From Acidobacteriota bacterium (lineage in GTDB: Bacteria; Acidobacteriota; Polarisedimenticolia; JAPUKU01), in the NCBI GenBank assembly GCA_027295505.1, contig JAPUKU010000045.1, positions 20,586-84,585 on the forward strand: a stretch of 64,000 nucleotides of DNA, read 5' to 3'. Shown here one piece after another: positions 1 through 64,000 of the stretch; within the stretch, counting starts at the first letter, position 1, and every line of letters starts with the position of its first letter. The notes beneath the pieces were generated by a model. The model was given only the letters and a program-made list of their open reading frames with translations, did not search any database and was not told where the DNA came from. The position numbers were made by a program, and so were the translations under genes.

Positions 1-246
1 ATACCGGGCGAGAGGCTCCTTTCCTACCGCCTCGGACATCCTTTCGCCAGCGTCTTCTACTCAGGCCGGAGGATTCGTTTCGTGGAAGAGGAGGTCACGT
101 TCGATCAGTTTGTGTCCTCGCCCCGCCGCTTCTGGATCTTGATCGATGAGGAGGAACGTTTGGGGCTCGAGCGGCGACACCAGCGGCCCTTCGAGCCGGT
201 TGCCAGCCACGCGGGCCGGCACCTGATCACCAACCTGCCTGCACCC
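1..246 (+). CDS. 3' end of an upstream gene of unknown function (partial; the frame enters from the window edge)
   Basis: Frame +1 is open from nucleotide 1 to the TGA at 244-246 (...FWILIDEEERLGLERRHQRPFEPVASHAGRHLITNLPAP*). The window contains no start codon for it. With only 81 aa the function is not recognisable. Confidence 0.3.
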
Positions 247-949
247 TGAGACGGGCCGCCCGGCGGCAAAACTCGGAGAAACCCGCCGGGGAGCCCACTT
301 CGTAGAAGCGCCGGCGCACGCGGTGGCAGGCGAGCCGCCCTTCAGCGGCGAGGACCGCAAACAGCGCCGGAAGATCGTCTGCCGGCGCGGCCTTCAGGGC
401 CCCGGCGCTGAGCACCGACAATCCGGCATCGAGCCAGCGCATCTGCCTGCTCCCACCCGGCACATAGCGGCACACCCGGCCGTGGCGGGGCTCGACATTG
501 CTGCGCTCGTAGCGGCCATCGTTTCGGTAGACCACCATCAGTGCCGGGCAGCGGCTGGCGCGCTGGGCGCGCTCTGCGGCTGCGTATTCGACCGGCAGGT
601 ACGAGTCGCCGTACAGGACAAAGAAGCGTTCCCCTAGCTGCGGCAGGGCCCGCCGCAATGCCGCCGCCGTGCCAAGCGGGCGATGTCCCTCATCGCTGAT
701 ACGCAGGCACATTTCACCGGCAGGAATGCCGCGCAGATGGCGTCGGATCGGTGCCGCGAGATGGCCGAGGCAGATGACGACGCGCCGGACCCCCTGCCGC
801 CGCGCCCACGCAAGTTGATAGTCAAGAAAACAGGCGTTCTGCACAGGCAGGAGCGATTTCGGCAGGCGCCTTGTGAGAGCGCCCAGCCGCTTCCCATACC
901 CTCCCGCCAGGATGGCGAGCGGAATCCGGGCCGGCGCGGACAGACTCAT
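227..949 (-). CDS. sugar-phosphate nucleotidyltransferase (NTP-transferase family)
   Basis: Glycine-rich nucleotide-binding motif LAILAGGYGKRLG near the N-terminus; YGDSY motif. I trimmed the start to the ATG at 949 (MSLSAPARIPLAILAGG...), which gives a 4-nt overlap with the upstream GT2 gene. Confidence 0.75.
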   Translation of the reverse strand: MSLSAPARIPLAILAGGYGKRLGALTRRLPKSLLPVQNACFLDYQLAWARRQGVRRVVICLGHLAAPIRRHLRGIPAGEMCLRISDEGHRPLGTAAALRRALPQLGERFFVLYGDSYLPVEYAAAERAQRASRCPALMVVYRNDGRYERSNVEPRHGRVCRYVPGGSRQMRWLDAGLSVLSAGALKAAPADDLPALFAVLAAEGRLACHRVRRRFYEVGSPAGFSEFCRRAARLRVQAGW

Positions 950-1677
950 CGGCCGGGGCGACCCATCGCCTCCCGGCGGAAATTCCACAGATCCCGAAGC
1001 ACCAACAGCACCAGCCCGGGCCGGGGGAGGCCCGGCAGAGACTCCGCCTGCGAGCGCCCCCCGCGGCGCTCACGGTGGCGGACCGGAACCTCACGCCATC
1101 GCCCACCTCCGCCGACAATCCGCGCCACGAGCTCGCCGTCCGCCAGATGTGAAAACCTGAGTGACCCGCCGATCGCCTCACTCCGCAACAGCTTGAACGC
1201 ACAGTCGGTGTCCCGGGTCGGAACTCCCAGGAGACAGCGCAGCAGAAGATTGTAGAACCAGGCGGACAGCCGCCGCGGCCACGGATCCACACGCGGGGAA
1301 CGCATTCCGGCTACCAGATCCACTCCCCGGGAGGCGCCCGCCAGCAATGGATAGTCGAGAGGATCAAACTGGCCGTCCGCGTCGCACAGGAACACCCAGG
1401 GCAGGCTCGCTGCCTCGAGCCCGAGCGCGAGCGCACGTCCGTACGCTCGCCGACCTCGCGGCTGCACGACAACCTTGACTCGCTCCTGCCGTCGGCTCCA
1501 CTCGGCCGCCTTCGCGAGCGTGCCGTCAAGCGCCGAGGCGTGCACCACGAGCAAGATTTCCCAGCGATCGCAGGCGGCATCGAGAGCACGCACGGTACGC
1601 TCCACGACCCAATCGATCGCCTCCGCCTCCTCGTAGGCCGGCAGGATGGCGCTAACCTGTAGGGCCGGATCTGCCAC
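946..1677 (-). CDS. family 2 glycosyltransferase (dolichyl-phosphate-mannose synthase-like)
   Basis: N-terminus VSAILPAYEEAEAI followed by a DAD/DxD-type region (VFLCDADGQFDP), typical of GT2 enzymes; co-oriented and overlapping with the NTP-transferase gene. Confidence 0.75.
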   Translation of the reverse strand: MADPALQVSAILPAYEEAEAIDWVVERTVRALDAACDRWEILLVVHASALDGTLAKAAEWSRRQERVKVVVQPRGRRAYGRALALGLEAASLPWVFLCDADGQFDPLDYPLLAGASRGVDLVAGMRSPRVDPWPRRLSAWFYNLLLRCLLGVPTRDTDCAFKLLRSEAIGGSLRFSHLADGELVARIVGGGGRWREVPVRHRERRGGRSQAESLPGLPRPGLVLLVLRDLWNFRREAMGRPGR

Positions 1678-1764
1678 CGCTCAGGCCTCCCCGTCGACGC
1701 TCAGACTTGCGTTCACAAGGATGCCCCCCGATAATGCGCTCTTCCGCAGGGTGATCCTCCTCCT

Positions 1765-3009
1765 TTGAGATCCTCTAATTCATTCTCCGGACCGGGCCGT
1801 CTGCTCCGTGACGCCGACACACCGATCATCCTGGCGACAGGCACTGCCCACCTGCTCAACCATGCTTATCTGCTACTGTACCCCCAGTTCCTCCTCCTGC
1901 TGCAGCAGGAGTTCGGGATCGGCCTGTTCGCCCTGGGCCAGATCGCCAACTTGCATTACCTGGCCGCCGGAGTTGGAGCGCTTCCGGCCGGCTGGCTCGC
2001 CCACAGGATCGGCCCGGTGGCGACGATCCGGACTTTCCTGTTCGGTTCCTCTGCAGCCCTGATTCTGGTGGCCTCCGTGCAGGGGACCCTGAGCCTCGTA
2101 CTGGCGCTGGCCACCCTGGGTGCCTTCTGCAGCCTTTACCATCCCTCGGGCCTGGCGCTTCTGTCCCTGCGATCACGCCGTATGGGACGGGCCCTCGGTC
2201 TGCACGGCGCCATCGGAAACTTCGGAATTGCCTTCACACCGCTGGTGGCCGCGGGGGTGGCGCAGGTGGCCGGCTGGCGTGCGTGCTGCCTTCTCTTCGC
2301 AATTCCCGGCGTGGTCGTGGGATGGAAGTGGCCGGCTCTACCGGAGGGGAACCGATCTGCCTCCCCCGAACCAGCATCCGAGAACGATCCGTTGCCCGCC
2401 AGCCGGGGTGCCGCACAGCAGAACGGACCGGATTCGATTCACTGGCGCCCTCTGCTTTTTCTCTATGTAGCAGTAGCACTCACCGGCTTCGTTTACAAAG
2501 GATTCACGACGTTTCTTACCGTGCGGTTCGCCTCAGGAGACGGGCCCGGAGCGCTGGGAGCAGCAGGCGCAATGGCGACGTTCGTACTCCTCGTCGGTGT
2601 CATCGGTCAGTACGCGGGCGGCAACCTTTCGCAGCGCCTGCCGCCGGTGCCACTTTTTATCACGCTGATCGCGCTCAGCACCCCGTTCCTGGCGCTGATC
2701 GGCACCGGGCGGCACTGGGCCGCCGGCGCGGCAGCCGGCTTTGCGCTCTTCCATTTTGCCGCCCAGCCCGTCAGCAACGGCTACCTGGCCCGGTGCGTTC
2801 CGGCGCGCTACCGCAGCCTGGGGTATGGGCTCTACTTCACGCTGTCTTTCGGCGTCGGATCCTTCGCCACCTCTGCGGCCGGCTATTTGGCCGAGCACAA
2901 AGGCATCGAAGCAGTGTTTCCCTTCCTGGCCATCGTCAGCGCCGCTTCGGTGGTGGCGATCGCGGCCAGCGCCAGCCGAAAGTTGAAGCGGCCACCCGCA
3001 CCGGCCTAG
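1765..3009 (+). CDS. MFS transporter
   Basis: About 12 hydrophobic segments, about 400 aa, with an internal Pro/Ser-rich loop between two 6-helix halves; divergent from the GT2 gene. The start is uncertain. Confidence 0.7.
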   Translation: MRSSNSFSGPGRLLRDADTPIILATGTAHLLNHAYLLLYPQFLLLLQQEFGIGLFALGQIANLHYLAAGVGALPAGWLAHRIGPVATIRTFLFGSSAALILVASVQGTLSLVLALATLGAFCSLYHPSGLALLSLRSRRMGRALGLHGAIGNFGIAFTPLVAAGVAQVAGWRACCLLFAIPGVVVGWKWPALPEGNRSASPEPASENDPLPASRGAAQQNGPDSIHWRPLLFLYVAVALTGFVYKGFTTFLTVRFASGDGPGALGAAGAMATFVLLVGVIGQYAGGNLSQRLPPVPLFITLIALSTPFLALIGTGRHWAAGAAAGFALFHFAAQPVSNGYLARCVPARYRSLGYGLYFTLSFGVGSFATSAAGYLAEHKGIEAVFPFLAIVSAASVVAIAASASRKLKRPPAPA

Positions 3010-3049
3010 GGAAAAACCGCCGGATCCTGCGGCACGATGCGCGGGGCGA

Positions 3050-4033
3050 TCAGCGCGGCGGCCGCAGATTGTAGAAGAAGCCGATCGTCACGCCCACATC
3101 CGGACTGGTGAAGATGTCAGGCAGCGGTGGCAACTCCGAGACCTCGATCGATGCCATGGAGGTGTTCTCGAAGGGCGGGACCCCATCCGAGACCCGATAT
3201 CGTCCCCCCGAGTCGGCCCGCACCCCGTATGAGTCAATCAGGGAGATGCCCGAGACACTACCGTCCTGAGCGATCCGGAAGTTGACGACGGCTACTCCTT
3301 TGATGCCGGTGCGAGCCGCAGGTGGAAGCCTGGCGATCCAGTTCCGGCGGATAATACGCAGCATGACCCGCGCGTAAGGCCCCCAATCGATGGCGGCAGT
3401 GTCAAACGAGACCGTGCCCAGTTCCATCGGAGAGAACCCCCCGGGGTTATCAAAACTCTCCTGCAGCTCACGCTCCGAAATACGGGGAACCGACTGCAGG
3501 AGATCTCCCTTCGAAGCCGGCTCTTCCTGCTCTCCGAGACCGGATTCCGCGGGGCTTTCGGGCACGGGCCGATCCGGTTCCATGCCGACGGCCGGGGCCC
3601 CCTCTCCGGCGGCCGCTTCTGCCTCCGTGGCCCCAGGCTGTAGTTCCGCCACCGATTCCTCCGCCTCCGGCTGGGGAAGAACCTGGACTTTCTGGGCAGT
3701 GTTTCCTTCCGTGTACGGATCGGGATCGGTGGGTGCGGGTACCGGATCCGGGCGCTCCTGGCCTCGCGCACGGCGGGAGCGATCGGACAGCGCCTCCGGC
3801 TCGTCGGGTTCGACCTCTGGCTCGTCGGGAATGTCCACGAACTCGAATCGCAACGGCGGATCTTCGGCCTGCTCGAGTGCCAGCAGTTGTTCCGGGCTGA
3901 GCTGAAAGTAGGCGGCGAACGCCTCGGGCGACCGATCGAGCAACCAGGCGATCAGCAGATGCGCCAGAAGTGCTATGAGGAGCGCCTGCCAGAACCGCAG
4001 GCTGTCCCTCTCGGTTTTCTTCCTGTCGTCCAT
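3050..4033 (-). CDS. TonB-family energy transducer
   Basis: N-terminal TM anchor (ALLIALLAHLLIAWLL), a long Pro/Glu-rich spacer (PDEPEVEPDEPE..PVPAPTDPDP), and a C-terminal TonB-type domain (GIKGVAVVNFRIAQDGSVSGISLIDS..). Confidence 0.6.
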   Translation of the reverse strand: MDDRKKTERDSLRFWQALLIALLAHLLIAWLLDRSPEAFAAYFQLSPEQLLALEQAEDPPLRFEFVDIPDEPEVEPDEPEALSDRSRRARGQERPDPVPAPTDPDPYTEGNTAQKVQVLPQPEAEESVAELQPGATEAEAAAGEGAPAVGMEPDRPVPESPAESGLGEQEEPASKGDLLQSVPRISERELQESFDNPGGFSPMELGTVSFDTAAIDWGPYARVMLRIIRRNWIARLPPAARTGIKGVAVVNFRIAQDGSVSGISLIDSYGVRADSGGRYRVSDGVPPFENTSMASIEVSELPPLPDIFTSPDVGVTIGFFYNLRPPR

Positions 4034-4148
4034 CGCGTCCGTTCAATCATCCAGAGAAACGGCCCGCGACTCCGATCCGGGTGGAATCTACGGCCCTACC
4101 CGGTCCCGGGTCGCCCCGCTATCGCCGCGAGCCGCACCCCTGGGATCA

Positions 4149-4706
4149 TCAGGACGCCGGCCGGATCAGGCTGTTGAAGTGCTCCCAGTCAAAGACCGGG
4201 CCGGGATCCGTCTTGCGGCCCGGAGAGATATGGCAGTGTCCGACGATGCGCTCCCGCGTGATATCAGGATACGCCAGCATGAGGGCTTCCGCCAACGCGG
4301 CCAGGCTTCGGTACTGGGCATCTTCGTAGGAGATGTCGTCGGCTCCCTCCAGCTCAACACCGATCGAGAAATCGTTGCAACGCCTCTGTCCCTCGAAGCA
4401 GGATTCCCCCGCGTGCCAGGCCCGGTCATGCAGCGACACATACTGGATCAGGGATGCGTCGCGACGCACGAACAGGTGGCTGGATACTCGCAGGTCCCTG
4501 ATCTTCGGGAAATAGGGGTGGGCGTTCAGATCGAGGCAGTTGCAGAACAGCTGCTCCACCCAGGGGCCTCCGAACTGACCGGGCGGAAGGCTGATGCCAT
4601 GGACCACGAGCAGGCTGACCGGCACACCTTTGGGACGCGCATCAAAGTTAGGTGAGGGCGAAAACTGCGCCCCTTCGACCCGGCCTCTCTGCAGGTCGAT
4701 GTTCAT
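4149..4706 (-). CDS. ampD: 1,6-anhydro-N-acetylmuramyl-L-alanine amidase AmpD
   Basis: Strong collinear similarity to AmpD: SPNFDARP, LLVVHGISLPPGQFGG, RVSSHLFVRRDASLIQYV, RAWHAGES, RCNDFSIGVELEG, GHCHISPGRKTDPGP. I chose the ATG at 4706 (MNIDLQRG...) as the start. Confidence 0.85.
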   Translation of the reverse strand: MNIDLQRGRVEGAQFSPSPNFDARPKGVPVSLLVVHGISLPPGQFGGPWVEQLFCNCLDLNAHPYFPKIRDLRVSSHLFVRRDASLIQYVSLHDRAWHAGESCFEGQRRCNDFSIGVELEGADDISYEDAQYRSLAALAEALMLAYPDITRERIVGHCHISPGRKTDPGPVFDWEHFNSLIRPAS

Positions 4707-4731
4707 GGTCCGTGCGACGTGTGGAGAGGAA

Positions 4732-5709
4732 TCAGCGGGCGACGTGGGAAACGCGCCCGCGCTCCAGGGCTTCGCGAACCCGCTCTCCCACCTCCAGACA
4801 GGCCTGAAGCGCGCGCCGCCCCTGTTGCCCGTCGACCGAGGCTGGCCGGCCATCGCGGACCGCTCCCCAGAAATCCTGCAGTTCCAGGCCCAGAGGCTCA
4901 GCGCGCCGCACCGGCAGCGTACGGCTCACGATCTGCGGAAGGGCGCCCTTCTCGGGCCGGTCAAGGGCGTAATGCAGCACTTCCTGTTGGGAGTAATCGA
5001 GCGACAGGTAGCTCGTGGACTCGAACACCCTCAGCTTGCGCACCTTGCCGACGCTGATGCGGCTGGCCGTGAGGTTGGCGGCGGCTCCGTTGCGAAAGAC
5101 GATGCGGGCGTTGGCAATGTCGAGACGCGAACTAAGAGCCTGAACACCCACGGCATCGATACGCTCCACCTCGGAGCGCACCAGGTTGAGAACCACGTCG
5201 ATGTCATGGATCATGAGATCCAAAATCACGTCGATGTCCAGGCTTCGCGGCTGGAACGAGCCCAGACGGTGGGCCTCGATGAAGCGCGGATCATGGCACA
5301 CCTCTCGCAGCGCCGTCACGGCTGGATTGAACCTCTCGGTGTGACCGACCTGCAACAGCGCCCCTTTCCGTTCGGCAAGAGCAATGAGCCGATCCGCTCC
5401 ATCCAGAGCGGCGGCGATCGGCTTCTCCACGAGCACAGCCACACCACGCTCGAGAAGAGACGCCGTGACAATCTCATGATGCTCGGTGGGTACTGATACC
5501 ACGGCGGCATCCAGCTCGAGGCCGGGCAGATCTCTCACCGCGCAGGCCGGCGCACCGTAGCGTCCCGCAACCTCATGGGCGCGTGCGGAATCGGTATCCA
5601 CCACGCCAACCAGATCCACCTCAGGTGACGCGCTGCACAGACGCACCCGGTGCTCACCGATGTTGCCCGCACCGACCACGGCAACTCTGAGCTTGCGCAA
5701 CGCGGTCAC
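4732..5709 (-). CDS. Gfo/Idh/MocA-family NAD(P)-dependent oxidoreductase (possibly a GnnA-like UDP-GlcNAc 3-dehydrogenase)
   Basis: N-terminal Rossmann motif LRVAVVGAGNIGEHR and an EKP motif (VLVEKPIA); length 325 aa; its start overlaps the lpxA stop by 4 nt. Confidence 0.8.
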   Translation of the reverse strand: MTALRKLRVAVVGAGNIGEHRVRLCSASPEVDLVGVVDTDSARAHEVAGRYGAPACAVRDLPGLELDAAVVSVPTEHHEIVTASLLERGVAVLVEKPIAAALDGADRLIALAERKGALLQVGHTERFNPAVTALREVCHDPRFIEAHRLGSFQPRSLDIDVILDLMIHDIDVVLNLVRSEVERIDAVGVQALSSRLDIANARIVFRNGAAANLTASRISVGKVRKLRVFESTSYLSLDYSQQEVLHYALDRPEKGALPQIVSRTLPVRRAEPLGLELQDFWGAVRDGRPASVDGQQGRRALQACLEVGERVREALERGRVSHVAR

Positions 5710-6485
5710 CGTACCACTCCCCTCTTCGCGCCACGCATGAACTCCGCCAGGTAGCGGACCTCTTCGAAATTTTCGAGTTCCGCCGTCAGCTCAGCGAGCG
5801 ATTGATCGATCGGCAACCTCGAACGCACCAGGACCTGATAGGCCCGGCGCAAAGCCTTGACGGCGTCAGCGCTGAACTGCTTGCGCTTGAGCCCGATGAC
5901 GTTGATGCCGTGGGTCGAGGCACGGTTCCCTACCGTGAGCACGAACGGCAGGGCATCCTGCGTAACGACCGAATAACCGCCGATGTATGCGTGCCGCCCG
6001 ACCCTGCAGAACTGGTGCACACCCGAGAAGGCCCCGATGGTGGCATGATCCTCCACGACGACATGTCCCGCGAGCGTGGCGGCGTTGGCTAACAGCGTGT
6101 GGCTTCCGATCTGGCAGTCGTGGGCGATGTGCGTGTAAGCCATGAAGTAATTATGATCGCCAATGCGAGTCTCTCCCCCCCCGCCCTTCGTCCCGACATG
6201 GACAGTCATGAACTCGCGGAAAACATTGTCACGTCCAATGTGCAGGCGCGTGTGCTCACCCCGAAACTTGAGATCCTGGGGAGGTTGTCCGATTGAGGAG
6301 AAGGGGAAGAAGTGACAGCCTTCCTCGACTACCGTGTCACCCTGCAAGACAACGTGCGAATCAAGCCGACACCCACGCCCCAGGCGCACGCCTGCGCCCA
6401 CCTGGCAAACGGCTCCGATCTCGGTGTCTTCACCAAGTTCCGCTCCGGTCTCGACGATGGCACTGGGGTGTATGCGGGCGATCAG
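5706..6485 (-). CDS. lpxA: acyl-ACP--UDP-N-acetylglucosamine O-acyltransferase LpxA (start codon non-canonical or uncertain)
   Basis: Left-handed beta-helix hexapeptide repeats and LpxA-specific motifs (IGQPPQDLKFRGEHTRLHIGRDNVFREFMTVHVGT, HIAHDCQIG, GINVIGLKR). The in-frame sequence upstream of the first GTG (6401) encodes the conserved LpxA N-terminus ..[24 protein letters not shown], with no ATG/GTG/TTG before it. A CTG at 6483-6485 overlaps the fabZ TGA. Confidence 0.8.
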   Translation of the reverse strand: MIARIHPSAIVETGAELGEDTEIGAVCQVGAGVRLGRGCRLDSHVVLQGDTVVEEGCHFFPFSSIGQPPQDLKFRGEHTRLHIGRDNVFREFMTVHVGTKGGGGETRIGDHNYFMAYTHIAHDCQIGSHTLLANAATLAGHVVVEDHATIGAFSGVHQFCRVGRHAYIGGYSVVTQDALPFVLTVGNRASTHGINVIGLKRKQFSADAVKALRRAYQVLVRSRLPIDQSLAELTAELENFEEVRYLAEFMRGAKRGVVR

Positions 6486-6922
6486 GGCGTCCCCCCCTCG
6501 GCGAGCGCGGAGAGAATCTCCGCTTCCGCCACCAGCGAGCCATCCACGTACGCCCGGCCTTGCATCTTGGCGGCTCGAGAGCGAACCTTGAGCACCTTCA
6601 GCTCCAGACGAAGCTGATCGCCCGGGCGCACCGGTCGGCGGAAGCGAGTCTTGTCAATGCCTGTGAAATAGACGATGCGTCGCTTTTCTTCCGGCAAGCT
6701 GGACAGCAGAAGCACGGCGCCGACCTGGGCCATGGCCTCCACGACGAGCACCCCGGGCATCACCGGATGGCCCGGAAAGTGCCCCTGGAAAAACGGCTCA
6801 TTAAACGATACGGACTTGATCCCCACGGCGCTCTCGCCTTCACGGATTTCAATGATCCGATCCAGGAGCAGAAACGGATAGCGATGGGGCAGGATCTTCT
6901 GAATTTCCTCGACGTTCAGCAC
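6482..6922 (-). CDS. fabZ: 3-hydroxyacyl-ACP dehydratase FabZ
   Basis: 146 aa with hot-dog fold motifs: [36 protein letters not shown]. Confidence 0.95.
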
Positions 6923-6926
6923 GCGA

Positions 6927-7958
6927 TCACCCCTTCCTCCTCTTGCCCTTCACCGGCGCTAGTTTGCCTCGTAAGCGCCGCAATAGATCGGGCAGCCGAC
7001 TTAGTGCCGTGACGATCCGCTTCCACTCTCTGTGGTCGATGGCCGGGTGGCCAATGACAAACGCCCCCGGCGGCAGATCCCGCAGGACAGCGGACTTGGC
7101 GCCCACCCGGGCGCCGTCACCCAGGTTCAGGTGGCCGGCTGCGCCCGACTGCCCCGCCATGGCCACGTCCCGCCCTAGGCGTGTGCTGCCGGCCAGGCCA
7201 CTCTGTGCGGCCAGCGCGCAATGCTCACCGATTTCGACATTGTGCGCCACCTGAACAAGGTTGTCGATCTTGGTGCCACGGGCAATGCGCGTGGGACCGA
7301 GCGTGCCCCGGTCAATGGTCGTATTGGCACCGATCTCGACGTCATCTCCCACTTCTACCCAACCCACCTGCGGGATCTTGCGGTACTCCTCGCCCCGGCG
7401 TGCGAAGCCAAAACCATCGCTTCCGAGGACCGCACCCGCGTGCACGATGACTCGATTTCCGAGAACCGTGCGCCGATAAAGGGTTGCGTTGGGGCACACA
7501 ATCGTGTCCTCACCGATCCGGCATCCGTCTCCGATCACCGCGCCGGACTGGATCTGTGCCCGGGCGCCGACATGGCATTCCCGCCCCAGTACGGCGCCCG
7601 GTTGAATCGTCGCCTGCGGATGGACCGAGCAGTCCGCACCGATTTTCGCCTGCGGATCGATGCCAGCAGCCACCCTCTCAGGGGGATGAAAAATCTCCAG
7701 CACTTCCGATAAGGCCAGATAGGGATCCTCAACCCGGAGAAGGTTGCGGCCGGACAGGCTGCCGCGCTTGGACACCAGCAGAGCACCTGCACGGCTTTCT
7801 CCAGCCCGGCGAGAGTAATCGGCCCGTGCCACGAAAGCCATATGCTCGGGACCGGCATCCTGCAGCGTCCGCACCCCCTGGAGCTTCAGGCCAGAGTCGC
7901 CCTCCACCTCGCCCCCCACCTGGTTGGCGATCTCGCCGAGCGTGATCGAACGCTCCAA
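6927..7958 (-). CDS. lpxD: UDP-3-O-(3-hydroxyacyl)glucosamine N-acyltransferase LpxD
   Basis: 343 aa with an N-terminal LpxD domain plus hexapeptide repeats; sits between skp and fabZ as in the canonical cluster. Confidence 0.9.
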   Translation of the reverse strand: MERSITLGEIANQVGGEVEGDSGLKLQGVRTLQDAGPEHMAFVARADYSRRAGESRAGALLVSKRGSLSGRNLLRVEDPYLALSEVLEIFHPPERVAAGIDPQAKIGADCSVHPQATIQPGAVLGRECHVGARAQIQSGAVIGDGCRIGEDTIVCPNATLYRRTVLGNRVIVHAGAVLGSDGFGFARRGEEYRKIPQVGWVEVGDDVEIGANTTIDRGTLGPTRIARGTKIDNLVQVAHNVEIGEHCALAAQSGLAGSTRLGRDVAMAGQSGAAGHLNLGDGARVGAKSAVLRDLPPGAFVIGHPAIDHREWKRIVTALSRLPDLLRRLRGKLAPVKGKRRKG

Positions 7959-7969
7959 ACCCGCTTTCC

Positions 7970-8524
7970 TCAGTTGGCCTTGGAGGCGCTCTGTGCGGCG
8001 GCGTTCAGCCTGCTGACGATGAGATCGGTAATGTCCACGCTGGGAGATACAAACGCCACCGCCGCGCGATCGAGGATGAGGGAGTAGCCTGCTTGCCGGC
8101 CCAGCGTTTCAATGACCTCGAGAACTTTTTTCTGAAACTTCTGTTCTATGTCTGAAACCTGCGCCTGGACCGCTCGATTGGCGTCGTCCCGGACACGCTT
8201 GAGCTCGATGCCTTTCTGCTGCATCTCCCGTTCACGCTCGCTGCGGCGGTCCTCGCTCAGGCTGGGCTCCTGCTGCCGGAACATCTCCTGAAGAGCCCTG
8301 AATTCCTCCTCCTTCTTCTGAACCTCGCCACGCTTTGCCTTGGTGAGGGACTCAATCTCAGATCGCATTTCCTTACCGATCTGGCTGAGCTCGAATACTC
8401 GCGCCGGATCGAAAACACCGATCTTCGAGGCCTCACCAGCCTGGGCCAGAATGTCGCTCGATCCGGCCCCTAGCCAGAGTCCTGCCAGCACGGCGGCTGC
8501 CGCACAGGCTTTCGATGGTCTCAT
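7970..8524 (-). CDS. skp: periplasmic chaperone Skp (OmpH)
   Basis: Signal peptide (MRPSKACAAAAVLAGLWLGA) followed by a long coiled-coil, Lys/Glu/Gln-rich region; located immediately downstream of bamA. Start set at the ATG at 8524. Confidence 0.8.
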   Translation of the reverse strand: MRPSKACAAAAVLAGLWLGAGSSDILAQAGEASKIGVFDPARVFELSQIGKEMRSEIESLTKAKRGEVQKKEEEFRALQEMFRQQEPSLSEDRRSEREREMQQKGIELKRVRDDANRAVQAQVSDIEQKFQKKVLEVIETLGRQAGYSLILDRAAVAFVSPSVDITDLIVSRLNAAAQSASKAN

Positions 8525-8585
8525 GAACACCTCCTGCGGGATGGGTAGTTCATCCACCCGCCCAACTATTTAGGATAGCACATGC

Positions 8586-11051
8586 TTAGAAGGAGCGCCC
8601 GATGGAAAACTGCAGCGAGTTTGGATCCTCATTCCCTATTGGGTCAATGACGAACCCATAAATCAGCCGCAGTGGAAACTGGAACACCGGGAGATAGAAA
8701 CGTGCTTCTACGCCGTACGACATCTTGAGGTCGTTCAGGTTGAAGCTGACATCATCGAGATAGGTATTGCCCGCGTCGAAGAAGAAAGCAAGCTGCATCG
8801 GCTGACCGACCGGAATGACATACTCGAGCTGAGCCAGGAGATATTTGTTTCCACCACACTCATCCAGGAACGGCCGGCGCTCCACCGTGGTGATGGGATT
8901 GCCATTTGAGTCCAAAGCAGGGATCAGAAGGTCTCTGAAGAAACGGTCGTCACTCGGATCCGTGGGATCCGGCGTGGCAGCGACGCAGTCGTTGGTGCCG
9001 TCGAGCGCACGAAAACCCACGGGGCTAATGGAACGCGTCTCGAAGGCGCGCGGACCGCGGAGCTCGCCGCCAAGGAAAAACCGATCCGATATCGGCATCA
9101 GACCGTCGCCGAAACGTTCCACCCAGCCAAATTCAGTATGGGTTCTGAAGAACGTCCGCTTGTAGGCTGGAAAGAAGCTGGTGTTGAGAATGCGCGGCTT
9201 GACGAAGGAGTTGTCTCCACCCAGAAAGCCGCCCGCATACTCCACCGTGAAGCGCAGGGAATGCCCCCGGCTGGGCCGGAATGGGTTGTTGACCGTGTTC
9301 AGCAGGTAACTTGAGATGATGCTGCTGGTCACCGAATCACTGGTGGTGAATTCCTGGCCCAGACGCTCTTCGTCGATCTGCAGATCCTCCAGCAGGTAGG
9401 TGGCGCGGATGAACTGAAAGTTGGCGATGCGGCGTCCCAAGGTCAAGCTGAGTCCCGACCCGCTCTGCGTGAAGTCAGTAAATTGGGTCTCGCGACGGAA
9501 TATGCTGAATCCGAAGGTCACTGGCTTGCCGAGAAAGTAAGGCTCCTCGAACGCAATCATGAAACGATCGCTGCGGCCGCCGATTTGCGCAGAGGTGGTG
9601 AGAATCTCTCCCAGTCCAAGAAAGTTCCTCGTCCTGTAAGACGCCGTGAAAAAGCCCCCATCCACGCCACTGTAGCCGCCACCCATCTGGATCTCATTGC
9701 GGCTCTCCTCCCTCCCGTGAACCGTGATATCGACCTTGTTCTCACCTTCAATTGGCTGGATCTCAGGCTCCTGGGTCAGCTGCCAGTAGCCAAGCTGGTT
9801 GATGCGCCGCACACCGATGCGGAACTGTGTCAGGTCGAACACTTCCTGTTCGTTGACTCGAAGCTCCCTTCTGAGAACCTTGTCTCGGGTGGTCGAGTTG
9901 CCGACGAACTCTATGCGGTTAATGAAATAACGCTGATCCTCGTCTATACGGAGGCGGACATCCACGGTTCCGTCGTCGTTGCGCTTCAGCCGCGGAGAGC
10001 TGGAAACGTAGAAATAACCCTTTTGCCCATAGGCGGATTCGATCGACTTGGTGCCCACCTGCATCCGGCTGCCGTTGTAGGTCATGCCCGGGCGCAGAGG
10101 GATGCTAGCGAGAATCTGTTGCTCCGTGAAGACGGTGTTTCCCTCGACGCTCATCTCGCCAACCGTATAGGAATTCCCTTCCTCGATCGGCACCGTAATC
10201 GACAGCCACTTCTTGCTCTTGTGGGGTTCCTCGTGGGGCTTGTCCTCGACCACCTCGACGATGGCCGGTTTGATCTGCACATCGATGTAGCCCCGATCGA
10301 GGTACAGCCGTCGTACCACCTCCAGGTCTTGGTCGAAAATCAGAGGATGATAGGTCGTTCCCCTCTTGAAGAGTTTCCACCAGTGGTGCTCTCTGGTGTT
10401 CTGGAGGGATTTCCTGAGCTTGCGGCTCGAAAACAGGCTGTTCCCCGTGAATTCAATGCTGCGCACACGGGTTTTCACTCCCGGCTCGATCGTGAACACC
10501 ACGGCAACCGTGCCAGGAGAGATTTCCTCAAGCTCACCCCTGACCATCGAATCCATGTGCCCCTTCTCCGCCAGCATGTTGCGCAGATGCTCCTCTGCCT
10601 CTTTGACATCACCATAATCGATGGGCAGACCAATCTTGAACTCGACTTCACGTTCCTTGAGACGATCCTCCATTTGCGAGCGCGTCAGCATCTTGATCTC
10701 ACTGTACTCGACCGAAGTCAGAAGCGGTCTCTCTGTCACATGAAAGATGACGACGATGCCCCGATCACCCGGCCGGGTCTCGACCGAGAGGTCATCGAAC
10801 ATCTTGCGCTCCCACAAGGCCCGGAAATCAGAACGCACACGCTCGGCATCAAAGGTATCCCCCACCCTGAAGGAGAGCAGGTGACGGAACGCCTCCTCGG
10901 AGAGCCGGCTGTTCCCCTCGACGATAATGGCCTCGATGGTCTGGGAGGTCTGGGCCATGGCCCCGTTCGGAAGAAGAAACAACAGGAATGTCAGAAGGCA
11001 GGTGATGCCCAAAAAGTCGCGTCTACGCGTGGGGAGTGCCAGAAAGGGCAT
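8586..11051 (-). CDS. bamA: outer membrane protein assembly factor BamA
   Basis: Signal peptide, five POTRA-like repeats, and a C-terminal 16-strand beta-barrel ending in an aromatic residue (..LQFSIGRSF); about 820 aa. Start set at the ATG at 11051. Confidence 0.9.
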   Translation of the reverse strand: MPFLALPTRRRDFLGITCLLTFLLFLLPNGAMAQTSQTIEAIIVEGNSRLSEEAFRHLLSFRVGDTFDAERVRSDFRALWERKMFDDLSVETRPGDRGIVVIFHVTERPLLTSVEYSEIKMLTRSQMEDRLKEREVEFKIGLPIDYGDVKEAEEHLRNMLAEKGHMDSMVRGELEEISPGTVAVVFTIEPGVKTRVRSIEFTGNSLFSSRKLRKSLQNTREHHWWKLFKRGTTYHPLIFDQDLEVVRRLYLDRGYIDVQIKPAIVEVVEDKPHEEPHKSKKWLSITVPIEEGNSYTVGEMSVEGNTVFTEQQILASIPLRPGMTYNGSRMQVGTKSIESAYGQKGYFYVSSSPRLKRNDDGTVDVRLRIDEDQRYFINRIEFVGNSTTRDKVLRRELRVNEQEVFDLTQFRIGVRRINQLGYWQLTQEPEIQPIEGENKVDITVHGREESRNEIQMGGGYSGVDGGFFTASYRTRNFLGLGEILTTSAQIGGRSDRFMIAFEEPYFLGKPVTFGFSIFRRETQFTDFTQSGSGLSLTLGRRIANFQFIRATYLLEDLQIDEERLGQEFTTSDSVTSSIISSYLLNTVNNPFRPSRGHSLRFTVEYAGGFLGGDNSFVKPRILNTSFFPAYKRTFFRTHTEFGWVERFGDGLMPISDRFFLGGELRGPRAFETRSISPVGFRALDGTNDCVAATPDPTDPSDDRFFRDLLIPALDSNGNPITTVERRPFLDECGGNKYLLAQLEYVIPVGQPMQLAFFFDAGNTYLDDVSFNLNDLKMSYGVEARFYLPVFQFPLRLIYGFVIDPIGNEDPNSLQFSIGRSF

Positions 11052-11105
11052 CGGGGACAGGAACGCCCATGTTTCAGGGGCGCAAATTTTCACGGGCTGG
11101 CCCGC

Positions 11106-13529
11106 TCAGCGGGCCGGGTTGGTTTCGCGGGCCTCTCGAAAGGTGATTTTACCGTTTTCCAGCACTACCCAGATCGTTGCGGGCCGGGGGAGCTGACCGC
11201 GGATCATCTCCTCGGACAGCGCGTCCTCGATATGTTTCTGGATCGCACGACGCAAGGGCCGGGCACCATAGGACCGATCCTTGCAGGTCGTCTCGACCAA
11301 CCAGTCATGGACATCATCGGACACCCGTAGCTTCAGGCCACGCTCCGAGAGATTCGCGTTGAGCCGATCGAGCATCAAGCCGCTGATGTCGCGCAACTGA
11401 CTTTCCGTGAGCGCGTCAAAAATGACGATCTCATCCAGGCGATTGATGAATTCAGGACTCAGAACACGCTTGACCTCATCCATCACCACCTCGCGGCGCG
11501 CCGTGTTGGTATCCTGTAGGCCCTGCTTGAAGCCCATCTTGCCCCCCTTGTCGATCTTATGAGAACCGATATTGGACGTCAGAATGACAATCGTGTTCTT
11601 GAAGTCGACGAGAGTGCCATAAGCGTCCGTGATCTGCCCGTCCTCGAAGACCTGCAGCAGGATGTTCAGGATGTCTGGATGCGCTTTTTCGATCTCGTCC
11701 AGGAGGATCACGGAGTAGGGCCGGCGCTTAACGCGCTCGGTGAGTTGCCCGCCCTCGTCGTGTCCGATGTAGCCCGGAGGCGAGCCAATCATCTTGGCGA
11801 TCGAGTGTTTCTCCATGTACTCCGACATGTCGAAACGAATGAGCGCATTCTCGTTGCCGAACAGGAACTCCGCCAGAGTCCGCGCGACTTCCGTCTTGCC
11901 GACTCCGGTCGGGCCCAGGAATACGAAAGAGCCCACAGGGCGCAGCGGACTCTTCAGGCCGGCCCGGGAGCGACGGATCGCCCGGGAGATGGCCGAGAGG
12001 GCCGTCTCCTGCCCGACGATTCGCTGATGGAGATATGATTCCATGTTGAGAAGCTTTTCCTTCTCTTCCTCGCGCACGGTGGGCAGAGGCACCCCCGTCC
12101 ATCGTGAGATGACCTCTTCGATGTCCTGCTCGGTCACCTCGACTACCATGTTGCGCTCCTCCTCGCTCTTCTTCCGGGCTTCCTCGAATTTCGTCCGCAG
12201 CAGGATCTCCTGATCGTGGAACTTGATCGCGCTCTCGAAGTCCTTCCTCGACAGAGCGCGCTTCATGCTGCTCGTGGCCTCCTTGATCTCGTTCTCGATC
12301 TTCCGCGTTTCGAGGTACGACGTTTTCTTACGCAGCTTGACACGCGCACCCGCCTCGTCCAGAACGTCGATGGCCTTGTCGGGAAGGAACCGGTCCGTGA
12401 TGTAGCGGTTGGACTGTGCCACCGACGCGCGCACCGCCTCGTCCGAATACGAAACCTGGTGGAAGCATTCGTAGCGCTCCTTGATGCCGAAAAGAACCTC
12501 GATGGTCTCCTGCTCGGTGGGCGGCACAATCTTGATGGCCTGAAAACGCCTCACTAGCGAGCGATCCTTCTCAATGTACTTATGGTAGTCACGTGGAGTC
12601 GTCGAACCAATACACTGAACCTCACCCCTCGACAGCGCGGGTTTGAGAATGTTCGCAGCATCCAGGGAACCCTCGGCCGAGCCAGCGCCGATGAGGGTGT
12701 GGATCTCGTCGATGAAGATGATGATCTCATCATTACCGGTGAGCTCGGAGATGATTCCCTTCAGGCGCTCCTCGAACTGGCCCCGGTACTTGGTTCCCGC
12801 CACGATGAGCGAAAGATCGAGCGCCAGAATGCGCTTATCGACCAGCAACGGCGGCACGTTGCCTTCCACGATGCGGCGCGCCAGGCCTTCAACGATGGCA
12901 GTCTTGCCCACGCCAGGCTCACCCAGGAGCACCGGGTTGTTCTTGCGCCTCCGGGAGAGGATCTGGACCACGCGCTCGAGTTCCGGCTCCCGCCCGATGA
13001 GCGGATCGAACACGCCCTTGGCTGCCATCTCGCTCAGATCACGACTGAACTCATTCAGGAAAGGAGATTCCCGCTTCTTCTTGGGTAGCGCCTTGCGCTT
13101 GAGGATCTCGACCGTGTCCTCACGCACTGCAAAGAGGCGCATTCCCTTGTCCGCCAGCAGCTGGCCCGCCGCGGAATTCTCCACGCGCAGCAGCCCTAGC
13201 AACAGGTGCTCGGTGCCGATGTAGTTGTGCAGAAGCCGCTCCGCCTCTTCCTCCGCGCAGGTGAGAACCTTTTTGGTCTCCTCGCTGAACGGAATTTCGA
13301 CTGATGTCGAGACCCTTTCACGAGAAGGCCCCTGGTTTTCGAGCTCGGCGCGGAGCATTTCCATGCTGATGTTGGAGCGCATGAAGATCTCTCGAGTGAC
13401 TTCCTCACCTTCCTTGAGAAGACCTAGAAGCAGATGCTCGGTGCCGATCACACGGCCCCCCATCTGGCTCGCTTCGTAGCGCGCCAGGAATAGCACCCTC
13501 TTGGCCTTCTCCGTGAACTTCTCAAACAT
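11106..13529 (-). CDS. clpC: ATP-dependent Clp protease ATP-binding subunit, ClpC/ClpA type
   Basis: Two Clp_N repeats (IGTEHLLLGLL x2), two AAA+ modules (GEPGVGKTAIVEGLA; GPTGVGKTE), a UVR-like middle domain, and a ClpP-docking loop region. Start set at MFEKFTEKAKRVL (13529). Confidence 0.9.
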   Translation of the reverse strand: MFEKFTEKAKRVLFLARYEASQMGGRVIGTEHLLLGLLKEGEEVTREIFMRSNISMEMLRAELENQGPSRERVSTSVEIPFSEETKKVLTCAEEEAERLLHNYIGTEHLLLGLLRVENSAAGQLLADKGMRLFAVREDTVEILKRKALPKKKRESPFLNEFSRDLSEMAAKGVFDPLIGREPELERVVQILSRRRKNNPVLLGEPGVGKTAIVEGLARRIVEGNVPPLLVDKRILALDLSLIVAGTKYRGQFEERLKGIISELTGNDEIIIFIDEIHTLIGAGSAEGSLDAANILKPALSRGEVQCIGSTTPRDYHKYIEKDRSLVRRFQAIKIVPPTEQETIEVLFGIKERYECFHQVSYSDEAVRASVAQSNRYITDRFLPDKAIDVLDEAGARVKLRKKTSYLETRKIENEIKEATSSMKRALSRKDFESAIKFHDQEILLRTKFEEARKKSEEERNMVVEVTEQDIEEVISRWTGVPLPTVREEEKEKLLNMESYLHQRIVGQETALSAISRAIRRSRAGLKSPLRPVGSFVFLGPTGVGKTEVARTLAEFLFGNENALIRFDMSEYMEKHSIAKMIGSPPGYIGHDEGGQLTERVKRRPYSVILLDEIEKAHPDILNILLQVFEDGQITDAYGTLVDFKNTIVILTSNIGSHKIDKGGKMGFKQGLQDTNTARREVVMDEVKRVLSPEFINRLDEIVIFDALTESQLRDISGLMLDRLNANLSERGLKLRVSDDVHDWLVETTCKDRSYGARPLRRAIQKHIEDALSEEMIRGQLPRPATIWVVLENGKITFREARETNPAR

Positions 13530-13551
13530 GAAGCTTGTCTCCGTTCCGATT

Positions 13552-14289
13552 TCAGTATTTGACGGCCGGGCTTGCGCTTCCAACCGTCACGTCCTGTCCC
13601 GCCTCTTGCTCACGCAGGACTCCGTCTTCCAGCCTGAGCACCCGGTCACAACGCTGCACCAGACGCTCGTTGTGGCTGGCGAGCACCACGGTCAATCCCC
13701 GGCGCTCGCGCGCGGCGCATAGCAGATCCATCAGCCGCTGGCTGTTGCGCGCATCCAGATTTCCCGTCGGCTCATCCGCCAGCAGCATCGTCGGCTCGTT
13801 GATCAGCGCTCTGGCCACAGCCACGCGCTGCTGCTCGCCACCCGACAGTTCGAACGGGCGATGGGTACTGCGCTCAGCCATGCCAAGCTCCTCGAGAACT
13901 GACTCAGCCCGGCCGCGCGCCACCGCCGCCTGCTCGCCACGAATGCGGAGCGGCATGGCCACATTCTCACAGGCCGTGAACTCCGGCAGTAGCCGGTGGT
14001 TTTGGAACACAAACCCAATCCGGCTGCGGCGGAACCCGTCGGCGCCATCGTCGTCAAGCTCGAGAACATCCTTGCCACAAAACTCATAACTTCCGCTCTC
14101 GGGCCGATCGAGTAGCGCCAGCAGGTTCAGTAACGTACTCTTGCCCACCCCCGAAGAACCCACCACCGCCAGCATCTCACCGCGTCCGGCCATCAGGTTG
14201 AGGCCCTTGAGGACGTCCACACGCCGCACCCCTTCTCCATATCCCTTGACCAGACCTGCACAGCGGATGAACACCGGCTTCTCCCTCAC
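13552..14289 (-). CDS. lolD: lipoprotein-releasing system ATP-binding protein LolD
   Basis: ABC ATPase (GSSGVGKST, LSGGEQQRVAVARAL, LLADEPTGNLD) collinear with E. coli LolD. The GTG start at 14289 overlaps the lolE stop in a GTGA arrangement. Confidence 0.85.
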   Translation of the reverse strand: MREKPVFIRCAGLVKGYGEGVRRVDVLKGLNLMAGRGEMLAVVGSSGVGKSTLLNLLALLDRPESGSYEFCGKDVLELDDDGADGFRRSRIGFVFQNHRLLPEFTACENVAMPLRIRGEQAAVARGRAESVLEELGMAERSTHRPFELSGGEQQRVAVARALINEPTMLLADEPTGNLDARNSQRLMDLLCAARERRGLTVVLASHNERLVQRCDRVLRLEDGVLREQEAGQDVTVGSASPAVKY

Positions 14290-15572
14290 TCGTAGCGCAG
14301 CGCCTCCACAGGAAGCAGCCGCGAGGCCCGCCACGCGGGCACCGCCGCAGCCACCAGAGACAACAGAACGGCAAGTCCTGCCACCGTCGTCAGATCCTCC
14401 CAACGGACCTTGAAGGGAACAAACGAGAGGTAGTAGACCTCCGGCGGCAGAGAAATGACTTGATAGGTGTCCAGGAACCAGCTCATTGCCACTCCAACAG
14501 CACAGCCGACCAGCGTGCCGAGCACCCCGATGAGCAGGCCCTGCAACAGGAAGATGTTCAGGATCTGCCGCCGGGTCGCGCCGAGGGCGCGCAGTGTGCC
14601 CAGATCCCGCATCTTATCCTTCACCGCAAGCAGGAGCGTGGACACGATGTTGAGAGCTGCCACCATGATAATCAATCCGACCGCCAGGAACAGCAGCAGT
14701 TTTTCAAGCCGCATGGCCGAGAAGAAAGGACGGTTCCTCTCGATCAAGTTCGTCACCTGGAAACCGGGTCCCAGTGCCTTTTCAACTTCCTCCTGGGCCA
14801 CCGCCAGCTCCTCGAGATCCCGGATACGAACCTCGATGCCGGTCGCCCCTGCCCCGAGTCCGAACAGCTTCTGAGCCGCCGCCAGGCCCACGTAGGAGCG
14901 CGTCGAATCGTAGTCGTGAAATCCGGCCTCGATCAGACCCACGACCCGAAAGTGTCGGCTTCTTGGACGCAGGCGGAATGGGGTCACATCAACTTGTGGA
15001 ACAAGAAGCTCCACTGTTCCCCCAACGACCACTCCCAAATGATACGCAAGTTCCTTTCCCAGGACAACGCCTTCCTCGCCTGGTTCGGAGCGTGGTAATA
15101 ACCCCTCAAGGTCACCCTCGACCAGATCTCGCGCGAGATCGGTGACCGCGCCCTCACGGAGTACATCAACCCCCTTCAGGAACACTGGCTCCCCGGAGGG
15201 ATTGAGTTCGCTGACGAGAAGGCCTTTCTCGAGGACCACGGGTGCCGCGACTTCGACTTGGGGCAGATCCTGCAGGAGATCGATCAGCGGCTCGACCGGG
15301 TCGATCGGCTTGCCTCCCCATCCGCCGAACACCGTCAAATGAGCGTTGCCCGCCAAGATCCGCTGCTGGACATCCTCCTGGAATCCGGTCATGAGCGCCA
15401 GGGCGATGAGCAGTGCCATGACGCCGACCGCCACCCCGAGGAAAGAGAGCATTGACAGGAGCGCAATGAAGGCGTTGCGGCGCGGCGACAGGGTGTAGCG
15501 AAGAGCAACGTACAGGGAAAAGGCGGGGCTGGCCCTGTTTGGAGGGGGCGAGGCAGGCTCTGGGGGTATCAT
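14286..15572 (-). CDS. lolE: lipoprotein-releasing system permease LolC/LolE (FtsX family)
   Basis: Four TM segments, a large periplasmic loop, an N-terminus (..LYVALRYTL) aligning to LolC/E, and a C-terminal FtsX domain; lies upstream of and coupled to lolD. Confidence 0.8.
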   Translation of the reverse strand: MIPPEPASPPPNRASPAFSLYVALRYTLSPRRNAFIALLSMLSFLGVAVGVMALLIALALMTGFQEDVQQRILAGNAHLTVFGGWGGKPIDPVEPLIDLLQDLPQVEVAAPVVLEKGLLVSELNPSGEPVFLKGVDVLREGAVTDLARDLVEGDLEGLLPRSEPGEEGVVLGKELAYHLGVVVGGTVELLVPQVDVTPFRLRPRSRHFRVVGLIEAGFHDYDSTRSYVGLAAAQKLFGLGAGATGIEVRIRDLEELAVAQEEVEKALGPGFQVTNLIERNRPFFSAMRLEKLLLFLAVGLIIMVAALNIVSTLLLAVKDKMRDLGTLRALGATRRQILNIFLLQGLLIGVLGTLVGCAVGVAMSWFLDTYQVISLPPEVYYLSFVPFKVRWEDLTTVAGLAVLLSLVAAAVPAWRASRLLPVEALRYE

Positions 15573-15618
15573 CCGAACAGGATTATAAATTATTTACCTG
15601 TGGGGCGTTTGAATCCCC

Positions 15619-16464
15619 TCATTCCGCCGGACCGGCTTCCTCCGGCTCTTCGCCAGGCCGGCCTCTCGGGAACGGCCCTTCCGCTTCCTCTCCGGTCCGG
15701 CGGCGGGCCTGCCAGGCTCCGCTTCCCGGTCTGCCTCCCGACACATCCATGCTTTGCCAGGTTCCGCGAATGAGCGTGCCCGCCCGGTTGACACTTCCCT
15801 CGAGCTCCATGGAACGACCCAGGCGTGAATCGATGCGGCTCATAAACACCTTTCCGCTGACCAGCGTCCCTTGCAGGCTGCCATGGTGGCCGCCATCCTG
15901 CAAATACTCCCCGGCCAGAACCGTTCCCGATTGCCGGAGGGCGAAGACCGCCCGGCTGCCCCCGGGAGCCAGGGTGACGTCCCAGAGGCCCGAGAGCGAT
16001 TCCGATGGCCCGGGAAGCTGGGCCGCCAGCTCTGCGAGGCGCTGCTCTCCCGCCTGAATCTGTTCTTCCTGTGCCCGCACGGAGTCTCGCAGCACGCGGA
16101 TGCGTTGAGACGAGGAGGCTGCCTCCGCTTCCAGGGCACGAACCTCGTCCTCCATCTGATCGAGGGCTGCACCGCTCGTGGCGCCGTCAGCCGCGGTGGC
16201 GAGCGCGCGGATCTCCTCAAACCTGCGGGCCAGAGCGGCATAGATCCCTTCCCTGCGCACCATTTCACCGTTCAATCTGTCGAGCTCCGATTCCAGTGCG
16301 CTTCTCTGCACCTCGAGGGTGACCTCGAGGTTGAAGATGGCCATGCGAAGGCTCTCTCCCGGCAACCAGTCCTGGGCCCGGCCGGGAGAGAAGGCCACCC
16401 CGAGCAGGAGCGTCGGAATCAGCACCACCCGGGCAGGCAGGTCGTGGGTCCACCGCGATCTCAT
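15619..16464 (-). CDS. hypothetical secreted protein (N-terminal coiled-coil, C-terminal beta-rich domain)
   Basis: Signal peptide (VVLIPTLLLGVAFSPGRAQD), a heptad-like Glu/Ala/Arg-rich stretch, then a Gly/Ser/Thr-rich C-terminus. Its start overlaps the stop of the Asd-like gene by 4 nt. Confidence 0.45.
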   Translation of the reverse strand: MRSRWTHDLPARVVLIPTLLLGVAFSPGRAQDWLPGESLRMAIFNLEVTLEVQRSALESELDRLNGEMVRREGIYAALARRFEEIRALATAADGATSGAALDQMEDEVRALEAEAASSSQRIRVLRDSVRAQEEQIQAGEQRLAELAAQLPGPSESLSGLWDVTLAPGGSRAVFALRQSGTVLAGEYLQDGGHHGSLQGTLVSGKVFMSRIDSRLGRSMELEGSVNRAGTLIRGTWQSMDVSGGRPGSGAWQARRRTGEEAEGPFPRGRPGEEPEEAGPAE

Positions 16465-17489
16465 TCAGGGACAGCTCCGGGCTTGCGGGGCTCAAAGCCG
16501 AGCAGGCGCGCCGCCATCAGAACGGCCCCTTCGGCCGCCGCTGCTTCCACGCGATCCGCCAGCACCCACAGCCACACCCCGCCACCGACCGGATCGTTGC
16601 GGATGAGCCCGACATGGGGCCGCGGGCGTTCCTCGAGCTCGGCGGACGTGAGCGGTCCCGACCCCACCGTGAGTTCGTTCGAGGCACCCAGCAGTTTGCG
16701 CAGCTTCGCCTCGCTGGGCAGATCCTCGATATCCAGGTGCATGACGACGGTGTGGGCATGGAACACCGGCGCCACGGCCATGAACAAGCTTACCGGGAGA
16801 TCGGTCGATCCCATGAGCGCCCGCACCTGCGAGGAGACCAACGTGCTCTGGACGCCGGCGGCCTGCAGCACATCGGTCGGCATCAGGTTGAACGCCAGCT
16901 GCCGGCCAAATACCTGTCGCGGCAACTCCGAGAAATTGAGAAGGTTGACTGACTGCTGGTACAGCTCCTCGAGCCCCACCTTACCGAAATCGGAAGCAGG
17001 CCTCAAAATGACGCCCCGCAGGGCGGTCACTTCGAGATGCGCCGCGAGCGGCGCCACGATTGTGTGCACGAGGTGGGCCAGCGGATGCGCTCCACCTATC
17101 CAACCGCGACGGGGTTTCGGCAGCGCCTCCTGCCGTCCCAGGGCTGCGAAAGGCATCTTCTCGGTGATGTCGGCGGCGTTCGTCAGATCCATCGCCAGAT
17201 AACCGCCGCTCGACGGCCAGTTGCGGTAGGCACCTCCGGTCGCGGGATCCTCGCAAAAGAAGGCGAGCTGAACTCCCTCGAGCGCCTGCTCCTCCGCCTT
17301 CAGGACGATTCTCGGCTCGCCGTTGAACTCCGCCAGGCTTCCCTCGCCCGAACCCGAAGCCAGCAGCCGCACCTCGTTGTACGGGAATGGAGTTTCGGAA
17401 AGCGCTTCGCGCAGCGCCACCGCGAATGGGTCCGTGCCGACGATCGCCAGATCGACAGAACGGCTACGCTTACGGGCCCTCGCTCGCAT
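16461..17489 (-). CDS. aspartate-semialdehyde dehydrogenase (Asd/USG-1) family protein, probably non-catalytic
   Basis: Asd-family landmarks are conserved (ASDFGKVGLEEL, QLAFNLMP, PVFHAHTVVMHLDIE). The NADP motif is degenerate (IVGTDPFAV instead of GATGxVG), and the NCST active-site Cys region is replaced by GAHPLAHLVHT. The ATG at 17489 overlaps the last 20 nt of pssA. Confidence 0.55.
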   Translation of the reverse strand: MRARARKRSRSVDLAIVGTDPFAVALREALSETPFPYNEVRLLASGSGEGSLAEFNGEPRIVLKAEEQALEGVQLAFFCEDPATGGAYRNWPSSGGYLAMDLTNAADITEKMPFAALGRQEALPKPRRGWIGGAHPLAHLVHTIVAPLAAHLEVTALRGVILRPASDFGKVGLEELYQQSVNLLNFSELPRQVFGRQLAFNLMPTDVLQAAGVQSTLVSSQVRALMGSTDLPVSLFMAVAPVFHAHTVVMHLDIEDLPSEAKLRKLLGASNELTVGSGPLTSAELEERPRPHVGLIRNDPVGGGVWLWVLADRVEAAAAEGAVLMAARLLGFEPRKPGAVPE

Positions 17490-18300
17490 CCTGGGCTCCG
17501 AGGGCCGATCCCACCAGGCGACTCCCGGCCCGGCCAAATCGTTTGGGCAGAAAACCCGAGGTGACGTAAGCGAGAGACAACATTGCGAGGAAGGTCGGGG
17601 GATGGTAGGCAAATGTAATGTAGATCAGCGTCACGATGATAATCGCCAGAAACGGTTTGCGCACCATCTGATCGACATTTTTGAGGCTGCGATAGCGAAG
17701 GCGGCTGATCATCAGAATAGCCACGAGGACGACCACCGCCGTCATGGCGCTTACGGCCAGACCATCCGTCACCTGCTCCGGATGGAAATTTACCATGGCG
17801 GCGATCGTGAGTGCCGCGGCAGGAATCGGCAGACCCACGAAGTAGCGCCAGTCTGAGGGGCGGCGCAGGTTGAAGCGTGCCAAGCGTGCGGTTCCGCAGG
17901 CCACGTACAGGAAAGCAACCAGCCAGCCGATACGCCCCAGCAACGAAAGCGCCCAGGTGTGCACCAGGATTGCTGGCGCGATGCCGAATGAGACCACGTC
18001 GCCGAGCGAGTCGAGCTGCAGGCCAAAATCGGTGTTGGTGTGGGTCAGGCGGGCGACCTGGCCATCCACAACGTCAAGAATCGAAGCCCCCAGGATGAGG
18101 AAGGCAGCAAGCTGGTAGCGACCCGCGCCTGCGCAGATGATGGCGTAAAAACCGCAGAACAGGCTGGCAACCGTGAACAGGCTGGGAAGGATGAAGATCC
18201 CGCGTCGAAACCGTGGGGGCATCTTCGGTCGGATGGGGAGCATGAACCTCCTCGGTCGAACGACCTTTGGATCATCCGGCTCTGGCGGACGGGCGTTCAT
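17470..18300 (-). CDS. pssA: CDP-diacylglycerol--serine O-phosphatidyltransferase (CDP-alcohol phosphatidyltransferase family)
   Basis: CDP-OH transferase motif DVVDGQVARLTHTNTDFGLQLDSLGD; multi-TM; adjacent to psd. Confidence 0.8.
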   Translation of the reverse strand: MNARPPEPDDPKVVRPRRFMLPIRPKMPPRFRRGIFILPSLFTVASLFCGFYAIICAGAGRYQLAAFLILGASILDVVDGQVARLTHTNTDFGLQLDSLGDVVSFGIAPAILVHTWALSLLGRIGWLVAFLYVACGTARLARFNLRRPSDWRYFVGLPIPAAALTIAAMVNFHPEQVTDGLAVSAMTAVVVLVAILMISRLRYRSLKNVDQMVRKPFLAIIIVTLIYITFAYHPPTFLAMLSLAYVTSGFLPKRFGRAGSRLVGSALGAQDASEGP

Positions 18301-18304
18301 GCGG

Positions 18305-18988
18305 TTACGGTCCGGACGCAGGCTCCGTGCTGCGTGCCAACGGCGTCAGGCCTCCCCGTACATGATCTCCGACGCTCACTTGCCATTCTACTGGATCCCG
18401 GAAAAGCACTTCAACGCGGGAACCCATGCGGATCAGGCCTACCTTCTCGCCAGCGCTGACCCGATCTCCGGGCTGCTTCCAGGCTATGATGCGGCGGGCC
18501 AGCACACCCGATATCTGCCGAAAGAGGATAGCGCTGTTCTGTCCCTGCAACCACCATGTAAAGCGTGTGTTCTCCTCGCTGGCCCGCGGGTGGAACGCAG
18601 CGTGAAATCGCCCCGGGCGGTGTTCGATGCGCTCGATGCGCGCAGAGATCGGCGAGCGGTTGACGTGCACGTCCCAGATCGACAAAAAGATGGCAATGCG
18701 CTTGCCGAATCCAAGAGCGCGTCCCTCCTCATCTGCCTCACCCATCTCCACCACCCGGCCGTCCGCGGGAGAAAGCACGAGCCTGGGATCCTCGGGGGGC
18801 GTACGCTTCGGGTCCCGGAAGAAGAACCCCACACTTGCTGCAAGCAGGACCACGACCATTGCGGCCGGAATCCACCCGATCCACACCAGGGTCACGGCCA
18901 CCACTGCCATCACCGCAACCGCCACGTACCCGTCTCTAACCATCTCAACCGCCTCTCGAGCCTCGTTCTCCGAAATCAGCTGGCACAA
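18305..18988 (-). CDS. psd: phosphatidylserine decarboxylase (short, archaeal-type Psd proenzyme)
   Basis: N-terminal TM anchor, PSD-family motifs (LSPADGRV, FLSIWDVHVNRSPI), and a C-terminal GS site in IRMGSRVEV for self-cleavage and pyruvoyl formation. Confidence 0.8.
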   Translation of the reverse strand: MCQLISENEAREAVEMVRDGYVAVAVMAVVAVTLVWIGWIPAAMVVVLLAASVGFFFRDPKRTPPEDPRLVLSPADGRVVEMGEADEEGRALGFGKRIAIFLSIWDVHVNRSPISARIERIEHRPGRFHAAFHPRASEENTRFTWWLQGQNSAILFRQISGVLARRIIAWKQPGDRVSAGEKVGLIRMGSRVEVLFRDPVEWQVSVGDHVRGGLTPLARSTEPASGP

Positions 18989-19039
18989 AAAAGGGGCCTT
19001 GCGGGCCCCTCAATTCTAGCGCCTTCGTGGGCGATCTCC

Positions 19040-19279
19040 TCAGCCAGTCGCCAGATGTCTGTTCTCATCCAGCCGTTGGGCAATAACCGCCATTTGATCT
19101 TTCAGCGCCAGCTTCTCTTTCTTGAGCCGACTCTGTTCCATTTCTTCCTTGGGGATCAGGTGATGCCGACTTTGAAGCTCCTGGAGCCGGCCTTTGCATC
19201 GCCTGTGTTTCTCCGCCAGCCGTCGGTAATCCTCATCCTGCTCCAGGATGGCATTCGGGTCGGTTTTGGGAGCTCCCAT
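19040..19279 (-). CDS. DUF465 (YdcH-like) small protein
   Basis: 79 aa with the hallmark LKKEKLALKDQM (compare E. coli YdcH MKKQKLQLKDEM). Confidence 0.55.
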   Translation of the reverse strand: MGAPKTDPNAILEQDEDYRRLAEKHRRCKGRLQELQSRHHLIPKEEMEQSRLKKEKLALKDQMAVIAQRLDENRHLATG

Positions 19280-19413
19280 CGAGGCACCTCCTATTGCTGC
19301 TAAGGTTTCATGGAATTGTCACGACTCTGCACATTCTGCTGTTTCCTCGGGCCAGTATAGCACCGGCAGCCGGCGGGCATCAAGCCGCACGGAATCGCAT
19401 AAATCCTTAAAAA

Positions 19414-19905
19414 TCAACGAGTTTCACTGCCCATCCAATCGTGGCCCCGGCGTGTCGTTGGCCGGAGCCTGAGACTGGCGCTCATGACCAGAGCGTCTTC
19501 CAGATCGTCGGGATAATACCTTCTGCGAAGCCCGACGGTGTGAAATCCCTGGTGGCGGTAGAGGCGCCGTGCCTGCTGATTGCTCAGCCGAACTTCCAGC
19601 AGGGCGTGCTCGCACCCGAGCTTCCGGCCCATATCAAGCGCCGCTTGGAGCAGGCGGGTGCCAAGGCCCCGGCGCCGATGTGAAGGATGAACGGCCAAGT
19701 TGTTGATCCAGAGTTCGCCCTGCACCCGCCACACACATACGTAACCCATCAGGGGCGCCACGCCTTCGCGCCCCCGGGCACGGACGACAAGTGGGTAGGA
19801 TCGTCCCGTGTTCTCGACTTCCACCATGAATGAGGACCGGCTCCAGGGTGTGGTGAAGCAAGCCTGCTCGATCTCCAGGACCTCAGACAGATCGGAGCGA
19901 TTCAT
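19414..19905 (-). CDS. rimI: ribosomal-protein-alanine N-acetyltransferase RimI (GNAT)
   Basis: GNAT acetyl-CoA motif (HRRRGLGTRLL) and a RimI-like N-terminus (MNRSDLSEVLEIEQACFTTPWS). Its ATG overlaps the tsaB stop in an ATGA arrangement. Confidence 0.8.
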   Translation of the reverse strand: MNRSDLSEVLEIEQACFTTPWSRSSFMVEVENTGRSYPLVVRARGREGVAPLMGYVCVWRVQGELWINNLAVHPSHRRRGLGTRLLQAALDMGRKLGCEHALLEVRLSNQQARRLYRHQGFHTVGLRRRYYPDDLEDALVMSASLRLRPTTRRGHDWMGSETR

Positions 19906-20600
19906 GCGCTGGATGTCAAACGCGACGGACGCCAACGCCTTCTCCTTTCAGCATCGCTGGGGCGGATGTAAAGCGGGCGCAGGCTCTCTGGATCAGGCTT
20001 TACACCCGCTGCGGCGAGTCGGGCCCAGGCACGCGCTGCGTCCGCAGCCAGGTGCGGGCGGTGCCCCACCACCCGGAACTCCGGCCCCCTTGTTTCGATC
20101 TCCCCACGGTAGCGCTTTGCACCCGAGCCCAAAAAGGCGCCCGGCAACGCCTGCGCTGCCGCACGAGCGTAGCTCAGGAGCTCATACTGGGTCTCCAGTT
20201 CCCATTCACCCCGGCTCTTACGATACCCCGCTGTATAGACTTCCTCTCGGTTTGCGTCGATCCACACGCTCACTCGCAAAAGGTCCGCCGGCGCCTGCCT
20301 GGCTAGCAGATCCAGGGCGCTGAAACCCACGGCGGGCTTACCCGCCGCCATCGCCAGCCCGCGGGCCGTTGCCAGGCCGACGCGAAGGCCGGTGAACGAG
20401 CCGGGCCCGCGCACCGCCGCAAGACCGTCCACACTCTCCATGCTCAGCCCGGTCATCGTCATGACACGGTCAAGCGCCGGGAGCACCTCCCGGCTCGGTC
20501 GCGCGCCCTCCTCCAGTCGTTCCTCGGCCAGCAGCTCACCATCGCGGATCAGAGCGACGCTGCTCATGGGCCCGGAGGCATCGATGCCGACAACTACCAT
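19902..20600 (-). CDS. tsaB: tRNA threonylcarbamoyladenosine biosynthesis protein TsaB (YeaZ)
   Basis: N-terminus MVVVGIDASGPMSSVALIRDGELL.. and GPGSFTGLRVGLATARGLA, typical of TsaB; follows the conserved tsaB-rimI order. Confidence 0.85.
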   Translation of the reverse strand: MVVVGIDASGPMSSVALIRDGELLAEERLEEGARPSREVLPALDRVMTMTGLSMESVDGLAAVRGPGSFTGLRVGLATARGLAMAAGKPAVGFSALDLLARQAPADLLRVSVWIDANREEVYTAGYRKSRGEWELETQYELLSYARAAAQALPGAFLGSGAKRYRGEIETRGPEFRVVGHRPHLAADAARAWARLAAAGVKPDPESLRPLYIRPSDAERRRRWRPSRLTSSA

Positions 20601-20664
20601 GAATACGTATTGTATCCCGTAGAGAGTTCGGCGGAGGCGGCGGCCGTAGGCAGGGGGGGCAGCT

Positions 20665-21900
20665 TCAGGAGCGGGGCGTCGGGGCCAGCGGCCTGGCGGG
20701 GTCGAGTTGTTCACGGCGCAGGAATTCGGCGATCTCCGATTCCTGTTGTTCCCACTGGAACAGGAAGATCACACCGATTTCGTAGCGCGGAGCTGGAGGG
20801 GTCACTTCCAGTTCCTCAACCCGGACCACGCGCGCCTGCACTGTGAGGGTCGCACCACCATCCGAGCTCGTACAGACGATCTGCAGGACCTGTCCGAGAG
20901 GGTACGCGGTGTCACTCTCAAACAACATCCCACTGCGGGATATGTTCTTGGCCTGCAATCCTGAATCGGCGGGACCGGGAGCGACTGAATCCAGCGCCTG
21001 CACGCTGAACTTGCGCCGGCGGGTGTCGAAGCGGATATAGTCGCGCTTCTCACGGAAGAAAACGCTGACCCGGTTCTTGCCTCTTGCCTTGGCCTGATAA
21101 AGTGCCTCAGCAGCGGCCAGAATCAGTTTTTCGCCCACCCCCGCATCCGAGGGGTACTCCGCGATCCCTGCTGACAGCGTCAGGCGGACTGCTTTCCCGG
21201 CGTGCTCGCGGCGCAGGAAGTGCTGCTCAACCGCCGAGCGGATGCGCTCGCCAACCACGTAGGCCCCCATGCGCTCCGTTTCTGGCAACGACACCAGGAA
21301 CTCCTCACCACTCCAGCGTGCCGCCACGTCGATGTCCCGCACCTTGTTCTTGATGAGCACCGCGACCTCCTTGAGCAGCAGATCGGGAACGGCATGGCCG
21401 AACCGTTCACGCAGGTAGCGGAAATTGTCGATGTCAAGGTAAAGCAACGAAAAGACCAGACCGAAGCGCTTGCAGCGCCTGAGCTCGGTACGCAGACATG
21501 TACGGAAGAAATGCTGATTGTACAGGCCCGTTAACCAGTCGTTGCTGGCCGTACGCTGAGCGTGCTCGTACATCCCGAGCTCGATGATCTTGGGGCTCAC
21601 AATTCTGCGGTTGATGTTCATGAAGTAATCGAACACCGCCAAGCGCACCCCGACCGGGCGCCCTGTCTGGCGACGGAGCTGAACATGGTGCCGGAGAATC
21701 GCCTCCCAGTGCTGACGGGCCTCTTTCTGATCGAAAGAGATCTGGGTCAGCGAGAGGAGCAGAGCTGAGTGGGCCGGGATTCCCTTTTCGGCGCAGATGT
21801 GGTCGAGCTCCTCTAGAACGCGGTTCGCGTTGTGCATGTCCTCGTCCAGCAAGTCCAAGAGCTGCTGGCGGATCTGGGCGGGATCGTGGGTTTCAATCAT
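20665..21900 (-). CDS. diguanylate cyclase (GGDEF, SGEEF variant) fused to a C-terminal PilZ domain
   Basis: GGDEF domain with an I-site RDID and an SGEEF signature. C-terminal PilZ motifs (RFDTRRR..., NISRSG), preceded by an unknown N-terminal domain of about 130 aa. Confidence 0.8.
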   Translation of the reverse strand: MIETHDPAQIRQQLLDLLDEDMHNANRVLEELDHICAEKGIPAHSALLLSLTQISFDQKEARQHWEAILRHHVQLRRQTGRPVGVRLAVFDYFMNINRRIVSPKIIELGMYEHAQRTASNDWLTGLYNQHFFRTCLRTELRRCKRFGLVFSLLYLDIDNFRYLRERFGHAVPDLLLKEVAVLIKNKVRDIDVAARWSGEEFLVSLPETERMGAYVVGERIRSAVEQHFLRREHAGKAVRLTLSAGIAEYPSDAGVGEKLILAAAEALYQAKARGKNRVSVFFREKRDYIRFDTRRRKFSVQALDSVAPGPADSGLQAKNISRSGMLFESDTAYPLGQVLQIVCTSSDGGATLTVQARVVRVEELEVTPPAPRYEIGVIFLFQWEQQESEIAEFLRREQLDPARPLAPTPRS

Positions 21901-22121
21901 GGCTGTGGACGCGCGTCTATATTTAATGCGCGCCCAAGCCAGCGTCAAACTCGACAGGATGGCCAGCGTAGGTTTTTTTCCACAGAGTGGTAATTTTTTT
22001 GACAGGGGGCGGTGCCAGGACTATATTAGGTCACGCGCCGTCGTAACCTACGGTGTCTATGGGAGTTGTTCCCACAACCCCGTGGGTTCAGGCGGCCAGC
22101 CCAGGTAGGAGGATGCCAATT

Positions 22122-24185
22122 ATGCCCACCGGTCTCGGAATTCTCAACGTCATCGGCGAAATGCAGGACTTGCGGGGATTCCGCGAGCAGCATTGGGAAG
22201 GCGGCTTCGAGGAATACCTGGATATTGTCCAGAAGCATCCCGAGGTCGCACGCTCCGCGTTCCAGCGCGTCTACGACATGATCCTCGCGAAGGGCACCCG
22301 GGAATACTTCGAGTACAAGAAGAAAATTATCCACTACAACTTCTTCGATGATCCGGACCGTGATGGCAGGGACGCGGTCTACGGCCTCGACATCCCTCTC
22401 ATGAAAATGGTCAACATCTTCAAGGCTGCCGCCAACCGCTACGGCACCGAAAAACGAGTGTTGCTGCTGCACGGTCCGGTCGGCTCGGCGAAGAGCACGA
22501 TTGTGCGCCTGCTTAAGAAGGGTCTCGAGGACTACACGCGCACGCCCGAAGGCGCCCTGTACACGTTTCGCTGGATGCTCGAGGACACCGGCGGCCGCAA
22601 GGCCACCGCCGATATTCATGAGTTTCCGTGCCCCATGTTCGAAGATCCGCTGCACCTCATTCCGTCCGAGAGCCGGCAGAAAGTGCTGGATATGCTCAAC
22701 CACAACCTGCCTCCCGAGCGGCGCGTCGTTGTGGCCGGAGACCTTTGCCCCGCATGCCGGCAATACTTCAAAGAGTTCAACCTGCGCTACAACGGTGATT
22801 GGATCAAGATCATTCAGCACATTCGCGTCCAGCGGCTGACCCTGAGCGAGAAGGACCGCGTGGGCATCGGCACCTTTCAGCCGAAAGACGAAAAGAACCA
22901 GGACTCGACCGAGCTCACCGGCGACATCAATTACCGGAAGATCGCTGAGTACGGATCGGATTCGGACCCGCGGGCGTTCAACTTTGACGGAGAGTTCAAT
23001 GTTGCGAACCGCGGCCTCGTCGAATTCATCGAGGTCCTGAAGCTCGACGTGGCTTTCCTATATGACCTGCTCGGCGCCTCTCAGGAGCACAAGGTCAAGC
23101 CCAAGAAGTTCGCCCAGACCGACATTGATGAGGTCATCATTGGCCACACGAACGAGCCAGAATACCGCCGGCTCCAGAACAATGAGTTCATGGAGGCCCT
23201 GCGTGACCGCACGGTCAAGATTGACGTGCCCTACATCACCAAACTCGACCAGGAGGTTAAGATCTATCTGAAGGACTACTGCCCCGACCGCATTCGTGGC
23301 AAGCACATAGCCCCTCACACCATTGAGATGGCAGCCATGTGGGCAGTCCTCACTCGTCTGGAAGATCCGAAGAAGGCCGACCTGACCCTGCTGCAGAAGC
23401 TCAAGCTGTATAACGGCAAGACACTCCCCGGCTTCACCGAGGACAACGTCAAGGAGCTCAGAAAAGAGGCGCAGCGCGAGGCCATGGAGGGCATTTCGCC
23501 GCGCTACATTCAGGACAAGATTTCCAATGCTCTGGTCTCGGAACGCGGCGACGGATGCGTCAACCCCTTCATGGTGCTGAACGAGCTGGAGAGCGGACTC
23601 CGCCACCACTCCCTGATCAACAGCGAGGACGTGCGCAAGCGTTACCGCGACCTTCTGCAGGTGACCAAGCAGGAGTACGAGGACATCACCAAGAACGAGG
23701 TCCAACGCGCCATTTCGGCCGACGAGGAGTCGATCTCGCGCCTGTGCGGCAACTACATCGACAACATCAAGGCCTACACGCAAAAAGAAAAAGTGCGTAA
23801 CAAGTACACCGGCCAGGACGAGGAGCCGGTTGAGCGCCTGATGCGGTCAATCGAGGAAAAGATCGACATCCCGGAGAATCGCAAGGAGGATTTCCGCCGG
23901 GAGATCATGAACTACATTGGCGCTCTGGCGGTCGAAGGAAAAACGTTCAACTACCGCACGAATGAGCGCCTGCACAAGGCTCTCGAGCTCAAGCTCTTCG
24001 AGGATCAGAAGGATTCGATCAAACTCACCAGCCTGGTCTCCAGTGTCGTCGACCGCGACACCCAGGAGAAGATTGACGTCGTCAAGGCGCGGCTCATCAA
24101 GGATTACGGCTATTGTGAGGTCTGCTCCACCGACGTCCTCAACTACATCGCCAGCATCTTCGCGCGTGGCGACGTGAAGAGCTGA
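22122..24185 (+). CDS. prkA: PrkA-family AAA+ serine protein kinase
   Basis: Collinear with PrkA/YeaG ([24 protein letters not shown]; Walker [12 protein letters not shown]). I preferred the ATG at 22122 because AGGAGG lies 9 nt upstream of it. Confidence 0.9.
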
Positions 24186-24207
24186 GGGGGAGACCTCTCG
24201 TCCTGCA

Positions 24208-25310
24208 ATGGCGCTCCGGATCGACCAGGACCATAACCGCTTTCGTCAGATCGTCCGCGGCCGCATCAAGCGTGACCTCAAGAAGTACATCACGCACAGC
24301 GAGCTGATCGGACGTCGCGGCAAAAATCTCGTCAGCATTCCCCTGCCCCAGATCGATATTCCTCATTTCACCTTCTCCCCCCACCAGCGCACAGGCGTCG
24401 GCCAGGGAGAGGGCGAGGTCGGCACCGTGCTCGGTTCTGGTGAGCCGCAGGACGGCACCGGCAAGGCCGGTGATGCTCCCGGCGCACACATCCTGGAGGT
24501 GGATGTCACGCTCGAGGAACTGGCCAGGATTCTTGGAGAGGAACTGGAACTACCCGACATTCAGAATCGCGGCACCAAGAACATCGCCTCCGACAAAGAC
24601 CGTTACACGGGAATTGCCCGCTCGGGCCCCGAATCCCTGCGGCATTTTCGCCGCACGTACCAGCAGGCGCTCAAGCGGCAGATTGCCGCCAACCTGTACG
24701 ATCCCACCAACCCGAAGATCATCCCCATCCGGGAAGATCGCCGATACCGATCCTGGAAGGTGTCCAAGCAGCCGCAGAGCAACGCGGCCATCATTTACAT
24801 GATGGACGTATCCGGCTCCATGGGTGATGAACAGAAAGAGATCGTACGTATTGAATCGTTCTGGATCGACACTTGGCTGCGCTCCCAGTACAAGGGAATC
24901 GACGTGCGCTACATCATCCATGACGCGGAGGCACACGAGGTCGATGAGGAGACATTTTTTCACACTCGCGAGAGCGGCGGCACGGTGATAAGCAGCGCCT
25001 ACAAACTCTCCGAGCAGTTGATCCAGAAGCACTACCCTCCCGGCGAGTGGAACCTGTATCTTTTCCACTTCAGCGATGGTGACAACTGGTCGCAGGGCGA
25101 TACGGAGGAGTGCGTACAGCTCCTGCGTGAACGGCTTCTCGCCGCGGTAAATTTGTTCTGTTACGGCCAGGTAGAAAGCCCCTACGGTACGGGGCAGTTC
25201 CTGGTCGATCTCAAGGACGTTTTCAAGGATGAGGAGAAGGTGGTTCTCTCGCAAATCGAGAACAAAGAGGCCATCTACTCTTCGATCAAGGAATTCCTGG
25301 GGAAGGGTAA

Positions 25311-25314
<4 letters not shown>
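24208..25314 (+). CDS. yeaH: YeaH/YhbH-family protein (DUF444, vWA-like)
   Basis: DUF444 hallmarks and the conserved middle position in the prkA-yeaH-spoVR operon; its stop overlaps the spoVR start in an ATGA arrangement. Confidence 0.85.
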
Positions 25315-26801
<1,487 letters not shown>

Positions 26802-26811
26802 GGCGCGATCC

Positions 26812-28539
26812 ATGAACGAGACCCGCCTCCTGCCGACGCCCCGATCCCTGGTGACTGCGAACCCGCCCCCGGCGGCTCCCGGGTTCGGCAGTCCCTCCGC
26901 GGCGACCCAGACCAAGGGCCGAGAGTACCGCAAGGTCAACACCTGCCGTCTGATCGCTTTCGCGAGCGGCAAGGGTGGGGTGGGCAAGAGCCTGCTGGTG
27001 GCGAATCTTGGCATTCAGCTCGCGCGCCAGGGCCGGCGGGTGACCCTCATTGATTGCGACGTGTTGAGCTCCACCCTCCACTCCTATCTGGGAACCGTGT
27101 GCTCAGGCAGCGGCGTGGATGAGGTTCTGGGTGGTAATTCAACTCCCCTCCGCTCCCTGGCGCGTGACACCTCGGTACCCTACCTGCGCCTAATCTCCGG
27201 ACCACGGAATCGCGCTAGAGCCCTTCCTTCAAGAGAAGTTTTGCAGTCGCTGGCCCTCGAGGCCCGCGAATTGGCCTCTGATTTCGCGATCTTTGACCTG
27301 CCCTCGGGAATGCACCCCTTCAGCCTAGATGTCTTCAGCCTTGCTGACGGCGGCGTGCTAGTGACCACGGCCGAACCGGGGTCTCTGGAGGGCGCTTTCC
27401 ATTTCGTGGAGGAGCTGGGCAAACGCCGTCTCGACGAGATGGAGTCTGACATCCGGTGTGCGGTCGAAGCAACGCTGGGCAGCTCGGCGCTCGAGCGAGG
27501 GACGGCTTCCTGCCTCGACGCGCTGGCCGAGATCGATCCCGGTCTGGTGAACCGGGTCGCCGCCCGCCTCGCCGGGCTTCGCCTGTCTTTCGTCGTGAAC
27601 CAGGTGCGGGCCGATGCCGAGGCTCAGGCAGCTCTCAACCTGCGCAGCCTGTGCCGGCACTACCTGGGGGTGGAAGTGGAGTTTACTGGAGCGGTTGAAT
27701 ACGATCTGTCCGCCTGGCAAGCCACCCGGCAGCGCAAGTCACTTTCACAGAAGTATCCGAATGCCTCGGCCACACGCAGCATCGAGCAGATGGCCGCTCT
27801 CCTCTCCTCGCGCACGGGTCCAGAGCCGGGCTCAGAACCCCGCTGGATACGCCTGGCTGAGCGCACGCACTACCAGATCCTCGAGGTGCCGCCCTCGGCC
27901 TCCCAACGCGACCTGCAGCGCGCCTACGACCGCCTACAGGCAATCGCCTCCCCCGGGATCGAGCAGCTTGGAGGTGCCATCCACAGCGAGAGGGTCAAGG
28001 CGGTGCGCTCGCGGATCGAGAACGCCCACCGCACTCTTGTATTTCTCGAACCCAGGAGGGGATACGACCGCAGCCTCGTCGCGGCCGGCATCCTGCGATC
28101 TGAGGAGTTGCGTGATCTCAGGCTCGAACTGAACGAGCCGCCCCCTCCCAAGCCCGTGGAAGGATCCTCACCCACCAGGACTCCGGACAGGAGCATGGGA
28201 AAAACCAAGAAGCGGCGGGCCGACACGGATGAGTCGCTCGAGGAAGAAGCGGCACCCCCTGCCACCTCCGGCACCCCACTTGCCTACACCGGGGCCGTCC
28301 TGGCAGCCCTGCGGCGTGAGCACGGCCTCAGCCTCGAGGCCATCGGGGCGGTGACCAAGGTGCGGATCATCCACCTGCGCTACCTCGAGGAAGAGCGCTT
28401 TGGGTCCCTGCCAGCGCTCATCTTCCTGAAGGGATTTGTGAGGGAGTACGCCCGCTGCCTGAAGCTCGATCCCGACCGTGTGTGGCAGGATTACCGGACG
28501 CGATTCGAAAACTGGAAGCGCAGCCGCAGCGAGGACTGA
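26812..28539 (+). CDS. ParA/MinD-family P-loop ATPase fused to a degenerate J-like segment and a C-terminal RodZ-type helix-turn-helix
   Basis: Deviant Walker A IAFASGKGGVGKSLLVANLG. Residues about 360-400 read HYQILEVPPSASQRDLQRAYDRLQAI, a J-domain-like helix pair lacking HPD. After a Pro/acidic linker the C-terminus reads LSLEAIGAVTKVRIIHLRYLEEERFGSLPALIFLKGFVREYARCLKLD (an HTH of the RodZ N-terminus / XRE type). Starts 10 nt after the spoVR stop. Confidence 0.7.
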   Translation: MNETRLLPTPRSLVTANPPPAAPGFGSPSAATQTKGREYRKVNTCRLIAFASGKGGVGKSLLVANLGIQLARQGRRVTLIDCDVLSSTLHSYLGTVCSGSGVDEVLGGNSTPLRSLARDTSVPYLRLISGPRNRARALPSREVLQSLALEARELASDFAIFDLPSGMHPFSLDVFSLADGGVLVTTAEPGSLEGAFHFVEELGKRRLDEMESDIRCAVEATLGSSALERGTASCLDALAEIDPGLVNRVAARLAGLRLSFVVNQVRADAEAQAALNLRSLCRHYLGVEVEFTGAVEYDLSAWQATRQRKSLSQKYPNASATRSIEQMAALLSSRTGPEPGSEPRWIRLAERTHYQILEVPPSASQRDLQRAYDRLQAIASPGIEQLGGAIHSERVKAVRSRIENAHRTLVFLEPRRGYDRSLVAAGILRSEELRDLRLELNEPPPPKPVEGSSPTRTPDRSMGKTKKRRADTDESLEEEAAPPATSGTPLAYTGAVLAALRREHGLSLEAIGAVTKVRIIHLRYLEEERFGSLPALIFLKGFVREYARCLKLDPDRVWQDYRTRFENWKRSRSED

Positions 28540-28591
28540 GCCTCGCCCGCAGTTCGACCCGCGAGACCCACCCGCGGAAGACACACCCGGT

Positions 28592-29011
28592 TCACAGGCC
28601 GATAGCCTTCTTCCAGTCGTCGGTTGGAGGCACCAGCTTTCGGGCGTTCACGTCCATCAGCGCGATGGCGAACTCCGCCACGCAGCACACCCGTCCCTTC
28701 TCGTCGAACATCTTCTGTTCGAGCCTGCCGACCAGGCGATCGTAGCCCACACACTCGGTTTCAATACGAACTTTCTGTCGCGGGAGGAGTTCCTGTCGGT
28801 AGCGAATTTTGATCTCGAGGATTGTCGGTCCCAATCCAGTTTCGCGGATCTTGGCGATCCCGTATCCATTGCTGGTCATGAGATCCCAGCGCGCGTCTTC
28901 AAGGATCTGAAAATAGAATGCATGGTTCACATGCCCAAAGGAGTCCAACTGGGATTCCCGTACCATGAATTCGAAGATCGATTTTTTACCTTTCCCGTGC
29001 GATTTTCTCAT
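28592..29011 (-). CDS. acyl-CoA thioesterase (4HBT / hot-dog fold, YbgC-like)
   Basis: 139 aa with an N-terminus ..VRESQLDSFGHVNHAFYFQILEDAR characteristic of 4HBT thioesterases. Confidence 0.7.
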   Translation of the reverse strand: MRKSHGKGKKSIFEFMVRESQLDSFGHVNHAFYFQILEDARWDLMTSNGYGIAKIRETGLGPTILEIKIRYRQELLPRQKVRIETECVGYDRLVGRLEQKMFDEKGRVCCVAEFAIALMDVNARKLVPPTDDWKKAIGL

Positions 29012-29040
29012 CCGAGGACTCCGTAATCCACAGGCTCGAG

Positions 29041-30447
29041 TCAGGCGGCCAGGGTGTCTGGCTCATGCAGAGTGCGCTCGAGGCCTCGCAGAACGCGCAC
29101 CATCCAGACCAGGAAGAGGAATGAAGCCAGCCCACTTGCCAGAACGAGCCCAGCCACGATCCCGTAAAGGGCAGGGTGTCCCATCTGCAGCGCAATCTGC
29201 CTGCCGAGAAGCGCCGCCGGAACCGTGAAAACGCCGTAACGCAGCACCGCCATCACCAGCCCCGGCCATCCCCGTTGCATGCCCTCGAAGGCGGGCCGCA
29301 GGAGCTGGAACGGGACCATCGTCAGGCACGCCAGCGGACACATCCACAGGATGACGCGCGTCAGCTCAGCGGTCGTCTCCGTCTCGGCAAGGAACCGGGC
29401 GATGATCGCTCCCGCCACCAGAAGGACCGGCGTCACCAGGAATACACAGTACGCTGCCGAGGCGGCAAAAACCTGCCTCAACCCCTTGCGGATGGCGGCC
29501 AAATCCTGCTCACCGAAACGGCGGGCCACGAAAGGCAACACAGCCACGGCGGCGGCAATGATCGGCATCAACATGAAAAGCAGGATGCGATAAAAGATGC
29601 CGTAGGCAGCGATCGATTCCATGGCGTACGGATGGCCTGCCAGCAGGCCATTGACGAGGGAGGCCTCCACGGCCATGAGGGCATAGGTGAGCGCGGCCGG
29701 CATGGCGAGGGCCAGGATTGAGCGCAGCGGATGCGGATCGAGATCGGGTGAAGTATCCTCCCCCCTTGCCCTGCGGGCGGCCTCGTGGGCTGAGGCACGG
29801 CGCATGGCGTAGATGAGCCCGCCGAAGCGCCCGAGTACGGTCGAGAGCGCGATCCCGAACACCCCCCAGTGGAACACGAACATGAACAAGGTGTTGAGAA
29901 TTACATTGATGAGGTTCGACCAGATCCCCGCCCACATCGTGGAACGGGTATCCTGGTGCGCCTTGACGATTGAATCGGGGATGATCGACCAGAAGGCTGT
30001 GAAGGCCGATCCACCGACAAGAACGCCAGCATAGATGGAGAAGAGGCGCGCTGTCTTGGGGTCGAGCCCCAGACGGCCCCCGCCGATCAAGACCCCCGCG
30101 GCAAGAAGCAGAAAGAAAAACACCAGGACCCAGATGATGCGGCGGGTCACCGCCAGGAGCTGGTCGATGCGGGCTCCGGCCCGGATACCCATAGCGCGCG
30201 ACAGGTTCGAGGTCAGGCCTGTGGACACACCCACCCAGCAGGCGATCAGCAGGAACTCAAGAGGGATCGACAGCCCAATCGCAGCCACCGCGGCGTCCCC
30301 CAGGTAGGCGGCATAGATGGTATCGACAAAGCTGAACAGCGCCCGCATCCAGAATGACACCACGAGAGGGGCCGCCATCTGGAGGATCGACGGGACGGCC
30401 CCGGAGCGGGCGGGCGCCGCCGGGCCTTCGGAGCTAATGCTCGGCAT
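29041..30447 (-). CDS. MATE-family efflux transporter
   Basis: 12 TM, 468 aa; the N-terminal region LQMAAPLVVSFWMRALFSFVDTIYAAYLG is typical of MATE/NorM. Confidence 0.8.
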   Translation of the reverse strand: MPSISSEGPAAPARSGAVPSILQMAAPLVVSFWMRALFSFVDTIYAAYLGDAAVAAIGLSIPLEFLLIACWVGVSTGLTSNLSRAMGIRAGARIDQLLAVTRRIIWVLVFFFLLLAAGVLIGGGRLGLDPKTARLFSIYAGVLVGGSAFTAFWSIIPDSIVKAHQDTRSTMWAGIWSNLINVILNTLFMFVFHWGVFGIALSTVLGRFGGLIYAMRRASAHEAARRARGEDTSPDLDPHPLRSILALAMPAALTYALMAVEASLVNGLLAGHPYAMESIAAYGIFYRILLFMLMPIIAAAVAVLPFVARRFGEQDLAAIRKGLRQVFAASAAYCVFLVTPVLLVAGAIIARFLAETETTAELTRVILWMCPLACLTMVPFQLLRPAFEGMQRGWPGLVMAVLRYGVFTVPAALLGRQIALQMGHPALYGIVAGLVLASGLASFLFLVWMVRVLRGLERTLHEPDTLAA

Positions 30448-30501
30448 GAACCGTTAATGATAGCGCCGAATCTGGTTTCGGGTAAGGGAAGGGGGGTGGA
30501 C

Positions 30502-33156
30502 CTACTTGTGGATCGTGATGTGGTTCTTTCCTTCGCGCTTGCTCTGGTAGAGGGCCCTGTCGGCGTTCTCTATGAGGACTCCCTTGGTTTCTCCGTTCGA
30601 CACCGTGATCCCGGCGCTGAAGGTGATCTGCAGGGGGGCAGGATTTCTACCAACGCTCGACACCTGCATTCTTTCGACTGCGATGCGCAGCCTCTCGAGT
30701 GATTTCGCCGCCAGAGAAAGCTCCGTTTCCGGATAAATGATAGCGAACTCCTCACCGCCATAGCGGGCCACAACATCGGTGGTACGCACCATGGTCAGCA
30801 ACAACCGGGCGAGGGCCCTCAGCACGATGTCACCGGTTTGATGTCCATACTGGTCGTTGATCGGCTTGAAGTTGTCGAGATCAAAAAGAGTCAGACAGAA
30901 CGGCTTCTTGTAACGCGCGAACCGGTTGATTTCGTAGTCGAGCCGCTCCTGGAAGAACCGGTGATTGTAAAGGCCTGTGAGTCCGTCTCGCAGCGCCAGA
31001 TCCTGGTTCACCTTGGCACGCTCGAGCCTGGACACCACCCTTGCCACCAGTTCCTCCGGCAGGAACGGCTTGGTGACATAATCATCCGCTCCCGCCCGCA
31101 GGGCCTGCACCTTGTCGTCCAGCTGGGTTCGCGCGGTGACGAAGACGACCGGTATGAGCTGCAGCTTCGGATTGGAGCGGATAGTGGACAACAGCTTGCG
31201 ACCGTCCATGTCAGGCAGCATGATGTCGAGGATGATGAGGTCTGGCACGTGATCGCGGACGAAATCCAACGCCTCCGATGCGCTGAAGGCGGAGTAGGTG
31301 TCACAGCCGGCTCGGTTGAGGCTGGCCTTGATGGCCTTCTGCGTGACCTGCTCATCGTCCACCACCATCACCAGGGGACGCTCCCCCGTGCGCACGGCGG
31401 TCTCAGGCACCGCGTGGGTGAACAATGTGTTGCGCAGATGTTTCTCCCGTCCCATGACTCGGGTCGCTTCATACGTCCCCACGCGTAGGCTGGCTGCGAT
31501 CCACTGCAGGCACTCCTGCGCTTCGGACAGAATGCTCTCGGAGCCGATGGGCGGCACGGCTGATTCGAGGAGGTTGTTCATCGCCACCTCGAACAGCTTG
31601 CCGAGAGTCGAGAGCTCCGGGTAACCGCCAATGGGACCGCTGCCTGCAAGGAAATGCGCGGCGCGTTGAATGGTGCGGGCCCGGTCTCGAATGGGCTCCC
31701 GTGGATCGATATTCCCCACAGGTTTCAGGCGGTCGCTGATCTCAGCGATGAATGCCTCCTTCAGGACCTGCGCTTCCTCCGCGGAGAGCTCGCTCAAGCT
31801 CGCTGAGGAAGTCTCCATACTCGGTTCTCGCCGGGCGGCTCCGGTATCCGGCACCTGGATCAGCCCATCACTGCCACAGCTGGCGAGGTGCACTCCACCT
31901 GCTTCCGCCGATTTCGCCCGTTCTAGCGCGTCGCGCGTGGCCGAGAGAAGATCCTGCCGGGTCGAGGCAGTCTCGGGACAACCGGCTACGCCGGACGACA
32001 AAGTGACGCTGGGCAAGTTTGAGCCGCGGATGATCGCATGAACCTTCATCAGCATTCTCTTCATGACGCTCGCGGCCGACACCAGGTTCGTCTGGCACAG
32101 GAGGATCCCGAATTCCCCGCCGGAGAGCCAGGCGGCGAGGTCGGTGCGCCGGACCTGCCCACGAAGTTCCTGACCGACGCGCTGCAGGATCTCGTCCGCA
32201 GCTTCGAAGCCAAAGGCATCGCTGACGCGCTCCAGCTGATCGATGTTGATGAGGGCCACAGCAAATGAGGATTTGTAGCGTTCGTGCCGGGCCAGCTCTG
32301 TGCTCAGGAGTTCGTCAAACGACCGCTTGGTGGCGATGCCGGTGACTGGATCCCGCAGCGCAATTTCCTGAAGCCGGGTGGAGCGTTCGATGCGCGAAGC
32401 CACCCGGGCGACCAACTCGTCGGGATGGAACGGCTTGGTGATGTAGTCGTCGGCCCCGCCCCGAAAAGCATCCAGCTTCTCCTCCAAGCCTTTCCTGGAG
32501 CTCACGAAGACCACCGGAGTCCCCACGTGATAAGGATCGCGGCGGATCCTGCGCACGAGGCGGGGTCCGCGGATGTCGGGCAGATCGACATCCATGATGA
32601 TCAGCGCCGGCCGGTGCGAACGGAGCCGTTCCAGGGCCTCGCGGCCCCCCATGCAGGAAGTGGCCACGAAACCGGCGTTCTCCAGCGCTCCGCAGATCAG
32701 CTTCTGCGAAGTGGGATTACTGTTGATGACCAGGACGTGTCGCGTCGTGTGGTCGGCTTTCGGCGTTATCTTGCGGAGCGCCCTCTGAAGCGGCCCCCCC
32801 AGGTCGTCGATCTTCTCGCGACTCCACTGCATGGGTGAGTCGCTCTCTGAGAGAACGCGCAGGATGCGTCGAACCTTCTTCGCCAGGGCAACCGTCGGCC
32901 TCAGGGTCTGCTCTGCGATGCTACCGCTCAGATCCTTGAGAGAAGCTCCGAGCTCGAACAGCTCGGTGCGGTGCCCTCCGGCCATGATCTCGAGCTCGGC
33001 CCCGACGCGGTACAAGGCGTCCAGGCAAGTGGAAGGAATGATCGACGAGGCAGGGATATCGTGGAGAAGATTCGCAGCCTGCCCCGCCAGGTCCAGAGTC
33101 TGGGTGGCGGTAGGTGCCATCCCCACTAATCTTGTCGAATGACCTTCATTCGTCAA
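30502..33156 (-). CDS. multidomain c-di-GMP signalling protein with tandem duplicated HPt-like-REC-GGDEF modules (first GGDEF degenerate)
   Basis: Two REC domains (DVDLPDIRG..DYITKPF and DIMLPDMDG..DYVTKPF). Two GGDEF domains: the first reads RRTD..LSGGEFGIL (GGEF, one acidic residue missing), the second RTTD..RYGGEEFAII (canonical). HPt-like segments precede each REC (..GGHRTELFELGASL.. and ..AAHFLAGSGPIGG..). Confidence 0.8.
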   Translation of the reverse strand: MTNEGHSTRLVGMAPTATQTLDLAGQAANLLHDIPASSIIPSTCLDALYRVGAELEIMAGGHRTELFELGASLKDLSGSIAEQTLRPTVALAKKVRRILRVLSESDSPMQWSREKIDDLGGPLQRALRKITPKADHTTRHVLVINSNPTSQKLICGALENAGFVATSCMGGREALERLRSHRPALIIMDVDLPDIRGPRLVRRIRRDPYHVGTPVVFVSSRKGLEEKLDAFRGGADDYITKPFHPDELVARVASRIERSTRLQEIALRDPVTGIATKRSFDELLSTELARHERYKSSFAVALINIDQLERVSDAFGFEAADEILQRVGQELRGQVRRTDLAAWLSGGEFGILLCQTNLVSAASVMKRMLMKVHAIIRGSNLPSVTLSSGVAGCPETASTRQDLLSATRDALERAKSAEAGGVHLASCGSDGLIQVPDTGAARREPSMETSSASLSELSAEEAQVLKEAFIAEISDRLKPVGNIDPREPIRDRARTIQRAAHFLAGSGPIGGYPELSTLGKLFEVAMNNLLESAVPPIGSESILSEAQECLQWIAASLRVGTYEATRVMGREKHLRNTLFTHAVPETAVRTGERPLVMVVDDEQVTQKAIKASLNRAGCDTYSAFSASEALDFVRDHVPDLIILDIMLPDMDGRKLLSTIRSNPKLQLIPVVFVTARTQLDDKVQALRAGADDYVTKPFLPEELVARVVSRLERAKVNQDLALRDGLTGLYNHRFFQERLDYEINRFARYKKPFCLTLFDLDNFKPINDQYGHQTGDIVLRALARLLLTMVRTTDVVARYGGEEFAIIYPETELSLAAKSLERLRIAVERMQVSSVGRNPAPLQITFSAGITVSNGETKGVLIENADRALYQSKREGKNHITIHK

Positions 33157-33422
33157 CCGGATACGGCTTTAAGAACTTGTAGTCAATTACATGACATGGA
33201 AGGAGTTACACCCTTCTGCTGACTGGATCTCAAAAACGACCCGGTGCACCGGCACCCTTCAGGGCCGTTCCGGCGCAGGATCCGCTGGAGGCAGGCAAGT
33301 CATTTATTTTTAGTGGCTTAGGGCCATCCGTCCGGTGAGGATGGCCGCGGGGTCCAGGCGGACATCCCGAAACCTTCAAGCCTCCAACGGACACCGCCCG
33401 GATTTCAGGCGGGTGGATGGAA

Positions 33423-34826
33423 TCAGCTTGCCTTGCGCTCCTGCCGCCGCTTGGCGTCGGCCCGCTGCACCGCTTCCTCGAAGATATCGAGCCCCCTCAG
33501 GAACAGGTCTGCGGAGATGTCCAGCACGGGCAGCATGCGGGCGAACCAGTTCGAGTCGTACATCAAGCACAGACCGTTCTCCATGCAGTCGTAATAGATC
33601 TCCTTTGCAATCTCGTAGTCCCGCTCTTTGGTCTTGTGGTCCTTGATGAACTCGATGGCCAGGAAGAGGCCCCGGCCCCGGACGTCACCGATGAGCGGAT
33701 ATCGCTCCTTCATTTTTCTCAGACGTTCGAGCCCCTGTTCTCCCAGGCGCGCACAATTCTGGAGGATCCCTTCTTTCTCGATCCTCTCCAGGGCCTTGAT
33801 CGCTGCGGCGCAGGAAGCAGGTTGTCCACCAAAGGTGCTACCGACCGACACCTCGCGATCCATGACCTCCGGGGTAGCGGCGATCGCTGTGATGGGGAGG
33901 ATGCTGCCACTGATGCCCTTGCCGATCACGACAATATCCGGCTTGACGTCGGAATACTCGAAGGCCCACATCTTGCCGCTACGGCCGAAACCGCTCTCGA
34001 CTTCATCGATACACAGAAGCCATCCGTATTTGCGGCACATCTTCTCCAGACGCGGCAGGTAGTCTTCTGGAGGCACCCAAATCCCCGCCTCCCCTTGAAT
34101 CGGCTCGACCAAAATGCCGGCGATCGATTCCGGCGGAGCAGTGTAGCGGGTCAGAATGTCCTCGATGAACTCCGCGCACCACAGATCGCAGGACGGATAC
34201 TCGAGCTTGAACGCACAGCGGTAGCAGCTGGCGTACGGGGTGTGGATATGGCCCGGCATGGCCTGCATCACCGGATCCCGCATGGAGGAAAGCAGGGGAC
34301 CGGCTGCCATGGCGCCGTACGACAGGCCGTGGTAGTTGGCGTGGAACGAGATAATATTAGACCGGCCGGTTGCCGCACGCATGAACTTCATCGCCCCCTC
34401 GACTGCCTCCGTACCCGTGCAGCAGTAGGCAACCCGCTGGATATGATTCGGGAGAGTTTGAAGCAGCTTGCCCGCCAGCTCGTAGCGATGGATAGTTGCG
34501 ATGCCGTCCGAGCTGCAAACCACTCCATAATCACGCAGAACCTCCACTGCGGAATCGACGATTTCCTTCGTCGGGTGTCCAACATTGTTCGTGGCCCAGC
34601 CTGAGTTGAAATCAATGAAACGGTTGCCGTCCACGTCCCAAACATAGCCATCCCGCTGCGCGGCCATCATCAGCACGTAACCGGGGTCGCGTGGGTTCTC
34701 ATACCCGCCGAGACGCGGGCGCTCGCTCAGCTGCTTGATCAGCGCCTTCCCCTTGGGTCCGGGAAAGGGGGTGCGGACCAGAGGATCTGTCTGTTTCCTG
34801 CCTTTGTCGTTTGCGAGCATCGTCAT
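33423..34826 (-). CDS. class III (omega) pyridoxal-phosphate aminotransferase
   Basis: EPIQGEAGIWVPP, the DEVESGFGRSGKMWAFE motif, and the Schiff-base lysine context IVVIGKGISG; 467 aa. Confidence 0.85.
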   Translation of the reverse strand: MTMLANDKGRKQTDPLVRTPFPGPKGKALIKQLSERPRLGGYENPRDPGYVLMMAAQRDGYVWDVDGNRFIDFNSGWATNNVGHPTKEIVDSAVEVLRDYGVVCSSDGIATIHRYELAGKLLQTLPNHIQRVAYCCTGTEAVEGAMKFMRAATGRSNIISFHANYHGLSYGAMAAGPLLSSMRDPVMQAMPGHIHTPYASCYRCAFKLEYPSCDLWCAEFIEDILTRYTAPPESIAGILVEPIQGEAGIWVPPEDYLPRLEKMCRKYGWLLCIDEVESGFGRSGKMWAFEYSDVKPDIVVIGKGISGSILPITAIAATPEVMDREVSVGSTFGGQPASCAAAIKALERIEKEGILQNCARLGEQGLERLRKMKERYPLIGDVRGRGLFLAIEFIKDHKTKERDYEIAKEIYYDCMENGLCLMYDSNWFARMLPVLDISADLFLRGLDIFEEAVQRADAKRRQERKAS

Positions 34827-35188
34827 GCTCCTTCTAGTCTTGCGGTTAGTGGAACGATTGCCCTCCTCCTTCCGGCAGGCGGGTCAGTTCCCCGAACCCA
34901 TGCTGGTTGAGAGCGAAGAGAAAGGGTGTGGAAGGGGTATCAGCCCGGAAGGTAACTGCCCTTCGACTTCTTCCATAGCTCGGCTCGCACACCTGGATCG
35001 TCCCGCAGGCGGTCGCAGCGCACGAGGTCGGGCCGAGTGTCCGTGGGTTTCAATACAGGAGATCGTATCCCAGTCGCGAACGACGGGTCAACAGCCCCGG
35101 CTCCGGTCACGGCTGCCTGGAGGAGGGGGGAAGGCCGGTGTCTAACAGCGCGCCCGGTCGCTCACAAGGCTTGAGTTCGCGCCACAGC

Positions 35189-35224
35189 AAAGAAAAGCCC
35201 GCCTCCGGGGTTGGAGGCAGGCTC
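35189..35224 (-). terminator. Rho-independent terminator downstream of the 35284-36177 gene
   Basis: On the minus strand: GCCTGCCTCC-aacccc-GGAGGCGGGC followed by TTTTCTTTG (a 10-bp stem with one mismatch, then a U-tract). Confidence 0.5.
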
Positions 35225-35283
35225 GGTGGATCCGGCGCTTCGTGTGAGGCCGCAGAGAGCGCGTGCCCCACGCTCCCGGGCGC

Positions 35284-36177
35284 TCACCGATGAGCGACGG
35301 GAGCCGCCTCCACGACGGGTATGGGGACAAAGCAGTCGGGCAACCGTCGCATGAGTTCCAGCGCCAGAACGAGGTTGCGTCCATCGATGTAGGCGCGGCT
35401 GTTTGCGACCGCAGCGTTCACCACGCTGCTCCTCGTCGTTCTTGAGCTGTGTGGCTTCCCAAGCTTGGCGGCCATCATGCTCTGGCAGCTGTTGAGGCTC
35501 ACCAACTTGCCGACCTCAACGCCCTTCGCGAAGCTGGTGAGGTACGAGTAGTCGCTGCTCATGCGGCTGGTGATGCCCGCCGTCACATCGAGGGTGACGT
35601 CAATTTTGGCCTGTACCGCGGCGTTAGCCTGCTCCGCTTCCCAGATCGCGTGCTCGGCCAGTGTCTCCTCGTAGTCGTCCGGATACGATCGCCGGACGCG
35701 CTGATTGTAGGCGCGGGTGCTGCGTGCCTCGTCTTCCGTGGCGTGGCGCTCCAGGATGGGCCGCAAGCTCCGCTCGATTCCGGCCACGTCCTTTGATTTT
35801 ACCAGCTCACGGGGTAACACAACTTCGAGCTCGAACTCGCAGTAGACCTGATCGTACAGGGTGAAGGGCCCCTCGTGCCGGGGCACGAGCAGCGGCTCGT
35901 TCACCCGCAAGAAGAGATCGAGCCGCGAGCGCCTGGCATCCACCTTCACGACCTTGGCGAGCTCCCCCGGGCGGAAACGATGCCGACCGCTGCTGTTGAC
36001 GAACCTGCCATTGATCCGGTTCTTGGTGTAACTCCCGGAACAATCGGAGTGCGTCTCAACGGTCGTAACAGCCCAGGCACCCAGCCACCGGTGTTTCAGG
36101 GCTTTTTCGAGCTTGCCGGCGTAGGAGGGCGCTGAAAGGCCCGTGAGAATGGTCAGAACGATAAGAATCCGCTTCAT
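35284..36177 (-). CDS. hypothetical secreted protein
   Basis: Signal peptide (MKRILIVLTILTGLSAPSYAG); roughly 300 aa, mixed alpha/beta composition, no recognisable motif. Start set at the ATG at 36177. Confidence 0.5.
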   Translation of the reverse strand: MKRILIVLTILTGLSAPSYAGKLEKALKHRWLGAWAVTTVETHSDCSGSYTKNRINGRFVNSSGRHRFRPGELAKVVKVDARRSRLDLFLRVNEPLLVPRHEGPFTLYDQVYCEFELEVVLPRELVKSKDVAGIERSLRPILERHATEDEARSTRAYNQRVRRSYPDDYEETLAEHAIWEAEQANAAVQAKIDVTLDVTAGITSRMSSDYSYLTSFAKGVEVGKLVSLNSCQSMMAAKLGKPHSSRTTRSSVVNAAVANSRAYIDGRNLVLALELMRRLPDCFVPIPVVEAAPVAHR

Positions 36178-36656
36178 TTGAACTCCCCTCGGTGATTTGC
36201 CCGGTGCGGGCGCAGACATCAGATTGTCGTTCAGGGAATTTAGGGTCTGAGCGGCTCTCAGTCAACTACTGGAGAACACAGCGTTTCCCCCCCCAACCCC
36301 GCACCTTTTGGCATGCAGAACCCGCGCACAATTCGTCCGGGTTCCGTCCCCGCGAGCGGCCTCAGGTCAAGCTCGCGCAGGTCACCGAAGCGGCCGGCTC
36401 CGGCCCGTCGGCTGGCATACCAGCCGATCAAAAGAGCACGCTCAGCCTGGAGGAAGTGCAACCGGTCGCTTCGAGTCCACGGGCGCCATGCCAGCCTCTC
36501 TGCGCATACCCTGCGCGGTGCTCGACTACACCGTCGGCAGACACTTTAACGCTCTCAAAAACATGGACAAGCTGCGCTTACCCCCCCTCAGGTCGAAGAC
36601 CTGCGCGTGGAGAACGGTGAGCTCATCGTCTCTTATCGCTGATAAGCTCTGCCCGT

Positions 36657-38021
36657 TTAGCGGGGAATATTGATGCCGTATGATTTGATCTTGCGGTGCA
36701 GATGACTGCGTTCGAGCTTGAGGACGCGGGCCGCACGCGTGATGTTCCAGCTGTTGTCTTCCAGCGTGCGCTGGATCAGCTCGCGCTCGAAGCGCTCCTT
36801 GCCTTCCCGGAGCGATAGCGGCCGGCCACTATTGCCACCGGCCCGGGCCGGATCTTCTCCACGCAGGCCGGCCGGAAGATCGGATATACCGATCTCGTCG
36901 TGCGGCACCATGATGACGAGCCGTTCGACAACGTTCTTGAGCTCACGCACATTTCCTGGCCAGCGATATGCCTTGAGCGCCGCCAGAGCCGGCGCCGAGA
37001 AATCTTTCGGCCGGCGGCCATATTCCTGGGCGAACTCCCCGGCAAAGTGTTCGGCCAGCAGGGGCACATCACTGACCCGGTCGCGGAGCGACGGCACCTG
37101 GATGGGAATGACCGCCAGGCGAAAGTAGAGATCCTCGCGGAAGCGCCCCTGGTGAATCTCCTCCTGCAGATCCTTGTTGGTGGCCGTGAGCACGCGCACG
37201 TCCACCTGTATGGAGGATGCGCCTCCGACGGGCTCGAACTTCTGCTCCTGCAGCACCCTGAGAACCTTGGCCTGTGTGCGCAGGCTCATGTCCGCTATCT
37301 CATCCAGAAACAGGGTACCGCTGTCCGCCAGCTCGAACTTCCCCTTCTTGTCGTGCACCGCACCGGTGAAGGAGCCTTTGACGTGGCCGAACAGCTCGCT
37401 TTCGATCAGCTCTTCCGGGATGGCGGCGCAGTTCATTTCTACGAACGCTTCCTCGGCACGCAGGCTGGTACCGTGAATCATGCGAGCCACGAGCTCCTTG
37501 CCGGTCCCGTTCTCGCCAAAGATGAGCACACGTCCGTTCGTGGGCGAGGCCCGCCGGATCTCCTCCCTCAATCTCTCGATCTTGCTGCTCTTGCCGATGA
37601 GGGTATGCCGGCGTTGCAGTTGCTCACGCAGCACGCGATTGCGCGCCTCGAGGAGACGCTGCTTGAGGGCGTTGCGCAGCACGAGCACGGTCTTTTCGAG
37701 TGACAGAGGTTTCTCAACGAAATCAAACGCACCGAGCTTGGTCGCGCGCACCGCCGTCTCGATATTACCGTGTCCCGACATCATGACCACGGCCGCATCC
37801 ATGCCTCGCTGCCGTAGTTCACGAAGCGTCTCGAGCCCGTCCATTTTGGGCAGCCATACATCCAGCAGGACCGCATCGCACGGTTTGCGCTCGTAAGCTT
37901 CCAGGCACTGCTCGCCGCTCTCCGCAACTTCCACCTTGTAGCCCTCATCGAGCAAAACACCGCGCAGCGATGAGCGCACTCCCGCTTCATCATCAACAAT
38001 TAGGATGCGCTCGCCTGCCAT
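36657..38021 (-). CDS. ntrX: sigma54-dependent response regulator, NtrX/NtrC type (REC-AAA-Fis HTH)
   Basis: REC (ILIVDDE..DVWLPKMDG), a sigma54-interaction AAA+ domain (GENGTGKE, GAFTGA-like, ESELFGH), and a C-terminal HTH (ITRAARVLKLERSHLHRKIKSYGI). Confidence 0.85.
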   Translation of the reverse strand: MAGERILIVDDEAGVRSSLRGVLLDEGYKVEVAESGEQCLEAYERKPCDAVLLDVWLPKMDGLETLRELRQRGMDAAVVMMSGHGNIETAVRATKLGAFDFVEKPLSLEKTVLVLRNALKQRLLEARNRVLREQLQRRHTLIGKSSKIERLREEIRRASPTNGRVLIFGENGTGKELVARMIHGTSLRAEEAFVEMNCAAIPEELIESELFGHVKGSFTGAVHDKKGKFELADSGTLFLDEIADMSLRTQAKVLRVLQEQKFEPVGGASSIQVDVRVLTATNKDLQEEIHQGRFREDLYFRLAVIPIQVPSLRDRVSDVPLLAEHFAGEFAQEYGRRPKDFSAPALAALKAYRWPGNVRELKNVVERLVIMVPHDEIGISDLPAGLRGEDPARAGGNSGRPLSLREGKERFERELIQRTLEDNSWNITRAARVLKLERSHLHRKIKSYGINIPR

Positions 38022-38024
38022 CCG

Positions 38025-40244
38025 TCAGCCCTGCACCGGGAGATCGATGACGAACGTCGTGCCCTGCGGCACGTTGGCGCGCACGTGGATGGCTCCATTG
38101 TGGTCGGAAATGATGCGATCGACGATTGCCAGACCGAGACCGGTCCCGCGGTTCTTGGTGGAGAAGTAGGGCATGAACAGGCGTTCACGATCTTCTGGAG
38201 GAATACCGGGGCCGGTGTCGCTGACCTCAACCCGAACCACCCGAGGGTCCTTCAGGTAGCAGGTACCGATGAGCACCTGGCCCTGTCCGTTCATGGCCTC
38301 GATGGCGTTGTCGATCAGGTTGATGAACACTCGGCGCATCTGCTCAGGATCGACGTGCACGGCGGGAGTCTCACCATTGTCTCGGCGGACGATCGAAAGG
38401 TCTGTGCTGCGCCCATTGTAATGAGCCAGCGCCTCATCGATCACAAGGCCGAGATCGACCGGTACCGGCTGCACATGGGGCATTTGCGCAAAACGCGTGA
38501 AGGCGTCGACGAGGCTCTTGAGCGAATTGACCTCACGCACGATGCTGGCACTTCCTTCCTCGACGATCTCACCCAGCCGGGGACTCTTCTCGCGCCACTT
38601 CTTGCGAATGCGCTCCGCCGACAGCTGGATGGGCGTGAGCGGGTTCTTGATTTCATGTGCGATGCGGTGTGCGACTTCCCGCCAGGCGGCGAGGCGCTGG
38701 CCCTTGATGAGATCGGTGAGATCTTCCAGCACGATGAGCATACCCAGGTAACTGCCCTGGCCGTCATCGAGCTGAGAGAGGTGGGCAGCCGCAGTAACCG
38801 TTCGCCCCCCACTGACGAAGCGCAGCTCCCGCTCCAGCGAGGTCTTGGCTCCCGACTGAACGCTCTCGATGGCTTCGCCAAGGCCTTTCAGATCGGCACT
38901 TCCCTGCTGCAGGATCTCCGCCGGTTTGTTGAGGATGGCTCCGCGGCGCGGCAGTCCCAGAATGCGGTGTGCAGCGCGATTGATGGTGCTCACCCTTCCC
39001 TGGCGGTCCAGCGAGATGACGCCCGTGGTGATGTTTTCGAGAAGGATCTCGATGTAGCGGCGGCGCTCCTCGAGGGCCTGGTTGATTTCGTTGAGTTCGC
39101 GGCTGCGCTGGTCAATGGTTTCCCGGTTGCCCCGCAGCTCCTCGGTCATGGCGTTGAATGAATCCACCAGGATCCCGAGCTCGTCTCCGGCTTCCACTTC
39201 AACCTTGTAGTTGAGGTTGCCCGAAGAGATTTCACGCGTGCCGTGAGCAAGCATCTGAATGGGCACCGTGATGCGCTTGGACAGGTACAGGCCGATCCAA
39301 GTCACCGAGAATAGGATGATCAGGGTCACGAGCGCGAACGCGAACGTGTATAGGCGCTGGATGTTTGACTTCTGGGCTTTGTTCTGGCGGTAGTTCTCGC
39401 TCGCACGGCTGATGCGCGAAGTTAAACCCATCAGATCCCGCGAAACCCGGTAGCCGGCCACTAGCACGCCCTGGGCCGGCTCGCCGGGCTTGAGAGAGGC
39501 GATGGGCACGCCATAGCGCACCAGTTGTGAACCGCTATGCGAATTGATCCACCCAAACGGCTCCCCCGCCAGGGCTTTGTCGATCAGGTTCTGGGGAAGC
39601 TGCTCGATCGAGTCCACCGGGATACGCGGATCCAACACAACCAGTGGCTCTCCTCCACCCACGTAGACACCGATGAAGTCGAGGCCATACTGCTTGAGAC
39701 GGCGCTTGAGCCAGCGCCCGAGATAGCGGCGGTTCTCTCCCAAGAGGCCGTTTTCCGCCGCCAGCCTGCTTGTACGCTGTGCGAAGTGGGCTGCGCGCTG
39801 CCTGACGTCGTCGTAGTAGGCGTCCACGACCTCCTGCGAGTACTGGGTGACCTCATCCACAGGGGTGCTGAACCACTTGTCCACGCTCGACTGGATGAGA
39901 TGGAGGGCGGCCAGGAATATCAGCAGGGACGGCAGCAGCCACAGGGCCAGCAGTGTGAACACAACCTTCGTCTTGAACTTGGCGCCGAGAATGTTGCGCT
40001 TGCGCTCCACCAGCAGCTTGATGAGGTTGCGGAAAAGGATGAACAGGAAGGTGAGTATGAGGATGGCATTGGTAATGCCCAGAAACGACAGCAGCACCGA
40101 GTTTGTGAGGTAGGGCCAGCTAAAATCCTCGGTCTTCTGGAGGAAAAAGTAGATGGCCGAAACAACCAACACCAGAATCGCCACTCCGAGCAGGAGCAGG
40201 CGATCGGTGTTCAGTCGCGGACGGCTACGGCTGGATCGGCTCAT
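38025..40244 (-). CDS. ntrY: sensor histidine kinase, NtrY type
   Basis: Multi-TM N-terminus, HAMP, PAS, an H-box ([20 protein letters not shown]) and a HATPase_c domain ([33 protein letters not shown]); lies upstream of ntrX. Confidence 0.85.
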   Translation of the reverse strand: [739 protein letters not shown]

Positions 40245-40797
40245 CGTCCTGGATCAGATCGGACTTGGCCCATTCGGTCTCGAAGTCCCAGGGGATGAAG
40301 AAGAACACGAAACGGTTCTGGATCTCAGACTTGACCTTCACGTAGAGGCGATCGAGCGTCTCCACGGGGTTCTCAGAGGGCAGGGGGATCTTCTCGAACA
40401 CCGTCATCCAGTTCTTCATGTCCTCGGCCTTGTCGGTGACCAGGGTGTCGACCATCTGGCCGTTGACAGTGCGCGAAACTCGATACTGCTTCGTCAGAAT
40501 GTCGAATGTCACACTGGTGGTGACGAGCTTTTCGGAGAGCCGCTGATCAACCCAGACGGTCCGGCGCCGGTAAGCGCGCAGTACGTGATGAAATGTCACC
40601 GGCAGCCCGCTGGCGATGACTTCCTCCACCTCCTCAGTGAAGGCCCCCGAAACACGGAAATCTACGCTTATAGCTCCCTCGCTGAGCGCAACCTGGAGCT
40701 GGTCAATCTGAACTCCACGACCACGCCCCAGCGGCAGGGGCAGGATGATGAGAATCAGGGCGCCGCCAAGCCAGCGCCGCAGGAGATGGTCGAACAC
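40225..40797 (-). CDS. DUF4390-like periplasmic protein associated with ntrYX
   Basis: Signal peptide, about 190 aa, overlaps the ntrY start. This matches the usual position of DUF4390 genes upstream of ntrY in proteobacteria. I recall the family-level similarity but cannot compute it here. Confidence 0.5.
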   Translation of the reverse strand: MFDHLLRRWLGGALILIILPLPLGRGRGVQIDQLQVALSEGAISVDFRVSGAFTEEVEEVIASGLPVTFHHVLRAYRRRTVWVDQRLSEKLVTTSVTFDILTKQYRVSRTVNGQMVDTLVTDKAEDMKNWMTVFEKIPLPSENPVETLDRLYVKVKSEIQNRFVFFFIPWDFETEWAKSDLIQDDEPIQP

Positions 40798-40919
40798 TTT
40801 GCCTTTCTGTCCGGAGATCTTTTGCTCCCGAACAGACTATTTTAGGGGACGGAAAGACCTGTGGCAAGAGGATTTGCGGCGTAGGGTCCGGGCGGGAGGT
40901 CGGGTGCAGGGATCCAGCC

Positions 40920-41846
40920 TCAGAGAGAGGCGGTCTGACTGCCTCCGGCCACCATAGCGGGCCGGGAAGGAATGTGGTGTGCGGCCACCTCGGTACTGCC
41001 TTCGAACCTCCAGGCATCCGGCCGGGCCAGGATCTCCTGGACCAGGCGGGTGTGGAGGCGGTGCCCAGCGCGCTCGGCTCGAACGTGGCCCACGAAAAGC
41101 ATGCCGAGCAGGGCCAGATCCCCGATTAGATCGAGTACCTTGTGGCGCACGAACTCATCCTCAAAGCGTAGCGAATCGTTCAGGATCCCATCGTCCCCCA
41201 CCACGATCGCGTTCTCGAGGCAGCCGCCGAGAGCCAGCCCCTGTCTTCTCAGGGCCTCAACATCACGCAGAAAGCAGAACGTACGGGCCGTGGCGATTTC
41301 GCTCAGGTAGCTCTTACAGCTGATGCTTCCCCGGAAGTTCTGGGATCCAACGAGCGGATGGTCAAAATTGATACTGTAGTCGACGCTGAAGGAAGGAGCT
41401 GGACTGGCGGTAATGCGCCCCCCCTGCTCGCTGACTGATAGGGGTTTCTCCAGCACGAGCCGCGGGCGCGCGGCACCCAGCTCGAAGATCCCGGCCTCGT
41501 GAATGAGGTAGATGAAGGGCGCCGCACTGCCATCCAGGATCGGCACCTCAGCCCCATCCAGTTCAACGAGCACGTTATCAATCTCAAGGGCATACAGGGC
41601 GGACATCAGATGCTCGGTCGTAGAGATGCTGCAACCGTTCTCGGAGAGGGTCGTCGCAAAGGAAGTCCTGACGACGTTTACGGCCCGTGCATAAACGCGC
41701 CGCCCCCCCTGATCGAGCCGGGCGAAGACAATCCCGTGGCCTGCAGGAGCCGGGTTGAGACGCATCGAAACCGGCCTTCCCGAGTGGAGGCCGATCCCCA
41801 CGCACTCGGCACTTTTCTTCAGGGTCCGCTGATTGGATCTCGGCAT
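40920..41846 (-). CDS. lpxC: UDP-3-O-acyl-N-acetylglucosamine deacetylase LpxC
   Basis: NQRTLKKSAECVGIGLHSG.. aligns to the E. coli LpxC N-terminus. Contains TTEHLMSAL and HKVLDLIGDLALLG (zinc and hydrophobic passage motifs). Start set at the ATG at 41846. Confidence 0.9.
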   Translation of the reverse strand: MPRSNQRTLKKSAECVGIGLHSGRPVSMRLNPAPAGHGIVFARLDQGGRRVYARAVNVVRTSFATTLSENGCSISTTEHLMSALYALEIDNVLVELDGAEVPILDGSAAPFIYLIHEAGIFELGAARPRLVLEKPLSVSEQGGRITASPAPSFSVDYSINFDHPLVGSQNFRGSISCKSYLSEIATARTFCFLRDVEALRRQGLALGGCLENAIVVGDDGILNDSLRFEDEFVRHKVLDLIGDLALLGMLFVGHVRAERAGHRLHTRLVQEILARPDAWRFEGSTEVAAHHIPSRPAMVAGGSQTASL

Positions 41847-41995
41847 GGGTCGCGGCGCTCGCGCGCGCACCTTCTGGTTATGCATCATCCGTGCCAGTCA
41901 TGATTTCATCAAGGAGATCGTGAGAATTCTCTGATTTCACAGATAGTTAACCGATCTACCATCATTCACACACGGCCGAACCGATCACAGATTCG

Positions 41996-42032
41996 TGGCA
42001 TCCGCAACACATGCAGTGTGTTGCGGATGCCA
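41996..42032. repeat. 37-bp near-perfect palindrome (16-bp arms, 5-nt centre) in the lpxC / 42141-gene divergent intergenic region
   Basis: TGGCATCCGCAACACA-tgcag-TGTGTTGCGGATGCCA, read directly from the sequence. Confidence 0.6.
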
Positions 42033-42140
42033 TAGTAGCCCCGGAGCAGTTCCGGCATCCCCTCGGGCCCTGCCGCGTTGACAGTTCCGAAAAGATTATG
42101 TTAACAACAGGCCTTCCCAAGGAGCCAGAGCCTTCCTCAA

Positions 42141-43157
42141 ATGAGCAAAACGAACCCAGAGTCCCACTCCCTCAAGGAGAAGTTAGCCTTCCTGCGGCAG
42201 GAGATCGAGTCACTAGAGCGTCACGCCGAGGGCCTTTACGCCTCGGGTGGCGCCCCGGGAGAGGATGTTGATTTGGCCGAGTCCCTTGGCCGGGTCCGCG
42301 ACGGAGTTCGTCAGATATTGCAGACCACCAGCGCCCCAACCGCGCTGAATCTGCTCCTGATTCAAGCATCCCACTTTGGGGAGAGGGCTGTCCTCTTTCT
42401 CTCCCGCAAGGGGAACCTGTGGGCATGGTCCGGCCTTGGCAGAGGGGGTGTCAAGCTGGGGATTTCGAGCCTGACACTGGATCCGGAAGAGTCTCCCCTG
42501 CTCACTTCGGCGCTGCAATCACAGCGGTGCGAGAGCGGCACCGGCCCCGAACCCTGGGAGGCACGGCTGGGAGAGCCCAGTGCAGGCGGTCGCGTCGCCG
42601 TGCCGATCCCGGGCCGCGAGCGCTGCAGCGGATTGCTGTGGTTCGACACCGGCCCCCTGGCCACCCCGGGTGCCGTGGAGGCTGTCGAGTGCCTAGCCAC
42701 CACCGCCGGGGCCGCACTCGAGATGATCGCCCTGAGGCGGGCGCCCACTCCCCCCGGCGGCGGCCGGGTCACAGCTGATGAGAGCGCGATCAGGTCCCCG
42801 CTCCCCTACTCGGTGTTCGAGGGGCAGGAAGCCGGCGAGCAGGCACCGGCCTCGAGCACCTCCGGTAACGCACCCGATCCGAGCCTGGGAGGACAGCATG
42901 AGGATGCCCGGAGGCTGGCCCGCTTGCTCATCTCCGAGATCAGGCTCTACAACGAGGAGAAGGTCGCGCTGGGTAGAAAGAGCCGGGACCTGTGCACCCG
43001 GCTGCGTAACGACATCAATCGTAGCCGGCAGACCTACGAGGAGCGGATCTCCCAGGAGGTCCGCGACGCCACCGACTACTTCCAGGCGGAACTGATCAAG
43101 ACCCTGGCTGACGGCGACGCCTCCCTCCTGGGCCCTGTCACCGCGGCCGCGAGCTGA
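42141..43157 (+). CDS. hypothetical protein (N-terminal coiled-coil, central GAF-like region, conserved C-terminal helical segment)
   Basis: 338 aa with no assignable family; the C-terminus reads ARLLISEIRLYNEEKVALGRKSRDLCTRLRNDINRSRQTYEERI. A TTGACA box lies about 60 nt upstream. Confidence 0.45.
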   Translation: MSKTNPESHSLKEKLAFLRQEIESLERHAEGLYASGGAPGEDVDLAESLGRVRDGVRQILQTTSAPTALNLLLIQASHFGERAVLFLSRKGNLWAWSGLGRGGVKLGISSLTLDPEESPLLTSALQSQRCESGTGPEPWEARLGEPSAGGRVAVPIPGRERCSGLLWFDTGPLATPGAVEAVECLATTAGAALEMIALRRAPTPPGGGRVTADESAIRSPLPYSVFEGQEAGEQAPASSTSGNAPDPSLGGQHEDARRLARLLISEIRLYNEEKVALGRKSRDLCTRLRNDINRSRQTYEERISQEVRDATDYFQAELIKTLADGDASLLGPVTAAAS

Positions 43158-43196
43158 GCGGCTTGGTGCCGGCGCTTACGCGCCCCTGCCGACTGC

Positions 43197-43658
43197 CTAA
43201 CGATTCAACCCGGGCGGCGGGCTTCCCGTTTCAACCTCGGTGATCGCAAACTCCAGTGTCTTCAAAACGCTTCCGTCGGCGCGGCGCACCTCGATCTTCC
43301 ATTGGCCGGTCCAGCTCGGAAGCAGGCGCTTGCTGCTCCAGGTCCGCCAGTTGGGTGAGCGCACCGGCAGGCTGACTCGACCCCGCTCCTCGCCCTCGTG
43401 CAACCACACGTGCTCGATCCGGGTATCTTCCGATGCGCCCTCGATGTGGGTGTAGCAGAAAACCTGTCCGACCTGGTTCGAGAAAACGCTGTCAATGTTC
43501 ACCGGCTCGCGCTCCTGGACATCCAGGCAGGTCACCGCCCTCGACACCCTTATCTCCTGCCCGGCACCCTCGGCCGCGACATCCTGAGCGCCCAGGCCGA
43601 CAACGGCCACGGCAGCGGCTGCGAGAAGCCCCCTCTTGAAACCTATCAACTCGCGCAT
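43197..43658 (-). CDS. hypothetical secreted protein (DUF2914-like)
   Basis: Signal peptide (MRELIGFKRGLLAAAAVAVVGLGAQD) plus a domain with VQEREPV..VFCYTHIEG..HVWLHEG..WRTWSSK..GQWKIEV. I recall this pattern as DUF2914 but could not verify it. Confidence 0.45.
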   Translation of the reverse strand: MRELIGFKRGLLAAAAVAVVGLGAQDVAAEGAGQEIRVSRAVTCLDVQEREPVNIDSVFSNQVGQVFCYTHIEGASEDTRIEHVWLHEGEERGRVSLPVRSPNWRTWSSKRLLPSWTGQWKIEVRRADGSVLKTLEFAITEVETGSPPPGLNR

Positions 43659-43908
43659 AGCTCCTCCTCGTTCAACGGGTGGAACGACTCTACAGGCGTC
43701 TCTCTCCGAGGAGGATTCTGAATCCACCTGCTCACCCCTGTCAAGGTGATCGCTTCCGCCTCAGCCTCTTCAGGCGCTGGTACAAATTACGGGCCAGGGG
43801 CACGTCGACGGAGAGGAGGGCCAGGCTGGAGATGCGCAACACCCGGAGGACCTGCGCCGAGCCCCCTGCCGCATCTTTCTCTGCAACCGGCTGGGAAGGG
43901 CCCGTCGC

Positions 43909-44757
43909 TCATGCGGAGTGCCCTGGCAGCGCCTGTGCTTCCGGCGTCAGGTGGCCTCGGTAGACCAGGCGGGCCTCCCCGCACAGGGTGACCTCGTCCA
44001 GGCGTCCGGAGTTGCGTCGGAAACGGATGCTGATGGTCGCTCCCGAGCGCACCCGGAAACGCAGGGGCGATCGCAGACCCGGATCGCGATGGGCCAGAAC
44101 CAGGGCGGCCGCAACACAGCCGCTGCCGCAAGCAAGGGTCTCCGATTCCACGCCGCGCTCGAACGTCCTGAGAGGGCGCACCCCTCTCCGAGGGGAACCC
44201 ACAAAATCGATGTTTGCGCCCGACCGGAAGGCAGAGTGCCGTCTCAGGCGTGCAGCAAGCGGAGGTAACAGGAGACTTTCCGGCACGCCCCTGAGCAATA
44301 CGAAGTGGGGAACACCCGCGAGGATCTCGTAACCCCACACGTTCCGGCCGTCCACCCGCAGGCACCGCCGCCGCGGCTGTCCCATGGCGAAGCCCAGGCC
44401 GGAGTCAACCCCGCCCCGGTGCACGCGAGCGCGGATCTCACCCGCGTCCGTGTCGAGCCGCACGATTCCGTCCCGACCCCGGCGCAGGGCCTCCCACCGT
44501 GCCAAACAGCGGCTGGCGTTGCCGCAGAAAGGGTGGCTGCGACCGTCCGGGTTATAAAACTTCACCCGCAGTGCTCCATGCCGACGGCCCAGTATTACGG
44601 CCACTCCATCCGCTCCGACCGAGACCCCGCGCCGGCAGACGGCGCGAACCCAGCACCCCATGGAGCGCGGCAGCCTCGCCTGCCGAGCATCGACCAGAAT
44701 GAAATCGTTGCCAGCTCCCGAAAACTTGGCAAACGGTATTGGCGGGGACTTTCTCAT
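43909..44757 (-). CDS. dapF: diaminopimelate epimerase DapF
   Basis: FAKFSGAGNDFILVD near the N-terminus, NPDGSHPFCGNASRC, and the second catalytic Cys in ETLACGSGCVAAA. Confidence 0.9.
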   Translation of the reverse strand: MRKSPPIPFAKFSGAGNDFILVDARQARLPRSMGCWVRAVCRRGVSVGADGVAVILGRRHGALRVKFYNPDGRSHPFCGNASRCLARWEALRRGRDGIVRLDTDAGEIRARVHRGGVDSGLGFAMGQPRRRCLRVDGRNVWGYEILAGVPHFVLLRGVPESLLLPPLAARLRRHSAFRSGANIDFVGSPRRGVRPLRTFERGVESETLACGSGCVAAALVLAHRDPGLRSPLRFRVRSGATISIRFRRNSGRLDEVTLCGEARLVYRGHLTPEAQALPGHSA

Positions 44758-45908
44758 GGTTCACCTGCGGGTCGGCGAGCGGGGCGCCCGGGCCTCTCAA
44801 CCGTGACTGCACGCGGTCGCCTCACGGTGCCGGACACCGGATCCGAGGGCTCGCTCTCGTTCTGCTGCGGCGAGGAGTCGATGGCGGTCATCCGGTACTC
44901 GACGGCGGCGCCCTCCGGCGGCTCTTCATCCAGCCAGGTGACATCCCAGGGGGGAAGCTCCGTCACCTTCGCCTCCTCCCCACCCTCCAGGCGGCGGTAG
45001 ACACGGTAACCCGCGAGATCCGGCTCGCGGTTGGGGGACCACAGGAGCCGTAGGCCCTCACCCTCGATCACCAGCGTCAGCCTCTTCGGCGCAGCGGGAG
45101 GAAAGATGTCACGATACGTCATAAGCTCCGATTGCACGAACGGTCCTGCGACCCACGCACGCTCACCTGCCTTGCGGCGCAGGCGCACCGAGTATCGGTA
45201 GCTCCCGCCCAGGCGCACGGAGGCATCCTCGAACTCCCCGGCGGCGGGGCTTACGTGCGCCAGCAACACCCTCGGCTGGTCTTCCTCTTGCCGATACATC
45301 TCCAGACGCCCCTCACCTTCCAGGGGTTCCCACCGAACACGCAACCCGTCAGGCTCAGGGATCAGCTCCAGGGAAGATGTCGCCGGGAGCGGCTGCGCCG
45401 GTACCTGCAGATGCACTGCGTTCGAGACCGTATGCCGCCGGCCGCTGCGGGTCAGAAGCACAACCCGCAACCATTCTTCCGGCGCCAGTTCCCGGGTTTC
45501 GATCTGCCAGCTCATACGCCGCGGGCGGCGGCCGGACTGCGACGCCCAATCGATGACGGGGCCTTCCTCCTGCGTCGCGCGCTGGAGGAATTGTTTGAGA
45601 TCGGACGCTTCGGGCTCCGCGGGGGCAGCACCGGGACCCGCTTCCCAAGCCGCGCGATACTCGACGTGTGCCGGGCCCGGCTCGAGGGGCGGTGAAGCCC
45701 CCCAGGCGAGTTCCAGTGCATCGCCGGCAAGCGTCACCTCCAGGTCGCCCACCGGGGGCGGCGTGCGTGGAAGCGGAGGAAGAGGAGGGCCCTTCTTGCC
45801 GCACGATCCGGCAAGGAGAGCTGCCAGCAGCGCGGCCGCCAGCGGGCCGGCCCATAATGGGCGGCTGGCCGCGTTAGAGGATGTACTTGCTGTGATCCTG
45901 ATCACGCG
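44754..45908 (-). CDS. lipoprotein with a Pro-rich linker and two fibronectin-type-III-like domains
   Basis: Lipobox LLAGSC after a hydrophobic stretch. FN3-like segments: [19 protein letters not shown].. and [59 protein letters not shown]. The only in-frame start before the signal peptide is the GTG at 45908, overlapping the hslU 3' end by about 35 nt. A competing ATG ORF in another frame (45355-45855) was rejected. Confidence 0.5.
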
Positions 45909-47235
45909 CAATGCTGGCCAGCATCCGGTGCACGTAGGCGGCGTCAATGCGCTGCTTCTTGGTGGCCAGATCGGGAGCTTCGAAGGAAATCTCGTCGAGC
46001 AGCTTCTCCAGCACGGTGTGCAGGCGACGGGCTCCAATGTTTTCGGTTCGCTCGTTGACCTGATGGGCATATTCCGCGATGGCGTCGATGGCATCCGGTG
46101 TGAACTCGAGCTGCACGCCTTCCGTTCCGAGCAGAGCAGTGTACTGCCGGATGAGGGCGTTCTGCGGTTCGGTCAGAATGCGCACAAACTCTTCCTTACC
46201 CAGCGGGTCCAGTTCCACACGGATCGGGAACCGGCCCTGCAGCTCCGGGATCAGATCGGAAGGCTTGCTGGTGTGAAAAGCACCCGAAGCTATGAAAAGA
46301 ATGTGGTCGGTGCGAACCATGCCCTGGCGCGTGTGCACTGTGGTGCCTTCCACGATGGGTAGAATATCTCTCTGCACGCCCTCACGGCTGACATCCGGCC
46401 CGTTGCCGCCCTCTCGCCCAGCGACCTTGTCGATTTCGTCAATGAAAATGATGCCGCCCTGCTCGACTCTGCGAACCGCTTCGCGCGTGACCCGTTCGTG
46501 ATCAATCAGGCGTTCCTGCTCCTGCCGGATGAGATGGGGTCGCGCCTCGGACACCTTCATGCGCTGCTTGCGTCCACGCGCACCACCGAACAGGCTGGGG
46601 AGGATCTCCTTCATGCTGATCTCCAGATCCTCCATGCCGCCACCCGTGAACAACCGCACCGATGAGGGGGCCGCCATGGGGACCTCGATCTCAATCATCG
46701 CTTCCTCGAGATTGCCGGCCCGGAGTTTCTGGCGCAGCTTCTCCCGGGTGCGCTGATGTGACTCGATCCCTCCCTCCTCGGGGGACGCCGCGGCCGCGCC
46801 TCCGGCGGCCGTCGGCAGCAGGGCGTTCAGGAGCCGATCCTCCGTTTGTGAGGTCGCCTGTTGAAGAACCTCGGCAAACTTCTCTTCCTGCACCATGTCC
46901 ATTGCCAGCCCCATCAGATCACGCACCATCGACTCCACGTCCCGGCCCACGTACCCGACTTCCGTGAAACGGGTTGCCTCGACCTTGAGGAACGGCGCTT
47001 GGGCGAGTCGGGCCAGACGACGGGCGATCTCGGTCTTGCCAACACCCGTAGGTCCGATCATGATGATGTTCTTCGGCGCGATCTCCTCGGCCAGCTCCCG
47101 CGGCAGCTTCTGCCTGCGCATGCGGCTGCGCAGGGCCACCGCAACCGCGCGCTTGGCCGCGGTCTGTCCGATGATGTAACGATCGAGCTCGGTGACAATC
47201 TGCCGGGGGGTGCGCTCTTCCGGCGTGGAAGCCAT
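45874..47235 (-). CDS. hslU: ATP-dependent protease ATPase subunit HslU
   Basis: N-terminus [33 protein letters not shown] aligns to E. coli HslU. Walker A ([16 protein letters not shown]), an I-domain, and a C-terminal second AAA module. Confidence 0.9.
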
Positions 47236-47283
47236 CTGCACCGACTCACCGCCAGTGGCGCCGGGCAACTCGAACACCATGCC

Positions 47284-47862
47284 TCAAAGCTCCTCTACGA
47301 CCACACTATCGTTCGTATAAACGTCAATGCCCGCTGTGATGCACATCGCCTCACGGGCGATATCGGCGGCTTCCATCTGCGTGTGTTGAACCAGCGCGCG
47401 CGCAGCCGCCAGCGCACAGGATCCACCTGAACCGATGGCCAGCAGGCCGTCGTCCGGTTCGATGAGCTCTCCCGTGCCGGAAAGCAGGAACGTGCGTTCG
47501 CTGTCTCCGACGACCAGCAGGGCTTCGAGTCGCCGCAGCACCCGATCCGTGCGCCAGTCCTTGACGAGTTCCACGGCGCCGCGCTCAAGGTTGCCCCGGT
47601 ACTCCTCCAGCTTAGCCTCGAAGCGGGCGAATAGGGACATCGCATCCGCGGCCGAGCCCGCGAACCCGACCAGAACCGTGTCCCGGTACATTCTTCGAAC
47701 CTTGCGGGCGCCGTGCTTGACGATGGCCTCGCCGAGCGTCACCTGCCCATCCCCTGCCATGGCCAGACGGCCTCGATGACGGATCGACAGGATGGTCGTG
47801 CCGCGGAACTTTGGGTGAATGCGACTTATGCGATGGCTCCGTTGGGGTGGGAGAGGGCCCAC
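47284..47862 (-). CDS. hslV: ATP-dependent protease subunit HslV (CodW-like), start or pro-sequence unresolved
   Basis: [23 protein letters not shown]...[12 protein letters not shown] is strongly HslV/CodW-like. The codon before the catalytic Thr-Thr is GGC, with no adjacent start. The nearest in-frame canonical start is the GTG at 47862, which would give a 21-aa N-terminal extension. The 318-aa ORF in the track is an artefact of the open frame. Confidence 0.75.
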
Positions 47863-47892
47863 GCGTCCCGGGTTAGCCGTACAATATACCAC

Positions 47893-48801
47893 GTGTCCGA
47901 CGGGTCTCCAGGAAGACAGCGGCCGGCCATCCGGGTCGGCACCGCCGGCTGGTCGTATGCGGACTGGGAAGGCATTGTCTATCCGCGCCCCGCCCCCGCC
48001 CATTTCGACCGGCTGGCCTTTGTGGCATCCTTCTTCGACACAGTGGAGATCAATACATTCTTTTATCGCCTTCCCGAACTCCACCAGGTAGAGTCCTGGG
48101 CCCGGAGGGTCGCCAACCGGCCCCGCTTCAGGTTCGCGGTAAAGGCCTGGAGCCCCCTCACGCACGGCCGCTCCGGGATTAACGTCGAGGATGCGGCCGA
48201 TCAGTTCGTCCGGAGACTCCAACCTCTGCGGGAGGCACACCTCCTGGGTGCGGTGTTGCTGCAGTTTCCCTACCGATTCCGCCCCATCGACAGTTCAATC
48301 CGACATCTGGAGAACCTTTCGAAGCTGCTGGCCGGCCTGCCTCTAGTGGCGGAGTTCCGTCGTGCGAGCTGGGATTCGGGCCAGCGCCTCGAAGCGCTCG
48401 CCGAGCTCGGCGTGGCATTCTGTAATATCGATCAACCACCGATTTCCGGAAACCTACCGCCGACAGCCCATGCCACCACACGCCTGGGGTACGTGCGCCT
48501 GCACGGGCGTAACCGCGATTCCTGGTTCAACGAGGAAGCAGGCCGCGACGCTCGCTATGACTATCTTTACGGGAAAGCGGAGCTCGAGGAGTGGGTTGCG
48601 CGGATCGAGGAACTGGGCGCGCGCGGAGCCGAGGAAATTTTCATCATCGCAAACAACCATTATTGCGGCAAGGCGGCCTGCAATGCGCTGGAGCTCCAGC
48701 GCATGCTCGTCGACAACAACTCCCGCGCGCCCGCGTCGCTGGCGGACGCCTATCCCCGCCTCGGTCCGTCCGGATCCTCGTTCCAGCGCCGCCTGTTCTG
48801 A
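47893..48801 (+). CDS. DUF72-family protein (YecE-like)
   Basis: [21 protein letters not shown].. N-terminal motif and the overall DUF72 pattern. I chose the GTG at 47893 as the start so it does not overlap divergent hslV. Confidence 0.75.
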
Positions 48802-48814
48802 GACTTTCCTTCTC

Positions 48815-49642
48815 TCATTCTTCGATCACGCTGGCCACGCCCACCGGCTGAGCCGCTTTCTTGTCCAGCTTGCGCAGCATCTGCTCCGCCGGAGGACGGA
48901 CTTCGTGGTCCGGATAGTTGGCGATGAGGAGCTTGAGGTAGGCCCGCGCCTCTTCGAAGCGCTCCAGGGCCCTCAGCGCCTCTGCGAGGAGGAGGTAAAC
49001 GGTGGGTTTATCGTCAATGCGGGGGAAACGGTCGAGGATCACACGATAGCGATCGATCGCGGCCATGTACGCCTTGCGAGAAGCATAGAAACGCCCGACA
49101 ACTAACTCGTGGTCGGCCAGGAGCTGCCGCGCTTCCTGCATGCGCGTCTCGGCATCCGCCACATGCGGACTCGCCGGATAGAGAGCCCCCACCTTGCGGA
49201 ACTCCTCCATGGCCTTGCGCGTCTGTCTCTGATCCTTGTCGGAGGAGTAGACCTGCTCGAAGTGACACATGCCGACCTGGTATTGCACGTAGTCCGCCCG
49301 GGGATGCAACGGATTGAAAGCCAGGAAATTGGTGTAGCGCGCCAGCGCCTCAGCGAGGTTGAGCGTTCCGCCGTCCTGATAGTAGGCGTCGGCCAGGGCA
49401 ATCTGCGCCCGGCTGTTGAGTTCCTTGTCAGCAATGCCAAGCTGCAGGATTTCCTGCAGCTTCATACGGGCCTTGTAGTATTTTTTTGTTGCCACGAGCT
49501 CGTCCGCCCAGGCCAGCTCACCTCTGGGATCCGGCATCGGCTTCTTGTCGGCTGAAGCGCATCCGGAAACCAGAAGGAAGATCGGAGCCACGACCACAAA
49601 CAGCGCTGCTGCTGTGCGCGCCCCACGCCCGCGGCAAAGCAT
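48815..49642 (-). CDS. bamD: outer membrane protein assembly factor BamD (TPR lipoprotein)
   Basis: Lipobox LLVSGC and TPR-like repeats (ADAYYQDGGTLNLAEALARYTNFLAFNP; GRFYASRKAYMAAIDRYRVIL). Confidence 0.8.
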   Translation of the reverse strand: MLCRGRGARTAAALFVVVAPIFLLVSGCASADKKPMPDPRGELAWADELVATKKYYKARMKLQEILQLGIADKELNSRAQIALADAYYQDGGTLNLAEALARYTNFLAFNPLHPRADYVQYQVGMCHFEQVYSSDKDQRQTRKAMEEFRKVGALYPASPHVADAETRMQEARQLLADHELVVGRFYASRKAYMAAIDRYRVILDRFPRIDDKPTVYLLLAEALRALERFEEARAYLKLLIANYPDHEVRPPAEQMLRKLDKKAAQPVGVASVIEE

Positions 49643-49696
49643 CTGTTCGCGCGCGTCCTTCCTACACGGGGAAAGGCGGATTCGTAGCACCAGGAC

Positions 49697-50365
49697 TTAT
49701 CGGACTCTCTGTGATGTGGCTCTGGACAGCAGACGGCGTAGATCGCGGGTGGCCGCAGCGGGGCGGCCACCGTGGAAGATGGCGGAACCGACTACAAGGA
49801 CATTGGCTCCCAGGGCCGCAAGCGATACGGCGTTCGCACGGTCGACTCCGCCATCCACCTCGATGTCGAAGTGCCAGCCTCGCCGGTGGCGTAGCTGATC
49901 GAGGGCACAGATCTTGTCGCGCACCGCTTCGATAAAGCGCTGCCCACCAAAGCCGGGGTTGACCGACATGAGGAGAACCAGATCAACATCTCCTGCCAGC
50001 AAATCGACGCTGTTCAGAGGAGTGCCGGGGTTGACAGCCACTCCGGCCCGCAGGCCCAGAGCGCGAATCTGCTGCAGCGTGCGGTGAATGTGGGGGTCCG
50101 CCTCCACGTGCACTGAGATCCAATCGGCGCCAGCTCGCGCGAAAGCCTCCACGTAGCGCGACGGTTCCTCAATCATGAGATGAACATCGAGCGGCAGGCG
50201 GGTCGCACGCCGCAGCGCCTCGACTACCGGAATGCCGATCGACAGGTTCGGCACAAAACGTCCGTCCATGACATCGATATGGAGCACATCCGCCCCTCCA
50301 TCCTCGACCTCACGGACCTGGGCCCCCAGAAATGCGAAGTCGGCCGACAGGATGGACGGCGCCAC
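49697..50365 (-). CDS. rpe: ribulose-phosphate 3-epimerase
   Basis: VAPSILSADFAFLG.., HIDVMDGRFVPNLS, LMSVNPGFGGQRF, VDGGV; the GTG at 50365 reproduces the usual Rpe N-terminus. The upstream 80-aa extension in the ORF track was rejected. Confidence 0.85.
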   Translation of the reverse strand: MAPSILSADFAFLGAQVREVEDGGADVLHIDVMDGRFVPNLSIGIPVVEALRRATRLPLDVHLMIEEPSRYVEAFARAGADWISVHVEADPHIHRTLQQIRALGLRAGVAVNPGTPLNSVDLLAGDVDLVLLMSVNPGFGGQRFIEAVRDKICALDQLRHRRGWHFDIEVDGGVDRANAVSLAALGANVLVVGSAIFHGGRPAAATRDLRRLLSRATSQRVR

Positions 50366-50438
50366 CCTGACAGAGGGTGAGGTCGTGCTGATCCCCCGGA
50401 ACCGGGCGGGTACCCGCTTCGTTCTCTTGGTTGCCCGC

Positions 50439-51209
50439 TTAGCTTTCGTGGGTGAAGAGCGTGATGACATCTCGCTTGGTAACCGGATAGCCCGCCAGTG
50501 GATGTTGCCGCGCGACCGCACCGTCAGAGCTTTCGTAACCGGGTTCAGCCACCACGTTGGCGGCACGGAATCCCGAGCGCTTGAGGAGCTGCCGTGCACG
50601 CTCCGCATCCATTCCCACCAGATCAGGCATCACGAACGACTCCTCGTTAGGCCCCTGGCTGACGAGAAGGTTTACGCGATCGTCGCGCACCCGATCCGCC
50701 TCCGGAAGCGGCTCCTGGGAGATTACCTGACTCTCCCGCACCTCTGGTGAATGGATGTAAGACAGGTTTCCCAATCGGAGCCCCTGCTGCCTCAGCGTGA
50801 TCTGCGCCTTGCGTACAGCGCTGCCGCGGAGGTCCGGAATGGTGATCACCTTAGAGCCCAGGCTGGTGATCACCTTGACCTTGCGGTCCCGCTTGGTTTC
50901 GGCCCCGGCGGGCGGGTCCTGGGCCAGAATCTTACCTGCTTCCACCCGTAGATCGTAACGTTCACGGCTAACCTCGAGCGTCAGGCGGCGCTCCGCCAGG
51001 ACGAGCGCAGCTTCGGCCGGATCGAGATCAATGACATCCGGCACCGTCACCTCACGCCCAACGAGGGCATGCCGCATCGAGTAGATGGCGCTGCCTGCGA
51101 ACAGCAGACCCAGGACCGCCAGCAGTGTCCCGAACCGCAGGACACCATTCAGGACAGCGCGCACCACAGGTCTTGACCACCAGGAAGTTCCATTCGAGGT
51201 CATGATCAT
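50439..51209 (-). CDS. PASTA-domain-containing membrane protein
   Basis: N-terminal TM segment followed by three PASTA repeats of about 65 aa (VPDVIDLDPAEA.., IPDLRGSAVRKAQITLRQQGL.., MPDLVGMDAERARQLLKRSGF..). Confidence 0.7.
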   Translation of the reverse strand: MIMTSNGTSWWSRPVVRAVLNGVLRFGTLLAVLGLLFAGSAIYSMRHALVGREVTVPDVIDLDPAEAALVLAERRLTLEVSRERYDLRVEAGKILAQDPPAGAETKRDRKVKVITSLGSKVITIPDLRGSAVRKAQITLRQQGLRLGNLSYIHSPEVRESQVISQEPLPEADRVRDDRVNLLVSQGPNEESFVMPDLVGMDAERARQLLKRSGFRAANVVAEPGYESSDGAVARQHPLAGYPVTKRDVITLFTHES

Positions 51210-51282
51210 CTGTTCCGTCGCGGCTCCACGCCGGGTGCGAAGCGCATTGTACTGGCCGACCGCAGACCGGGCAAGGCGGCGA

Positions 51283-52635
51283 TCAGGTGTGCCGCATCAG
51301 TCGGCAGGCATAGAACCCATCGATCCGATCCCTCCAGGGCAGCGTGACAAGATCACCGCACCGGTCCAGCAACGCGTCCGCACTGCGCGGGAAGCAACTT
51401 CCCGCAGCGGCGCGCTTGAACTCCGGATGCCGGCGCAGAAACTCATCGACCCGGTGAGCCCCCTCCTCCTGTTCCAGACTGCACACTGCATAGACCAGCT
51501 GGCCCCGCGGCGCGGTCATGCCCGCGGCTACCTCCAGAAGTCGTTCCTGAAGCCGGGCCAGGCGGTGCACATCACACAGCTGAAGGCGCAGCTTGATCTC
51601 TGGCCGGCGGCGCAGAACACCGGTGCCGGTGCAGGGCGCGTCCAGGAGTACTGTGGAGAACCGGGCGCGCAACGACTGGCCCGTCTCCCAGTCAGCGCCG
51701 AGCAGCAGAGGCAGCGGCAGTCGCAGGCGTCTGAAACGCGAGCGCAGATCTTGCAGCGCGGCGCGGTTCCGATCCGAGGCTACCAGCAGCGATACCTGTG
51801 TCGACCAGCCGGCAAGCTGTGCCGTCTTGCCCCCGGTGCCGGCACACAGATCGAGAACCGCTCCGCGGAGAGGGCGCTCGAAGAGCCAGCACACGAGCTG
51901 TGAGGCCTCATCCTGGATTGTGAACGCGCCGTCCTCATGGAGCGGCGAAAATGCCAGGCTGCCCCCGCGGGCACGCAGGGCCCCGGGGACGAAGTGTGCC
52001 GGCTCGGGATCCACCCCCGATCGACGCAGGGCCGCGACCAGATCGCCTCGGTCCGGTGTCGGCCACAGAGACACTTCAGGAACCTGCTGGTTGAATGCGA
52101 GCAACGCCTCCACCTCCGGTGCACCCCAGCGTTCCCTCCAACGACGCACGAGCCAGACCGGATGGGCGTAGCGAAACGCCAGGCGCTCGGCTTCGTCCGT
52201 GCTTTTCGGCTCGAGCAATGCCTGTCCGATCCGGCCGGCGCGGCGCAGCACGGCGTTGACGAAAGAGGCTGCCGGCGCCCCTCCCAGCGCGCGCGCCTGA
52301 TCGACAGCGCGGTTCACGGCGGCGTGCGCCGGAACGCGCGTGAGCAGCAGCATCTGATAGAGGGCGAGGTGGAGCACATCGGCAATCTCAGGAGCGGGGG
52401 GCTTCCGGCGGCACAAACGGAGTACGGCCGCCTCCAGGGCCAGCTTCCAGCGCAGCGTCCCGTAAACGATCTCCGTGACCAGCCGGAGCTCGCGCCCGGC
52501 GATTCCCTGGCGCCGAACCGCGGCCAGTAGCGGGGAGGCGCGCCGACGCTCCTCGCGCACGCGCCTGAGGATACGAAGGGCCACCGCCCGGGCATCAGGC
52601 CCCGAGACGATCGTCTTTTCGAAGGGTTCGGCCAT
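51283..52635 (-). CDS. rsmB: 16S rRNA (cytosine967-C5)-methyltransferase RsmB
   Basis: NusB-like N-terminal domain and MTase motifs (DLCAGTGGKT, LLDAPCTGTGV, the catalytic Cys in YAVCS). The start is uncertain and may overlap the fmt 3' end. Confidence 0.8.
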   Translation of the reverse strand: MAEPFEKTIVSGPDARAVALRILRRVREERRRASPLLAAVRRQGIAGRELRLVTEIVYGTLRWKLALEAAVLRLCRRKPPAPEIADVLHLALYQMLLLTRVPAHAAVNRAVDQARALGGAPAASFVNAVLRRAGRIGQALLEPKSTDEAERLAFRYAHPVWLVRRWRERWGAPEVEALLAFNQQVPEVSLWPTPDRGDLVAALRRSGVDPEPAHFVPGALRARGGSLAFSPLHEDGAFTIQDEASQLVCWLFERPLRGAVLDLCAGTGGKTAQLAGWSTQVSLLVASDRNRAALQDLRSRFRRLRLPLPLLLGADWETGQSLRARFSTVLLDAPCTGTGVLRRRPEIKLRLQLCDVHRLARLQERLLEVAAGMTAPRGQLVYAVCSLEQEEGAHRVDEFLRRHPEFKRAAAGSCFPRSADALLDRCGDLVTLPWRDRIDGFYACRLMRHT

Positions 52636-53545
52636 TGATGGCGTCGCGCGCGGTGGATCTCCGGCCCCCCGCCGGCTGGATCTCCAGCAGATCGAGGGCC
52701 GCCCGTCCGCAGGCAACCCGCAGCGTGTCCCCCGAGACGACCGTCACAGTTCCCGGCCTGGGGGGGCTCTCGCCGTCGGGAACCACGTCGGCGGACACGG
52801 GTCGGCTGCCCCAGATCTTCAGGCGCTGTCCGCGGAACTCGGTCCAGGCCACGGGGCGCGGATTGTAGGCACGCACACGGCGATCGAGATCGTCCGCCGC
52901 CAGCGACCAGTCGAGGCGCGCTTCATCCACGCTCAAGCGCGGAGCGCGCGTCACTCCTTCCGATGGCTGCGGGCGTGGCTGGAGCGAGCCTTCCTGCAGG
53001 CCAAGCAGGGTCTTTTCCAGAAGCGCCCCGCCGAGATCGGCCAGGCGGATCTCCAGTTCCCCCGCCGTCTCACGGGCGCCGATTTTCACCTCCTCCTGGA
53101 GAAGGATGTCACCTGTGTCGATCCCGGCATCCATGCGCATCGTGGTAAGACCTGTTTGGGGATCGCCCGCCAGGATCGCCCTGGCAATGGGAGAGGCTCC
53201 CCTCCACCTCGGCAGCAATGAAGCATGCAGGTTGACCGGGGCGAGGCGGCCCACCTGCAGGACTTCCGGCGTCAGGATCTGCCCGTACGCGGCCACCACA
53301 AGGAAGTCCGGATCCAGATCTCGCAGCTGCGCCAGAGCTTCAGGAGCGCCGATAGACTCGGGGTGGCTCACAGAGAGACCGAGTGATCTGGCCATGACCT
53401 TGAGCGGCGTCGGTGCCGGGCGCCTTCCCCGTCCCGCCGGGCGATCGGGTTGCGTGATGACGGCGGCTGGAGCCAGCCCCCGCCTGCAGAGATGCTCCAG
53501 TGAAGGCACCGCGAATTGGCCGCTTCCCAGGAAAACCAGCCGCAT
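52595..53545 (-). CDS. fmt: methionyl-tRNA formyltransferase
   Basis: MRLVFLGSGQFAVPSL.., HASLLPRWRGASPI (the SLLP motif); follows the conserved def-fmt order. Confidence 0.9.
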   Translation of the reverse strand: MRLVFLGSGQFAVPSLEHLCRRGLAPAAVITQPDRPAGRGRRPAPTPLKVMARSLGLSVSHPESIGAPEALAQLRDLDPDFLVVAAYGQILTPEVLQVGRLAPVNLHASLLPRWRGASPIARAILAGDPQTGLTTMRMDAGIDTGDILLQEEVKIGARETAGELEIRLADLGGALLEKTLLGLQEGSLQPRPQPSEGVTRAPRLSVDEARLDWSLAADDLDRRVRAYNPRPVAWTEFRGQRLKIWGSRPVSADVVPDGESPPRPGTVTVVSGDTLRVACGRAALDLLEIQPAGGRRSTARDAINGRTLRKDDRLGA

Positions 53546-53546
53546 C

Positions 53547-54068
53547 TCAGATCCGGGCCCACTCACCCTGCTCGATGGCCCGGTCGATTCGCTTCTTGAG
53601 GCGCTCACGCTTGAGGCTGCTGAGACGGTGCAGGTAGAGACGCCCGTCCAGGTGGTCCAGCTCATGGCAGATGGCGCGCGCCATCAGCCCCTCGCTGACA
53701 ATTTCGTGGCGCTTTCCGTCGAGATCCGTGGCCTCCACGCGCACCCATGACGGGCGCGCCACCGGGGCAGTAAACCCCGGCACGCTCAGGCAGCCTTCCT
53801 CCTCGACCTGCCGACCGCGCTCTTCGAGTATCCTCGGATTGATCAGCACGCGCAGCTGATCCGGCGCTTCCCCGACCGAGAGATCTATCACAGTCAGGCG
53901 CAGGCCGACACCAACCTGGTTGGCTGCAAGGCCAACACCGGGCGCCGCATACGCGGTCTCGATCATGTCCGCAACCAGTGTGCGGATCGAGTCGTCAATC
54001 TCGTCCACGGGCTCCGTCGGGCGCAAAAGGATCGGATCGGGATAGTAGACTATCTTGCGGATGGGCAC
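53547..54068 (-). CDS. def: peptide deformylase
   Basis: All three PDF motifs are present: GVGLAANQVG, EGCLSVPG, HELDHLDG. Confidence 0.95.
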   Translation of the reverse strand: MPIRKIVYYPDPILLRPTEPVDEIDDSIRTLVADMIETAYAAPGVGLAANQVGVGLRLTVIDLSVGEAPDQLRVLINPRILEERGRQVEEEGCLSVPGFTAPVARPSWVRVEATDLDGKRHEIVSEGLMARAICHELDHLDGRLYLHRLSSLKRERLKKRIDRAIEQGEWARI

Positions 54069-54289
54069 GGAACCTGGCGTCCTCGCCGGAGGCCGGTGGC
54101 GAGGGTACTGTTATCCTATATAGCCACAAGGACTTAAGTCAATCTCTGGCCGCCTGTCCTCGCGGGGGGGCATCAGCGGACCGAAAACGTCCCGAATCGG
54201 GGGCATCACCGGGGGATTGCCGGGATCCGGGGATTGCCGTAAAGTGAGCCGTATCAACAAAATCGTCGTTTCAACTCAGAGTGGCCTCC

Positions 54290-54305
54290 TGGCACGATGT
54301 CTGCT
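54290..54305 (+). promoter_or_regulatory. candidate sigma54 (-24/-12) promoter upstream of the FecR-like gene
   Basis: TGGCACG-atgt-CTGCT compared with the consensus TGGCACG-N4-TTGCW. The predicted transcription start site falls at about 54315, essentially at the ATG/GTG start cluster. Confidence 0.35.
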
Positions 54306-54318
54306 TAACTAGCATGTG

Positions 54319-56244
54319 ATGATCAACGCATGTACCAGCCTCCCGCGGGCCGCAATTCACCGTCACCCGCTCCTGACGGTGGCGGCGGGGGTGTTCCTCT
54401 CCTTCACGGCAGTTTCCTCCCAGGATAGCGAAGCGCCGGATGACGGTTCGCGTTTCGCCCACGTGCGCTTCGTCAGCGGCGAGGCGGATCTGGTGCGGGC
54501 GTTTGACGGTGACATGGTTCCCCTGGTTCTCAACCTGCCGATCATTGCGGGAGACCGGCTCGAAGCCGGCGCCCGGGCGCGCCTGGAGTTGGGACTGGCT
54601 GATGGGTCTCTCCTGCGCGCTCAGGGACCGCTGGTGCTCGACGTGCACGCCCTGTCGGCGACCGGCGAAGGATCCGAGTCACTCACGCTTCTTGAACTGC
54701 ATCGAGGCGATCTGTCGCTCGAGATCACCGGCATGGATCAGAGCCCCGATAAGGCGTTCCAGGTGGACACACCGTCGGGAACCTGTTACTTGATGACGGA
54801 CGGGCTGTACCGCGTGAGCGTTGAGCAGAGCGGCAGTGCCATGGTCACGGTGCGCGCCGGAGTGGCCGAAGTCTCGGGAGACGGTGGCACGTCGCTGGTG
54901 CGCAGCGGGCAGACCTCGCTCCTGGCGAGCGGGCGAGCCCCGGAGCGGCCGGCATCACATGGGCTGCGCACTGATGATTTCGATCGCTGGATTGACGAGA
55001 GGAATACAGAGGCTCTGGCGTCGCTTCCCCCCGAGGCCGAGGATCTCCCTGACCCGGTTCGGCCGTACGCGGAAGACCTGACCCGGTACGGTACATGGCA
55101 GACGGTCCCCGAATACGGCATGGTCTGGTTCCCCGCGGACGTACCGGTGGGCTGGTATCCCTACTACGACGGCACCTGGGTCACTTCACCCTCCGGCCAC
55201 CTGTGGGTTTCCTACGAGCCGTGGGGCTGGATCCCATACCATTACGGACGCTGGGAGTACGTGGCAGGTGGCGGCTGGTTCTGGATCCCGGGACCCGTCT
55301 TCGCCGGAGCCTGGGTGCACTGGTGGGTGGGTCCATCCTACGTCTCCTGGGTGCCTCTCGGCTACAACAACGGGCCGGTCATCGACCTGAGCTTAAGCCT
55401 ATCTTTTCATCGCGCGCCATTCAGAGGCTGGGCCTGCGTCCCCTACCACGAATTCCACTCGTCCGATCTGCCGCACAAGTACGTGCGCGACGCGCGCGTC
55501 ATGAAGGCGCACCTCAACAAATCCGTTCGGGTACGACGCCTGCCTGATTTTCATCCCAGGCACCTGCGCACCGGCTCCGATTTCGGGAACGAGATCGTGC
55601 AACGGGCCCGCGGTTCGAGAGATGATCTGCCGCGCCGCAGGTTCCACTCCGCAGGAGTCCGCGCTCGCCCCGCCTCCGGGACCGATCGGGGCTCCCATCT
55701 CTCATCCACCCGGCAGAGCAACCGGCGCAGGTCGATCCGCATGACGACCATGATCCAGGTCCAATCCAACCGGCGCACGTCACGGCGCGGGGACGGGACG
55801 ACCGGCACGCCCCGTCAGAGGACTCCCGTGAGGGAGAGAGGAAGATCCGTGGAATCGCGGGGAACCAGCCCTGCCCCGGCTCCACAGACTTCCAGACAGG
55901 CCCGCCGGCAGGGGCGCAGGAGCTCGGAGCGCGGCGTGGCCGACCTGCTGCGCAGGGTAACCCGGACGCCGGCACCGCGGCGTGCTACTTCGCGTGGAGG
56001 CCAGGTTCCTCGCCGGCCCCAGCCCCGCAGCGTCAGGAGCGGTTCACCGTCGTCCAGAAATGGCGCTCAAGCTCCTCAGGTGAGAAACTCCTCGAAGTCC
56101 CACAGCCGGAAACAGGGCACTTCCGCAAAATCGGTGCGTTCGCGATCCGGCAAGAAGGTTTCCACTGGCTCCCGGCCCAAGGCCCGGAAATCCTCCTCCG
56201 GCAAGGCCAAGCGATCGAACAAGCCCAAGCCACGTCCCCGGTGA
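54319..56244 (+). CDS. FecR-domain protein with a W/Y/G-rich repeat region and a long Arg/Ser/Lys-rich disordered C-terminal tail
   Basis: Signal or anchor peptide, then a FecR-like domain (..NLPIIAGDRLEAGARARLELGLADGSLLRA..FQVDTPSGTCYLMTDGLYRVSV..). A region follows with the repeated motif W-x-P-Y-x-x-G-x-W (YGTWQTVPEYGMVWF, GWYPYYDGTWV, WGWIPYHYGRWEY, GGGWFWIPGP). The last roughly 230 aa are basic and low-complexity. Confidence 0.6.
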   Translation: MINACTSLPRAAIHRHPLLTVAAGVFLSFTAVSSQDSEAPDDGSRFAHVRFVSGEADLVRAFDGDMVPLVLNLPIIAGDRLEAGARARLELGLADGSLLRAQGPLVLDVHALSATGEGSESLTLLELHRGDLSLEITGMDQSPDKAFQVDTPSGTCYLMTDGLYRVSVEQSGSAMVTVRAGVAEVSGDGGTSLVRSGQTSLLASGRAPERPASHGLRTDDFDRWIDERNTEALASLPPEAEDLPDPVRPYAEDLTRYGTWQTVPEYGMVWFPADVPVGWYPYYDGTWVTSPSGHLWVSYEPWGWIPYHYGRWEYVAGGGWFWIPGPVFAGAWVHWWVGPSYVSWVPLGYNNGPVIDLSLSLSFHRAPFRGWACVPYHEFHSSDLPHKYVRDARVMKAHLNKSVRVRRLPDFHPRHLRTGSDFGNEIVQRARGSRDDLPRRRFHSAGVRARPASGTDRGSHLSSTRQSNRRRSIRMTTMIQVQSNRRTSRRGDGTTGTPRQRTPVRERGRSVESRGTSPAPAPQTSRQARRQGRRSSERGVADLLRRVTRTPAPRRATSRGGQVPRRPQPRSVRSGSPSSRNGAQAPQVRNSSKSHSRKQGTSAKSVRSRSGKKVSTGSRPKARKSSSGKAKRSNKPKPRPR

Positions 56245-56705
56245 AAGTGGTGAGGGCTGGAACCCCTGTTGCAGTTGTCACCGCGATCCTGACCCTCAGC
56301 GCCCTGCAGCCCGTCTTCGGGAACGCAACTGCGCCGGAAGGCGGCGGGCCATCCACCGAAAAGCCGAAACTGGTCCTGAAAGCCGAGCCGCGAATCGGCT
56401 TCAGCCCCCTGCGGCTGACCCTGCGCGCCGTGCTCAGCGGCGTGTCAAGCGATGACCTTAACTTCTGCCACGTGGATCAGCTCTGGCTCGGCAAGCGCTC
56501 TGACAGCCCCGGGGCGCGAGAGCGCGCCTCCGCACACCGGCCGCGCTGCCACCATCCGGACGACAAGAAGCAGGTCGAGATGGTCTTCTTCAAGGACCTG
56601 AACCTCTACTCCCCGGGGGCTTACATCTATCGATTGAAGTTGGAGCCCAAGCAGGGTCCACCCCTCATCTCGAATCCAGTGACGTTGCGGGTTCTGAGGC
56701 GCTAG
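56241..56705 (+). CDS. small secreted two-cysteine protein (paralogue 1), translationally coupled to the FecR-like gene
   Basis: GTG start in a GTGA overlap with the upstream stop; signal peptide; 154 aa. Paralogous to the 57840/57876 ORF, sharing the pattern L..L.GV..DD..FCH......GK....H.PRC.H..KK.......KD....PG.Y..RL........I.SN. Confidence 0.5.
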   Translation: MKVVRAGTPVAVVTAILTLSALQPVFGNATAPEGGGPSTEKPKLVLKAEPRIGFSPLRLTLRAVLSGVSSDDLNFCHVDQLWLGKRSDSPGARERASAHRPRCHHPDDKKQVEMVFFKDLNLYSPGAYIYRLKLEPKQGPPLISNPVTLRVLRR

Positions 56706-56753
56706 GGGGAGAGCGGCGCGGCGCACTGAGGCTGCGGCGAGAGGCGCCGCCGT

Positions 56754-57683
56754 TCAGCGGCGGGTGAGGTTGTAGGCTGCCAGCTGCGCCTGGAAGCGCA
56801 CGCTCTGCTTCGGGTCGGTGCCGGCGATCTGCTCCAAGGCGGGAAGAATGTCTGTCTTACCCCTTGCCTCCAGAGTGCGCACCGCTTCCTTCCTCACCGC
56901 CGTGTCCTCGTCTTCACGTGCCCGGGTGAGAAGATGCGTGAGAAGGTGATCCTCGTTGTTGAGCTGTGCCTGCCACAGATCCCTGTCCTCGTACATCTGC
57001 GCCAGCAGCATGAGCGCCCCACGTCGGAAGTCCGGCACCGCATGATCCAGGATCGGTAGCACCGCACGGATCTGTTCCGGTCTACCCAGCCTCAGCCGCA
57101 CCATCTGCTGCAGACCGGCCTCCAGCACAAGTGGATTGGGATCAGAGAGAAAAGACTGCAGGTCCTCGTACATTTTTTCGATGTCGGCCTGCTCCTGTAC
57201 GTGCACAAAGCGGCGGGTCGCCTCCAGGAGGGCGTTGGCGCCTTCGGGAGGCAGCGTCACCTTGCCTTGGTGCCCGTAGACGAGCGAAAAGCGATCCGGG
57301 CGCGGGTTCTCACCGCGGATGTCCTCGAACGGCTTCATGAACAGCAGTACCCGTTCTCCGTTACTGAACTCGACCTTTTCTTCCCAGATTCTCCGTGTGA
57401 AGTTGTCGAGCCTGAAAACGATCCATAGTCGCGGCTCATCGTAGAACCCTTTCAGGACCTCCTCGATCTCGATCTCCGCAAGGCGAAGGTCGCCGCGGAT
57501 CACTTTCCCTCGCACCACGAGCGTGCTCATGGCCGGCTTTTCAAAAAGGCTGAGATGGATGAGGTCGGCCCATGCCGGGCACAGCCCCGCGAGCCAGCCG
57601 ATCGCCAGAACGAGGAGGAATCCCCGTTCGAATCCGGCGCGGTGGGGGCGGGTCGGAGAGATCCTGCACGGTCGTTCACGCAT
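56754..57683 (-). CDS. secreted HEAT/PBS-lyase-repeat protein
   Basis: Signal peptide (FLLVLAIGWLAGLCPAWA) and C-terminal HEAT-like repeats (NPLVLEAGLQQMVRL.., VLPILDHAVPDFRRGALMLLAQM.., DTAVRKEAVRTLEARGKTDILPALEQIA..). Confidence 0.6.
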   Translation of the reverse strand: MRERPCRISPTRPHRAGFERGFLLVLAIGWLAGLCPAWADLIHLSLFEKPAMSTLVVRGKVIRGDLRLAEIEIEEVLKGFYDEPRLWIVFRLDNFTRRIWEEKVEFSNGERVLLFMKPFEDIRGENPRPDRFSLVYGHQGKVTLPPEGANALLEATRRFVHVQEQADIEKMYEDLQSFLSDPNPLVLEAGLQQMVRLRLGRPEQIRAVLPILDHAVPDFRRGALMLLAQMYEDRDLWQAQLNNEDHLLTHLLTRAREDEDTAVRKEAVRTLEARGKTDILPALEQIAGTDPKQSVRFQAQLAAYNLTRR

Positions 57684-57755
57684 CTGGGTCTTCTCGAATT
57701 ATAGGGCCTGGACGCGCCGCGACAATCGACCGGACAGCTTCACCTGAAAATCCAG

Positions 57756-57878
57756 GGCTTACAATCTATTTTATTCGTATAGTTGACAATTATATATTGA
57801 ATATACATATTGTAGGATATCGAGACAAAAATATATGTAATGAATATGTATTATAAGAAAAATAGATATTCAATAATG
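57756..57878. promoter_or_regulatory. AT-rich island (GC far below the local background of about 66%) with a perfect -35 TTGACA (57783-57788) and an inverted pair of TGAATAT(A/G)(C/T)AT motifs
   Basis: Seen directly: ..tattcgtatagTTGACAattatatattgaatatacatattgtaggatatcgagacaaaaatatatgtaatgaatatgtattataagaaaaatagatattcaataATG.. The motif at 57798-57811 is approximately the reverse complement of the one at 57841-57854. Confidence 0.45.
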
Positions 57879-58304
57879 CTGATTCCGACTGCCCTCCTGC
57901 TGGCCGGCGCCACGTCCAGCCTTCCCAGGGCGGCATCCCTGCCTCCCGATCCTCAAAGGGAGTTCACTCCGCACCTGAAAATCTTCGCTGACCGGTACGT
58001 CGCGCTCGCTCCGGCCCGGGTGCGAGTCTACGCACAGCTTGGTGGGGTCGATGATGACGACGTGCGTTTCTGTCATGCGGGAGAGACCTGGATCACCGGT
58101 AAGGTGGAAGGCACCAGCACGCTGAACTCGATCTCCAAGCACGATCCTCGCTGTGTTCACGATCCCAAGAAACTGTCCGTCAGCCGCTCGTTCACCAAGG
58201 ACTACGAGTTCTCACGACCCGGCTCCTATGTCTGCCGCCTGGTGGTGCACTCCAACGACGGGCGCATTGTCCAGTCGAACATGATTGTCATCAACGTTCG
58301 CTGA
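57876..58304 (+). CDS. small secreted two-cysteine protein (paralogue 2)
   Basis: Signal peptide MLIPTALLLAGATSS.. The ORF track starts at 57840 inside the AT-rich island, and I prefer the ATG at 57876. Homologous to the 56241-56705 product (FCHAGETWITGKVEG...HDPRCVHDPKK...KDYEFSRPGSYVCRLVVHSNDGRIVQSNMIVINV). Confidence 0.5.
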   Translation: MLIPTALLLAGATSSLPRAASLPPDPQREFTPHLKIFADRYVALAPARVRVYAQLGGVDDDDVRFCHAGETWITGKVEGTSTLNSISKHDPRCVHDPKKLSVSRSFTKDYEFSRPGSYVCRLVVHSNDGRIVQSNMIVINVR

Positions 58305-58311
58305 GCGCCGT

Positions 58312-60030
58312 TCAGCGGAACAGACCCTTCAGCTTCTCCAGGAGTTTTTCCTTGCCTTTCTCCTCGGCCGCTCGCTTGAGCCCTTTTCGAAATTGGGCCT
58401 GATCAATCTGCACGCTGGGGCCTGCGAGCGGCCCGTGCAGGCGGAAGCGAATCTCCAGGCGCTCGTCCTCACCGACCAGATAGCGCAGGGAACTGGTCTC
58501 GGCCACCATCTCACGGCTCACCTCGGGTGAGAAGCGGCCCACCACGTCGAAGTCGAGCGTGGCATCCAGCCCGAAGGTGCCCTCGCCATCCAGATCCAAA
58601 TCCTGTGATCGCACGGTGAGGTTCCGAGTGTGCGCCTTTCCGCTGCGGATGTCGAAATCACCCCGGATCGAGTCATACGGGGTGGTTTCCTTGCCGATTC
58701 CCCTGCCCCCCGCAACTTCCAGGAGCTTGGCAACCTGGCGCAGGATACTCACGCTCATCAGCTCGCCGTCACGCAGGTCCAGGCTCAGGCCGCCGCGCAG
58801 GTTGCGCGACAGGTCCAGCTGTGTGAGCCCCTGGCCCTCGAGCTTCATCTCACCCGAGAATCGACCCGTCAGGAGGCCCTCGAGATCGGCGCTCAGGGCC
58901 GGCAGGGCGCCCGCCAGATCGATCCGGCTGGCGCGTGCCTGAAGGCTGAAGGGCATGGGGTCGACGAAGGGATTGAGCGAACCGGTGCCGTTGAGCTCGC
59001 CGCCGTACAGGCTCGTGGACAGCTTCTCCAGCTGCAATGCCCCGCCCTCGAGCGAGAACTCCATGGCAACATGGAAAGTTTCAGCTAGCATCCGGAAGCG
59101 CGGCCCCTCTCCCAGCTTCACCTTCAGATCTGAGAGGTCCAGGCTGCCGTTTGCAACAACACCGTCGAGCAGACCCGGCACCGCCCCGCTCCCCTCCTGC
59201 GCGCCGAAAGTGTGGAATTCGATGCTGCCGCGCGCCACACCAGAGTGCACGGCCTCGGGCACCTGCACTCCGGCGACCAGGAGCAGCGGGCGCAGTGTCT
59301 CCACGTCGACATCCAGAACCTCTGCCAGGACGTGAGTGCGGGCGCCGCCGTCGAGTGGAACCTCGCCGCTGAGTTTCACCTTCTCATCGTCCGTGCCGCC
59401 GAGCGCCACGCCGATTTCGAAGCGCCACGCCGCACCCACCCCCCGGCGCTCCAACGTCACCCGCGCGGGCCCCAGAGTCACTCCCTCACGTAACCCGGCC
59501 GGCCCCTCGGGATCAATGAAGACCACGCGCACGTCGCGCAGATCGATTCGATCGACAGGAAGATCCGCAGCGGCAGTCTGATCGGAATCGGCCCGCGTCT
59601 GCTTCACCCGGGGTGTTGCCTGACCTGGGAGCGAAGCCCCGCTCACACCGGGTATCCCCCATCCGCGGCTCTGTGGAAGACGCTGCAGGCGCAGGACCAC
59701 TCCCTTCACATTCACGCGGCCAAGGCGCACCTCCCCGCGCACCAGTGGCCACAGGCGCAGGCCGACGCCAAACTCCTCGACGGTCAGGTCAGGAGCGTTC
59801 TCCCGGCCTCCCACGCGCACGCCGCCACCCTGCAAGCGCAAGCCAAGTCCCGGTTTGAGCCGCAGGTGATCGATCTTTACCGGGAGTCCGATGGCTGCCG
59901 ACGCCTGCTCCTCCAGCAGCGGCAGGAACCGATCGCTTGATATAAGAAAGGGAAGGGCCAGAAAAACAAGAAGCAGCAGCGCGGCCGCAGCCGCCACGAC
60001 CAGGAGCGCGATGCGTGGTTTGCGACCCAT
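58312..60030 (-). CDS. AsmA-family protein
   Basis: N-terminal TM anchor (RIALLVVAAAAALLLLVFLALPFLI), then a long beta-rich periplasmic region of about 550 aa with the AsmA-like N-terminal pattern (..GLPVKIDHLRLKPGLGLRLQGGGVRV..). Confidence 0.65.
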   Translation of the reverse strand: MGRKPRIALLVVAAAAALLLLVFLALPFLISSDRFLPLLEEQASAAIGLPVKIDHLRLKPGLGLRLQGGGVRVGGRENAPDLTVEEFGVGLRLWPLVRGEVRLGRVNVKGVVLRLQRLPQSRGWGIPGVSGASLPGQATPRVKQTRADSDQTAAADLPVDRIDLRDVRVVFIDPEGPAGLREGVTLGPARVTLERRGVGAAWRFEIGVALGGTDDEKVKLSGEVPLDGGARTHVLAEVLDVDVETLRPLLLVAGVQVPEAVHSGVARGSIEFHTFGAQEGSGAVPGLLDGVVANGSLDLSDLKVKLGEGPRFRMLAETFHVAMEFSLEGGALQLEKLSTSLYGGELNGTGSLNPFVDPMPFSLQARASRIDLAGALPALSADLEGLLTGRFSGEMKLEGQGLTQLDLSRNLRGGLSLDLRDGELMSVSILRQVAKLLEVAGGRGIGKETTPYDSIRGDFDIRSGKAHTRNLTVRSQDLDLDGEGTFGLDATLDFDVVGRFSPEVSREMVAETSSLRYLVGEDERLEIRFRLHGPLAGPSVQIDQAQFRKGLKRAAEEKGKEKLLEKLKGLFR

Positions 60031-60039
60031 GGACCGCCT

Positions 60040-61071
60040 TCAGGAGCGCGGTAGTTCCGCCTCTTTGTGCTCGGGCACGGGCGCGCTGGCCTCTTCCTCC
60101 GACAGGTCGAGATGGACTGTTCCGACCTGCAGTCGTTCGAGGAACATGCGGGCCAGCCGGCGGCCCCGGAAGAAGCGCATGCGGGGAGGTAGCCGGCGGC
60201 GCATCAAGAGCTTGTGGATTTTCGGCAGAGCCGCCGTGGCGGCGCGCTCGCCCGCCGCGATCGCTTCATCCAGCGCGGAGAAGTCAGCCCAGTGGATGTG
60301 GCCAACATCCGGCTCGATCAGCACGTCCGCGAAGGAGCACTGAATGCGCTTCAAGGCCTCGGTCTTGATGGCGTTGGCGCGAACCATGATGTCGAAACCC
60401 TTGCGCAGGGCGCGCGTGTCATCGATCTCCTTCGAGATGTCGACTCCGATGGTGATGTCAGCCCCGAGCTGGTATGCCGGAAGGATCGGAATCTTGTGCA
60501 CACATCCGCCGTCGATCAGACGCCGGCCGGCGATGTCGATCGGCGGCAGCAACCCTGGAATGGCGCAGGACGCTGCCACCGCGCGCCGCAGCGGCCCGGA
60601 TGTGAAAATGACCTCCTCGGCGCGGTCGATGTCGACGGCGAGGACCGCGAACGGCAAGGGCAAATCCTCGATGCGGATATCGTCCAGCAAGGAATTGATG
60701 TTGTGGGCGAAGTGCTCTGCGGAGATGAACGATGTCTTGGCCACCGACAGGCTGTAGAAGATACCCTTGCGGACCAGGTTGGAAAAGCTGTACAAGATGC
60801 CCGGCTTCGTGCGCCGGCTCTCCGTGAGAAAATCGAACTCGTTGCGCTTGAACTCCTTGCTGTCGACGAAACTCCGGAAGCGGCTCTCCATGGCGGTGCA
60901 GTCCCGCATCGAGGCGTAGACACCCCCGATCAGAGCGCCGACGCTGGTGCCGGTTATGATGTCGACTGGAATCTTTTCGCGCTGCAGAACTTTCAGCACG
61001 CCAAGATGAGCCAGACCACGGGCCGCTCCACCTCCAAGGGCGAGCCCTACCTTAACGTCACGAAAAATCAT
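60040..61071 (-). CDS. patatin-like phospholipase
   Basis: Oxyanion hole GGGAARG, nucleophile elbow GTSVGA, and a catalytic DGG (LIDGGCV). Confidence 0.85.
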   Translation of the reverse strand: MIFRDVKVGLALGGGAARGLAHLGVLKVLQREKIPVDIITGTSVGALIGGVYASMRDCTAMESRFRSFVDSKEFKRNEFDFLTESRRTKPGILYSFSNLVRKGIFYSLSVAKTSFISAEHFAHNINSLLDDIRIEDLPLPFAVLAVDIDRAEEVIFTSGPLRRAVAASCAIPGLLPPIDIAGRRLIDGGCVHKIPILPAYQLGADITIGVDISKEIDDTRALRKGFDIMVRANAIKTEALKRIQCSFADVLIEPDVGHIHWADFSALDEAIAAGERAATAALPKIHKLLMRRRLPPRMRFFRGRRLARMFLERLQVGTVHLDLSEEEASAPVPEHKEAELPRS

Positions 61072-61075
61072 CGTC

Positions 61076-61729
61076 TCACTGCCAGTCTATCTCTATCGAG
61101 CGGGCCGTTTCCGGAATCGCCTCGAAGTCACGCACCAGCCAGCCGGTCGGGTGCAAGGGATCATTCGTCTTCTCAAGCCGGCACACGATCTCCACGGTGG
61201 CGAGCACCTCTAGCTTACGCGGACCGTCCCCCCGCACCGGCGCCTGCAGCCGCCCGAGGGGCATCCCCATCAGATAAAGGCGGGTCTGCGGCGGAAAAGC
61301 CTCGAAGGAAACCGCATGATACCCGAGCTGGGCCTCGATCCGCGCCCGCGCATGTTCGTTTTCCTCCACGACCTCACGGACCTGATAGTAGCCTCCCCGT
61401 CCCAGACCCAGGGCCCGGATGAGCCCAAAACCGTCCGGGGTCAGCTCAATGGTGCCGGTCTTCTTGGCCTGCTCGAACCCTTCCCAGCGCTCATCGAGCC
61501 AGCCCGAGAAGCGCTCGAAAACCTGCTGCGCCGCAGGGCCTTCGAGGCCGCGCACCTCATCGTGGTAAGCGGCGCTCAGGCGCGCCACGGTGGCGCGATC
61601 CCCGGCCTGCAGCGCGTTCAGGTATTGCTCGATCGTGCGTCCAACTTCCAACTCCGTGGCCGAGCAGGCAAGGTGAAGGGTGGCGACCGCGAGCACACAG
61701 GCTCTGCCTGCGGGCCGCGCCGATATCAT
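61076..61729 (-). CDS. hypothetical exported protein
   Basis: Signal peptide, 217 aa, no recognisable motif; its start overlaps the stop of the downstream lipoprotein gene by 4 nt. Confidence 0.45.
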   Translation of the reverse strand: MISARPAGRACVLAVATLHLACSATELEVGRTIEQYLNALQAGDRATVARLSAAYHDEVRGLEGPAAQQVFERFSGWLDERWEGFEQAKKTGTIELTPDGFGLIRALGLGRGGYYQVREVVEENEHARARIEAQLGYHAVSFEAFPPQTRLYLMGMPLGRLQAPVRGDGPRKLEVLATVEIVCRLEKTNDPLHPTGWLVRDFEAIPETARSIEIDWQ

Positions 61730-62139
61730 AGGCCGGGAAAGGCTCCCCGGATTCCCGATTCGCGCTTCAGATCGTCCTCGGTCTCCGGCACACCATCAGG
61801 TCCGTCGCTCGAGAGAACGAAATGATCCGCGCTCGAGGTCAGCCGCCATTCCTGCCTCCAGCTGTCCCTCTGCGGCACCCGGCTCATGTAGGTCGGCGTC
61901 ACCAGGTCTTCGATCTCCTGCACCGATGAGGCCTCGGGATAGCCTCCGTGATCGATGGCGTAGCGCTCCAGCGCCGAGCCGATGAGCTCGAGGTTCTGGC
62001 GTGTCTCCTGCCCCTCCGCCGCGCGGGCGCCCCGCACCAGGTGATCCGTATACGTCTTTTCCTCGCCAGCACAGCCCCCGACGAAGACCGCGGCCAGGAC
62101 ACAGAGCAGCAGAGCGGATGGGTGAAACGCGCGTTTCAT
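61726..62139 (-). CDS. lipoprotein with a pseudopilin (GspG)-like core
   Basis: Lipobox FVGGC. The core NLELIGSALERYAIDHGGYPE ... RDSWRQEW resembles the GspG/pseudopilin motifs (Q.I..AL..Y..D.G.YP ... DPWG..Y), but it carries a lipoprotein signal instead of a prepilin signal. Confidence 0.45.
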   Translation of the reverse strand: MKRAFHPSALLLCVLAAVFVGGCAGEEKTYTDHLVRGARAAEGQETRQNLELIGSALERYAIDHGGYPEASSVQEIEDLVTPTYMSRVPQRDSWRQEWRLTSSADHFVLSSDGPDGVPETEDDLKRESGIRGAFPGL

Positions 62140-62327
62140 GAAAGATCACAGGAACAAACTGTCATGCCGGCGGGCCACAGCCCGTGACAGCATCCAGGAG
62201 CGCATTCTAAGGCTCCCCATCAGAAACAGTCAATCATGACCCAATCGGTCCCATCACCCTCCGGGTGCGCTTGACGCGGCTTGCGGCCGCGAGATAGTTT
62301 GGGGCATTCACCTGAGAGGACTGCCGT

Positions 62328-63005
62328 GTGCCCCTCGCCCTGAAGCATCGCTGGAACCTGTCGTTCGAGCAGGCCGCGCGCCTGCAGGTGCGGTTGCGGA
62401 GCCGGGTCCGCCTGAGCCCACCCCGGGGGGCCATTCGCAGGGTGGCCGGAGCCGATGTCGCCTACGATTCCTCGGGCGACACACTGGTGGCGGCGGTGCT
62501 GACCTACCGGCTTCCAGGCATGGAGCTCGAGGAGGTGGTGACTGCCCGTGACCGCGTACGCTTCCCCTACGTTCCCGGATTCCTGTCGTTCCGGGAGGTA
62601 CCTGCGATCGTGCGCGCCGCACGCCGCCTTCGAGCGAAACCGGACCTGCTACTGTGCGATGGACAGGGCCTGGCGCACCCTCGGCGCTTCGGCCTGGCTT
62701 GCCATCTCGGGCTGCTGCTCGACGTGCCGAGCATCGGCGTGGCGAAGTCAATCCTGGTCGGCCGCTGCCGCGAGCCCGGCTTCCGGCGCGGTAATCGCTC
62801 GCGCATCGTGCATCAGGACGAGGTGGTGGGGTGGGCGATACGGACACGCTCCGGAGTGCGGCCCGTGTATGTCTCGCCCGGACACCGCTGTAACCTGCCG
62901 TGGGCTGCCCGCAAGGTTCTCAGCTGCTGCAGAGGGTTCCGCCTCCCGGAGCCGGTGAGACAGGCCCACCTCGAGGTGACGCGGCTGCGTCACCGTGCGG
63001 AATGA
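62328..63005 (+). CDS. nfi: endonuclease V
   Basis: GADVAY, PYVPGFLSFRE, CDGQGLAHPRRFGLACHLG, PSIGVAKS: all EndoV landmarks. Confidence 0.9.
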   Translation: MPLALKHRWNLSFEQAARLQVRLRSRVRLSPPRGAIRRVAGADVAYDSSGDTLVAAVLTYRLPGMELEEVVTARDRVRFPYVPGFLSFREVPAIVRAARRLRAKPDLLLCDGQGLAHPRRFGLACHLGLLLDVPSIGVAKSILVGRCREPGFRRGNRSRIVHQDEVVGWAIRTRSGVRPVYVSPGHRCNLPWAARKVLSCCRGFRLPEPVRQAHLEVTRLRHRAE

Positions 63006-63029
63006 GGAAAATCTGTCGAGGCAGGGACA

Positions 63030-63788
63030 ATGACCACCGCATCGAGAGGCTGGACCCGGGCGGTGTGGCTCGCGTCCGCCTTCCTGCTGGGGTTCACTTT
63101 CTGGATGATGCAAGACGACGCTGGGCAACAGAGTCGCGGTAACGACGATTCCTGGTCCGCCGAACGGCGGCGCATGGTACGTACCCAGATCGAGGCCCGG
63201 GGCGTTCACGACACCGCCGTGCTGCGCGCCATGCTCGAGGTGCCCCGCCACCTTTTCGTCCCTGAGAATCTGCACTCTCAGGCCTACGCCGATGGACCCC
63301 TTCCGGTCGGACATGGCCAGACGATTTCCCAGCCTTACATCGTTGCCCTGATGACCGAAGCGCTCGATCTCAGAGAGCAGGATCGAGTCCTCGAGGTCGG
63401 CACCGGCTCTGGTTATCAGGCGGCGGTTCTGGCGGAAATCGTTCGCGAGGTTTTCACCATCGAGATCATCGAGCCGCTCGGACGCCAGGCGGAGAAGCAT
63501 TTACACGCTTTGGGGTACTCGAACGTCCGTGTTAGGATAGGGGACGGTTATCAAGGTTGGCCCGAGCAAGCCCCCTTCGACGCCATCCTCGTCACCGCTG
63601 CCCCGGACCACGTCCCCCAGCCTCTCGTGGAACAGCTCAAGGTCGGCGGCCGCTTGATCATCCCGGTTGGCAGGCAAGAGCAAGAGCTGGTTCTCCTGCA
63701 TCGCAGGGAAGACGGCATCGCGCGCCGTGTGCTCACGCCCGTTCGCTTCGTGCCCATGACCGGAGAAGCGGAAGAAGCCATGCGCTGA
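63030..63788 (+). CDS. pcm: protein-L-isoaspartate O-methyltransferase with an N-terminal signal/TM extension
   Basis: PCMT motifs ([38 protein letters not shown]) preceded by about 45 aa that include a hydrophobic segment [17 protein letters not shown]. Confidence 0.85.
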
Positions 63789-63826
63789 GGCGGGTGCGCG
63801 CCAGCAAACGGCAACAGGATCCTGGA

Positions 63827-64000
63827 ATGTCCAAAGTCATCACCCCGAGAGCGAAAGACTACTCGCGCTGGTATACCGACCTGGTAATTCAGGCGCAGCT
63901 CGCTGATTACGCGCCCGTGAAGGGTTGCATGGTGATTCGCCCGCACGGCTACGCTCTGTGGGAGAACATCCAGCGAACTCTCGACGCCATGTTCAAGGAG
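63827..64000 (+). CDS. proS: proline--tRNA ligase, archaeal/eukaryotic-like type (5' partial; continues beyond the window)
   Basis: [49 protein letters not shown] is the characteristic N-terminus of type-II-like ProRS. There is no stop in the window. Confidence 0.8.

Follow-up and report, generated by a model that had tools for sequence, protein, structure and literature searches.

In a 64,000-nt stretch of DNA from an Acidobacteriota bacterium, hereafter the window, we found a gene encoding a cysteine-less, USG-like homologue of aspartate-semialdehyde dehydrogenase (ASADH, Asd) next to the genes for phosphatidylserine (PS) synthase and PS decarboxylase. Throughout the Acidobacteriota, the third cistron of the psd-pssA-X unit is this USG-like gene, usually with overlapping stop and start. 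The encoded protein is best explained as cytoplasmic, with the two domains of the ASADH fold, and as a probable member of a Cys-less 'USG-like' radiation of Asd paralogues. We give roughly even odds (a probability of about 0.5) to a function other than that of an ASADH, in which the protein would assist or regulate PssA, possibly Psd as well, by means of the remodelled former active-site cleft.

The USG-like gene occupies positions 16461 to 17489 on the minus strand and encodes 342 aa plus stop. Its start codon is the ATG at 17489, which lies 20 nt inside pssA (stop codon at 17470-17472) and agrees with the 342-aa NCBI protein P0001 (99% identical) as well as with the N-termini of homologues. 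As the preliminary description of this DNA had stated, the two genes thus overlap, and we read the overlap from the sequence as 20 nt at 17470 to 17489 (minus strand). Such an arrangement is consistent with translational coupling. A putative Shine-Dalgarno GGAG, so named from its resemblance to the consensus only, is found within pssA 6 nt 5' of the ATG (17496 to 17499, minus strand; CTCGGAGCCCAGGATG). At the other end, the stop codon of the USG-like gene and the ATG of the next ORF share the sequence ATGA at 16461-16464, which bears out the overlap previously noted with the start of a secreted coiled-coil protein. The peptides quoted in the preliminary description were all found in the 342-aa translation, with IVGTDPFAV at residues 16-24, GAHPLAHLVHT at 133-143, ASDFGKVGLEEL at 165-176, QLAFNLMP at 197-204 and PVFHAHTVVMHLDIE at 241-255.

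Upstream of the USG-like gene the window encodes for the two enzymes of PS and phosphatidylethanolamine (PE) synthesis. The pssA gene (17470 to 18300, minus strand) encodes a PS synthase of the CDP-alcohol phosphatidyltransferase type (PF01066, 67.2 bits; TIGR00473, 127.8 against a cut-off of 107), and psd (18305 to 18988, minus strand) encodes a PS decarboxylase of the short type (PF02666, 131.8 bits; NF003678, 205.9 and below the cut-off of 225). Conservation of the gene at this position in related genomes, which had been proposed as a check, was evident: among the 79 loci with enough flanking sequence, pssA was located directly 5' of the USG-like gene on the same strand in 76, and psd was likewise located 5' in 63 of 74 loci. 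The pssA stop overlapped the USG-like start in 40 of the 76 loci, mostly by 20, 14, 11 or 4 nt, and the identical 20-nt overlap recurred in relatives of 31-85% identity. Adjacency to pssA was found in four sequence subtypes that share just 27-35% identity. Two genomes of Thermoanaerobaculia (L083 and L084) keep the USG-like gene beside bcp and apart from psd-pssA. This conserved adjacency predicts a functional link, but not the nature of that link. No paper that connects pssA or psd with a protein resembling Asd or USG emerged from a full-text literature search, and the lipocone paper makes no mention of a USG-like protein. In a scan for promoters and terminators the only convincing hairpin was at 19011-18991, 5' of psd; terminator-like sites were not enriched (9 versus 7.5 in shuffled sequence).

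The genes on the 3' side were far less constant. The next ORF in the window (15619 to 16464, minus strand) encodes 281 aa with a signal peptide, a helical hairpin and a beta-rich C-terminus, and showed weak coiled-coil Pfam matches only. It was conserved in 24 loci, and a single-sequence AF2 prediction gave confident helices at residues 35-91 and 97-147, with pLDDT below 50 for the remainder. A divergent LptE was considered for this protein and rejected, as the hhalign probability was 0.25% when 23 aligned sequences were compared with two LptE. It is followed by a LolC/E-like permease gene (14286 to 15572, minus strand; PF12704 and PF02687; TIGR02212, 329.8 against a cut-off of 362) and a LolD-like ABC ATPase gene (13552 to 14403, minus strand; PF00005; TIGR02211, 235.8 against 308), the real start of which is probably near 14280 given homologues of 239-246 aa. 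For both genes the Lol models were the best match, though below their cut-offs. Lol genes follow in the clade of the window and its relatives, lptE-holA with a true LptE lipoprotein in Terriglobales, and a Bcp peroxiredoxin gene in Thermoanaerobaculia. Apparent fusions of the USG-like gene to Bcp (or to another gene) at two loci, L073 and L032, were rejected, with an in-frame stop in both. The Lol genes in the window are therefore a lineage-specific neighbourhood and not a core association, and since the 3' neighbours change by lineage, the conserved link is to PS/PE synthesis. The preliminary description had placed the gene in an operon with both PS synthesis and lipoprotein trafficking genes; the former association holds in 76 of 79 loci, while the latter is confined to the window's clade and relatives.

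Homology of the USG-like protein to Asd is far above chance. It matched PF02774 with 33.6 bits (E 5.6e-8), whereas PF01118 scored 16.8 bits and thus under its cut-off of 26, and phmmer against the PDB returned 2hjs (E 1.1e-19) and 2qz9 (1e-17). The AF2 model (pLDDT 81.7, pTM 0.83) was matched by Foldseek to V. cholerae Asd2 (2r00/2qz9; TM 0.80, E 8.6e-25) and to the P. aeruginosa USG-1 homologue 2hjs (TM 0.80-0.82, rmsd 3.0 A). Both the Rossmann and the dimerisation/catalytic domain of the ASADH fold were present according to the model and the Foldseek matches, and the Asd/USG-1 scaffold recognised earlier from the sequence was thereby confirmed. On the basis of this fold the protein is presumably dimeric like other ASADHs. 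With the curated Asd and Usg models it scored 68-90 bits against cut-offs of 223-628. It stayed below the equivalog level for TIGR01296 (68.7 against 324.2) and NF011456 (77.2 against 223), and reached 87 bits with NF004224 of the PRK05671 type (cut-off 284) and 90.3 bits with NF005957 of the E. coli Usg type (cut-off 273), for which E. coli Usg itself scored 683.5. Scores against Usg-type and beta-Asd models were about equal and their order varied among subtypes; the motifs GRQLAFN and QAPVF, which the protein has in common with Usg, speak for a placement on the USG side.

Residue columns were compared in a MAFFT alignment of 150 sequences including E. coli Asd. The nucleophile Cys135 of E. 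coli Asd corresponds to Pro136 in the USG-like protein and the preceding Asn134 to His135 (codons CAT CCG, 17082 to 17087, minus strand). All four substrate- or phosphate-binding positions differ, with Arg102 replaced by Asp107, Gln162 by Arg163, Glu241 by Gln214 and Arg267 by Val239, and the oxyanion residues are lost as well. The acid/base residue His274 is retained as His246, within the codons CAT GCC CAC for His244-Ala-His246 (16752 to 16760, minus strand), of which His244 is family-specific. Pairwise HMMER alignments placed Ala138 or His135 instead of Pro136 in the Cys column, and neither these nor the MAFFT alignment placed a Cys there. A Cys in the nucleophile column was found in 0 of 83 aligned family members and, with few exceptions, was also missing from the 150 best cluster representatives. 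The NADP-binding loop is a degenerate remnant of the GxxGxxG type: aligned to IVGATGAVG, the protein reads IVGTDPFAV (codons at 17418 to 17444, minus strand), i.e. GTDPFAV versus the GATGAVG of true Asd and E. coli Usg. The losses of the GxTGxVG motif and of the catalytic Cys motif, both claimed previously, are thus upheld by the alignment, the former also by the PF01118 score, and the suggested comparison with Cys135 and His274 of E. coli Asd gave a proline and a retained histidine. Judged from these residues, the protein is predicted to be unable to reduce aspartyl phosphate. The term pseudoenzyme used in the preliminary description is apt only in that the protein cannot be an ASADH; it may have a ligand-binding or new catalytic role, because residues conserved in the family occupy the old active-site columns.

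Cys-less Asd homologues are already known as a kind, and the present protein is a distinct variant of it. They are widespread and routinely annotated as aspartate-semialdehyde dehydrogenase. A 2025 review describes a whole USG branch of the GapDH superfamily without catalytic residues, of which nothing more is known (PMC12041015), and the window protein shows the combination by which that branch is defined, i.e. the ASADH fold and the loss of the catalytic residues. E. coli Usg (b2319; NF005957 = PRK08040) has likewise lost the Cys, with VPDSLTSQ in place of NPNCSTIQ of Asd, and shares with the window protein the GRQLAFN and (Q/V)APVF(Y/H)(G/A)H motifs and the loss of the Arg267 equivalent. 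The two are just 26% identical, however, and in E. coli Usg GATGAVG is intact and PF01118 is matched in full (100.8 bits), whereas the window protein is without this loop; His135-Pro136, Pro164 and His244 of the window family are not found in E. coli Usg. A profile of GATG-containing USG-like sequences led to proteobacterial proteins annotated as Usg or Asd. Of the solved structures, 2hjs (the USG-1 homologue of P. aeruginosa, NF004224 = PRK05671 type) is closest in sequence to the window protein, but differs from it in that the active-site loop (SSPCAVA) still has its Cys, a loop of the GxxGxxG type is present and the catalytic His is missing (QAPVFFGDS). Beta-type Asd (V. cholerae Asd2, 2qz9/2r00; TIGR01296, NF011456) shares the fold (TM 0.79-0.81), domain order and length of the window protein. 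Still present in the latter are the counterpart of His274, the AFN motif and, from the DxS and SGxG loops, the Asp and the Ser, respectively; substitutions affect the Cys, the Gln, two Arg and the Glu as well as the whole NADP loop. Gene context differs as well, being pdxB-usg-truA-dedA in E. coli and leuB-usg-fimV-truA on a betaproteobacterial contig, as opposed to psd-pssA-X in the window and the majority of its relatives.

At least 170 genomes at species level, nearly all of Acidobacteriota, encode a relative of the window protein, and 828 clusters (50% identity) scored E<=1e-30 against the family profile. None of the best 120 matches in a search with the Terriglobia-type profile came from a named cultured strain. 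Family-wide conserved residues are His135 and Pro136 (each in 78 of 83 members), Pro164-Ala-Ser166, Arg196-Gln-Leu-Ala-Phe-Asn201 (82-83 of 83; codons at 16887 to 16904, minus strand; compare GRQLAFN in E. coli Usg) and Phe243-His244-x-His246 (His244 in 74 and His246 in 79 of 83), all of which correspond to former active-site columns. The dN/dS of the USG-like gene was 0.23 between the window and a related locus (L006) and 0.07-0.15 in pairs of Thermoanaerobaculia, compared to 0.27 for pssA, and the reading frame was intact in every relative inspected. The gene is thus shown to be under purifying selection.

In the accessory role that we propose, translational coupling would lead to joint production of the USG-like protein and the membrane PS synthase, and on the way from PS to PE the USG-like protein would serve PssA, possibly also Psd, as a non-redox partner. 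Its conserved cleft (His135, Pro136, Pro164-Ala-Ser, Arg196-Asn201, Phe243-His246) might bind a small anionic ligand or a segment of the partner. In the one proteobacterial usg context inspected, leuB-usg-fimV-truA, lipid genes were absent; a role in lipid synthesis, if real, may therefore be clade-specific.

Judged by its residues, the conserved pocket appears compatible with a new catalytic activity at least as well as with a regulatory role. A neofunctionalised enzyme, which we regard as possible and clearly less probable than the accessory partner, might carry out new, cofactor-independent chemistry at the His-rich site formed by His135, His244 and His246 with Arg196, Ser166 and Asn201. 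A hydrolase or transferase that depends on a metal or on His is conceivable, with a phosphorylated or serine-containing intermediate of the CDP-DAG, PS or PE pathway as its substrate. The clustering of the family-wide conserved residues on the former active-site columns, rather than scattered through the protein, argues for this explanation, as do the retention of the His274 equivalent, the family-specific His135 and His244 and the tight operon link with psd-pssA. However, we know of no missing step in the canonical PE pathway that such an enzyme would fill, no hydrolase or transferase family was matched in Pfam or the curated models, and the Gln162-equivalent position (Q, R or E depending on the subtype) and residues 167-169 vary, which would be unusual for a fixed catalytic site.

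It is improbable, in our estimation, that the protein is a dead paralogue forming heterodimers with genuine Asd and thereby coupling the supply of diaminopimelate and lysine for peptidoglycan to envelope biogenesis, with the proximity to psd-pssA reflecting co-regulation in an envelope super-operon. Pseudoenzymes often act on their active paralogues, which speaks for such a function, and the run of envelope genes in the window (lol, bamA, skp, lpxD and an lpxA-like gene) would fit it. The dimerisation domain is also the best kept part of the protein, with PF02774 above and PF01118 below the cut-off, and half-of-sites reactivity is described for ASADH, an obligate dimer (PMC12041015). Identity to true Asd is only about 25%, however, and a specific heterodimer is not evident from it. 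No canonical asd was located nearby in any inspected locus, nor in the 64,000 nt of the window, where the USG-like gene was the only match when E. coli Asd and four further true Asd sequences served as tblastn queries. Moreover, the constant feature is the overlap with pssA, while the wider cluster is missing in Thermoanaerobaculia and Terriglobales.

A working reductase of aspartate semialdehyde (or of an acyl-phosphate or acyl-CoA) with another nucleophile such as Cys79 and an atypical cofactor site is very improbable. Cys79 is found in 77 of 83 members, the catalytic His is kept, and JGI annotations of family members read aspartate-semialdehyde dehydrogenase; these annotations are automatic, however. 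Cys79, the sole Cys of the protein, falls in the column of Cys72 of E. coli Asd, a non-catalytic residue of the Rossmann domain away from the active site; this column holds Ser in beta-type Asd and Val in Usg. The substrate- and phosphate-binding residues and the GxxGxxG loop are all replaced, and scores are far under the equivalog cut-offs. Lastly, a functionless relic, i.e. an asd duplicate that persists in the operon while it decays, as the loss of catalytic residues alone might suggest, is effectively refuted by dN/dS values of 0.07-0.23 that are as low as that of pssA, by intact frames in the inspected relatives, by occurrence in at least 170 genomes, by motifs that are invariant at about 30% identity and by the confident AF2 fold.

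In its strongest form, the partnership with PssA would make the USG-like protein an obligatory subunit, non-catalytic or else newly catalytic, of the CDP-alcohol-type PS synthase/decarboxylase machinery in the membrane, and a component that controls PE synthesis. We put this forward tentatively and hold it rather unlikely; if true, it would be an unrecognised component of this machinery and the first function for any member of the Cys-less 'USG' radiation. The start-overlapping, phylum-wide link to psd-pssA is the first reproducible context clue for one clade of USG proteins, and raises the possibility that 'dead' relatives of Asd, which form a large clade, serve membrane-lipid synthesis. Regulation of bacterial type-II PS synthase and PE synthesis is poorly understood, and should the link be functional, it would add an unexpected soluble component to this system. 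For metabolic reconstructions of Acidobacteriota it means that the USG-like gene should not be counted as Asd.

The USG-like gene (window 16461..17489, minus strand) comprises 342 codons and begins with ATG, and the five peptides quoted from it in the preliminary description were all found at the positions reported there. Its ATG, with a GGAG 6 nt to the 5' side as read from the sequence, is located 20 nt within the upstream ORF (TAA stop 17470-17472), and its TGA and the start codon of the following ORF share the tetranucleotide ATGA (16461-16464). The coordinates thus bear out both overlaps described before, that of the start with the end of pssA and that of the stop with the following ORF. 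An alternative TTG start at 17612 was considered unlikely because the 99% identical NCBI protein (P0001) also comprises 342 aa and homologues down to 50% identity start at the same point. Long plus-strand ORFs over the region were regarded as shadow ORFs of GC-rich sequence, as homology, dN/dS and synteny all favoured the minus-strand frame for this gene.

The encoded protein showed homology to aspartate-semialdehyde dehydrogenase (ASADH, Asd). Pfam searches detected the Asd dimerisation/catalytic domain PF02774 with 33.6 bits and the NAD-binding domain PF01118 with 16.8 bits, below its threshold of 26, and the NCBIfam Asd and Usg equivalogs aligned end to end with 28-90 bits versus cut-offs of 223-628. 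Top relatives of solved structure were 2hjs, a USG-1 homologue from P. aeruginosa (E 1e-19), and 2qz9, Asd2 from V. cholerae (E 1e-17), to both of which an AF2 model built from 15 family sequences (pLDDT 81.7, pTM 0.83) was matched by Foldseek with a TM of 0.80. As sequence and structure searches agree, the predicted ASADH fold is beyond doubt. Catalytic columns were mapped by aligning E. coli asd and usg (from NC_000913) with 150 sequences. Cys135 of E. coli Asd, the nucleophile, corresponded to Pro136, Asn134 to His135, Gln162 to Arg163, Arg102 to Asp107, Glu241 to Gln214 and Arg267 to Val239, and His274 was retained as His246. No alignment made in this check, which the preliminary description had proposed, placed a Cys at the nucleophile position, and GTDPFAV stood in place of the N-terminal dinucleotide motif GxxGxxG (GATGAVG in beta-type Asd and Usg), so that both losses noted earlier were confirmed. 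The comparison showed that the protein should be unable to perform the ASADH reaction as understood today. The earlier term pseudoenzyme holds for this chemistry only.

We found 16 relatives carrying PF02774 only (P0002-P0017) in a first protein search, and relatives in at least 170 genomes in a scan in which each GTDB species was represented by one genome. The best 80 of these 170 were nearly all Acidobacteriota MAGs, from Thermoanaerobaculia, Polarisedimenticolia, Terriglobia and subdivisions gp7, gp11 and gp22. Among 1.8 billion cluster representatives searched with a profile, 828 matched at E≤1e-30, and nearly all of the best 150 were without the nucleophile Cys. Four sequence subtypes could be distinguished, with only 27-35% identity to the window protein. 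In an 83-member family alignment the nucleophile column held Pro in 78 sequences and Cys in none. Pro164 and each of Gln197, Leu198, Ala199, Phe200 and Asn201 were invariant, followed by Arg196 and Phe243 (82 each), Ala165 (81), His246 (79), His135 and Ser166 (78 each) and His244 (74). These conserved residues fall on former active-site columns, which argues for a putative pocket maintained in the family rather than a mere scaffold. Five contigs labelled Binatia, a Patescibacteria group, Verrucomicrobiia or Acidimicrobiia (L010, L012, L041, L053, L076) shared the psd-pssA-USG-like synteny, some of them also carrying Lol genes, with those of Acidobacteriota; mis-binning or mislabelling of MAG contigs is the probable cause.

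The minus-strand gene order in the window is GGDEF-PilZ, tsaB, rimI-like acetyltransferase, DUF465, psd, pssA and the USG-like gene, followed by a secreted helical-hairpin protein of 281 aa, lolC/E-like, lolD-like, clpC-like, bamA, skp, lpxD and lpxA-like genes, and this order was found again in relatives of 31-53% identity. For the suggested check of position in related genomes, 79 fetched loci had 1 kb or more of sequence on the upstream side, and in 76 of them the gene directly before the USG-like gene was pssA, in the same orientation; psd was also upstream in 63/74. The pssA stop and USG-like start overlapped in 40 loci, mostly by 20, 14, 11 or 4 nt, and were 0-30 nt apart in 16 more. This arrangement showed a gene predicted to be co-transcribed with pssA and very probably translationally coupled to it. 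A strong terminator-like hairpin that separates the DUF465 gene from the start of psd (18991-19011, minus strand; 8 pairs, 6 of them G-C, then a T-run) suggests that the psd-pssA-USG-like unit may start its own transcript or be reached by read-through; terminator-like sites across the region were no commoner than in shuffled sequence. Upstream of the GGDEF-PilZ gene lies a divergent PrkA gene (22053-24185, plus strand; AAA_PrkA and PrkA domains), and in the related locus L001 (1-3313) DUF444 and SpoVR come after PrkA, which gives the conserved trio of PrkA-YeaH-YcgB type.

Downstream neighbours depended on lineage. In the window clade, Polarisedimenticolia and gp22-type loci the secreted protein and lolCE-lolD-clpC follow. 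In Terriglobales the USG-like gene overlaps each of its two neighbours by 4 nt and is followed by the gene of a true LptE lipoprotein and by holA; the unit psd-pssA-USG-like-lptE-holA spans 3437-7716 in locus L090 and 3500-7694 in L091, with classical LptE lipoboxes (LVGC, LGGC), and in L091 the gene immediately before psd encodes an AhpC-TSA/Redoxin protein of 423 aa. Thermoanaerobaculia carried a Bcp-type peroxiredoxin (AhpC-TSA, 136.8 bits; L050 7060-7548, L022 1404-1892, L073 6949-7434, L083 6951-7427) 0-37 nt downstream and then an ECF sigma factor. This peroxiredoxin gene followed in 45 loci, including two Thermoanaerobaculia loci that retain the pair without psd-pssA. Since pssA is upstream in 76 of 79 loci and the downstream neighbour varies, the invariant association is with phosphatidylserine synthase and not with Lol. 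The proposed placement in a lipid/Lol operon therefore held for psd-pssA and not for Lol as a conserved partner; with this correction and the narrower sense of pseudoenzyme, the preliminary interpretation was essentially right.

The 281-aa protein (15619-16464, minus strand) has a signal peptide, no lipobox Cys and no Pfam family, and is conserved in 24 loci, where it is flanked by the USG-like gene and lolCE. Its helical hairpin (residues 35-91 and 97-147) was modelled confidently and its beta-rich C-terminus poorly. An identity as LptE was rejected (hhalign probability 0.25%); as its gene directly precedes lolCE-lolD, the protein may be a periplasmic partner of the Lol-like transporter. The lolD-like ORF (13552-14403, minus strand, 283 aa) has a TTG start and overlaps lolCE by 118 nt, and as homologues comprise 239-246 aa, its real start is probably near 14280.

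We propose that the USG-like protein might be a non-redox partner of the integral-membrane PssA, possibly also of Psd, with an accessory or regulatory role in the PS/PE branch, and that its remodelled cleft would bind a ligand or partner segment; we give this reading a probability of about one half. A plausible rationale would be that E. coli controls its peripheral type-I PssA through the partitioning of the enzyme onto anionic membranes. To our knowledge this mode of regulation is not open to an integral type-II enzyme, for which a soluble sensor might be needed. The very basic N-terminus of the window clade (MRARARKRSRS), which other subtypes do not have, would fit membrane association. The idea that an Asd-type pocket might recognise phosphoserine as a head group similar to aspartyl phosphate is weakened by the loss of Arg267, Glu241 and Arg102. 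The conserved histidines could instead belong to a new enzyme using a His135/His244/His246 cluster, which we consider rather unlikely, and a heterodimeric regulator of a true Asd appears improbable. Cryptic reductase activity through Cys79 (codon 17253-17255, minus strand), the sole Cys of the protein, is very improbable: its counterpart in E. coli Asd is Cys72, which is non-catalytic and lies in Rossmann-domain strand 4. Cys79 (FFC[G/E]) is kept in 77/83 family members and is Ser in beta-type Asd and Val in E. coli Usg. A relic can practically be dismissed, as the gene is under ordinary purifying selection and belongs to a conserved family (dN/dS 0.23 against locus L006 and 0.07-0.15 in three Thermoanaerobaculia pairs; 0.27 for the adjoining pssA).

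E. coli Usg, as read from the genome, is likewise without the nucleophile Cys (VPDSLTSQ) and has GRQLAFN and QAPVFYGH in common with the window protein. It keeps GATGAVG, whereas the acidobacterial family has additionally lost this dinucleotide loop, scores below the curated cut-offs of both Usg and Asd models, has its own conserved residues (His135-Pro136, Pro164, His244) and stands in a different and far more informative genomic context. According to a 2025 review of aldehyde dehydrogenase superfamilies, all catalytic amino acids have been lost throughout the USG branch and in some Asd2-affiliated sequences, with no further information available on either group (PMC12041015); in the part consulted of a study on Salmonella pdxB-usg-truA-dedA, usg is described only as a putative aspartate-semialdehyde dehydrogenase (PMC6358828). 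A catalytically dead Asd paralogue is therefore an already known kind of protein, and the family is not a new category of system. Our literature search found no report linking an Asd-like or USG-like gene to pssA or psd, and the phylum-wide operon link is robust and apparently unreported. Cys-less family members are named aspartate-semialdehyde dehydrogenase by JGI, and NCBIfam gives its E. coli Usg model NF005957 this product name as well, so that these genomes may be credited in automated metabolic reconstructions with an Asd that is possibly absent at this locus. The operon link makes the function of this orphan pseudo-dehydrogenase clade experimentally approachable.

Follow-up and report, generated by a model that had tools for sequence, protein, structure and literature searches.

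The prkA-yeaH-spoVR operon in the stretch of DNA analysed here (the window, 64,000 nt, positions being counted from its first letter) contains a fourth gene (26812..28539, + strand, ATG start). Its product, a cytoplasmic protein of 575 aa, combines a MinD/FlhG-like ATPase, a J-like domain and a RodZ-type HTH_25 domain. The layout of the locus, together with that of related loci, shows the ORF, as far as sequence can tell, to be a genuine, translationally coupled fourth cistron of this operon. By sequence comparison, a conserved, uncharacterised module is present here in fused form; in Myxococcus it is split into two genes.

Organisation of the operon

The first gene of the operon, prkA (22053..24185, + strand; Pfam AAA_PrkA 2.3e-89, PrkA 1.9e-88), encodes a protein that is 85-89% identical to the orthologues of loci L001, L002, L168 and L170. 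As orthologues are 687-690 aa long, the true start of prkA is probably located about 23 codons downstream of the called one. The second gene, yeaH/yhbH (24208..25314, + strand), encodes a DUF444 protein (Pfam 3.3e-87) that reaches 621 bits with NCBIfam NF003711, the cut-off of which is 388 bits. It is overlapped by 4 nt by the third gene, spoVR/ycgB (25311..26801, + strand; Pfam SpoVR 3.7e-138 and SpoVR_C). Compared with the known PrkA/YeaG-YeaH-YcgB(SpoVR) module, the window has the canonical triad in the usual order and in one operon, but a coupled fourth gene has been added in its lineage; no mention of a fourth component was found in the literature examined on the module.

At the junction between spoVR and the fusion ORF (26799..26814, + strand), the TGA stop codon (26799-26801) is separated by a 10-nt spacer from the ATG at 26812, as had been described in a first-pass annotation of this DNA, which noted a co-oriented gene 10 nt after the spoVR stop. 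A GAGG sequence at 26800-26803 overlaps the spoVR stop codon and is located 8 nt before the ATG of the fusion ORF. The gaps across the four + strand genes are 22 nt, -4 nt and 10 nt. A scan of the + strand from 21500 to 29200 revealed no terminator-like site at any junction from prkA to the fusion gene, the sole candidate in this range being a weak 5-bp stem inside the fusion ORF (27573-27585). The coding status of this ORF is not in doubt; its GC3 is 0.77, and full-length homologues were found at 27% to 99% identity.

A sigma-70-like promoter candidate is located upstream of prkA (21999..22027, + strand; TTGACA-17-TATATT, 11 of 12 consensus matches); sigma-70-like sites are no more common in the region than in shuffled sequence, and the candidate is to be read as a consensus match only. 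A GGDEF-PilZ gene (20665..21948, - strand; Pfam GGDEF 7e-39, PilZ 1.3e-9) is divergent from the operon and occupies the same position in L001 and L002; within the close clade it is conserved beside the operon. Its product is a possible regulatory partner of the operon.

Domain structure of the fusion protein

The ATPase domain (26947..27816, + strand; aa 46-335) was identified by Pfam, Foldseek and motif analysis. CbiA, ParA and AAA_31 matches at aa 46-300 exceed the Pfam cut-offs. The Walker A motif SGKGGVGKS (aa 52-60, nt 26965-26991), containing the signature lysine K54 and K59, is invariant in the close clade, and the Walker A' motif IDCDV (D81, D83), the Walker B motif FDLPSG (D162) and VVNQVR (N263), an adenine motif of the NxxR/NK type, are conserved as well. 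The AF2 model of the whole protein has a pTM of 0.74, and its ATPase domain (pLDDT ~80-95) resembles FlhG, FleN, MinD and Soj (TM 0.74-0.86 per target, E 1e-12 to 1e-9). The top Foldseek matches were the FlhG structures 4rz2 and 4rz3 (E 1e-12, TM 0.80-0.86 per target), followed by FleN and MinD. The motifs and the predicted fold show a MinD/FlhG-class ATPase with all nucleotide-binding motifs intact, in agreement with the deviant-Walker-A ParA/MinD ATPase of the first-pass annotation, and the protein may be capable of ATP-dependent dimerisation and ATP hydrolysis.

The fusion protein has the fold, the deviant Walker A signature lysine and the Walker A'/B aspartates in common with FlhG, FleN and MinD, to which its ATPase is ~20% identical. 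It differs from them by a helical insertion of ~55 aa (aa ~200-255), by the added J-like and HTH domains, and by the absence of a C-terminal membrane-targeting helix and of MinC/MinE or flagellar genes nearby. An MTS-type amphipathic helix was not found, the strongest amphipathic 14-mers falling within folded helices of the HTH and J domains; the 64-kb window is free of min and flagellar genes, and no ParA-style partner gene was found. The protein is not MinD proper, as it scores 57 bits with minD_bact (cut-off 212.9) and 52 bits with minD_arch (cut-off 201.75), and an NCBIfam domain model for the KGGVGR variant gives 44-48 bits against a cut-off of 90. Since no NCBIfam model attains its cut-off for any family member, no curated family fits the fusion protein.

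The deeper prkA-linked relatives have R or T instead of the P-loop lysine, and KGGxGK[ST] is kept in only 29 of the 76 representatives with the full architecture, so a hydrolysis cycle is not a conserved requirement. Given the replacement of this lysine, 'positioning' driven by ATP hydrolysis cannot be the core that is conserved in the prkA-linked function.

The segment that follows the ATPase (27859..28086, + strand; aa 350-425) was assigned the J-domain fold, without the HPD motif, by profile comparison with PDB J-domains and from the helices of the AF2 model. The Pfam DnaJ profile is spanned completely (1-63 of 63) at aa 352-419, with a score of 19.1 bits that is under the cut-off of 27.8, and similar sub-threshold matches recur in both clades. 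A profile built from this segment in 10 family members matches PDB J-domains end to end (DNAJB12, 2ctp, E 3e-8; E. coli DnaJ, 1bqz, 2e-6), and AF2 predicts helices at aa 353-356, 365-376, 392-410 and 412-424. On profile and model evidence the segment is a true, complete four-helix J-domain homologue. The first-pass annotation, which saw J-like helices I-II lacking HPD, was right about the missing motif, but the likeness extends to the whole fold.

The position of HPD is occupied by S380-P381-G382 (nt 27949-27957), and helices II and III are separated by an insertion of ~6 residues. Of the 89 J-like domains of the family, only two have a histidine at the first HPD position, and no prkA-linked member has one; the equivalents seen are SPG, GPE, DPD, DAE, QPD and others. 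The prkA-linked clade carries its own conserved signature in this domain, AYRTL[IV]FLExRxxYD. Thus, the four-helix fold is common to the fusion protein and the J-domain proteins (DnaJ/Hsp40), but the loss of HPD across the family and the helix II-III insertion make the domain J-like rather than that of a canonical co-chaperone. Activation of the Hsp70 ATPase depends on HPD, and a J-domain without it cannot be a canonical Hsp70 activator; HPD-less 'J-like' proteins are known, for example Pam16/Tim16.

The C-terminal part (28276..28539, + strand; aa 489-575) comprises the RodZ-type HTH_25 domain (Pfam 1.5e-16), a following helix and the stop codon. HTH_25 was found at aa 497-557 with 60.4 bits against a cut-off of 24.6, and the only related structures that have been solved are cytoplasmic domains of RodZ (4gqm, 7e-8; 3fym, 2e-4; 2wus_R, 2e-3), the last of which was crystallised with MreB; the RodZ/HTH_25 type assigned to this HTH in the first pass is borne out by these matches. 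It is the best-conserved domain of the fusion protein, with 69-93% identity within the clade. Van den Ent et al. are said to have found in 2010 that Y53 and Y57 of Thermotoga maritima RodZ contact MreB. These tyrosines align with F538 and F542 of the fusion protein, which are invariant in the prkA-linked clade; a point against RodZ-like binding of MreB is that the equivalent of T. maritima RodZ K36 is His or Tyr in the fusion-protein clade. RodZ binds MreB (PMC3599482), and by analogy MreB may also be a partner of the HTH_25 domain of the fusion protein. The two proteins differ in that the HTH is N-terminal in RodZ and C-terminal in the fusion protein, and in that RodZ has a transmembrane helix and a periplasmic DUF4115, neither of which was found in the fusion protein by Pfam and hydropathy analysis: no transmembrane segment follows HTH_25 (maximum Kyte-Doolittle 19-mer mean 1.14). 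The NCBIfam RodZ model gives 30 bits against a cut-off of 375 bits.

The folded domains are connected by poorly conserved tethers. The N-terminal extension (26812..26946, + strand; aa 1-45) consists of a terminal peptide and a disordered, non-conserved tether. The peptide, M-[NS]-[ED]-x-R-[LP]-L-P, is conserved in the close clade; in the alignment neither the romX-linked nor the deep prkA-linked relatives have it. The extension is 0-67% identical across the clade, and pLDDT is <50 at aa 1-42 of the AF2 model. The J-like domain is followed by a short segment and a disordered Pro/acidic/basic linker (28087..28275, + strand; aa 426-488), as delimited by AF2 and the alignment; at aa ~441-488 pLDDT is <50, which places HTH_25 on a disordered tether of ~50 residues, and the linker is not conserved, being 19-29% identical beyond the closest relatives and varying greatly in length. 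This pattern of conservation indicates purifying selection on each of the three folded domains but not on the tethers. Pfam, profile and structural searches performed on the segments agree with the three-domain composition proposed initially.

Conservation of the linkage to spoVR

The fusion gene is located directly 3' of spoVR, on the same strand, in all 10 informative loci, which include the close clade (57-87% identity: the window, L001, L002, L003, L007 and L088) and a deep sister group (34-36% identity: L168-L171). These prkA-linked loci come from MAGs labelled as Acidobacteriota, the taxon labels being the submitters' own. A check of the gene neighbourhood had been proposed in the first-pass annotation, and the linkage proved to be conserved down to 34-36% identity. 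In the first five loci, PrkA is 87-89% identical, which might reflect shallow synteny; this was ruled out by the same layout at 34-36% identity. All junctions of the 10 loci are of the coupling type: the two genes either overlap, by 4 nt (ATGA) or by 1 nt, or are separated by 10 nt, and this 10-nt spacer is constant in length but different in sequence in all six close-clade loci. All prkA-linked members fall into one clade of an NJ tree. The downstream neighbours vary by locus (4HBT/MatE, FTCD or GCS2-FTCD), so the 5' linkage to spoVR has survived rearrangement. The fusion protein evolves far faster than its operon partners, being ~35% identical across the same span over which PrkA is 85% identical.

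A metagenome scan with the single window protein gave no matches. A rescan with the clade alignment added two short close-clade loci, L088 and L089; its other matches were generic ParA-like ATPases without prkA or romX neighbours.

Distribution of the family and the Myxococcus gene pair

The fusion protein is, by homology, a member of a large, widespread and unstudied family that is found mostly in Myxococcota, and is not a one-off. At E<=1e-30 the family counts 2,236 representatives; scanning of species-representative genomes yielded 117 relatives. All three domains are present in 76 of the 150 top representatives, and the alignment reveals that family members have the ATPase, J-like and HTH_25 domains in the same order, with the ATPase insertion and the J insertion in common. 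A description of the family was not found in the literature, the search for HTH_25 being swamped by unspecific matches.

In Myxococcota, romX adjoins the family gene in 74 of 83 loci, in two different orientations, and prkA was found near the family member in none of ~79 loci. No stand-alone romX is located next to the window gene, so that RomX was dismissed as its immediate partner. In the window, a RomX-like domain is encoded by a gene 13.6 kb downstream, the distance being 7-14 kb across the window and L002. The single-sequence structure model of this 338-aa RomX-like protein is too poor to use (pLDDT 47).

The ATPase and J-HTH parts are encoded in Myxococcus by two separate genes with an ATGA overlap; the split form was seen in L087, where a ParA-like gene of 317 aa overlaps the J-HTH gene by 4 nt. 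The J-HTH gene of M. xanthus is MXAN_3349, which is located upstream of romX (MXAN_3350), and the stand-alone ATPase gene would be MXAN_3348, judging by synteny and locus-tag order. MXAN_3349, the only one of the two for which experimental data are available, has been listed among the J-domain proteins of M. xanthus and binds DnaK1 and DnaK2, as determined by co-immunoprecipitation and split-luciferase assays (PMC11019930). This binding could be client binding via its long disordered linker.

The Myxococcus pair has a MinD-like ATPase, an HPD-less J-domain, a disordered linker and a C-terminal HTH_25 in the same order as the window protein, and the same insertions. The ATPases are 32% identical over 275 aa, and the J fragment of MXAN_3349 aligns with family members over 68-71 aa at 35-47% identity. 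A search with the 71-aa J sequence of MXAN_3349 alone returned a 42-aa partial protein as the sole match, and a seeded alignment was used afterwards. The pair differs from the window gene in that it consists of two genes rather than one, its linker is much longer, its HPD-equivalent is APD instead of SPG, and its genomic partner is romX/selA/rluD, in place of prkA-yeaH-spoVR.

Possible function of the fourth cistron

The function that we somewhat favour for the fused ATPase/J-like/HTH_25 protein is that of a nucleotide-gated adaptor, which would tether, localise or gate PrkA-YeaH-SpoVR. By analogy with MinD, FlhG, FleN and ParA, binding of ATP would lead to a sandwich dimer, in which the J-like and HTH arms would be doubled, and the protein would act as a nucleotide-gated bivalent adaptor rather than as an enzyme. 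The HTH_25 arm may dock on a cytoskeletal or surface partner, for which MreB is a candidate by RodZ homology. For the J-like arm, the partner may be a protein, and the M. xanthus data point to DnaK, in which case the binding would occur without stimulation of the ATPase, as HPD is missing. The most likely target of tethering, localising or gating would be the starvation/stress complex of PrkA (AAA+), YeaH and SpoVR, because the fusion protein is made in fixed coupling with SpoVR. MreB, DnaK and PrkA are putative partners by analogy, and recruitment or regulation of PrkA/YeaH/SpoVR by the fusion protein, as suggested in the first pass, is a reasonable inference. The core role of the family is independent of PrkA, since the wider family functions without a prkA neighbour.

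Another possible, though not probable, explanation might be that the gene is a regulatory hitch-hiker, which retains an ancestral polarity or cytoskeleton job common with the romX-linked members and has only starvation or stationary-phase expression in common with the operon, without any interaction with PrkA, YeaH or SpoVR. The lack of prkA near most family members (0 of ~79 loci), the adjacency of romX in two orientations (74 of 83 loci), the gene with a RomX-like domain at a distance of 7-14 kb in the window and L002, and the low conservation of the fusion protein relative to PrkA (~35% against 85% identity over the same span) are consistent with this. However, the linkage kept by all 10 loci, even at 34-36% identity, the obligatory coupling junctions and the invariant 10-nt spacer with varying sequence suggest selection for stoichiometric co-production and not mere co-regulation, and the prkA-linked clade has a conserved J-like signature of its own. 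Less still speaks for a chance ORF or a decayed, functionless fusion. High-GC DNA does yield many long spurious ORFs, and many overlapping ones are present in the window, but an artefact or pseudogene can practically be dismissed in view of the GC3 and the range of full-length homologues given above, the domain-wise conservation with free linkers, the intact motifs and the confidently modelled domains.

It seems improbable that the MinD-like domain is a FleN-like antagonist, which would bind and modulate an AAA+ protein as FleN binds the AAA+ domain of FleQ, the target being PrkA itself or a sigma-54 activator encoded nearby, and/or that the HTH is an XRE-type DNA-binding regulator of the operon. 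Structural matches do include FleN and its complex with the FleQ AAA+ domain (7ejw, 8p53), PrkA is a clade-III AAA+ protein (PMC13001217), sigma-54 activators are located within 10 kb, the HTH region carries a net +4 charge, and the HTH of relatives weakly matches the XRE-type families HTH_19, HTH_31 and HTH_3. This likeness is that of the generic MinD fold, though, FlhG and MinD scoring equal to or above FleN, and HTH_25 is by far the best HTH model, with RodZ domains, which bind MreB and not DNA, as the only solved relatives. We regard as very improbable a specialised Hsp70 co-chaperone, whose J-like domain would bring DnaK to the AAA+ machine PrkA or to the substrates of PrkA, much as DnaK/DnaJ work with ClpB, the ATPase and HTH serving for targeting. 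Stimulation of the Hsp70 ATPase needs HPD, as is well established, and 87 of the 89 J-like domains of the family, as well as all prkA-linked members, lack the HPD histidine; the Pfam DnaJ score is also under the cut-off. These points stand against the true J-domain homology seen in the profile search, the AAA+ pore loops of PrkA and the binding of DnaK1 and DnaK2 by MXAN_3349 (PMC11019930).

Significance for the PrkA module and the family

The PrkA/YeaG-YeaH-SpoVR/YcgB module is widespread and has been tied to starvation, sporulation and stress for decades, and to our knowledge there is no agreed biochemical mechanism for it. In a 2026 study of Bacillus anthracis PrkA, neither kinase nor protease activity was found (PMC13001217). 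A coupled, lineage-specific fourth protein made of interaction modules provides this problem with concrete hypotheses, as it offers a dimerising nucleotide switch, a J-like domain and a RodZ-type HTH that possibly binds MreB, and it raises the questions of what the fusion protein binds and where in the cell the PrkA module is located.

Beyond the nucleotide-gated adaptor proposed for this operon, a more general and rather speculative idea is that the ATPase/J-like/RodZ-HTH module is an adaptor, so far unrecognised, through which different machines are connected to the MreB cytoskeleton or to the system of cell polarity. It would act as a missing component alongside RomX, RomR and MglA, which contacts MreB, in Myxococcota, and as a fourth subunit or regulator of PrkA-YeaH-SpoVR in Acidobacteria. 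If this is true, the Acidobacteria module would obtain a subcellular address, a connection to Hsp70, or both, and the PrkA system would act at a defined cellular location and not as a diffuse kinase or AAA+ enzyme. The linkage to romX and the division of the module in Myxococcus single out two uncharacterised genes beside a core polarity gene of a model organism, which are easy to knock out and localise.

The four-gene operon

The ORF at 26812-28539 (+) starts with ATG, encodes a protein of 575 aa and begins 10 nt past the TGA of spoVR, exactly the coordinates and spacer given in the first-pass annotation; a GAGG that overlaps this stop lies 8 nt ahead of the ATG. The upstream genes prkA (22053-24185), yeaH/DUF444 (24208-25314) and spoVR (25311-26801) were assigned unambiguously. 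The successive intergenic gaps are 22, -4 and 10 nt, no terminator-like sites were found at the junctions of the four genes, and a sigma-70-like promoter candidate is located 5' of prkA. The ORF is a real, conserved and translationally coupled fourth cistron, encoding three folded modules on flexible tethers.

Divergent from prkA lies a gene (20665-21948 (-)) for a diguanylate cyclase (GGDEF) with a PilZ c-di-GMP receptor domain. It occupies the same position in the close clade of loci from other genomes (L001, 1846-3081; L002, 658-1914; 68-74% identity), and its conservation beside prkA hints at a c-di-GMP input to the operon. Genes of c-di-GMP and sigma-54 signalling are unusually dense around the operon. 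The window encodes an 884-aa protein (30502-33156 (-)) with two receiver-domain and two GGDEF matches and a weak VpsR-like N-terminal match, a sigma-54 response regulator (36657-38021) and a PAS-HAMP histidine kinase (38025-40244). An ordinary outer-membrane/lipid A cluster (lpxA, fabZ, lpxD, skp/ompH and bamA; 5706-11093 (-)) confirms that the host is diderm.

Domains of the encoded protein

The N-terminal module matched Pfam CbiA/ParA/AAA_31 above the cut-offs (aa 46-300), in agreement with the ParA/MinD ATPase with deviant Walker A proposed from the sequence. All its motifs are intact: Walker A SGKGGVGKS (signature K54, P-loop K59), IDCDV, FDLPSG and VVNQVR. The AF2 model is confident over this domain, and the solved structures nearest to it in Foldseek are the MinD-like FlhG, FleN and MinD (E 1e-12 to 1e-9, TM 0.74-0.86 per target). 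The score is far under the curated MinD thresholds, and the domain carries an additional helical insertion of ~55 residues.

The next segment (aa 352-419) covers all 63 positions of the Pfam DnaJ profile at a sub-threshold 19.1 bits (threshold 27.8). Since a profile built from ten family members matches authentic PDB J-domains over the entire domain (DNAJB12 at 3e-8, E. coli DnaJ at 2e-6), the segment is a complete J-domain homologue, and not helices I-II only as first supposed. The absence of HPD stands: the position reads S-P-G in the window, and His is found there in only 2 of 89 J-like domains of the family.

The expected RodZ-type HTH was recovered at the C-terminus (Pfam HTH_25, aa 497-557, 60 bits); solved structures related to it are limited to three RodZ cytoplasmic domains, one of them co-crystallised with MreB. 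The protein itself was ruled out as a RodZ, because scanning revealed neither a transmembrane segment nor a DUF4115 domain.

Within the close clade (window, L001, L002, L003, L007 and L088) identity is 58-88% for the ATPase, 64-88% for the J-like domain and 69-93% for the HTH. Conservation is mostly lacking in the N-terminal extension and the linker (19-41% once the two closest relatives are set aside), both of which the AF2 model predicts to be disordered. A peptide M-[NS]-[ED]-x-R-[LP]-L-P (26812-26835, aa 1-8) is found at the same position in all five other loci of the clade, to which it is restricted, and is carried on a 30-80-residue tether that is disordered and unconserved. As a candidate short linear motif it may serve partner binding or, as with the N-terminal activator helix of FlhG, cis-regulation of the ATPase. 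In L003 the gene-caller start of the family gene is ~200 nt too late.

Distribution of the family

The three-domain fusion is not unique to the window. A word-index search gave ~15 clusters with the full architecture, and 2,236 representatives came out of an exhaustive profile search (E<=1e-30). Of the best 150, 76 contained all three domains and 25 the ATPase and HTH. Scanning species-representative genomes gave 117 relatives; of the 80 that were kept, nearly all come from MAGs with labels such as Kofleriaceae, Haliangiales or Myxococcales. Pfam and NCBIfam hold no model for the whole protein, and the protein scores below the cut-off of every curated model. The protein is not categorically new, since its domains are all of familiar types and databases already contain the family.

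The window's clade keeps KGGxGK[ST], as do only 29 of the 76 full-architecture representatives among the best 150. Walker A is degenerate in many members (loci L168-L172, profile-search representatives P0122-P0270), and in the deep prkA-linked relatives (L168-L171) the P-loop lysine is replaced by R or T (GKGGVGRS, GRGGAGRT, GKGGVGTS). Given this degeneration, parts of the family probably consist of pseudo-ATPases or of proteins that bind ATP without hydrolysing it.

Linkage to spoVR

The genomes of the relatives are labelled Acidobacteriota by NCBI in three independent assemblies. In every informative close-clade locus (57-87% identity) spoVR is immediately upstream, with a spacer of exactly 10 nt and varying sequence; the start codon is ATG, GTG or TTG, and the downstream neighbours vary (4HBT/MatE or FTCD). 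The nearest relatives outside the clade (P0127, P0131 and P0132, 34-36% identity) also directly follow spoVR, two of them overlapping it by 4 nt and 1 nt; over the same evolutionary span PrkA is ~85% and SpoVR ~62-66% identical. The gene is directly 3' of spoVR in 10/10 informative loci of the lineage, down to 34-36% identity, so the chance adjacency against which the first-pass annotation had weighed this linkage does not hold. Since all prkA-linked members also form one clade in a crude NJ tree, the linkage is old, specific and maintained with translational coupling. All these members retain the J-like domain (clade signature AYRTL[IV]FLExRxxYD, no His) and the HTH, with invariant aromatics that align with T. 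maritima RodZ Y53 and Y57, two residues reported to contact MreB.

In most prkA-linked loci, genes for GCS2 (glutamate-cysteine ligase family 2/carboxylate-amine ligase) and/or FTCD (formiminotransferase) lie downstream on the same strand (L168, 5705-8045; L170, 5528-7839; L169, 2489-3877; L172, 1702-3081; L002, 8715-9662; L003, 4369-5316), as if the operon were part of a longer block connected with amino-acid metabolism. This block is lost from the window and from L001, where a convergent 4HBT thioesterase and a MatE gene take its place.

Linkage to romX in Myxococcota

In the fetched flanks of ~79 Myxococcota-type loci no prkA, yeaH or spoVR was found. Across the loci of this type (L004-L086, L087, L090), 74 of the 83 informative ones have an 88-aa ORF no more than 300 nt from the ATPase-J-HTH gene, downstream on the same strand in 71 and divergent upstream in 3. 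The ORF shares ~90% identity from MAG to MAG and was identified as RomX (PDB 8zna, E 1.6e-27). In these loci selA is usually upstream and a rluD-like gene downstream. RomX is a RomR partner acting on the polarity GTPase MglA of M. xanthus; one study describes it as a GEF (bioRxiv 10.1101/2024.02.20.581209), a more recent one as an effector of MglA-GTP (PMC13408092).

RomX is MXAN_3350, and its neighbour is MXAN_3349 (WP_011553383.1, 579 aa), which is listed among the M. xanthus J-domain proteins and for which co-IP and split-luciferase assays showed binding to both DnaK paralogues (PMC11019930). The J sequence of MXAN_3349 is laid out like that of the window, with HPD replaced by APD. The Myxococcus and Pyxidicoccus orthologues have the J-like domain at the start, HTH_25 at the end and no ATPase. 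In a complete genome (L087 6051-8350, Myxococcus sp. SDU36, CP077414.1) a separate ParA-like gene (317 aa), whose product keeps Walker A intact (GGKGGIGKS) and has a helical insertion as in the window's ATPase, overlaps the J-HTH_25 gene by 4 nt (ATGA), the order being selA, ParA-like gene, J-HTH gene, romX and rluD-like gene. The two Myxococcus genes and the fused gene are a fusion/fission pair, which is strong evidence that the ATPase and J-HTH parts work together.

Literature searches found the three-domain family undescribed apart from MXAN_3349 being counted as a J-domain protein, no characterisation of the two Myxococcus genes beyond its DnaK binding, no paper on the genes flanking romX, and no report of the family as a conserved fourth PrkA-operon gene in one phylum-level lineage or linked to romX in another, Myxococcota.

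The window also encodes a 338-aa protein (42141-43157 (+)) that carries a RomX-like three-helix domain at its C-terminus (aa 255-318; PDB 8zna, E 1.5e-7); its N-terminal ~200 aa gave no family match, only a faint LAMTOR2/roadblock match (E 0.39). L002 carries a syntenic orthologue (15690-16721, 52% identity). In both, the gene lies 7-14 kb 3' of the ATPase-J-HTH gene, adjoins lpxC, DUF4390, a PAS histidine kinase and a sigma-54 regulator, and may be an echo of the Myxococcota romX linkage.

Possible function

The genes of the PrkA-YeaH-SpoVR triad show strong cofitness and are usually organised as one operon (bioRxiv 10.1101/072470). The fourth gene could be a hitch-hiker, co-regulated with the triad and functionally separate; with the coupling to spoVR kept throughout the lineage, we regard this as unlikely. 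PrkA is a clade-III AAA+ protein of unresolved activity (PMC13001217), and the ATPase has FleN among its nearest structures; that the protein acts as a FleN-like AAA+ antagonist or DNA-binding regulator nevertheless appears improbable. A specialised Hsp70 co-chaperone, a role for which the DnaK binding of MXAN_3349 could speak and the missing HPD could not, is very doubtful. An artefact is the sole alternative excluded without experiments, its likelihood being negligible.

The preferred reading is that of a scaffold. By analogy with MinD, FlhG and ParA, ATP-dependent sandwich dimerisation would create a bivalent adaptor, whose HTH arms would dock on a cytoskeletal partner, MreB being the candidate by RodZ homology; the J-like arms would bind a second protein, perhaps DnaK, but not stimulate it. 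Sister lineages have lost the P-loop lysine, which implies that scaffolding, not a hydrolysis cycle, is what has been conserved. In the window's lineage its co-production with SpoVR points to a role in tethering, localising or gating the PrkA-YeaH-SpoVR complex.

Follow-up and report, generated by a model that had tools for sequence, protein, structure and literature searches.

A tandem REC-GGDEF protein of an Acidobacteriota bacterium: a predicted diguanylate cyclase fused to a degenerate, putatively c-di-GMP-sensing copy

Dimerization is required for GGDEF cyclases to work, and they are off when their product cross-links two domains back-to-back. The window analyzed here, a 64,000-nt stretch of a contig from an Acidobacteriota bacterium, encodes on its reverse strand one chain with two REC-GGDEF units, and only the second unit carries the canonical cyclase residues. 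The question raised by this locus is what the degenerate unit does beside its intact paralog. In the ORF list, the maximal reading frame spans 30502..33156 (reverse strand, 884 codons, TTG start), and the initial annotation took it for an 884-aa protein. The frame was confirmed, but the length was not: the equivalent of M13 is the start in all orthologs and in the NCBI entries MEE9231401.1 and MCZ6777732.1 (each 872 aa), and the ATG at 33120 is therefore the likely start. Residue numbers follow the 884-aa numbering. The features of the gene are listed below; all dN/dS values come from one sequence pair with small counts.

30502..33120, reverse strand: probable coding sequence, 872 aa, ATG at 33120 (M13)
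32740..33120, reverse strand: N-terminal five-helix domain, aa 13-139, predicted fold CheA-P1/HPt-like
32401..32736, reverse strand: REC1, aa 141-252 (Pfam E = 3e-25, 89 bits; dN/dS 0.25)
31903..32361, reverse strand: GGDEF1, aa 266-418, degenerate (Pfam E = 2e-30, 106 bits)
32110..32151, reverse strand: primary I-site R336-R-T-D339 and signature S345-G-G-E-F349, read from the sequence
31795..31881, reverse strand: inter-module linker, aa 426-454, of low conservation in the alignment (dN/dS 0.84)
31402..31794, reverse strand: HPt domain, aa 455-585, with Hpt as its sole Pfam family match and an invariant His
31654-31656, reverse strand: phospho-acceptor candidate His501, motif AAHFLAGSG, predicted helix B
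31036..31371, reverse strand: REC2, aa 596-707 (Pfam E = 1e-30, 106 bits)
30520..30996, reverse strand: GGDEF2, aa 721-879, canonical (Pfam E = 9e-47)

The protein belongs to a very rare family, found here in five lineages of 42-90% identity; the 90%-identical ortholog, P0002, falls in the lineage of the window protein. Public entries of the family are labeled just "diguanylate cyclase".

Pfam located a Response_reg and a GGDEF stretch in both modules, i.e. REC-GGDEF twice, in agreement with the domains first proposed. When the two REC-GGDEF units were compared with each other, they showed 40% identity over 255 aa (E = 3e-57), and both modules aligned end to end with DgcR, the alpha5 extension (the coiled-coil linker of DgcR) included. 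In a neighbor-joining (NJ) tree, whose outgroups were drawn from word-indexed searches and are incompletely sampled, the module 1 and module 2 clades were each supported at 100% and were grouped together at 77%; the two clades had an identical internal branching order, and their nearest neighbors were the Hpt-REC-GGDEF proteins P0006-8. The word-indexed search missed known family members, as the HPt-region profile returned nothing and the module 1 query omitted members. By phmmer, the top matches of module 1 beyond its own orthologs were the module 2 units of the family (180-233 bits), and the sampled outgroups reached at most 152 bits. Given the identity of the halves and their grouping in the tree, an ancestral duplication of the REC-GGDEF unit is supported by sequence comparison. 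The homology claimed for the two whole modules thus stands for REC plus GGDEF, but it was not detectable between the two helical domains, for which hhalign gave a probability below 1%.

The second module has the residues of a working enzyme. GGDEF2 matched Pfam PF00990 with 159.3 bits against a gathering cut-off of 23.8, and its sequence (FDLDNFKPINDQYGHQTGD ... GGEEF ... SKREGKN) contains the signature and the metal/GTP residues: DxDxFK..IND..GH..GD, R748, and R791-T-T-D794 followed after 5 residues by G800-G-E-E-F804. These canonical residues align with those of PleD and DgcR and are invariant in the family, as is the RTTD..GGEEF arrangement that had been read as canonical. The best reading is that GGDEF2 is a predicted active diguanylate cyclase and that module 2 is the working enzyme. 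REC2 likewise has the full set of receiver residues (D600, D601, D644, T674 and K696), and these too are invariant in the family.

In GGDEF1, the domain fold is still present (106 bits) and the residues of an active cyclase are not: LE stands in place of FK, VSD in place of IND and GF in place of GH, and W occupies the position of the R that precedes the signature. The loss of FK and GH extends to all five lineages, and that of the guanine-binding Asn is confined to the window/P0002 lineage. The initial annotation had described the signature as GGEF with one acidic residue missing. The degeneration is real, but it is not a deletion; in the gap-free alignment to DgcR, SGGEF fills the GGEEF positions by substitution (G to S and E to G). 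Across the five lineages the signature is xGGEF (SGGEF here, NGGEF or AGGEF elsewhere), and RxxD is retained in both modules of each. The RRTD motif lies where it had been placed, with five residues between R336-R-T-D339 and S345-G-G-E-F349. In addition, R293 on helix alpha0' of GGDEF1 aligns with the secondary I-site residue R163 of DgcR, as does R748 of GGDEF2 (positions mapped by hand from HMMER alignments to DgcR and the numbering of PMC8041772), and this Arg is conserved as R-Y across the family. The dN/dS ratio of GGDEF1 was the lowest of any domain (0.06, from the single pair and small counts), compared with 0.09 for the HPt domain, about 0.25 for REC1 (0.25) and the N-terminal domain, and 0.84 for the linker, which points to strong purifying selection on GGDEF1. 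The proposal of a degenerate first GGDEF that keeps its I-site was borne out, and GGDEF1 most likely binds c-di-GMP.

Degenerate GGDEF domains also act as c-di-GMP receptors in PopA and PelD. In SgmT of Myxococcus, a GGDEF domain with RxxD but no catalytic signature is reported to serve as a c-di-GMP receptor (PMC3509222). None of these proteins has a second GGDEF, and the degenerate domain signals to a kinase, a protease adaptor or a glycosyltransferase, whereas GGDEF1, a putative c-di-GMP binder, shares its chain with an intact cyclase paralog.

A guide to the function of the whole units is DgcR of Leptospira biflexa (6zxb, 6zxc, 6zxm), which resembles module 1 with E = 1.7e-32 and module 2 with E = 1.7e-51 over the entire REC-alpha5-GGDEF length. 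In DgcR, the GGDEF pair is repositioned by phosphorylation and is inhibited when dimeric c-di-GMP cross-links the two domains back-to-back (PMC8041772). Module 2 shares the catalytic residues, RxxD and the secondary Arg with DgcR, and the same logic would be expected. DgcR, however, is a 300-aa homodimer, whereas two non-identical units, one of them predicted to be catalytically dead, share one chain here and are each preceded by a five-helix bundle; the score of the NCBIfam DgcR equivalog (325.6) was below its cut-off of 500. Among relatives with a solved structure, PleD of Caulobacter crescentus (REC-REC'-GGDEF, 1w25) scored best against module 2 (E = 3e-57). PleD, too, carries a duplicated, degenerate signaling domain (the adaptor REC', with a structural/allosteric role), and it is subject to product inhibition through its I-site. 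It differs in that the receiver alone is duplicated, with one GGDEF and without an HPt, and the NCBIfam PleD-family score was 376.6 against a cut-off of 474.

A His-bearing, HPt-like helix had been proposed in front of each REC domain, and this was supported before REC2, whereas the His before REC1 was not. Pfam Hpt (PF01627) was the only family matched by the domain at aa 455-585 in every family member, with 15.1 bits (E = 0.03; gathering threshold 24.6) in the window protein and 14.1, 17.2, 21.7 and 34.1 bits in the orthologous domains, the last of which (L085) is above the threshold. The motif H501-F-L-A-G505 is invariant in the five lineages and common to the Hpt-annotated P0006-8. The AF2 model of the domain (pLDDT 87.8) has a P1-like five-helix predicted fold, and the top 7 Foldseek matches of this model were CheA P1 domains (TM up to 0.64, probability 0.98-1.00), with other HPt proteins ranked next. 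When shallow profiles of both helical regions were searched against PDB sequences, only chance matches were returned (terminase, interferon; E > 0.1). Since His501 is invariant, one ortholog exceeds the Pfam threshold and the model fits CheA P1, the region before REC2 is supported as a genuine HPt domain by sequence and predicted structure. Its similarity to CheA P1 (1i5n, 3kyj) includes the position of the His motif on helix B; the motif itself, H-F-L-A-G, differs from the common H-x-x-K-G, and the Ala is again common to P0006-8.

The N-terminal domain gave a different result. Its His62 (GGH62RTELFELG) is replaced by R in the 90%-identical ortholog and by A, T or Q in the others, and the prediction places it in the loop that joins helices B and C. 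The domain has no other conserved His across the family, no Hpt profile match was obtained in four orthologs even at E<=10, and the comparison of the domain with the family HPt domain is the one that remained below 1% in hhalign. The N-terminal His is thus not supported as the phosphotransfer site it had been taken for, and the domain, which is family-specific and constrained, may be a degenerate HPt.

An Hpt relay that ends on a REC-GGDEF cyclase is known from Anabaena, where CdgK acts on CdgS (PMC9927289). The HPt domain of CdgK, like that of most phosphorelays, is located on the kinase or is free, whereas here it stands at the N-terminus of an output response regulator. No description of an Hpt-REC-GGDEF protein was found in the literature searched, although such proteins are present in databases (P0006-8), and the present protein offers an uncharacterized example of an HPt fused to an output regulator, not to a kinase.

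The reading that we prefer, with a probability of roughly 0.55, is a tandem REC-GGDEF cyclase in which module 2 would be fed by its HPt domain and activated by phosphorylation, and module 1 would be a non-catalytic, c-di-GMP-sensing copy. From the computed architecture, duplication, residue status and selection pattern, we infer the phosphotransfer steps, the binding of c-di-GMP and a cross-link in cis as follows. An (HPt-)REC-GGDEF unit would have been duplicated in one chain, and the copies would then have diverged asymmetrically. His501 would accept the phosphoryl group that a kinase encoded elsewhere carries on its receiver and hand it to Asp644 of REC2; no partner kinase was found nearby, and the sole histidine kinase of the window, NtrY-like and non-hybrid, is paired with its own NtrX. 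Phosphorylated REC2 would let GGDEF2 pair with a second GGDEF2 and produce c-di-GMP, as in DgcR, PleD and WspR, and because there is one catalytic GGDEF per chain, this pairing would have to involve another chain. GGDEF1 would make no product and would keep both halves of the allosteric site, RxxD and the alpha0' Arg. Intercalated c-di-GMP dimers may cross-link GGDEF1 back-to-back with GGDEF2 of the same chain, which is the most economical mechanism and would provide built-in product inhibition, or sensing that is independent of a second subunit. REC1 of the window lineage and the His-less N-terminal domain of predicted HPt fold look like pseudo-signaling domains kept for structure. A natural single-chain heterodimer of this kind, with a live and a dead GGDEF that both have the cross-linking residues, would separate the catalytic from the allosteric role, which is hard to do with the homodimers DgcR, PleD and WspR.

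A somewhat unlikely alternative is that the modules are independent and that module 1 is a PopA/SgmT-like effector unrelated to the regulation of GGDEF2, with protein-protein interaction or localization through REC1 and the N-terminal bundle as its output. The receptor role of degenerate GGDEF domains with an intact I-site is established, as for SgmT (PMC3509222), but in the present family both GGDEF domains retain complementary primary and secondary I-site residues, as partners would. The long linker is probably flexible, and its near-neutral ratio (0.84, from the one pair) suggests loose coupling; all five lineages nevertheless keep the two modules fused, and none has a split version. The family-specific, constrained N-terminal domain would suit a separate output, yet no free-standing module-1-type gene was found except for one 124-aa N-terminal-domain fragment.

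It is unlikely that the phosphoryl group passes through the chain itself, from an ordinary histidine kinase to Asp189 of REC1, then to His501 and to Asp644 of REC2, so that GGDEF2 is switched on and GGDEF1 acts as a c-di-GMP gate. The order REC1...HPt...REC2 fits an Asp-His-Asp relay, P0008 has an analogous REC-output-HPt-REC-GGDEF order, and none of the family members has a hybrid kinase gene in its vicinity. The state of REC1 bears on this directly. REC1 keeps the phospho-acceptor D189, S219 and K241, and the complete site (DD, D, S, K) is present in P0004, P0046 and L085, but in the window protein and P0002 the Mg-binding pair is N145-S146 at the position of D600-D601 in REC2, a change that the initial annotation did not mention. 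Loss of the acidic pair in a receiver domain should severely impair phosphorylation. Although the fold is present, REC1 here lacks this part of a phosphorylatable receiver, and a full His-Asp-His-Asp form of the intramolecular relay proposed at first is unsupported in this protein because the pair has changed from DD to NS. Furthermore, REC1 is a paralog of the output-type REC2 and, like REC2, extends as a coiled coil into the GGDEF of its module, and the unconserved N-terminal His would have been the first step of the relay. Relay receivers are reported to carry a FATGUY-type motif (PMC9981736), and no such signature was found in the REC1 sequence. REC1 may still signal, given the three residues kept, the DD pair in three lineages and its dN/dS of 0.25 in the pair compared.

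Very unlikely is a further variant, in which one chain forms a complete signaling circuit, with an ordinary kinase as the phosphoryl donor of REC1, and c-di-GMP at the GGDEF1 I-site gates a REC1-to-HPt-to-REC2 relay that was rewired in the window lineage to an outside-fed HPt; if it were true, product feedback would act on phosphotransfer and not on catalysis. That module 1 is a decaying relic of the duplication with no function of its own is hardly credible: the catalytic residues of GGDEF1 are gone, as are the acidic pair of REC1 in the window lineage and the His of the N-terminal domain, and module 1 branches are longer than module 2 branches in that lineage of the NJ tree, but dN/dS is lowest in GGDEF1 and, in REC1 and the N-terminal domain, well below the linker value, xGGEF and RxxD are kept across lineages just 42-50% identical, and P0001, P0002, P0004 and P0046, the members without interruptions, all have an open module 1 frame.

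The family shows a stepwise formation of pseudo-domains: GGDEF1 has degenerated in every lineage, REC1 in that of the window alone. The literature on tandem or double GGDEF proteins that was found concerns GGDEF/EAL proteins or homodimers only. The protein is a rare variant of a well-known enzyme class, not a fundamentally new one, and the practical impact is modest, in that the annotation of a rare Acidobacteriota family is refined.

Several further records were examined. P0044, considered as a gene cut by a contig end, was identified as the opening piece of a full-length gene that carries frameshifts; the L085 gene is broken only by frameshifts, and its record name suggests a long-read contig. 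A metagenome scan with the HPt region returned the P0046 contig only, and the matches of a genome-contig scan, for which generic REC peptides were used as patterns, were ordinary response regulators with no family member among them. The long-span loci L007, L008, L017, L061, L071 and others were rejected as tandem modules, being adjacent separate genes. The N-terminal-profile matches P0045, P0047-49 and P0051 (4-7 matched stretches) were judged spurious, and P0045, when fetched, was a TPR-like repeat protein.

Upstream of the gene, one further feature was noted:

33243..33256, reverse strand: terminator-like hairpin with a T-run, between the upstream aminotransferase gene and the duplicated-cyclase gene

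A scan of the region with the terminator consensus gave 7 sites where 3.6 were expected, so the hairpin is weak evidence that the gene has a transcription start of its own. The neighboring genes vary between lineages and are not conserved. A PatA_N/DUF4388 gene was considered as a conserved partner and rejected: the window has no copy (no match in tblastn), nor do the P0002 and L085 loci, and only at P0004 and P0046 does such a gene stand immediately upstream, with 55% identity between the two copies.

The target gene is located on the minus strand of the window, and its open reading frame (30502..33156) comprises 884 codons with TTG as the first codon. The orthologues and the public entries (MEE9231401.1 and MCZ6777732.1, both titled 'MAG: diguanylate cyclase [Acidobacteriota bacterium]') are all 872 aa long and start at the equivalent of M13; therefore, the CDS is likely to be 30502..33120. 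Residue numbers follow the 884-aa protein. When the protein was scanned with Pfam in pieces, two Response_reg and two GGDEF stretches were found, in agreement with the REC-GGDEF repeat described in the initial annotation:

aa 141-252, REC1 (E=3e-25)
aa 266-418, GGDEF1 (E=2e-30)
aa 596-707, REC2 (E=1e-30)
aa 721-879, GGDEF2 (E=9e-47)

The top NCBIfam matches were the PleD and DgcR equivalogs, each under its own cut-off.

In a BLASTP alignment of 255 residues (E=3e-57), which spanned REC and GGDEF with no large gaps, the two halves were 40% identical. Beyond its own orthologues, module 1 (REC1-GGDEF1) found its best phmmer matches in the module 2 units of the family (180-233 bits), and all sampled outgroup REC-GGDEF units scored <=152 bits. 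In a neighbour-joining tree of REC-GGDEF units (100 bootstraps; outgroups drawn from word-indexed searches and incompletely sampled), the module 1 and module 2 clades each received 100% support and their union 77%, and the two clades had identical internal branching. Taken together, the alignment, the phmmer ranking and the tree support the proposed homology of the halves and a duplication in the family ancestor. The closest tree neighbours were three Hpt-REC(-REC)-GGDEF proteins outside the family (P0006-P0008). In one of them, P0008 (649 aa), the domains run REC-wHTH(OmpR)-HPt-REC-GGDEF, so that a single chain holds an HPt between two response regulators, a layout parallel to REC1-GGDEF1-HPt-REC2-GGDEF2; the terminal GGDEF of P0008 appears degenerate (..WGNGEF..).

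The tandem architecture is very rare, and the following members were found:

window protein with its near-identical cluster
P0002, 90% identical
P0003, C-terminal fragment, 77% identical
P0004, about 50% identical
P0046, 861 aa
L085 copy, 5613-8192, full-length, fifth lineage, called as three genes (P0044 is the first fragment)

The frame of the L085 copy shifts near 6665 and again near 7740, hence the three calls; these two frameshifts could be long-read or assembly indel errors or could mark a real pseudogene; the record name hints at a long-read assembly. This copy is followed, 2.5 kb downstream, by three bactofilin genes. When 1.84 billion representatives were scanned exhaustively by HMMER with the N-terminal profile, just nine matched, namely the query cluster (P0001), three relatives of this domain (P0044, P0046 and P0050) and five that look spurious. 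No further lineage was found in scans of species-representative genomes and JGI metagenomes. Word-indexed homologue searches with sub-regions or their profile missed the query's own family, and their negatives were not counted as evidence.

The region between the modules (aa 455-585) scored 15 bits against Pfam Hpt, under the 24.6 threshold, and Hpt was the sole family matched by this region in each family member; P0046 reached 21.7 bits and L085 34.1 bits, the latter over threshold. The motif H501-F-L-A-G was invariant and common to the Hpt-annotated P0006-P0008. In the AlphaFold2 model (pLDDT 87.8), five helices form a bundle and His501 sits on helix B; Foldseek ranked CheA P1 domains first and other HPt proteins next. 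On profile, motif and predicted fold, the region is accepted as an HPt domain, as had been claimed for the segment ahead of REC2; it is of a subtype with Ala at position +3 from the His instead of the usual Lys.

The corresponding claim for a His-bearing helix before REC1 was not borne out. No Hpt profile match was obtained in the N-terminal domain (aa 13-139) in 4/4 orthologues, and no profile-profile similarity to the family HPt domain was detected (hhalign probability <1%). At position 62, the 90%-identical orthologue has Arg and the others A, T or Q, and H62 itself lies in the loop that joins predicted helices B and C. The domain was modelled as a five-helix bundle with pLDDT 79.4, based on three input sequences and with five models spanning 42 to 79. 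From this model a degenerate, His-less HPt is plausible; given the promiscuous matching of helical bundles, it is not demonstrated. With Hpt-bearing neighbours in the tree, such a domain would be the parsimonious outcome if an entire HPt-REC-GGDEF unit had been duplicated.

GGDEF2 has the canonical motifs, unchanged throughout the family (DxDxFK, IND, GH, GD, R791TTD794 and G800GEEF804). The signature of GGDEF1 is S345GGEF349 in the target and NGGEF, AGGEF or SGGEF in other lineages, GG[DE]EF being absent from all of them; a gap-free alignment with the Leptospira biflexa cyclase DgcR showed that G is replaced by S and E by G, with no deletion. GGDEF1 has lost the FK and GH motifs in all lineages and, in the window lineage, also the guanine-binding Asn and the Arg preceding the signature. 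RxxD is retained in both modules of all lineages, so the description of GGDEF1 as degenerate with its I-site kept stands. R293 (module 1) and R748 (module 2) align with R163 of DgcR, its secondary I-site Arg (PMC8041772). REC2 has the complete phospho-acceptor set. REC1 retains D189, S219 and K241; for its acidic pair, P0004, P0046 and L085 have DD and the window protein and P0002 have N145-S146, a change that the initial annotation of two REC domains had missed.

Nei-Gojobori dN/dS values were calculated for the window and P0002 genes, a single sequence pair with small counts (dS about 0.22-0.35):

GGDEF1, 0.06
HPt, 0.09
GGDEF2, 0.14
REC2, 0.16
N-terminal domain, 0.24
REC1, 0.25
inter-module linker, 0.84

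The strongest constraint in this pair thus fell on the degenerate GGDEF1, which, within the limits of one pair and small counts, would exclude its simple decay.

By homology with DgcR, PleD and WspR, module 2 would be a phosphorylation-activated cyclase whose REC2 is fed by the fused HPt. Since each chain has one catalytic GGDEF, catalysis would require two chains. Module 1 would supply no catalytic half-site, while retaining both I-site halves under strong constraint; most economically, GGDEF1 may bind c-di-GMP and cross-link with GGDEF2 in cis, so that the chain would carry its own partner for product inhibition or sensing. We put the probability of this combined reading at roughly 0.55. Its computed part comprises the architecture, the duplication, the residue status and the selection pattern; every phosphotransfer step, the binding of c-di-GMP and the cis cross-link are inferences. 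GGDEF domains that are degenerate but keep an I-site are well established as c-di-GMP receptors, and independent modules, with module 1 a PopA/SgmT-like effector, are an unlikely but possible arrangement. An internal relay from REC1 through the HPt to REC2, a trimmed form of the one proposed initially, could operate in lineages with DD; in the window lineage the N-S pair compromises it, and REC1 lacks relay-type hallmarks, which makes this route rather improbable. That module 1 is a decaying relic is very improbable, as dN/dS counts against it.

All of the domains belong to well-known families; what is new is the whole duplicated unit within one chain with asymmetric degeneration, and the fusion of the output regulator with an HPt. 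No description of a tandem REC-GGDEF x2 or Hpt-REC-GGDEF protein was found in the literature searched. In the characterised Anabaena relay, Hpt is carried by the kinase CdgK (PMC9927289), whereas here it is carried by the output regulator. The protein is of moderate relevance to c-di-GMP and two-component specialists.

The neighbourhood of the target gene contains:

downstream, same strand, 54-nt gap, MATE transporter
downstream, same strand, thioesterase
upstream, class-III aminotransferase
33256-33243, terminator-like hairpin between the aminotransferase and target genes
36657-40244, minus strand, NtrY-like HAMP-PAS histidine kinase and NtrX-like sigma54 activator, two genes and about 5 kb upstream

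The NtrY-like protein, the sole histidine kinase in the 64-kb window, is paired with NtrX and, being non-hybrid, does not stand out as a phosphoryl donor to the HPt. The neighbour genes are syntenic in P0002 and different in P0004, P0046 and L085; with this kinase and these unconserved neighbours, the target protein is thus an orphan that has no evident kinase partner nearby. Only the P0004 and P0046 loci have a PatA_N/DUF4388 (PATAN) gene, with a product of ~515 aa, immediately before the tandem cyclase gene:

L001 (P0004 locus) 283-1824, 2 nt gap
L084 (P0046 locus) 730-2289

The two proteins are 55% identical and may be a lineage-specific partner; no homologue was present in the window or at the P0002 or L085 loci.

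Another c-di-GMP gene is located 9 kb from the target (20665-21948, minus strand) and encodes a 427-aa protein joining a cyclase-type GGDEF (aa 135-293, 7e-39) to a built-in PilZ receptor domain (aa 313-411, 1.3e-9), with a variant RDID+5+SGEEF signature and partly degenerate FK/IND (DIDNFRYLRERFGH); its first ~130 aa carry no domain assignment. The gene is divergent from a three-gene cluster (22053-26801, plus strand) of PrkA (AAA + PrkA C-terminal domain), DUF444 (YeaH-like) and SpoVR-like genes, a conserved stress/starvation-associated operon type. At 26812-28539 (plus strand), a 575-aa fusion is encoded, in which a long low-complexity linker joins a ParA/MinD-type P-loop ATPase (aa ~46-300) to a C-terminal RodZ-type helix-turn-helix (HTH_25, aa 497-557).

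Follow-up and report, generated by a model that had tools for sequence, protein, structure and literature searches.

The hslVU locus and its reading frame

The window analyzed here, a 64,000-nucleotide stretch of a contig from an uncultured Acidobacteriota bacterium, carries an hslV–hslU gene pair on the minus strand, located next to a divergently transcribed gene for a DUF72 protein. The mature part of HslV is encoded by 171 codons (47287–47799), from the catalytic Thr1 (ACG, 47799–47797) to Leu171, and ends at a TGA stop (47284–47286). The gene for the partner ATPase HslU (45874–47280, minus strand, 468 aa) starts 3 nt after this stop and scores 616.7 bits against TIGR00390, with a cutoff of 362. 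The DUF72 gene (47893–48801, plus strand, 302 aa; PF01904, E = 7e-55) has a GTG start that is shared by three other loci (L004, L097, and L098).

Assignment to HslV, the ATP-dependent protease subunit of peptidase family T1B, is supported by two equivalog models, NF003964 (260.4 bits, cutoff 137) and TIGR03692 (254.6 bits, cutoff 157.75), as well as by a Pfam PF00227 match (E = 3e-22). The TIGR03692 alignment covers profile positions 1–171 of 171; it begins exactly at Thr1, which is residue 11 of the 181-aa form of the protein, and runs to its end. Thr1, Thr2, Asp17 (AGD17GQ), Lys33 (ARK33VR), and the GSGG loop (IGSGG) all align with the structures 1yyf and 1m4y, and the hslV–hslU gene order is kept in all orthologous loci. 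The first-pass annotation had described the protein as closest to Bacillus CodW. This holds among solved structures, where B. subtilis CodW (1yyf/2z3a) is the best match (E = 5e-65); the true nearest relatives, however, are Acidobacteriota HslVs with 92% identity. Judged from these sequence features, we consider with moderate confidence that the locus represents a functional hslV–hslU operon of an uncultured Acidobacteriota population.

The 5' end of hslV is unusual. The minus-strand frame runs from GTG (47862) through the ten codons GGC CCT CTC CCA CCC CAA CGG AGC CAT CGC to ATA (47829), then AGT CGC and ATT (47820), then CAC CCA AAG TTC CGC and GGC, which directly precedes ACG ACC (47799–47794), and continues with ATC CTG; translation from the catalytic Thr onward reads TTILSIRH. 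Thr1 is not directly preceded by any type of start codon, no in-frame ATG, GTG, or TTG lies between the GTG at 47862–47860 and Thr1, and ATG is absent from this stretch in all frames. Reading the frame thus confirms the earlier observation that hslV has no canonical start beside its catalytic Thr, and that the nearest one in frame is the GTG at 47862. Distances from the DUF72 start (GTG 47893) are 30 bp to this GTG, 63 bp to the ATA, and 93 bp to Thr1, in agreement with the 30–90 bp noted previously. Likewise, the 318-aa ORF that spans the junction (47284–48240) is a mechanical read-through, as had been suspected: its upstream 147 aa have no Pfam match, and the opposite strand of this part encodes the DUF72 protein.

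Annotation pipelines disagree on the product of this frame. Three pipelines yield three proteins, namely 158 aa from an internal Met, 178 aa from ATT, and 192 aa from GTG, and none of them uses the ATA that occupies the orthologous start position (see below). The 158-aa product, which is carried by 11 contigs, is devoid of the catalytic Thr, and this call allows the neighboring DUF72 gene to be extended too far, to 341 aa.

The 5' region is reproducible across independent contigs

Nine further contigs (L001 and L097–L104) possess a 115-bp 5' region identical to that of the window, including the ATA, ATT, and GTG codons. These contigs originate from at least eight assemblies, obtained from different runs with different assemblers (NCBI GCA_036448035.1, GCA_036477135.1, GCA_044231025.1, and GCA_044345325.1; ENA ERZ23498363; Logan SRR10168433, SRR35275867, SRR35275868, and ERR10503091), and are 99.4–99.95% identical to the window, each differing from it at 1–7 other positions over 1.2–3.5 kb. 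In 10 contigs, the ORF is uninterrupted and retains every catalytic residue. Because the nine contigs share the 5' region while differing elsewhere, ATA is a genuine allele that appears to have become fixed in a population, at species level, of this uncultured bacterium.

These data also bear on whether the missing ATG could be an assembly or sequencing error, i.e., a substitution or an indel in the GC-rich junction, which the first-pass annotation had listed as a possible cause. The nine independent contigs refute such a local error, each carrying the same 5' region and its own differences from the window; moreover, no ATG lies nearby in any frame, so that an indel could not restore one. We regard the probability of this explanation as negligible.

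Orthologues point to a probable start ten codons before the catalytic threonine

Eleven of the 12 best protein matches (76–92% identity; e.g., P0001) are 181 aa long and begin M-x9-TT, and the twelfth is a mis-called 158-aa form. At the DNA level, the upstream regions of eight orthologues (L002, L004, L086, L087, L088, L090, L091, and L092) were aligned with the window and L001. In all eight of these closest orthologues sampled, ATG occupies a single column ten codons before Thr1; in this column, the window and L001 carry ATA. The allele is limited to the window population (contigs at least 99.4% identical), and all sister lineages sampled, from 92% identity downward, have ATG. A scan of metagenomes with the pattern GCCATCGCATRAGYCGCATTCA recovered a single true orthologue (L095), which has ATG; its two other matches were fortuitous and lay in unrelated sequence. 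An M-T-T start at the same position in orthologues, which according to the first-pass annotation would have implied a local sequence error, was not what emerged; the orthologues start M-x9-T-T.

Two of the orthologues are informative on whether coding extends further upstream. In L087, a TGA interrupts the frame 11 codons upstream of the ATG, and the codons between the two include no further canonical start; in L090, an invariant promoter −10 box (see below) ends only 14 nt before the ATG. Since the TGA and the position of the −10 box make the upstream extension non-coding in L087 and L090, respectively, sequence comparison identifies the −10-codon position as the true start in the window's clade. 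The corresponding codon of the window is ATA (47827–47829), a proposed near-cognate initiation codon, and the most likely propeptide coding region (47800–47829) comprises ten codons ending with Gly(−1), orthologous to the 10-residue leaders of P0001 and P0002–P0012.

A different start was proposed in the first-pass annotation, namely the canonical GTG (47860–47862), which would yield a 21-codon leader removed autocatalytically. This GTG is the only canonical in-frame start codon, and L002, L004, and L086 also have it in frame. In the closest relatives that keep ATG, it may already act as a minor second start, one that would have taken over once ATG was lost. The segment between GTG and ATA is also better conserved than synonymous sites, with its few substitutions mostly in third codon positions: over these 33 nt, divergence from L002 is 6% compared with a dS of 0.35, and both changes fall on third frame positions. 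Such conservation fits translation from GTG and a constrained 5'UTR equally well. On the other hand, the extension is out of frame and broken by the TGA in L087, and has no counterpart in L090, L091, and L092. The ATG column in 8/8 orthologues, together with L087 and L090, indicates that the 21-aa leader is probably not the native form, and we assign initiation at GTG a modest, minority chance.

The start annotated by NCBI is the ATT at 47818–47820, which gives a 178-aa product with a 7-residue propeptide (MHPKFRG|TT; P0122, equivalent to MCZ6777744.1, MEE8537035.1, and MEE9230874.1, three MAG records). Leaders of seven residues do occur in relatives (P0013, with a GTG start, P0050, and P0117), and among the non-canonical starts of bacteria, AUU, used by E. 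coli infC and pcnB, has the best documentation (PMC5499595). However, the choice made by an annotation pipeline is heuristic rather than evidence, and none of the closest orthologues uses this position, where the codon varies (ATT, CTC, CCC, ATG, and others). Initiation at ATT is therefore judged unlikely.

Leaders before Thr1 are common in the HslV family

To place the window gene in its family context, leaders were surveyed in 72 species-representative genomes carrying the most similar HslVs, covering Acidobacteriota, Nitrospirota, Desulfobacterota, Rokuibacteriota, Binatia, and Bacillota. In all 72 species, at least two codons separate the nearest canonical start from Thr-Thr, and an M-T-T start was found in 0/72. 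The leader measures 2–13 codons in 71 species, against which the 21-codon leader implied by the GTG start is an outlier. The last three leader residues across related species follow the pattern F/I/M/L–H/R/K–G/A/S, followed by TT.

The single exception in length is a member of Rokuibacteriota (L025) with 26 codons, another gene that lacks a canonical start close to Thr1. Together with the 2–13-residue leaders across the surveyed species, it would fit the speculative idea, taken up below, of free start-site evolution.

According to the literature, most HslV subunits have propeptides (PMC8665760). In S. aureus, the HslV extension is cut off when HslU and ATP or AMP-PNP are present, exposing Thr9; in vitro, cleavage affected no more than about 20% of the protein, and S. 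aureus is the sole species with shown propeptide cleavage (PMC7468587). The CodW of B. subtilis, in contrast, is reported as uncleaved (PMC7468587). The CodW-like pro-sequence proposed earlier for the window gene is thus well founded as a leader, given its presence in 72/72 species and the published CodW and S. aureus HslV precedents, and yet it is an ordinary trait of the family. By the residues encoded before its catalytic Thr, the window gene is an extension-type pro-HslV. The intact catalytic residues, the Gly(−1)|Thr1 junction, and the S. aureus precedent suggest that the window propeptide would be cleaved and Thr1 exposed. The survey also indicates that the HslV leader, considered "Gram-positive-type", is the norm in Acidobacteriota, Nitrospirota, Desulfobacterota, Rokuibacteriota, and Binatia as well.

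Promoter, leader RNA, and initiation context

A promoter scan of the region returned only one site, with 0.1 expected. Its extended −10 element (TGgTATATT, 47883–47891, minus strand) lies inside an 18-nt block (47878–47895) in which the motif TGnTATATT and its surroundings are invariant in 10/10 aligned sequences, and the flanks of this block are unalignable. A −35-like hexamer (TGGAGA, 47905–47910, minus strand) is separated from it by a 16-nt spacer and falls inside the DUF72 coding region; no conservation of this hexamer was found in the orthologues. From the position of the −10 block, transcription is predicted to start near 47876, which would leave a 5'UTR of about 47 nt before the ATA but just some 14 nt between the 5' end and the GTG. 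Leaderless initiation at GTG 47862 was considered and rejected, as this codon is 21 nt downstream of the −10 box.

A Shine-Dalgarno-like GGAG (47837–47840, minus strand) is located 7 nt before the ATA. The same motif is found 7–8 nt before the ATG in L086 and L087, and L002 and L004 have GCAG. For the ATT, GGAG is 16 nt upstream, beyond the usual spacing, and the GTG has no such motif at a useful distance, with only GGGA 3 nt upstream. The possibility that GGAG arose as a compensatory Shine-Dalgarno sequence for a weak start was rejected: L086 and L087 carry it together with ATG, and it is therefore ancestral. A thermodynamic model gave unpaired probabilities of 0.99 for AUA, 0.93 for AUU, and 0.10 for GUG, and predicted GGAG to be mostly paired. 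Of 44 long ORFs of the window, 22 have a Shine-Dalgarno-like motif ahead of one of their first four candidate starts, close to the approximately 44% that chance would give. Since such motifs show no clear enrichment at the gene starts of the window and GGAG is predicted to be mostly paired, the Shine-Dalgarno argument for ATA is weak.

The leader was also inspected for RNA elements. No Rfam family matched anywhere in the window at the gathering threshold, and within 47700–48000 there was no match even at E ≤ 1. A hairpin formed by GUGGG-N6-CCCAC was discarded as a structured leader, the fold being no more stable than that of shuffled sequences (z = 0.66). A consensus fold of the leader, derived from five sequences, was likewise abandoned: its covariation term was +1.2, and of 12 predicted pairs just 1 was kept through two-sided change.

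Based on the ATG column of the orthologues, the L087 and L090 upstream regions, the spacing of GGAG, and the predicted open AUA as opposed to the paired GUG, we favor, somewhat above an even chance, translation from the ATA at 47829–47827, a near-cognate start that would produce a 10-residue propeptide. The ATT start with its 7 residues and the GTG start with its 21-residue leader are the less probable alternatives. The sequence itself, its reproducibility, the ATG of the orthologues, family membership, and purifying selection are direct results; the initiating codon is deduced from orthology and context, and the expression level and the cleavage of the propeptide are likewise deductions.

Selection on hslV and expected output of the ATA start

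In E. coli reporters, AUA initiates at approximately 1–2% of AUG, and GUG performs far better than AUA (10.1101/063800), which speaks in favor of the GTG start. AUA reached 7.5–15% in two phage genes and was equal to AUG in an optimized context in vitro, and an AUG-to-AUA change reduced T4 rIIB translation by about 85% (PMC5499595). Considering these efficiencies in reporters, phage genes, and an optimized context, output of HslV in the window population is probably lowered but not abolished.

The same figures could be read as a loss of the start, with HslV essentially not made, the gene decaying, and other proteases compensating. The 1–2% value in vivo and the T4 rIIB result are in line with this scenario, and so is the comparison of two ATA-bearing strains, in which hslV shows two non-synonymous changes and one synonymous change, although so few changes carry little weight. 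However, the dN/dS of mature HslV against ATG-bearing orthologues is 0.05–0.14, equal to the values among those orthologues themselves, and hslV is under purifying selection. Relaxed selection in the ATA lineage was not detectable by dN/dS, with only three substitutions in the two-strain comparison. Furthermore, the ORF and its catalytic residues are intact in 10 contigs; hslU, the promoter block, and the leader are intact; the allele is apparently fixed across many samples; and the in-frame GTG and ATT are available as back-up starts. Decay after start loss is accordingly considered very improbable. The case at hand is a near-cognate codon at an orthologous start, defined by eight orthologues and reproduced in nine contigs, in a gene whose dN/dS indicates constraint; it is not a phylogenetically conserved non-canonical start of the infC kind, as ATA occurs only in the window population.

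Proposed maturation and its implications

We propose that, as in most relatives, HslV is synthesized as a precursor carrying a short propeptide at its N-terminus. In the lineage, the ATG ten codons ahead of the catalytic Thr is the ancestral start; the population studied here has ATA instead, and the initiator tRNA would most likely pair with this near-cognate AUA, probably at reduced efficiency. After assembly, the enzyme would itself cut off the propeptide at Gly(−1)|Thr1 by means of Thr1/Asp17/Lys33, exposing Thr1, and this cleavage would probably be stimulated by ATP-bound HslU, as in S. aureus HslV. Under this scheme, the mature N-terminus is set by cleavage rather than by the start codon, and ATA, ATT, or GTG would therefore give the same enzyme. 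Plausibly, this is why drift in leader length (2–13 residues) and loss of the ATG are tolerated.

A more speculative possibility is that the ATG-to-ATA change is an adaptive throttle, making the synthesis of this stress protease sensitive to IF3, ppGpp, or temperature, or lowering the HslV:HslU ratio, and that it is tolerated only through Gly(−1)|Thr1 autoprocessing. We consider this quite unlikely; were it true, self-cleaving N-terminal nucleophile enzymes would form a gene class with unusually free start-site evolution.

The locus offers a candidate for a start codon that has naturally changed from AUG to AUA, and become fixed in a population, in a conserved gene of the housekeeping or stress type. 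Neither this case nor the wide distribution of leaders changes the understanding of HslVU. The locus is mainly of use for annotation, where it shows that the start of N-terminal nucleophile proteases with propeptides should be placed by comparison with orthologues and not at the nearest canonical codon.

Comparison with known systems

The closest functional parallel is S. aureus HslV (ClpQ; 6kr1/6kui), which matches the window protein with E = 6e-59 in an alignment that reaches into the leader. Both have an extension before Thr-Thr (MSNTTLHA|TT in S. aureus) and a gene located beside hslU, and in S. aureus the extension is cleaved with ATP-bound HslU (PMC7468587). The S. aureus gene, however, has a canonical ATG, an 8-residue leader, and Ala(−1); in the window gene, ATA occupies the conserved start position, the leader is 10 residues long, and position −1 is Gly. 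B. subtilis CodW also resembles the window protein in its short leader (MSSFHA; a 5-residue extension according to the literature), whose F-H-A|TT belongs to the same motif class as K-F-R-G|TT of the window, and the Bacillus loci L069 and L075 are approximately 59–60% identical to the window protein by tblastn. Unlike the enzyme proposed here, CodW reportedly retains its leader, with Ser2 acting as the nucleophile (Kang 2001 and Rho 2008, cited by PMC7468587 and PMC5777263). The HslVs of E. coli and Haemophilus (1ned and 1g3i; E = 3e-54) share the fold family, the catalytic residues, and the hslVU operon. E. coli-type HslV begins M-T-T and has only its initiator Met removed, and its alignment with the window protein starts at residue 11, i.e., at Thr1.

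Regarding the processing step, the β-subunit propeptides of the 20S proteasome are described in PMC4792962 and PMC7468587 as undergoing Gly(−1)|Thr1 autolysis by Thr1/Asp17/Lys33 after assembly, as proposed for the window HslV. Proteasome propeptides are reported to be 11–72 residues long (PMC7468587) and aid complex assembly (PMC8665760), in contrast to the 2–13 residues of HslV leaders. Regarding the start codon, E. coli infC and pcnB (AUU) and the phage AUG-to-AUA mutants are comparable with the proposed window start in having an AUH codon, decoding by the initiator tRNA, and a lower efficiency that depends on IF3 and context (PMC5499595; 10.1101/063800). The infC start differs in being phylogenetically conserved and having a demonstrated autoregulatory role, whereas the window ATA belongs to one population and the sampled sisters keep ATG. 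Taken by analogy with these systems, the window locus would, on balance, combine propeptide removal of the S. aureus type with a near-cognate start of the infC/pcnB type.

Sequence conservation upstream of hslV

Upstream of hslV, on the minus strand at 47878-47895, lies an 18-nt block with the pattern C[A/G]C[G/A]TG[G/A]TATATT[G/C]TACG. The block is invariant or nearly so in all ten aligned hslV upstream sequences (the window, the near-identical contig L001 and the orthologous loci L002, L004, L086, L087, L088, L090, L091 and L092), while the intergenic DNA around it could not be aligned. Because this conservation exceeds the needs of an extended -10 element, the block may also contain a site at which a regulator of the hslVU operon binds.

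The predicted hslV 5'UTR differs in length between lineages, being approximately 47 nt in the clade of the window versus approximately 7 nt in L090 (ENA ERZ27256953 k141_5719371, positions 2478-2503). In the latter, only 14 nt separate the end of the conserved -10 box from the hslV ATG, and the short 5'UTR predicted from this spacing would therefore leave no space for a Shine-Dalgarno site.

A C-rich segment of 33 nt (47830-47862, minus strand) separates the upstream GTG from the ATA codon that occupies the ATG column of the orthologues. The segment shows two differences from L002, i.e., 6%, compared with a synonymous divergence of 0.35 for hslV. Both differences fall at third positions of the hslV frame. 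As judged from these alignments, the conservation may stem from translation that starts at the GTG at a low level, or else the segment may be a constrained 5'UTR in which pyrimidine-rich sequence serves as a landing site for ribosomes.

Gene calls around hslVU

In the assemblies of four near-identical contigs (L099-L102), the hslV call begins at the internal Met14 and gives a protein of 158 aa without the catalytic Thr. These same assemblies lengthen the divergent DUF72 gene to 341 aa, with a start at the ATG at 47833 (47833-48801, plus strand), so that it crosses the hslV promoter and leader; in other calls it comprises 302 aa and starts from the GTG at 47893. The wrong hslV start call is thus carried over into the call of the adjoining DUF72 gene.

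The next gene 3' of hslU (approximately 44754-45910, minus strand) is called in L002, where it encodes 385 aa and precedes a DAP epimerase gene, and in the near-identical contigs L097 and L098, where it encodes 383 aa; no confident Pfam domain was found in it. In two close relatives, contigs L002 and L004, approximately 38 nt of this ORF fall within the 3' end of hslU. In the more distant locus L091, the ORF in the corresponding place is free of overlap with hslU; it is longer, at 421 aa, and gives a faint match to Fn3_SaeA_2nd.

A second HslV gene with no canonical start close by

Another HslV gene that has no canonical start close to Thr1 was observed in L025, a Rokuibacteriota MAG (JACPCF010000013.1), approximately 80 nt before position 2501. 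Its nearest in-frame ATG, GTG or TTG lies 26 codons before the catalytic Thr1, and the leader reads ...GGGPGGGGDPLRKGIRG|TT. Among the 72 species parsed, representing the genomes with the most similar HslVs, this is the sole case of a distant canonical start.
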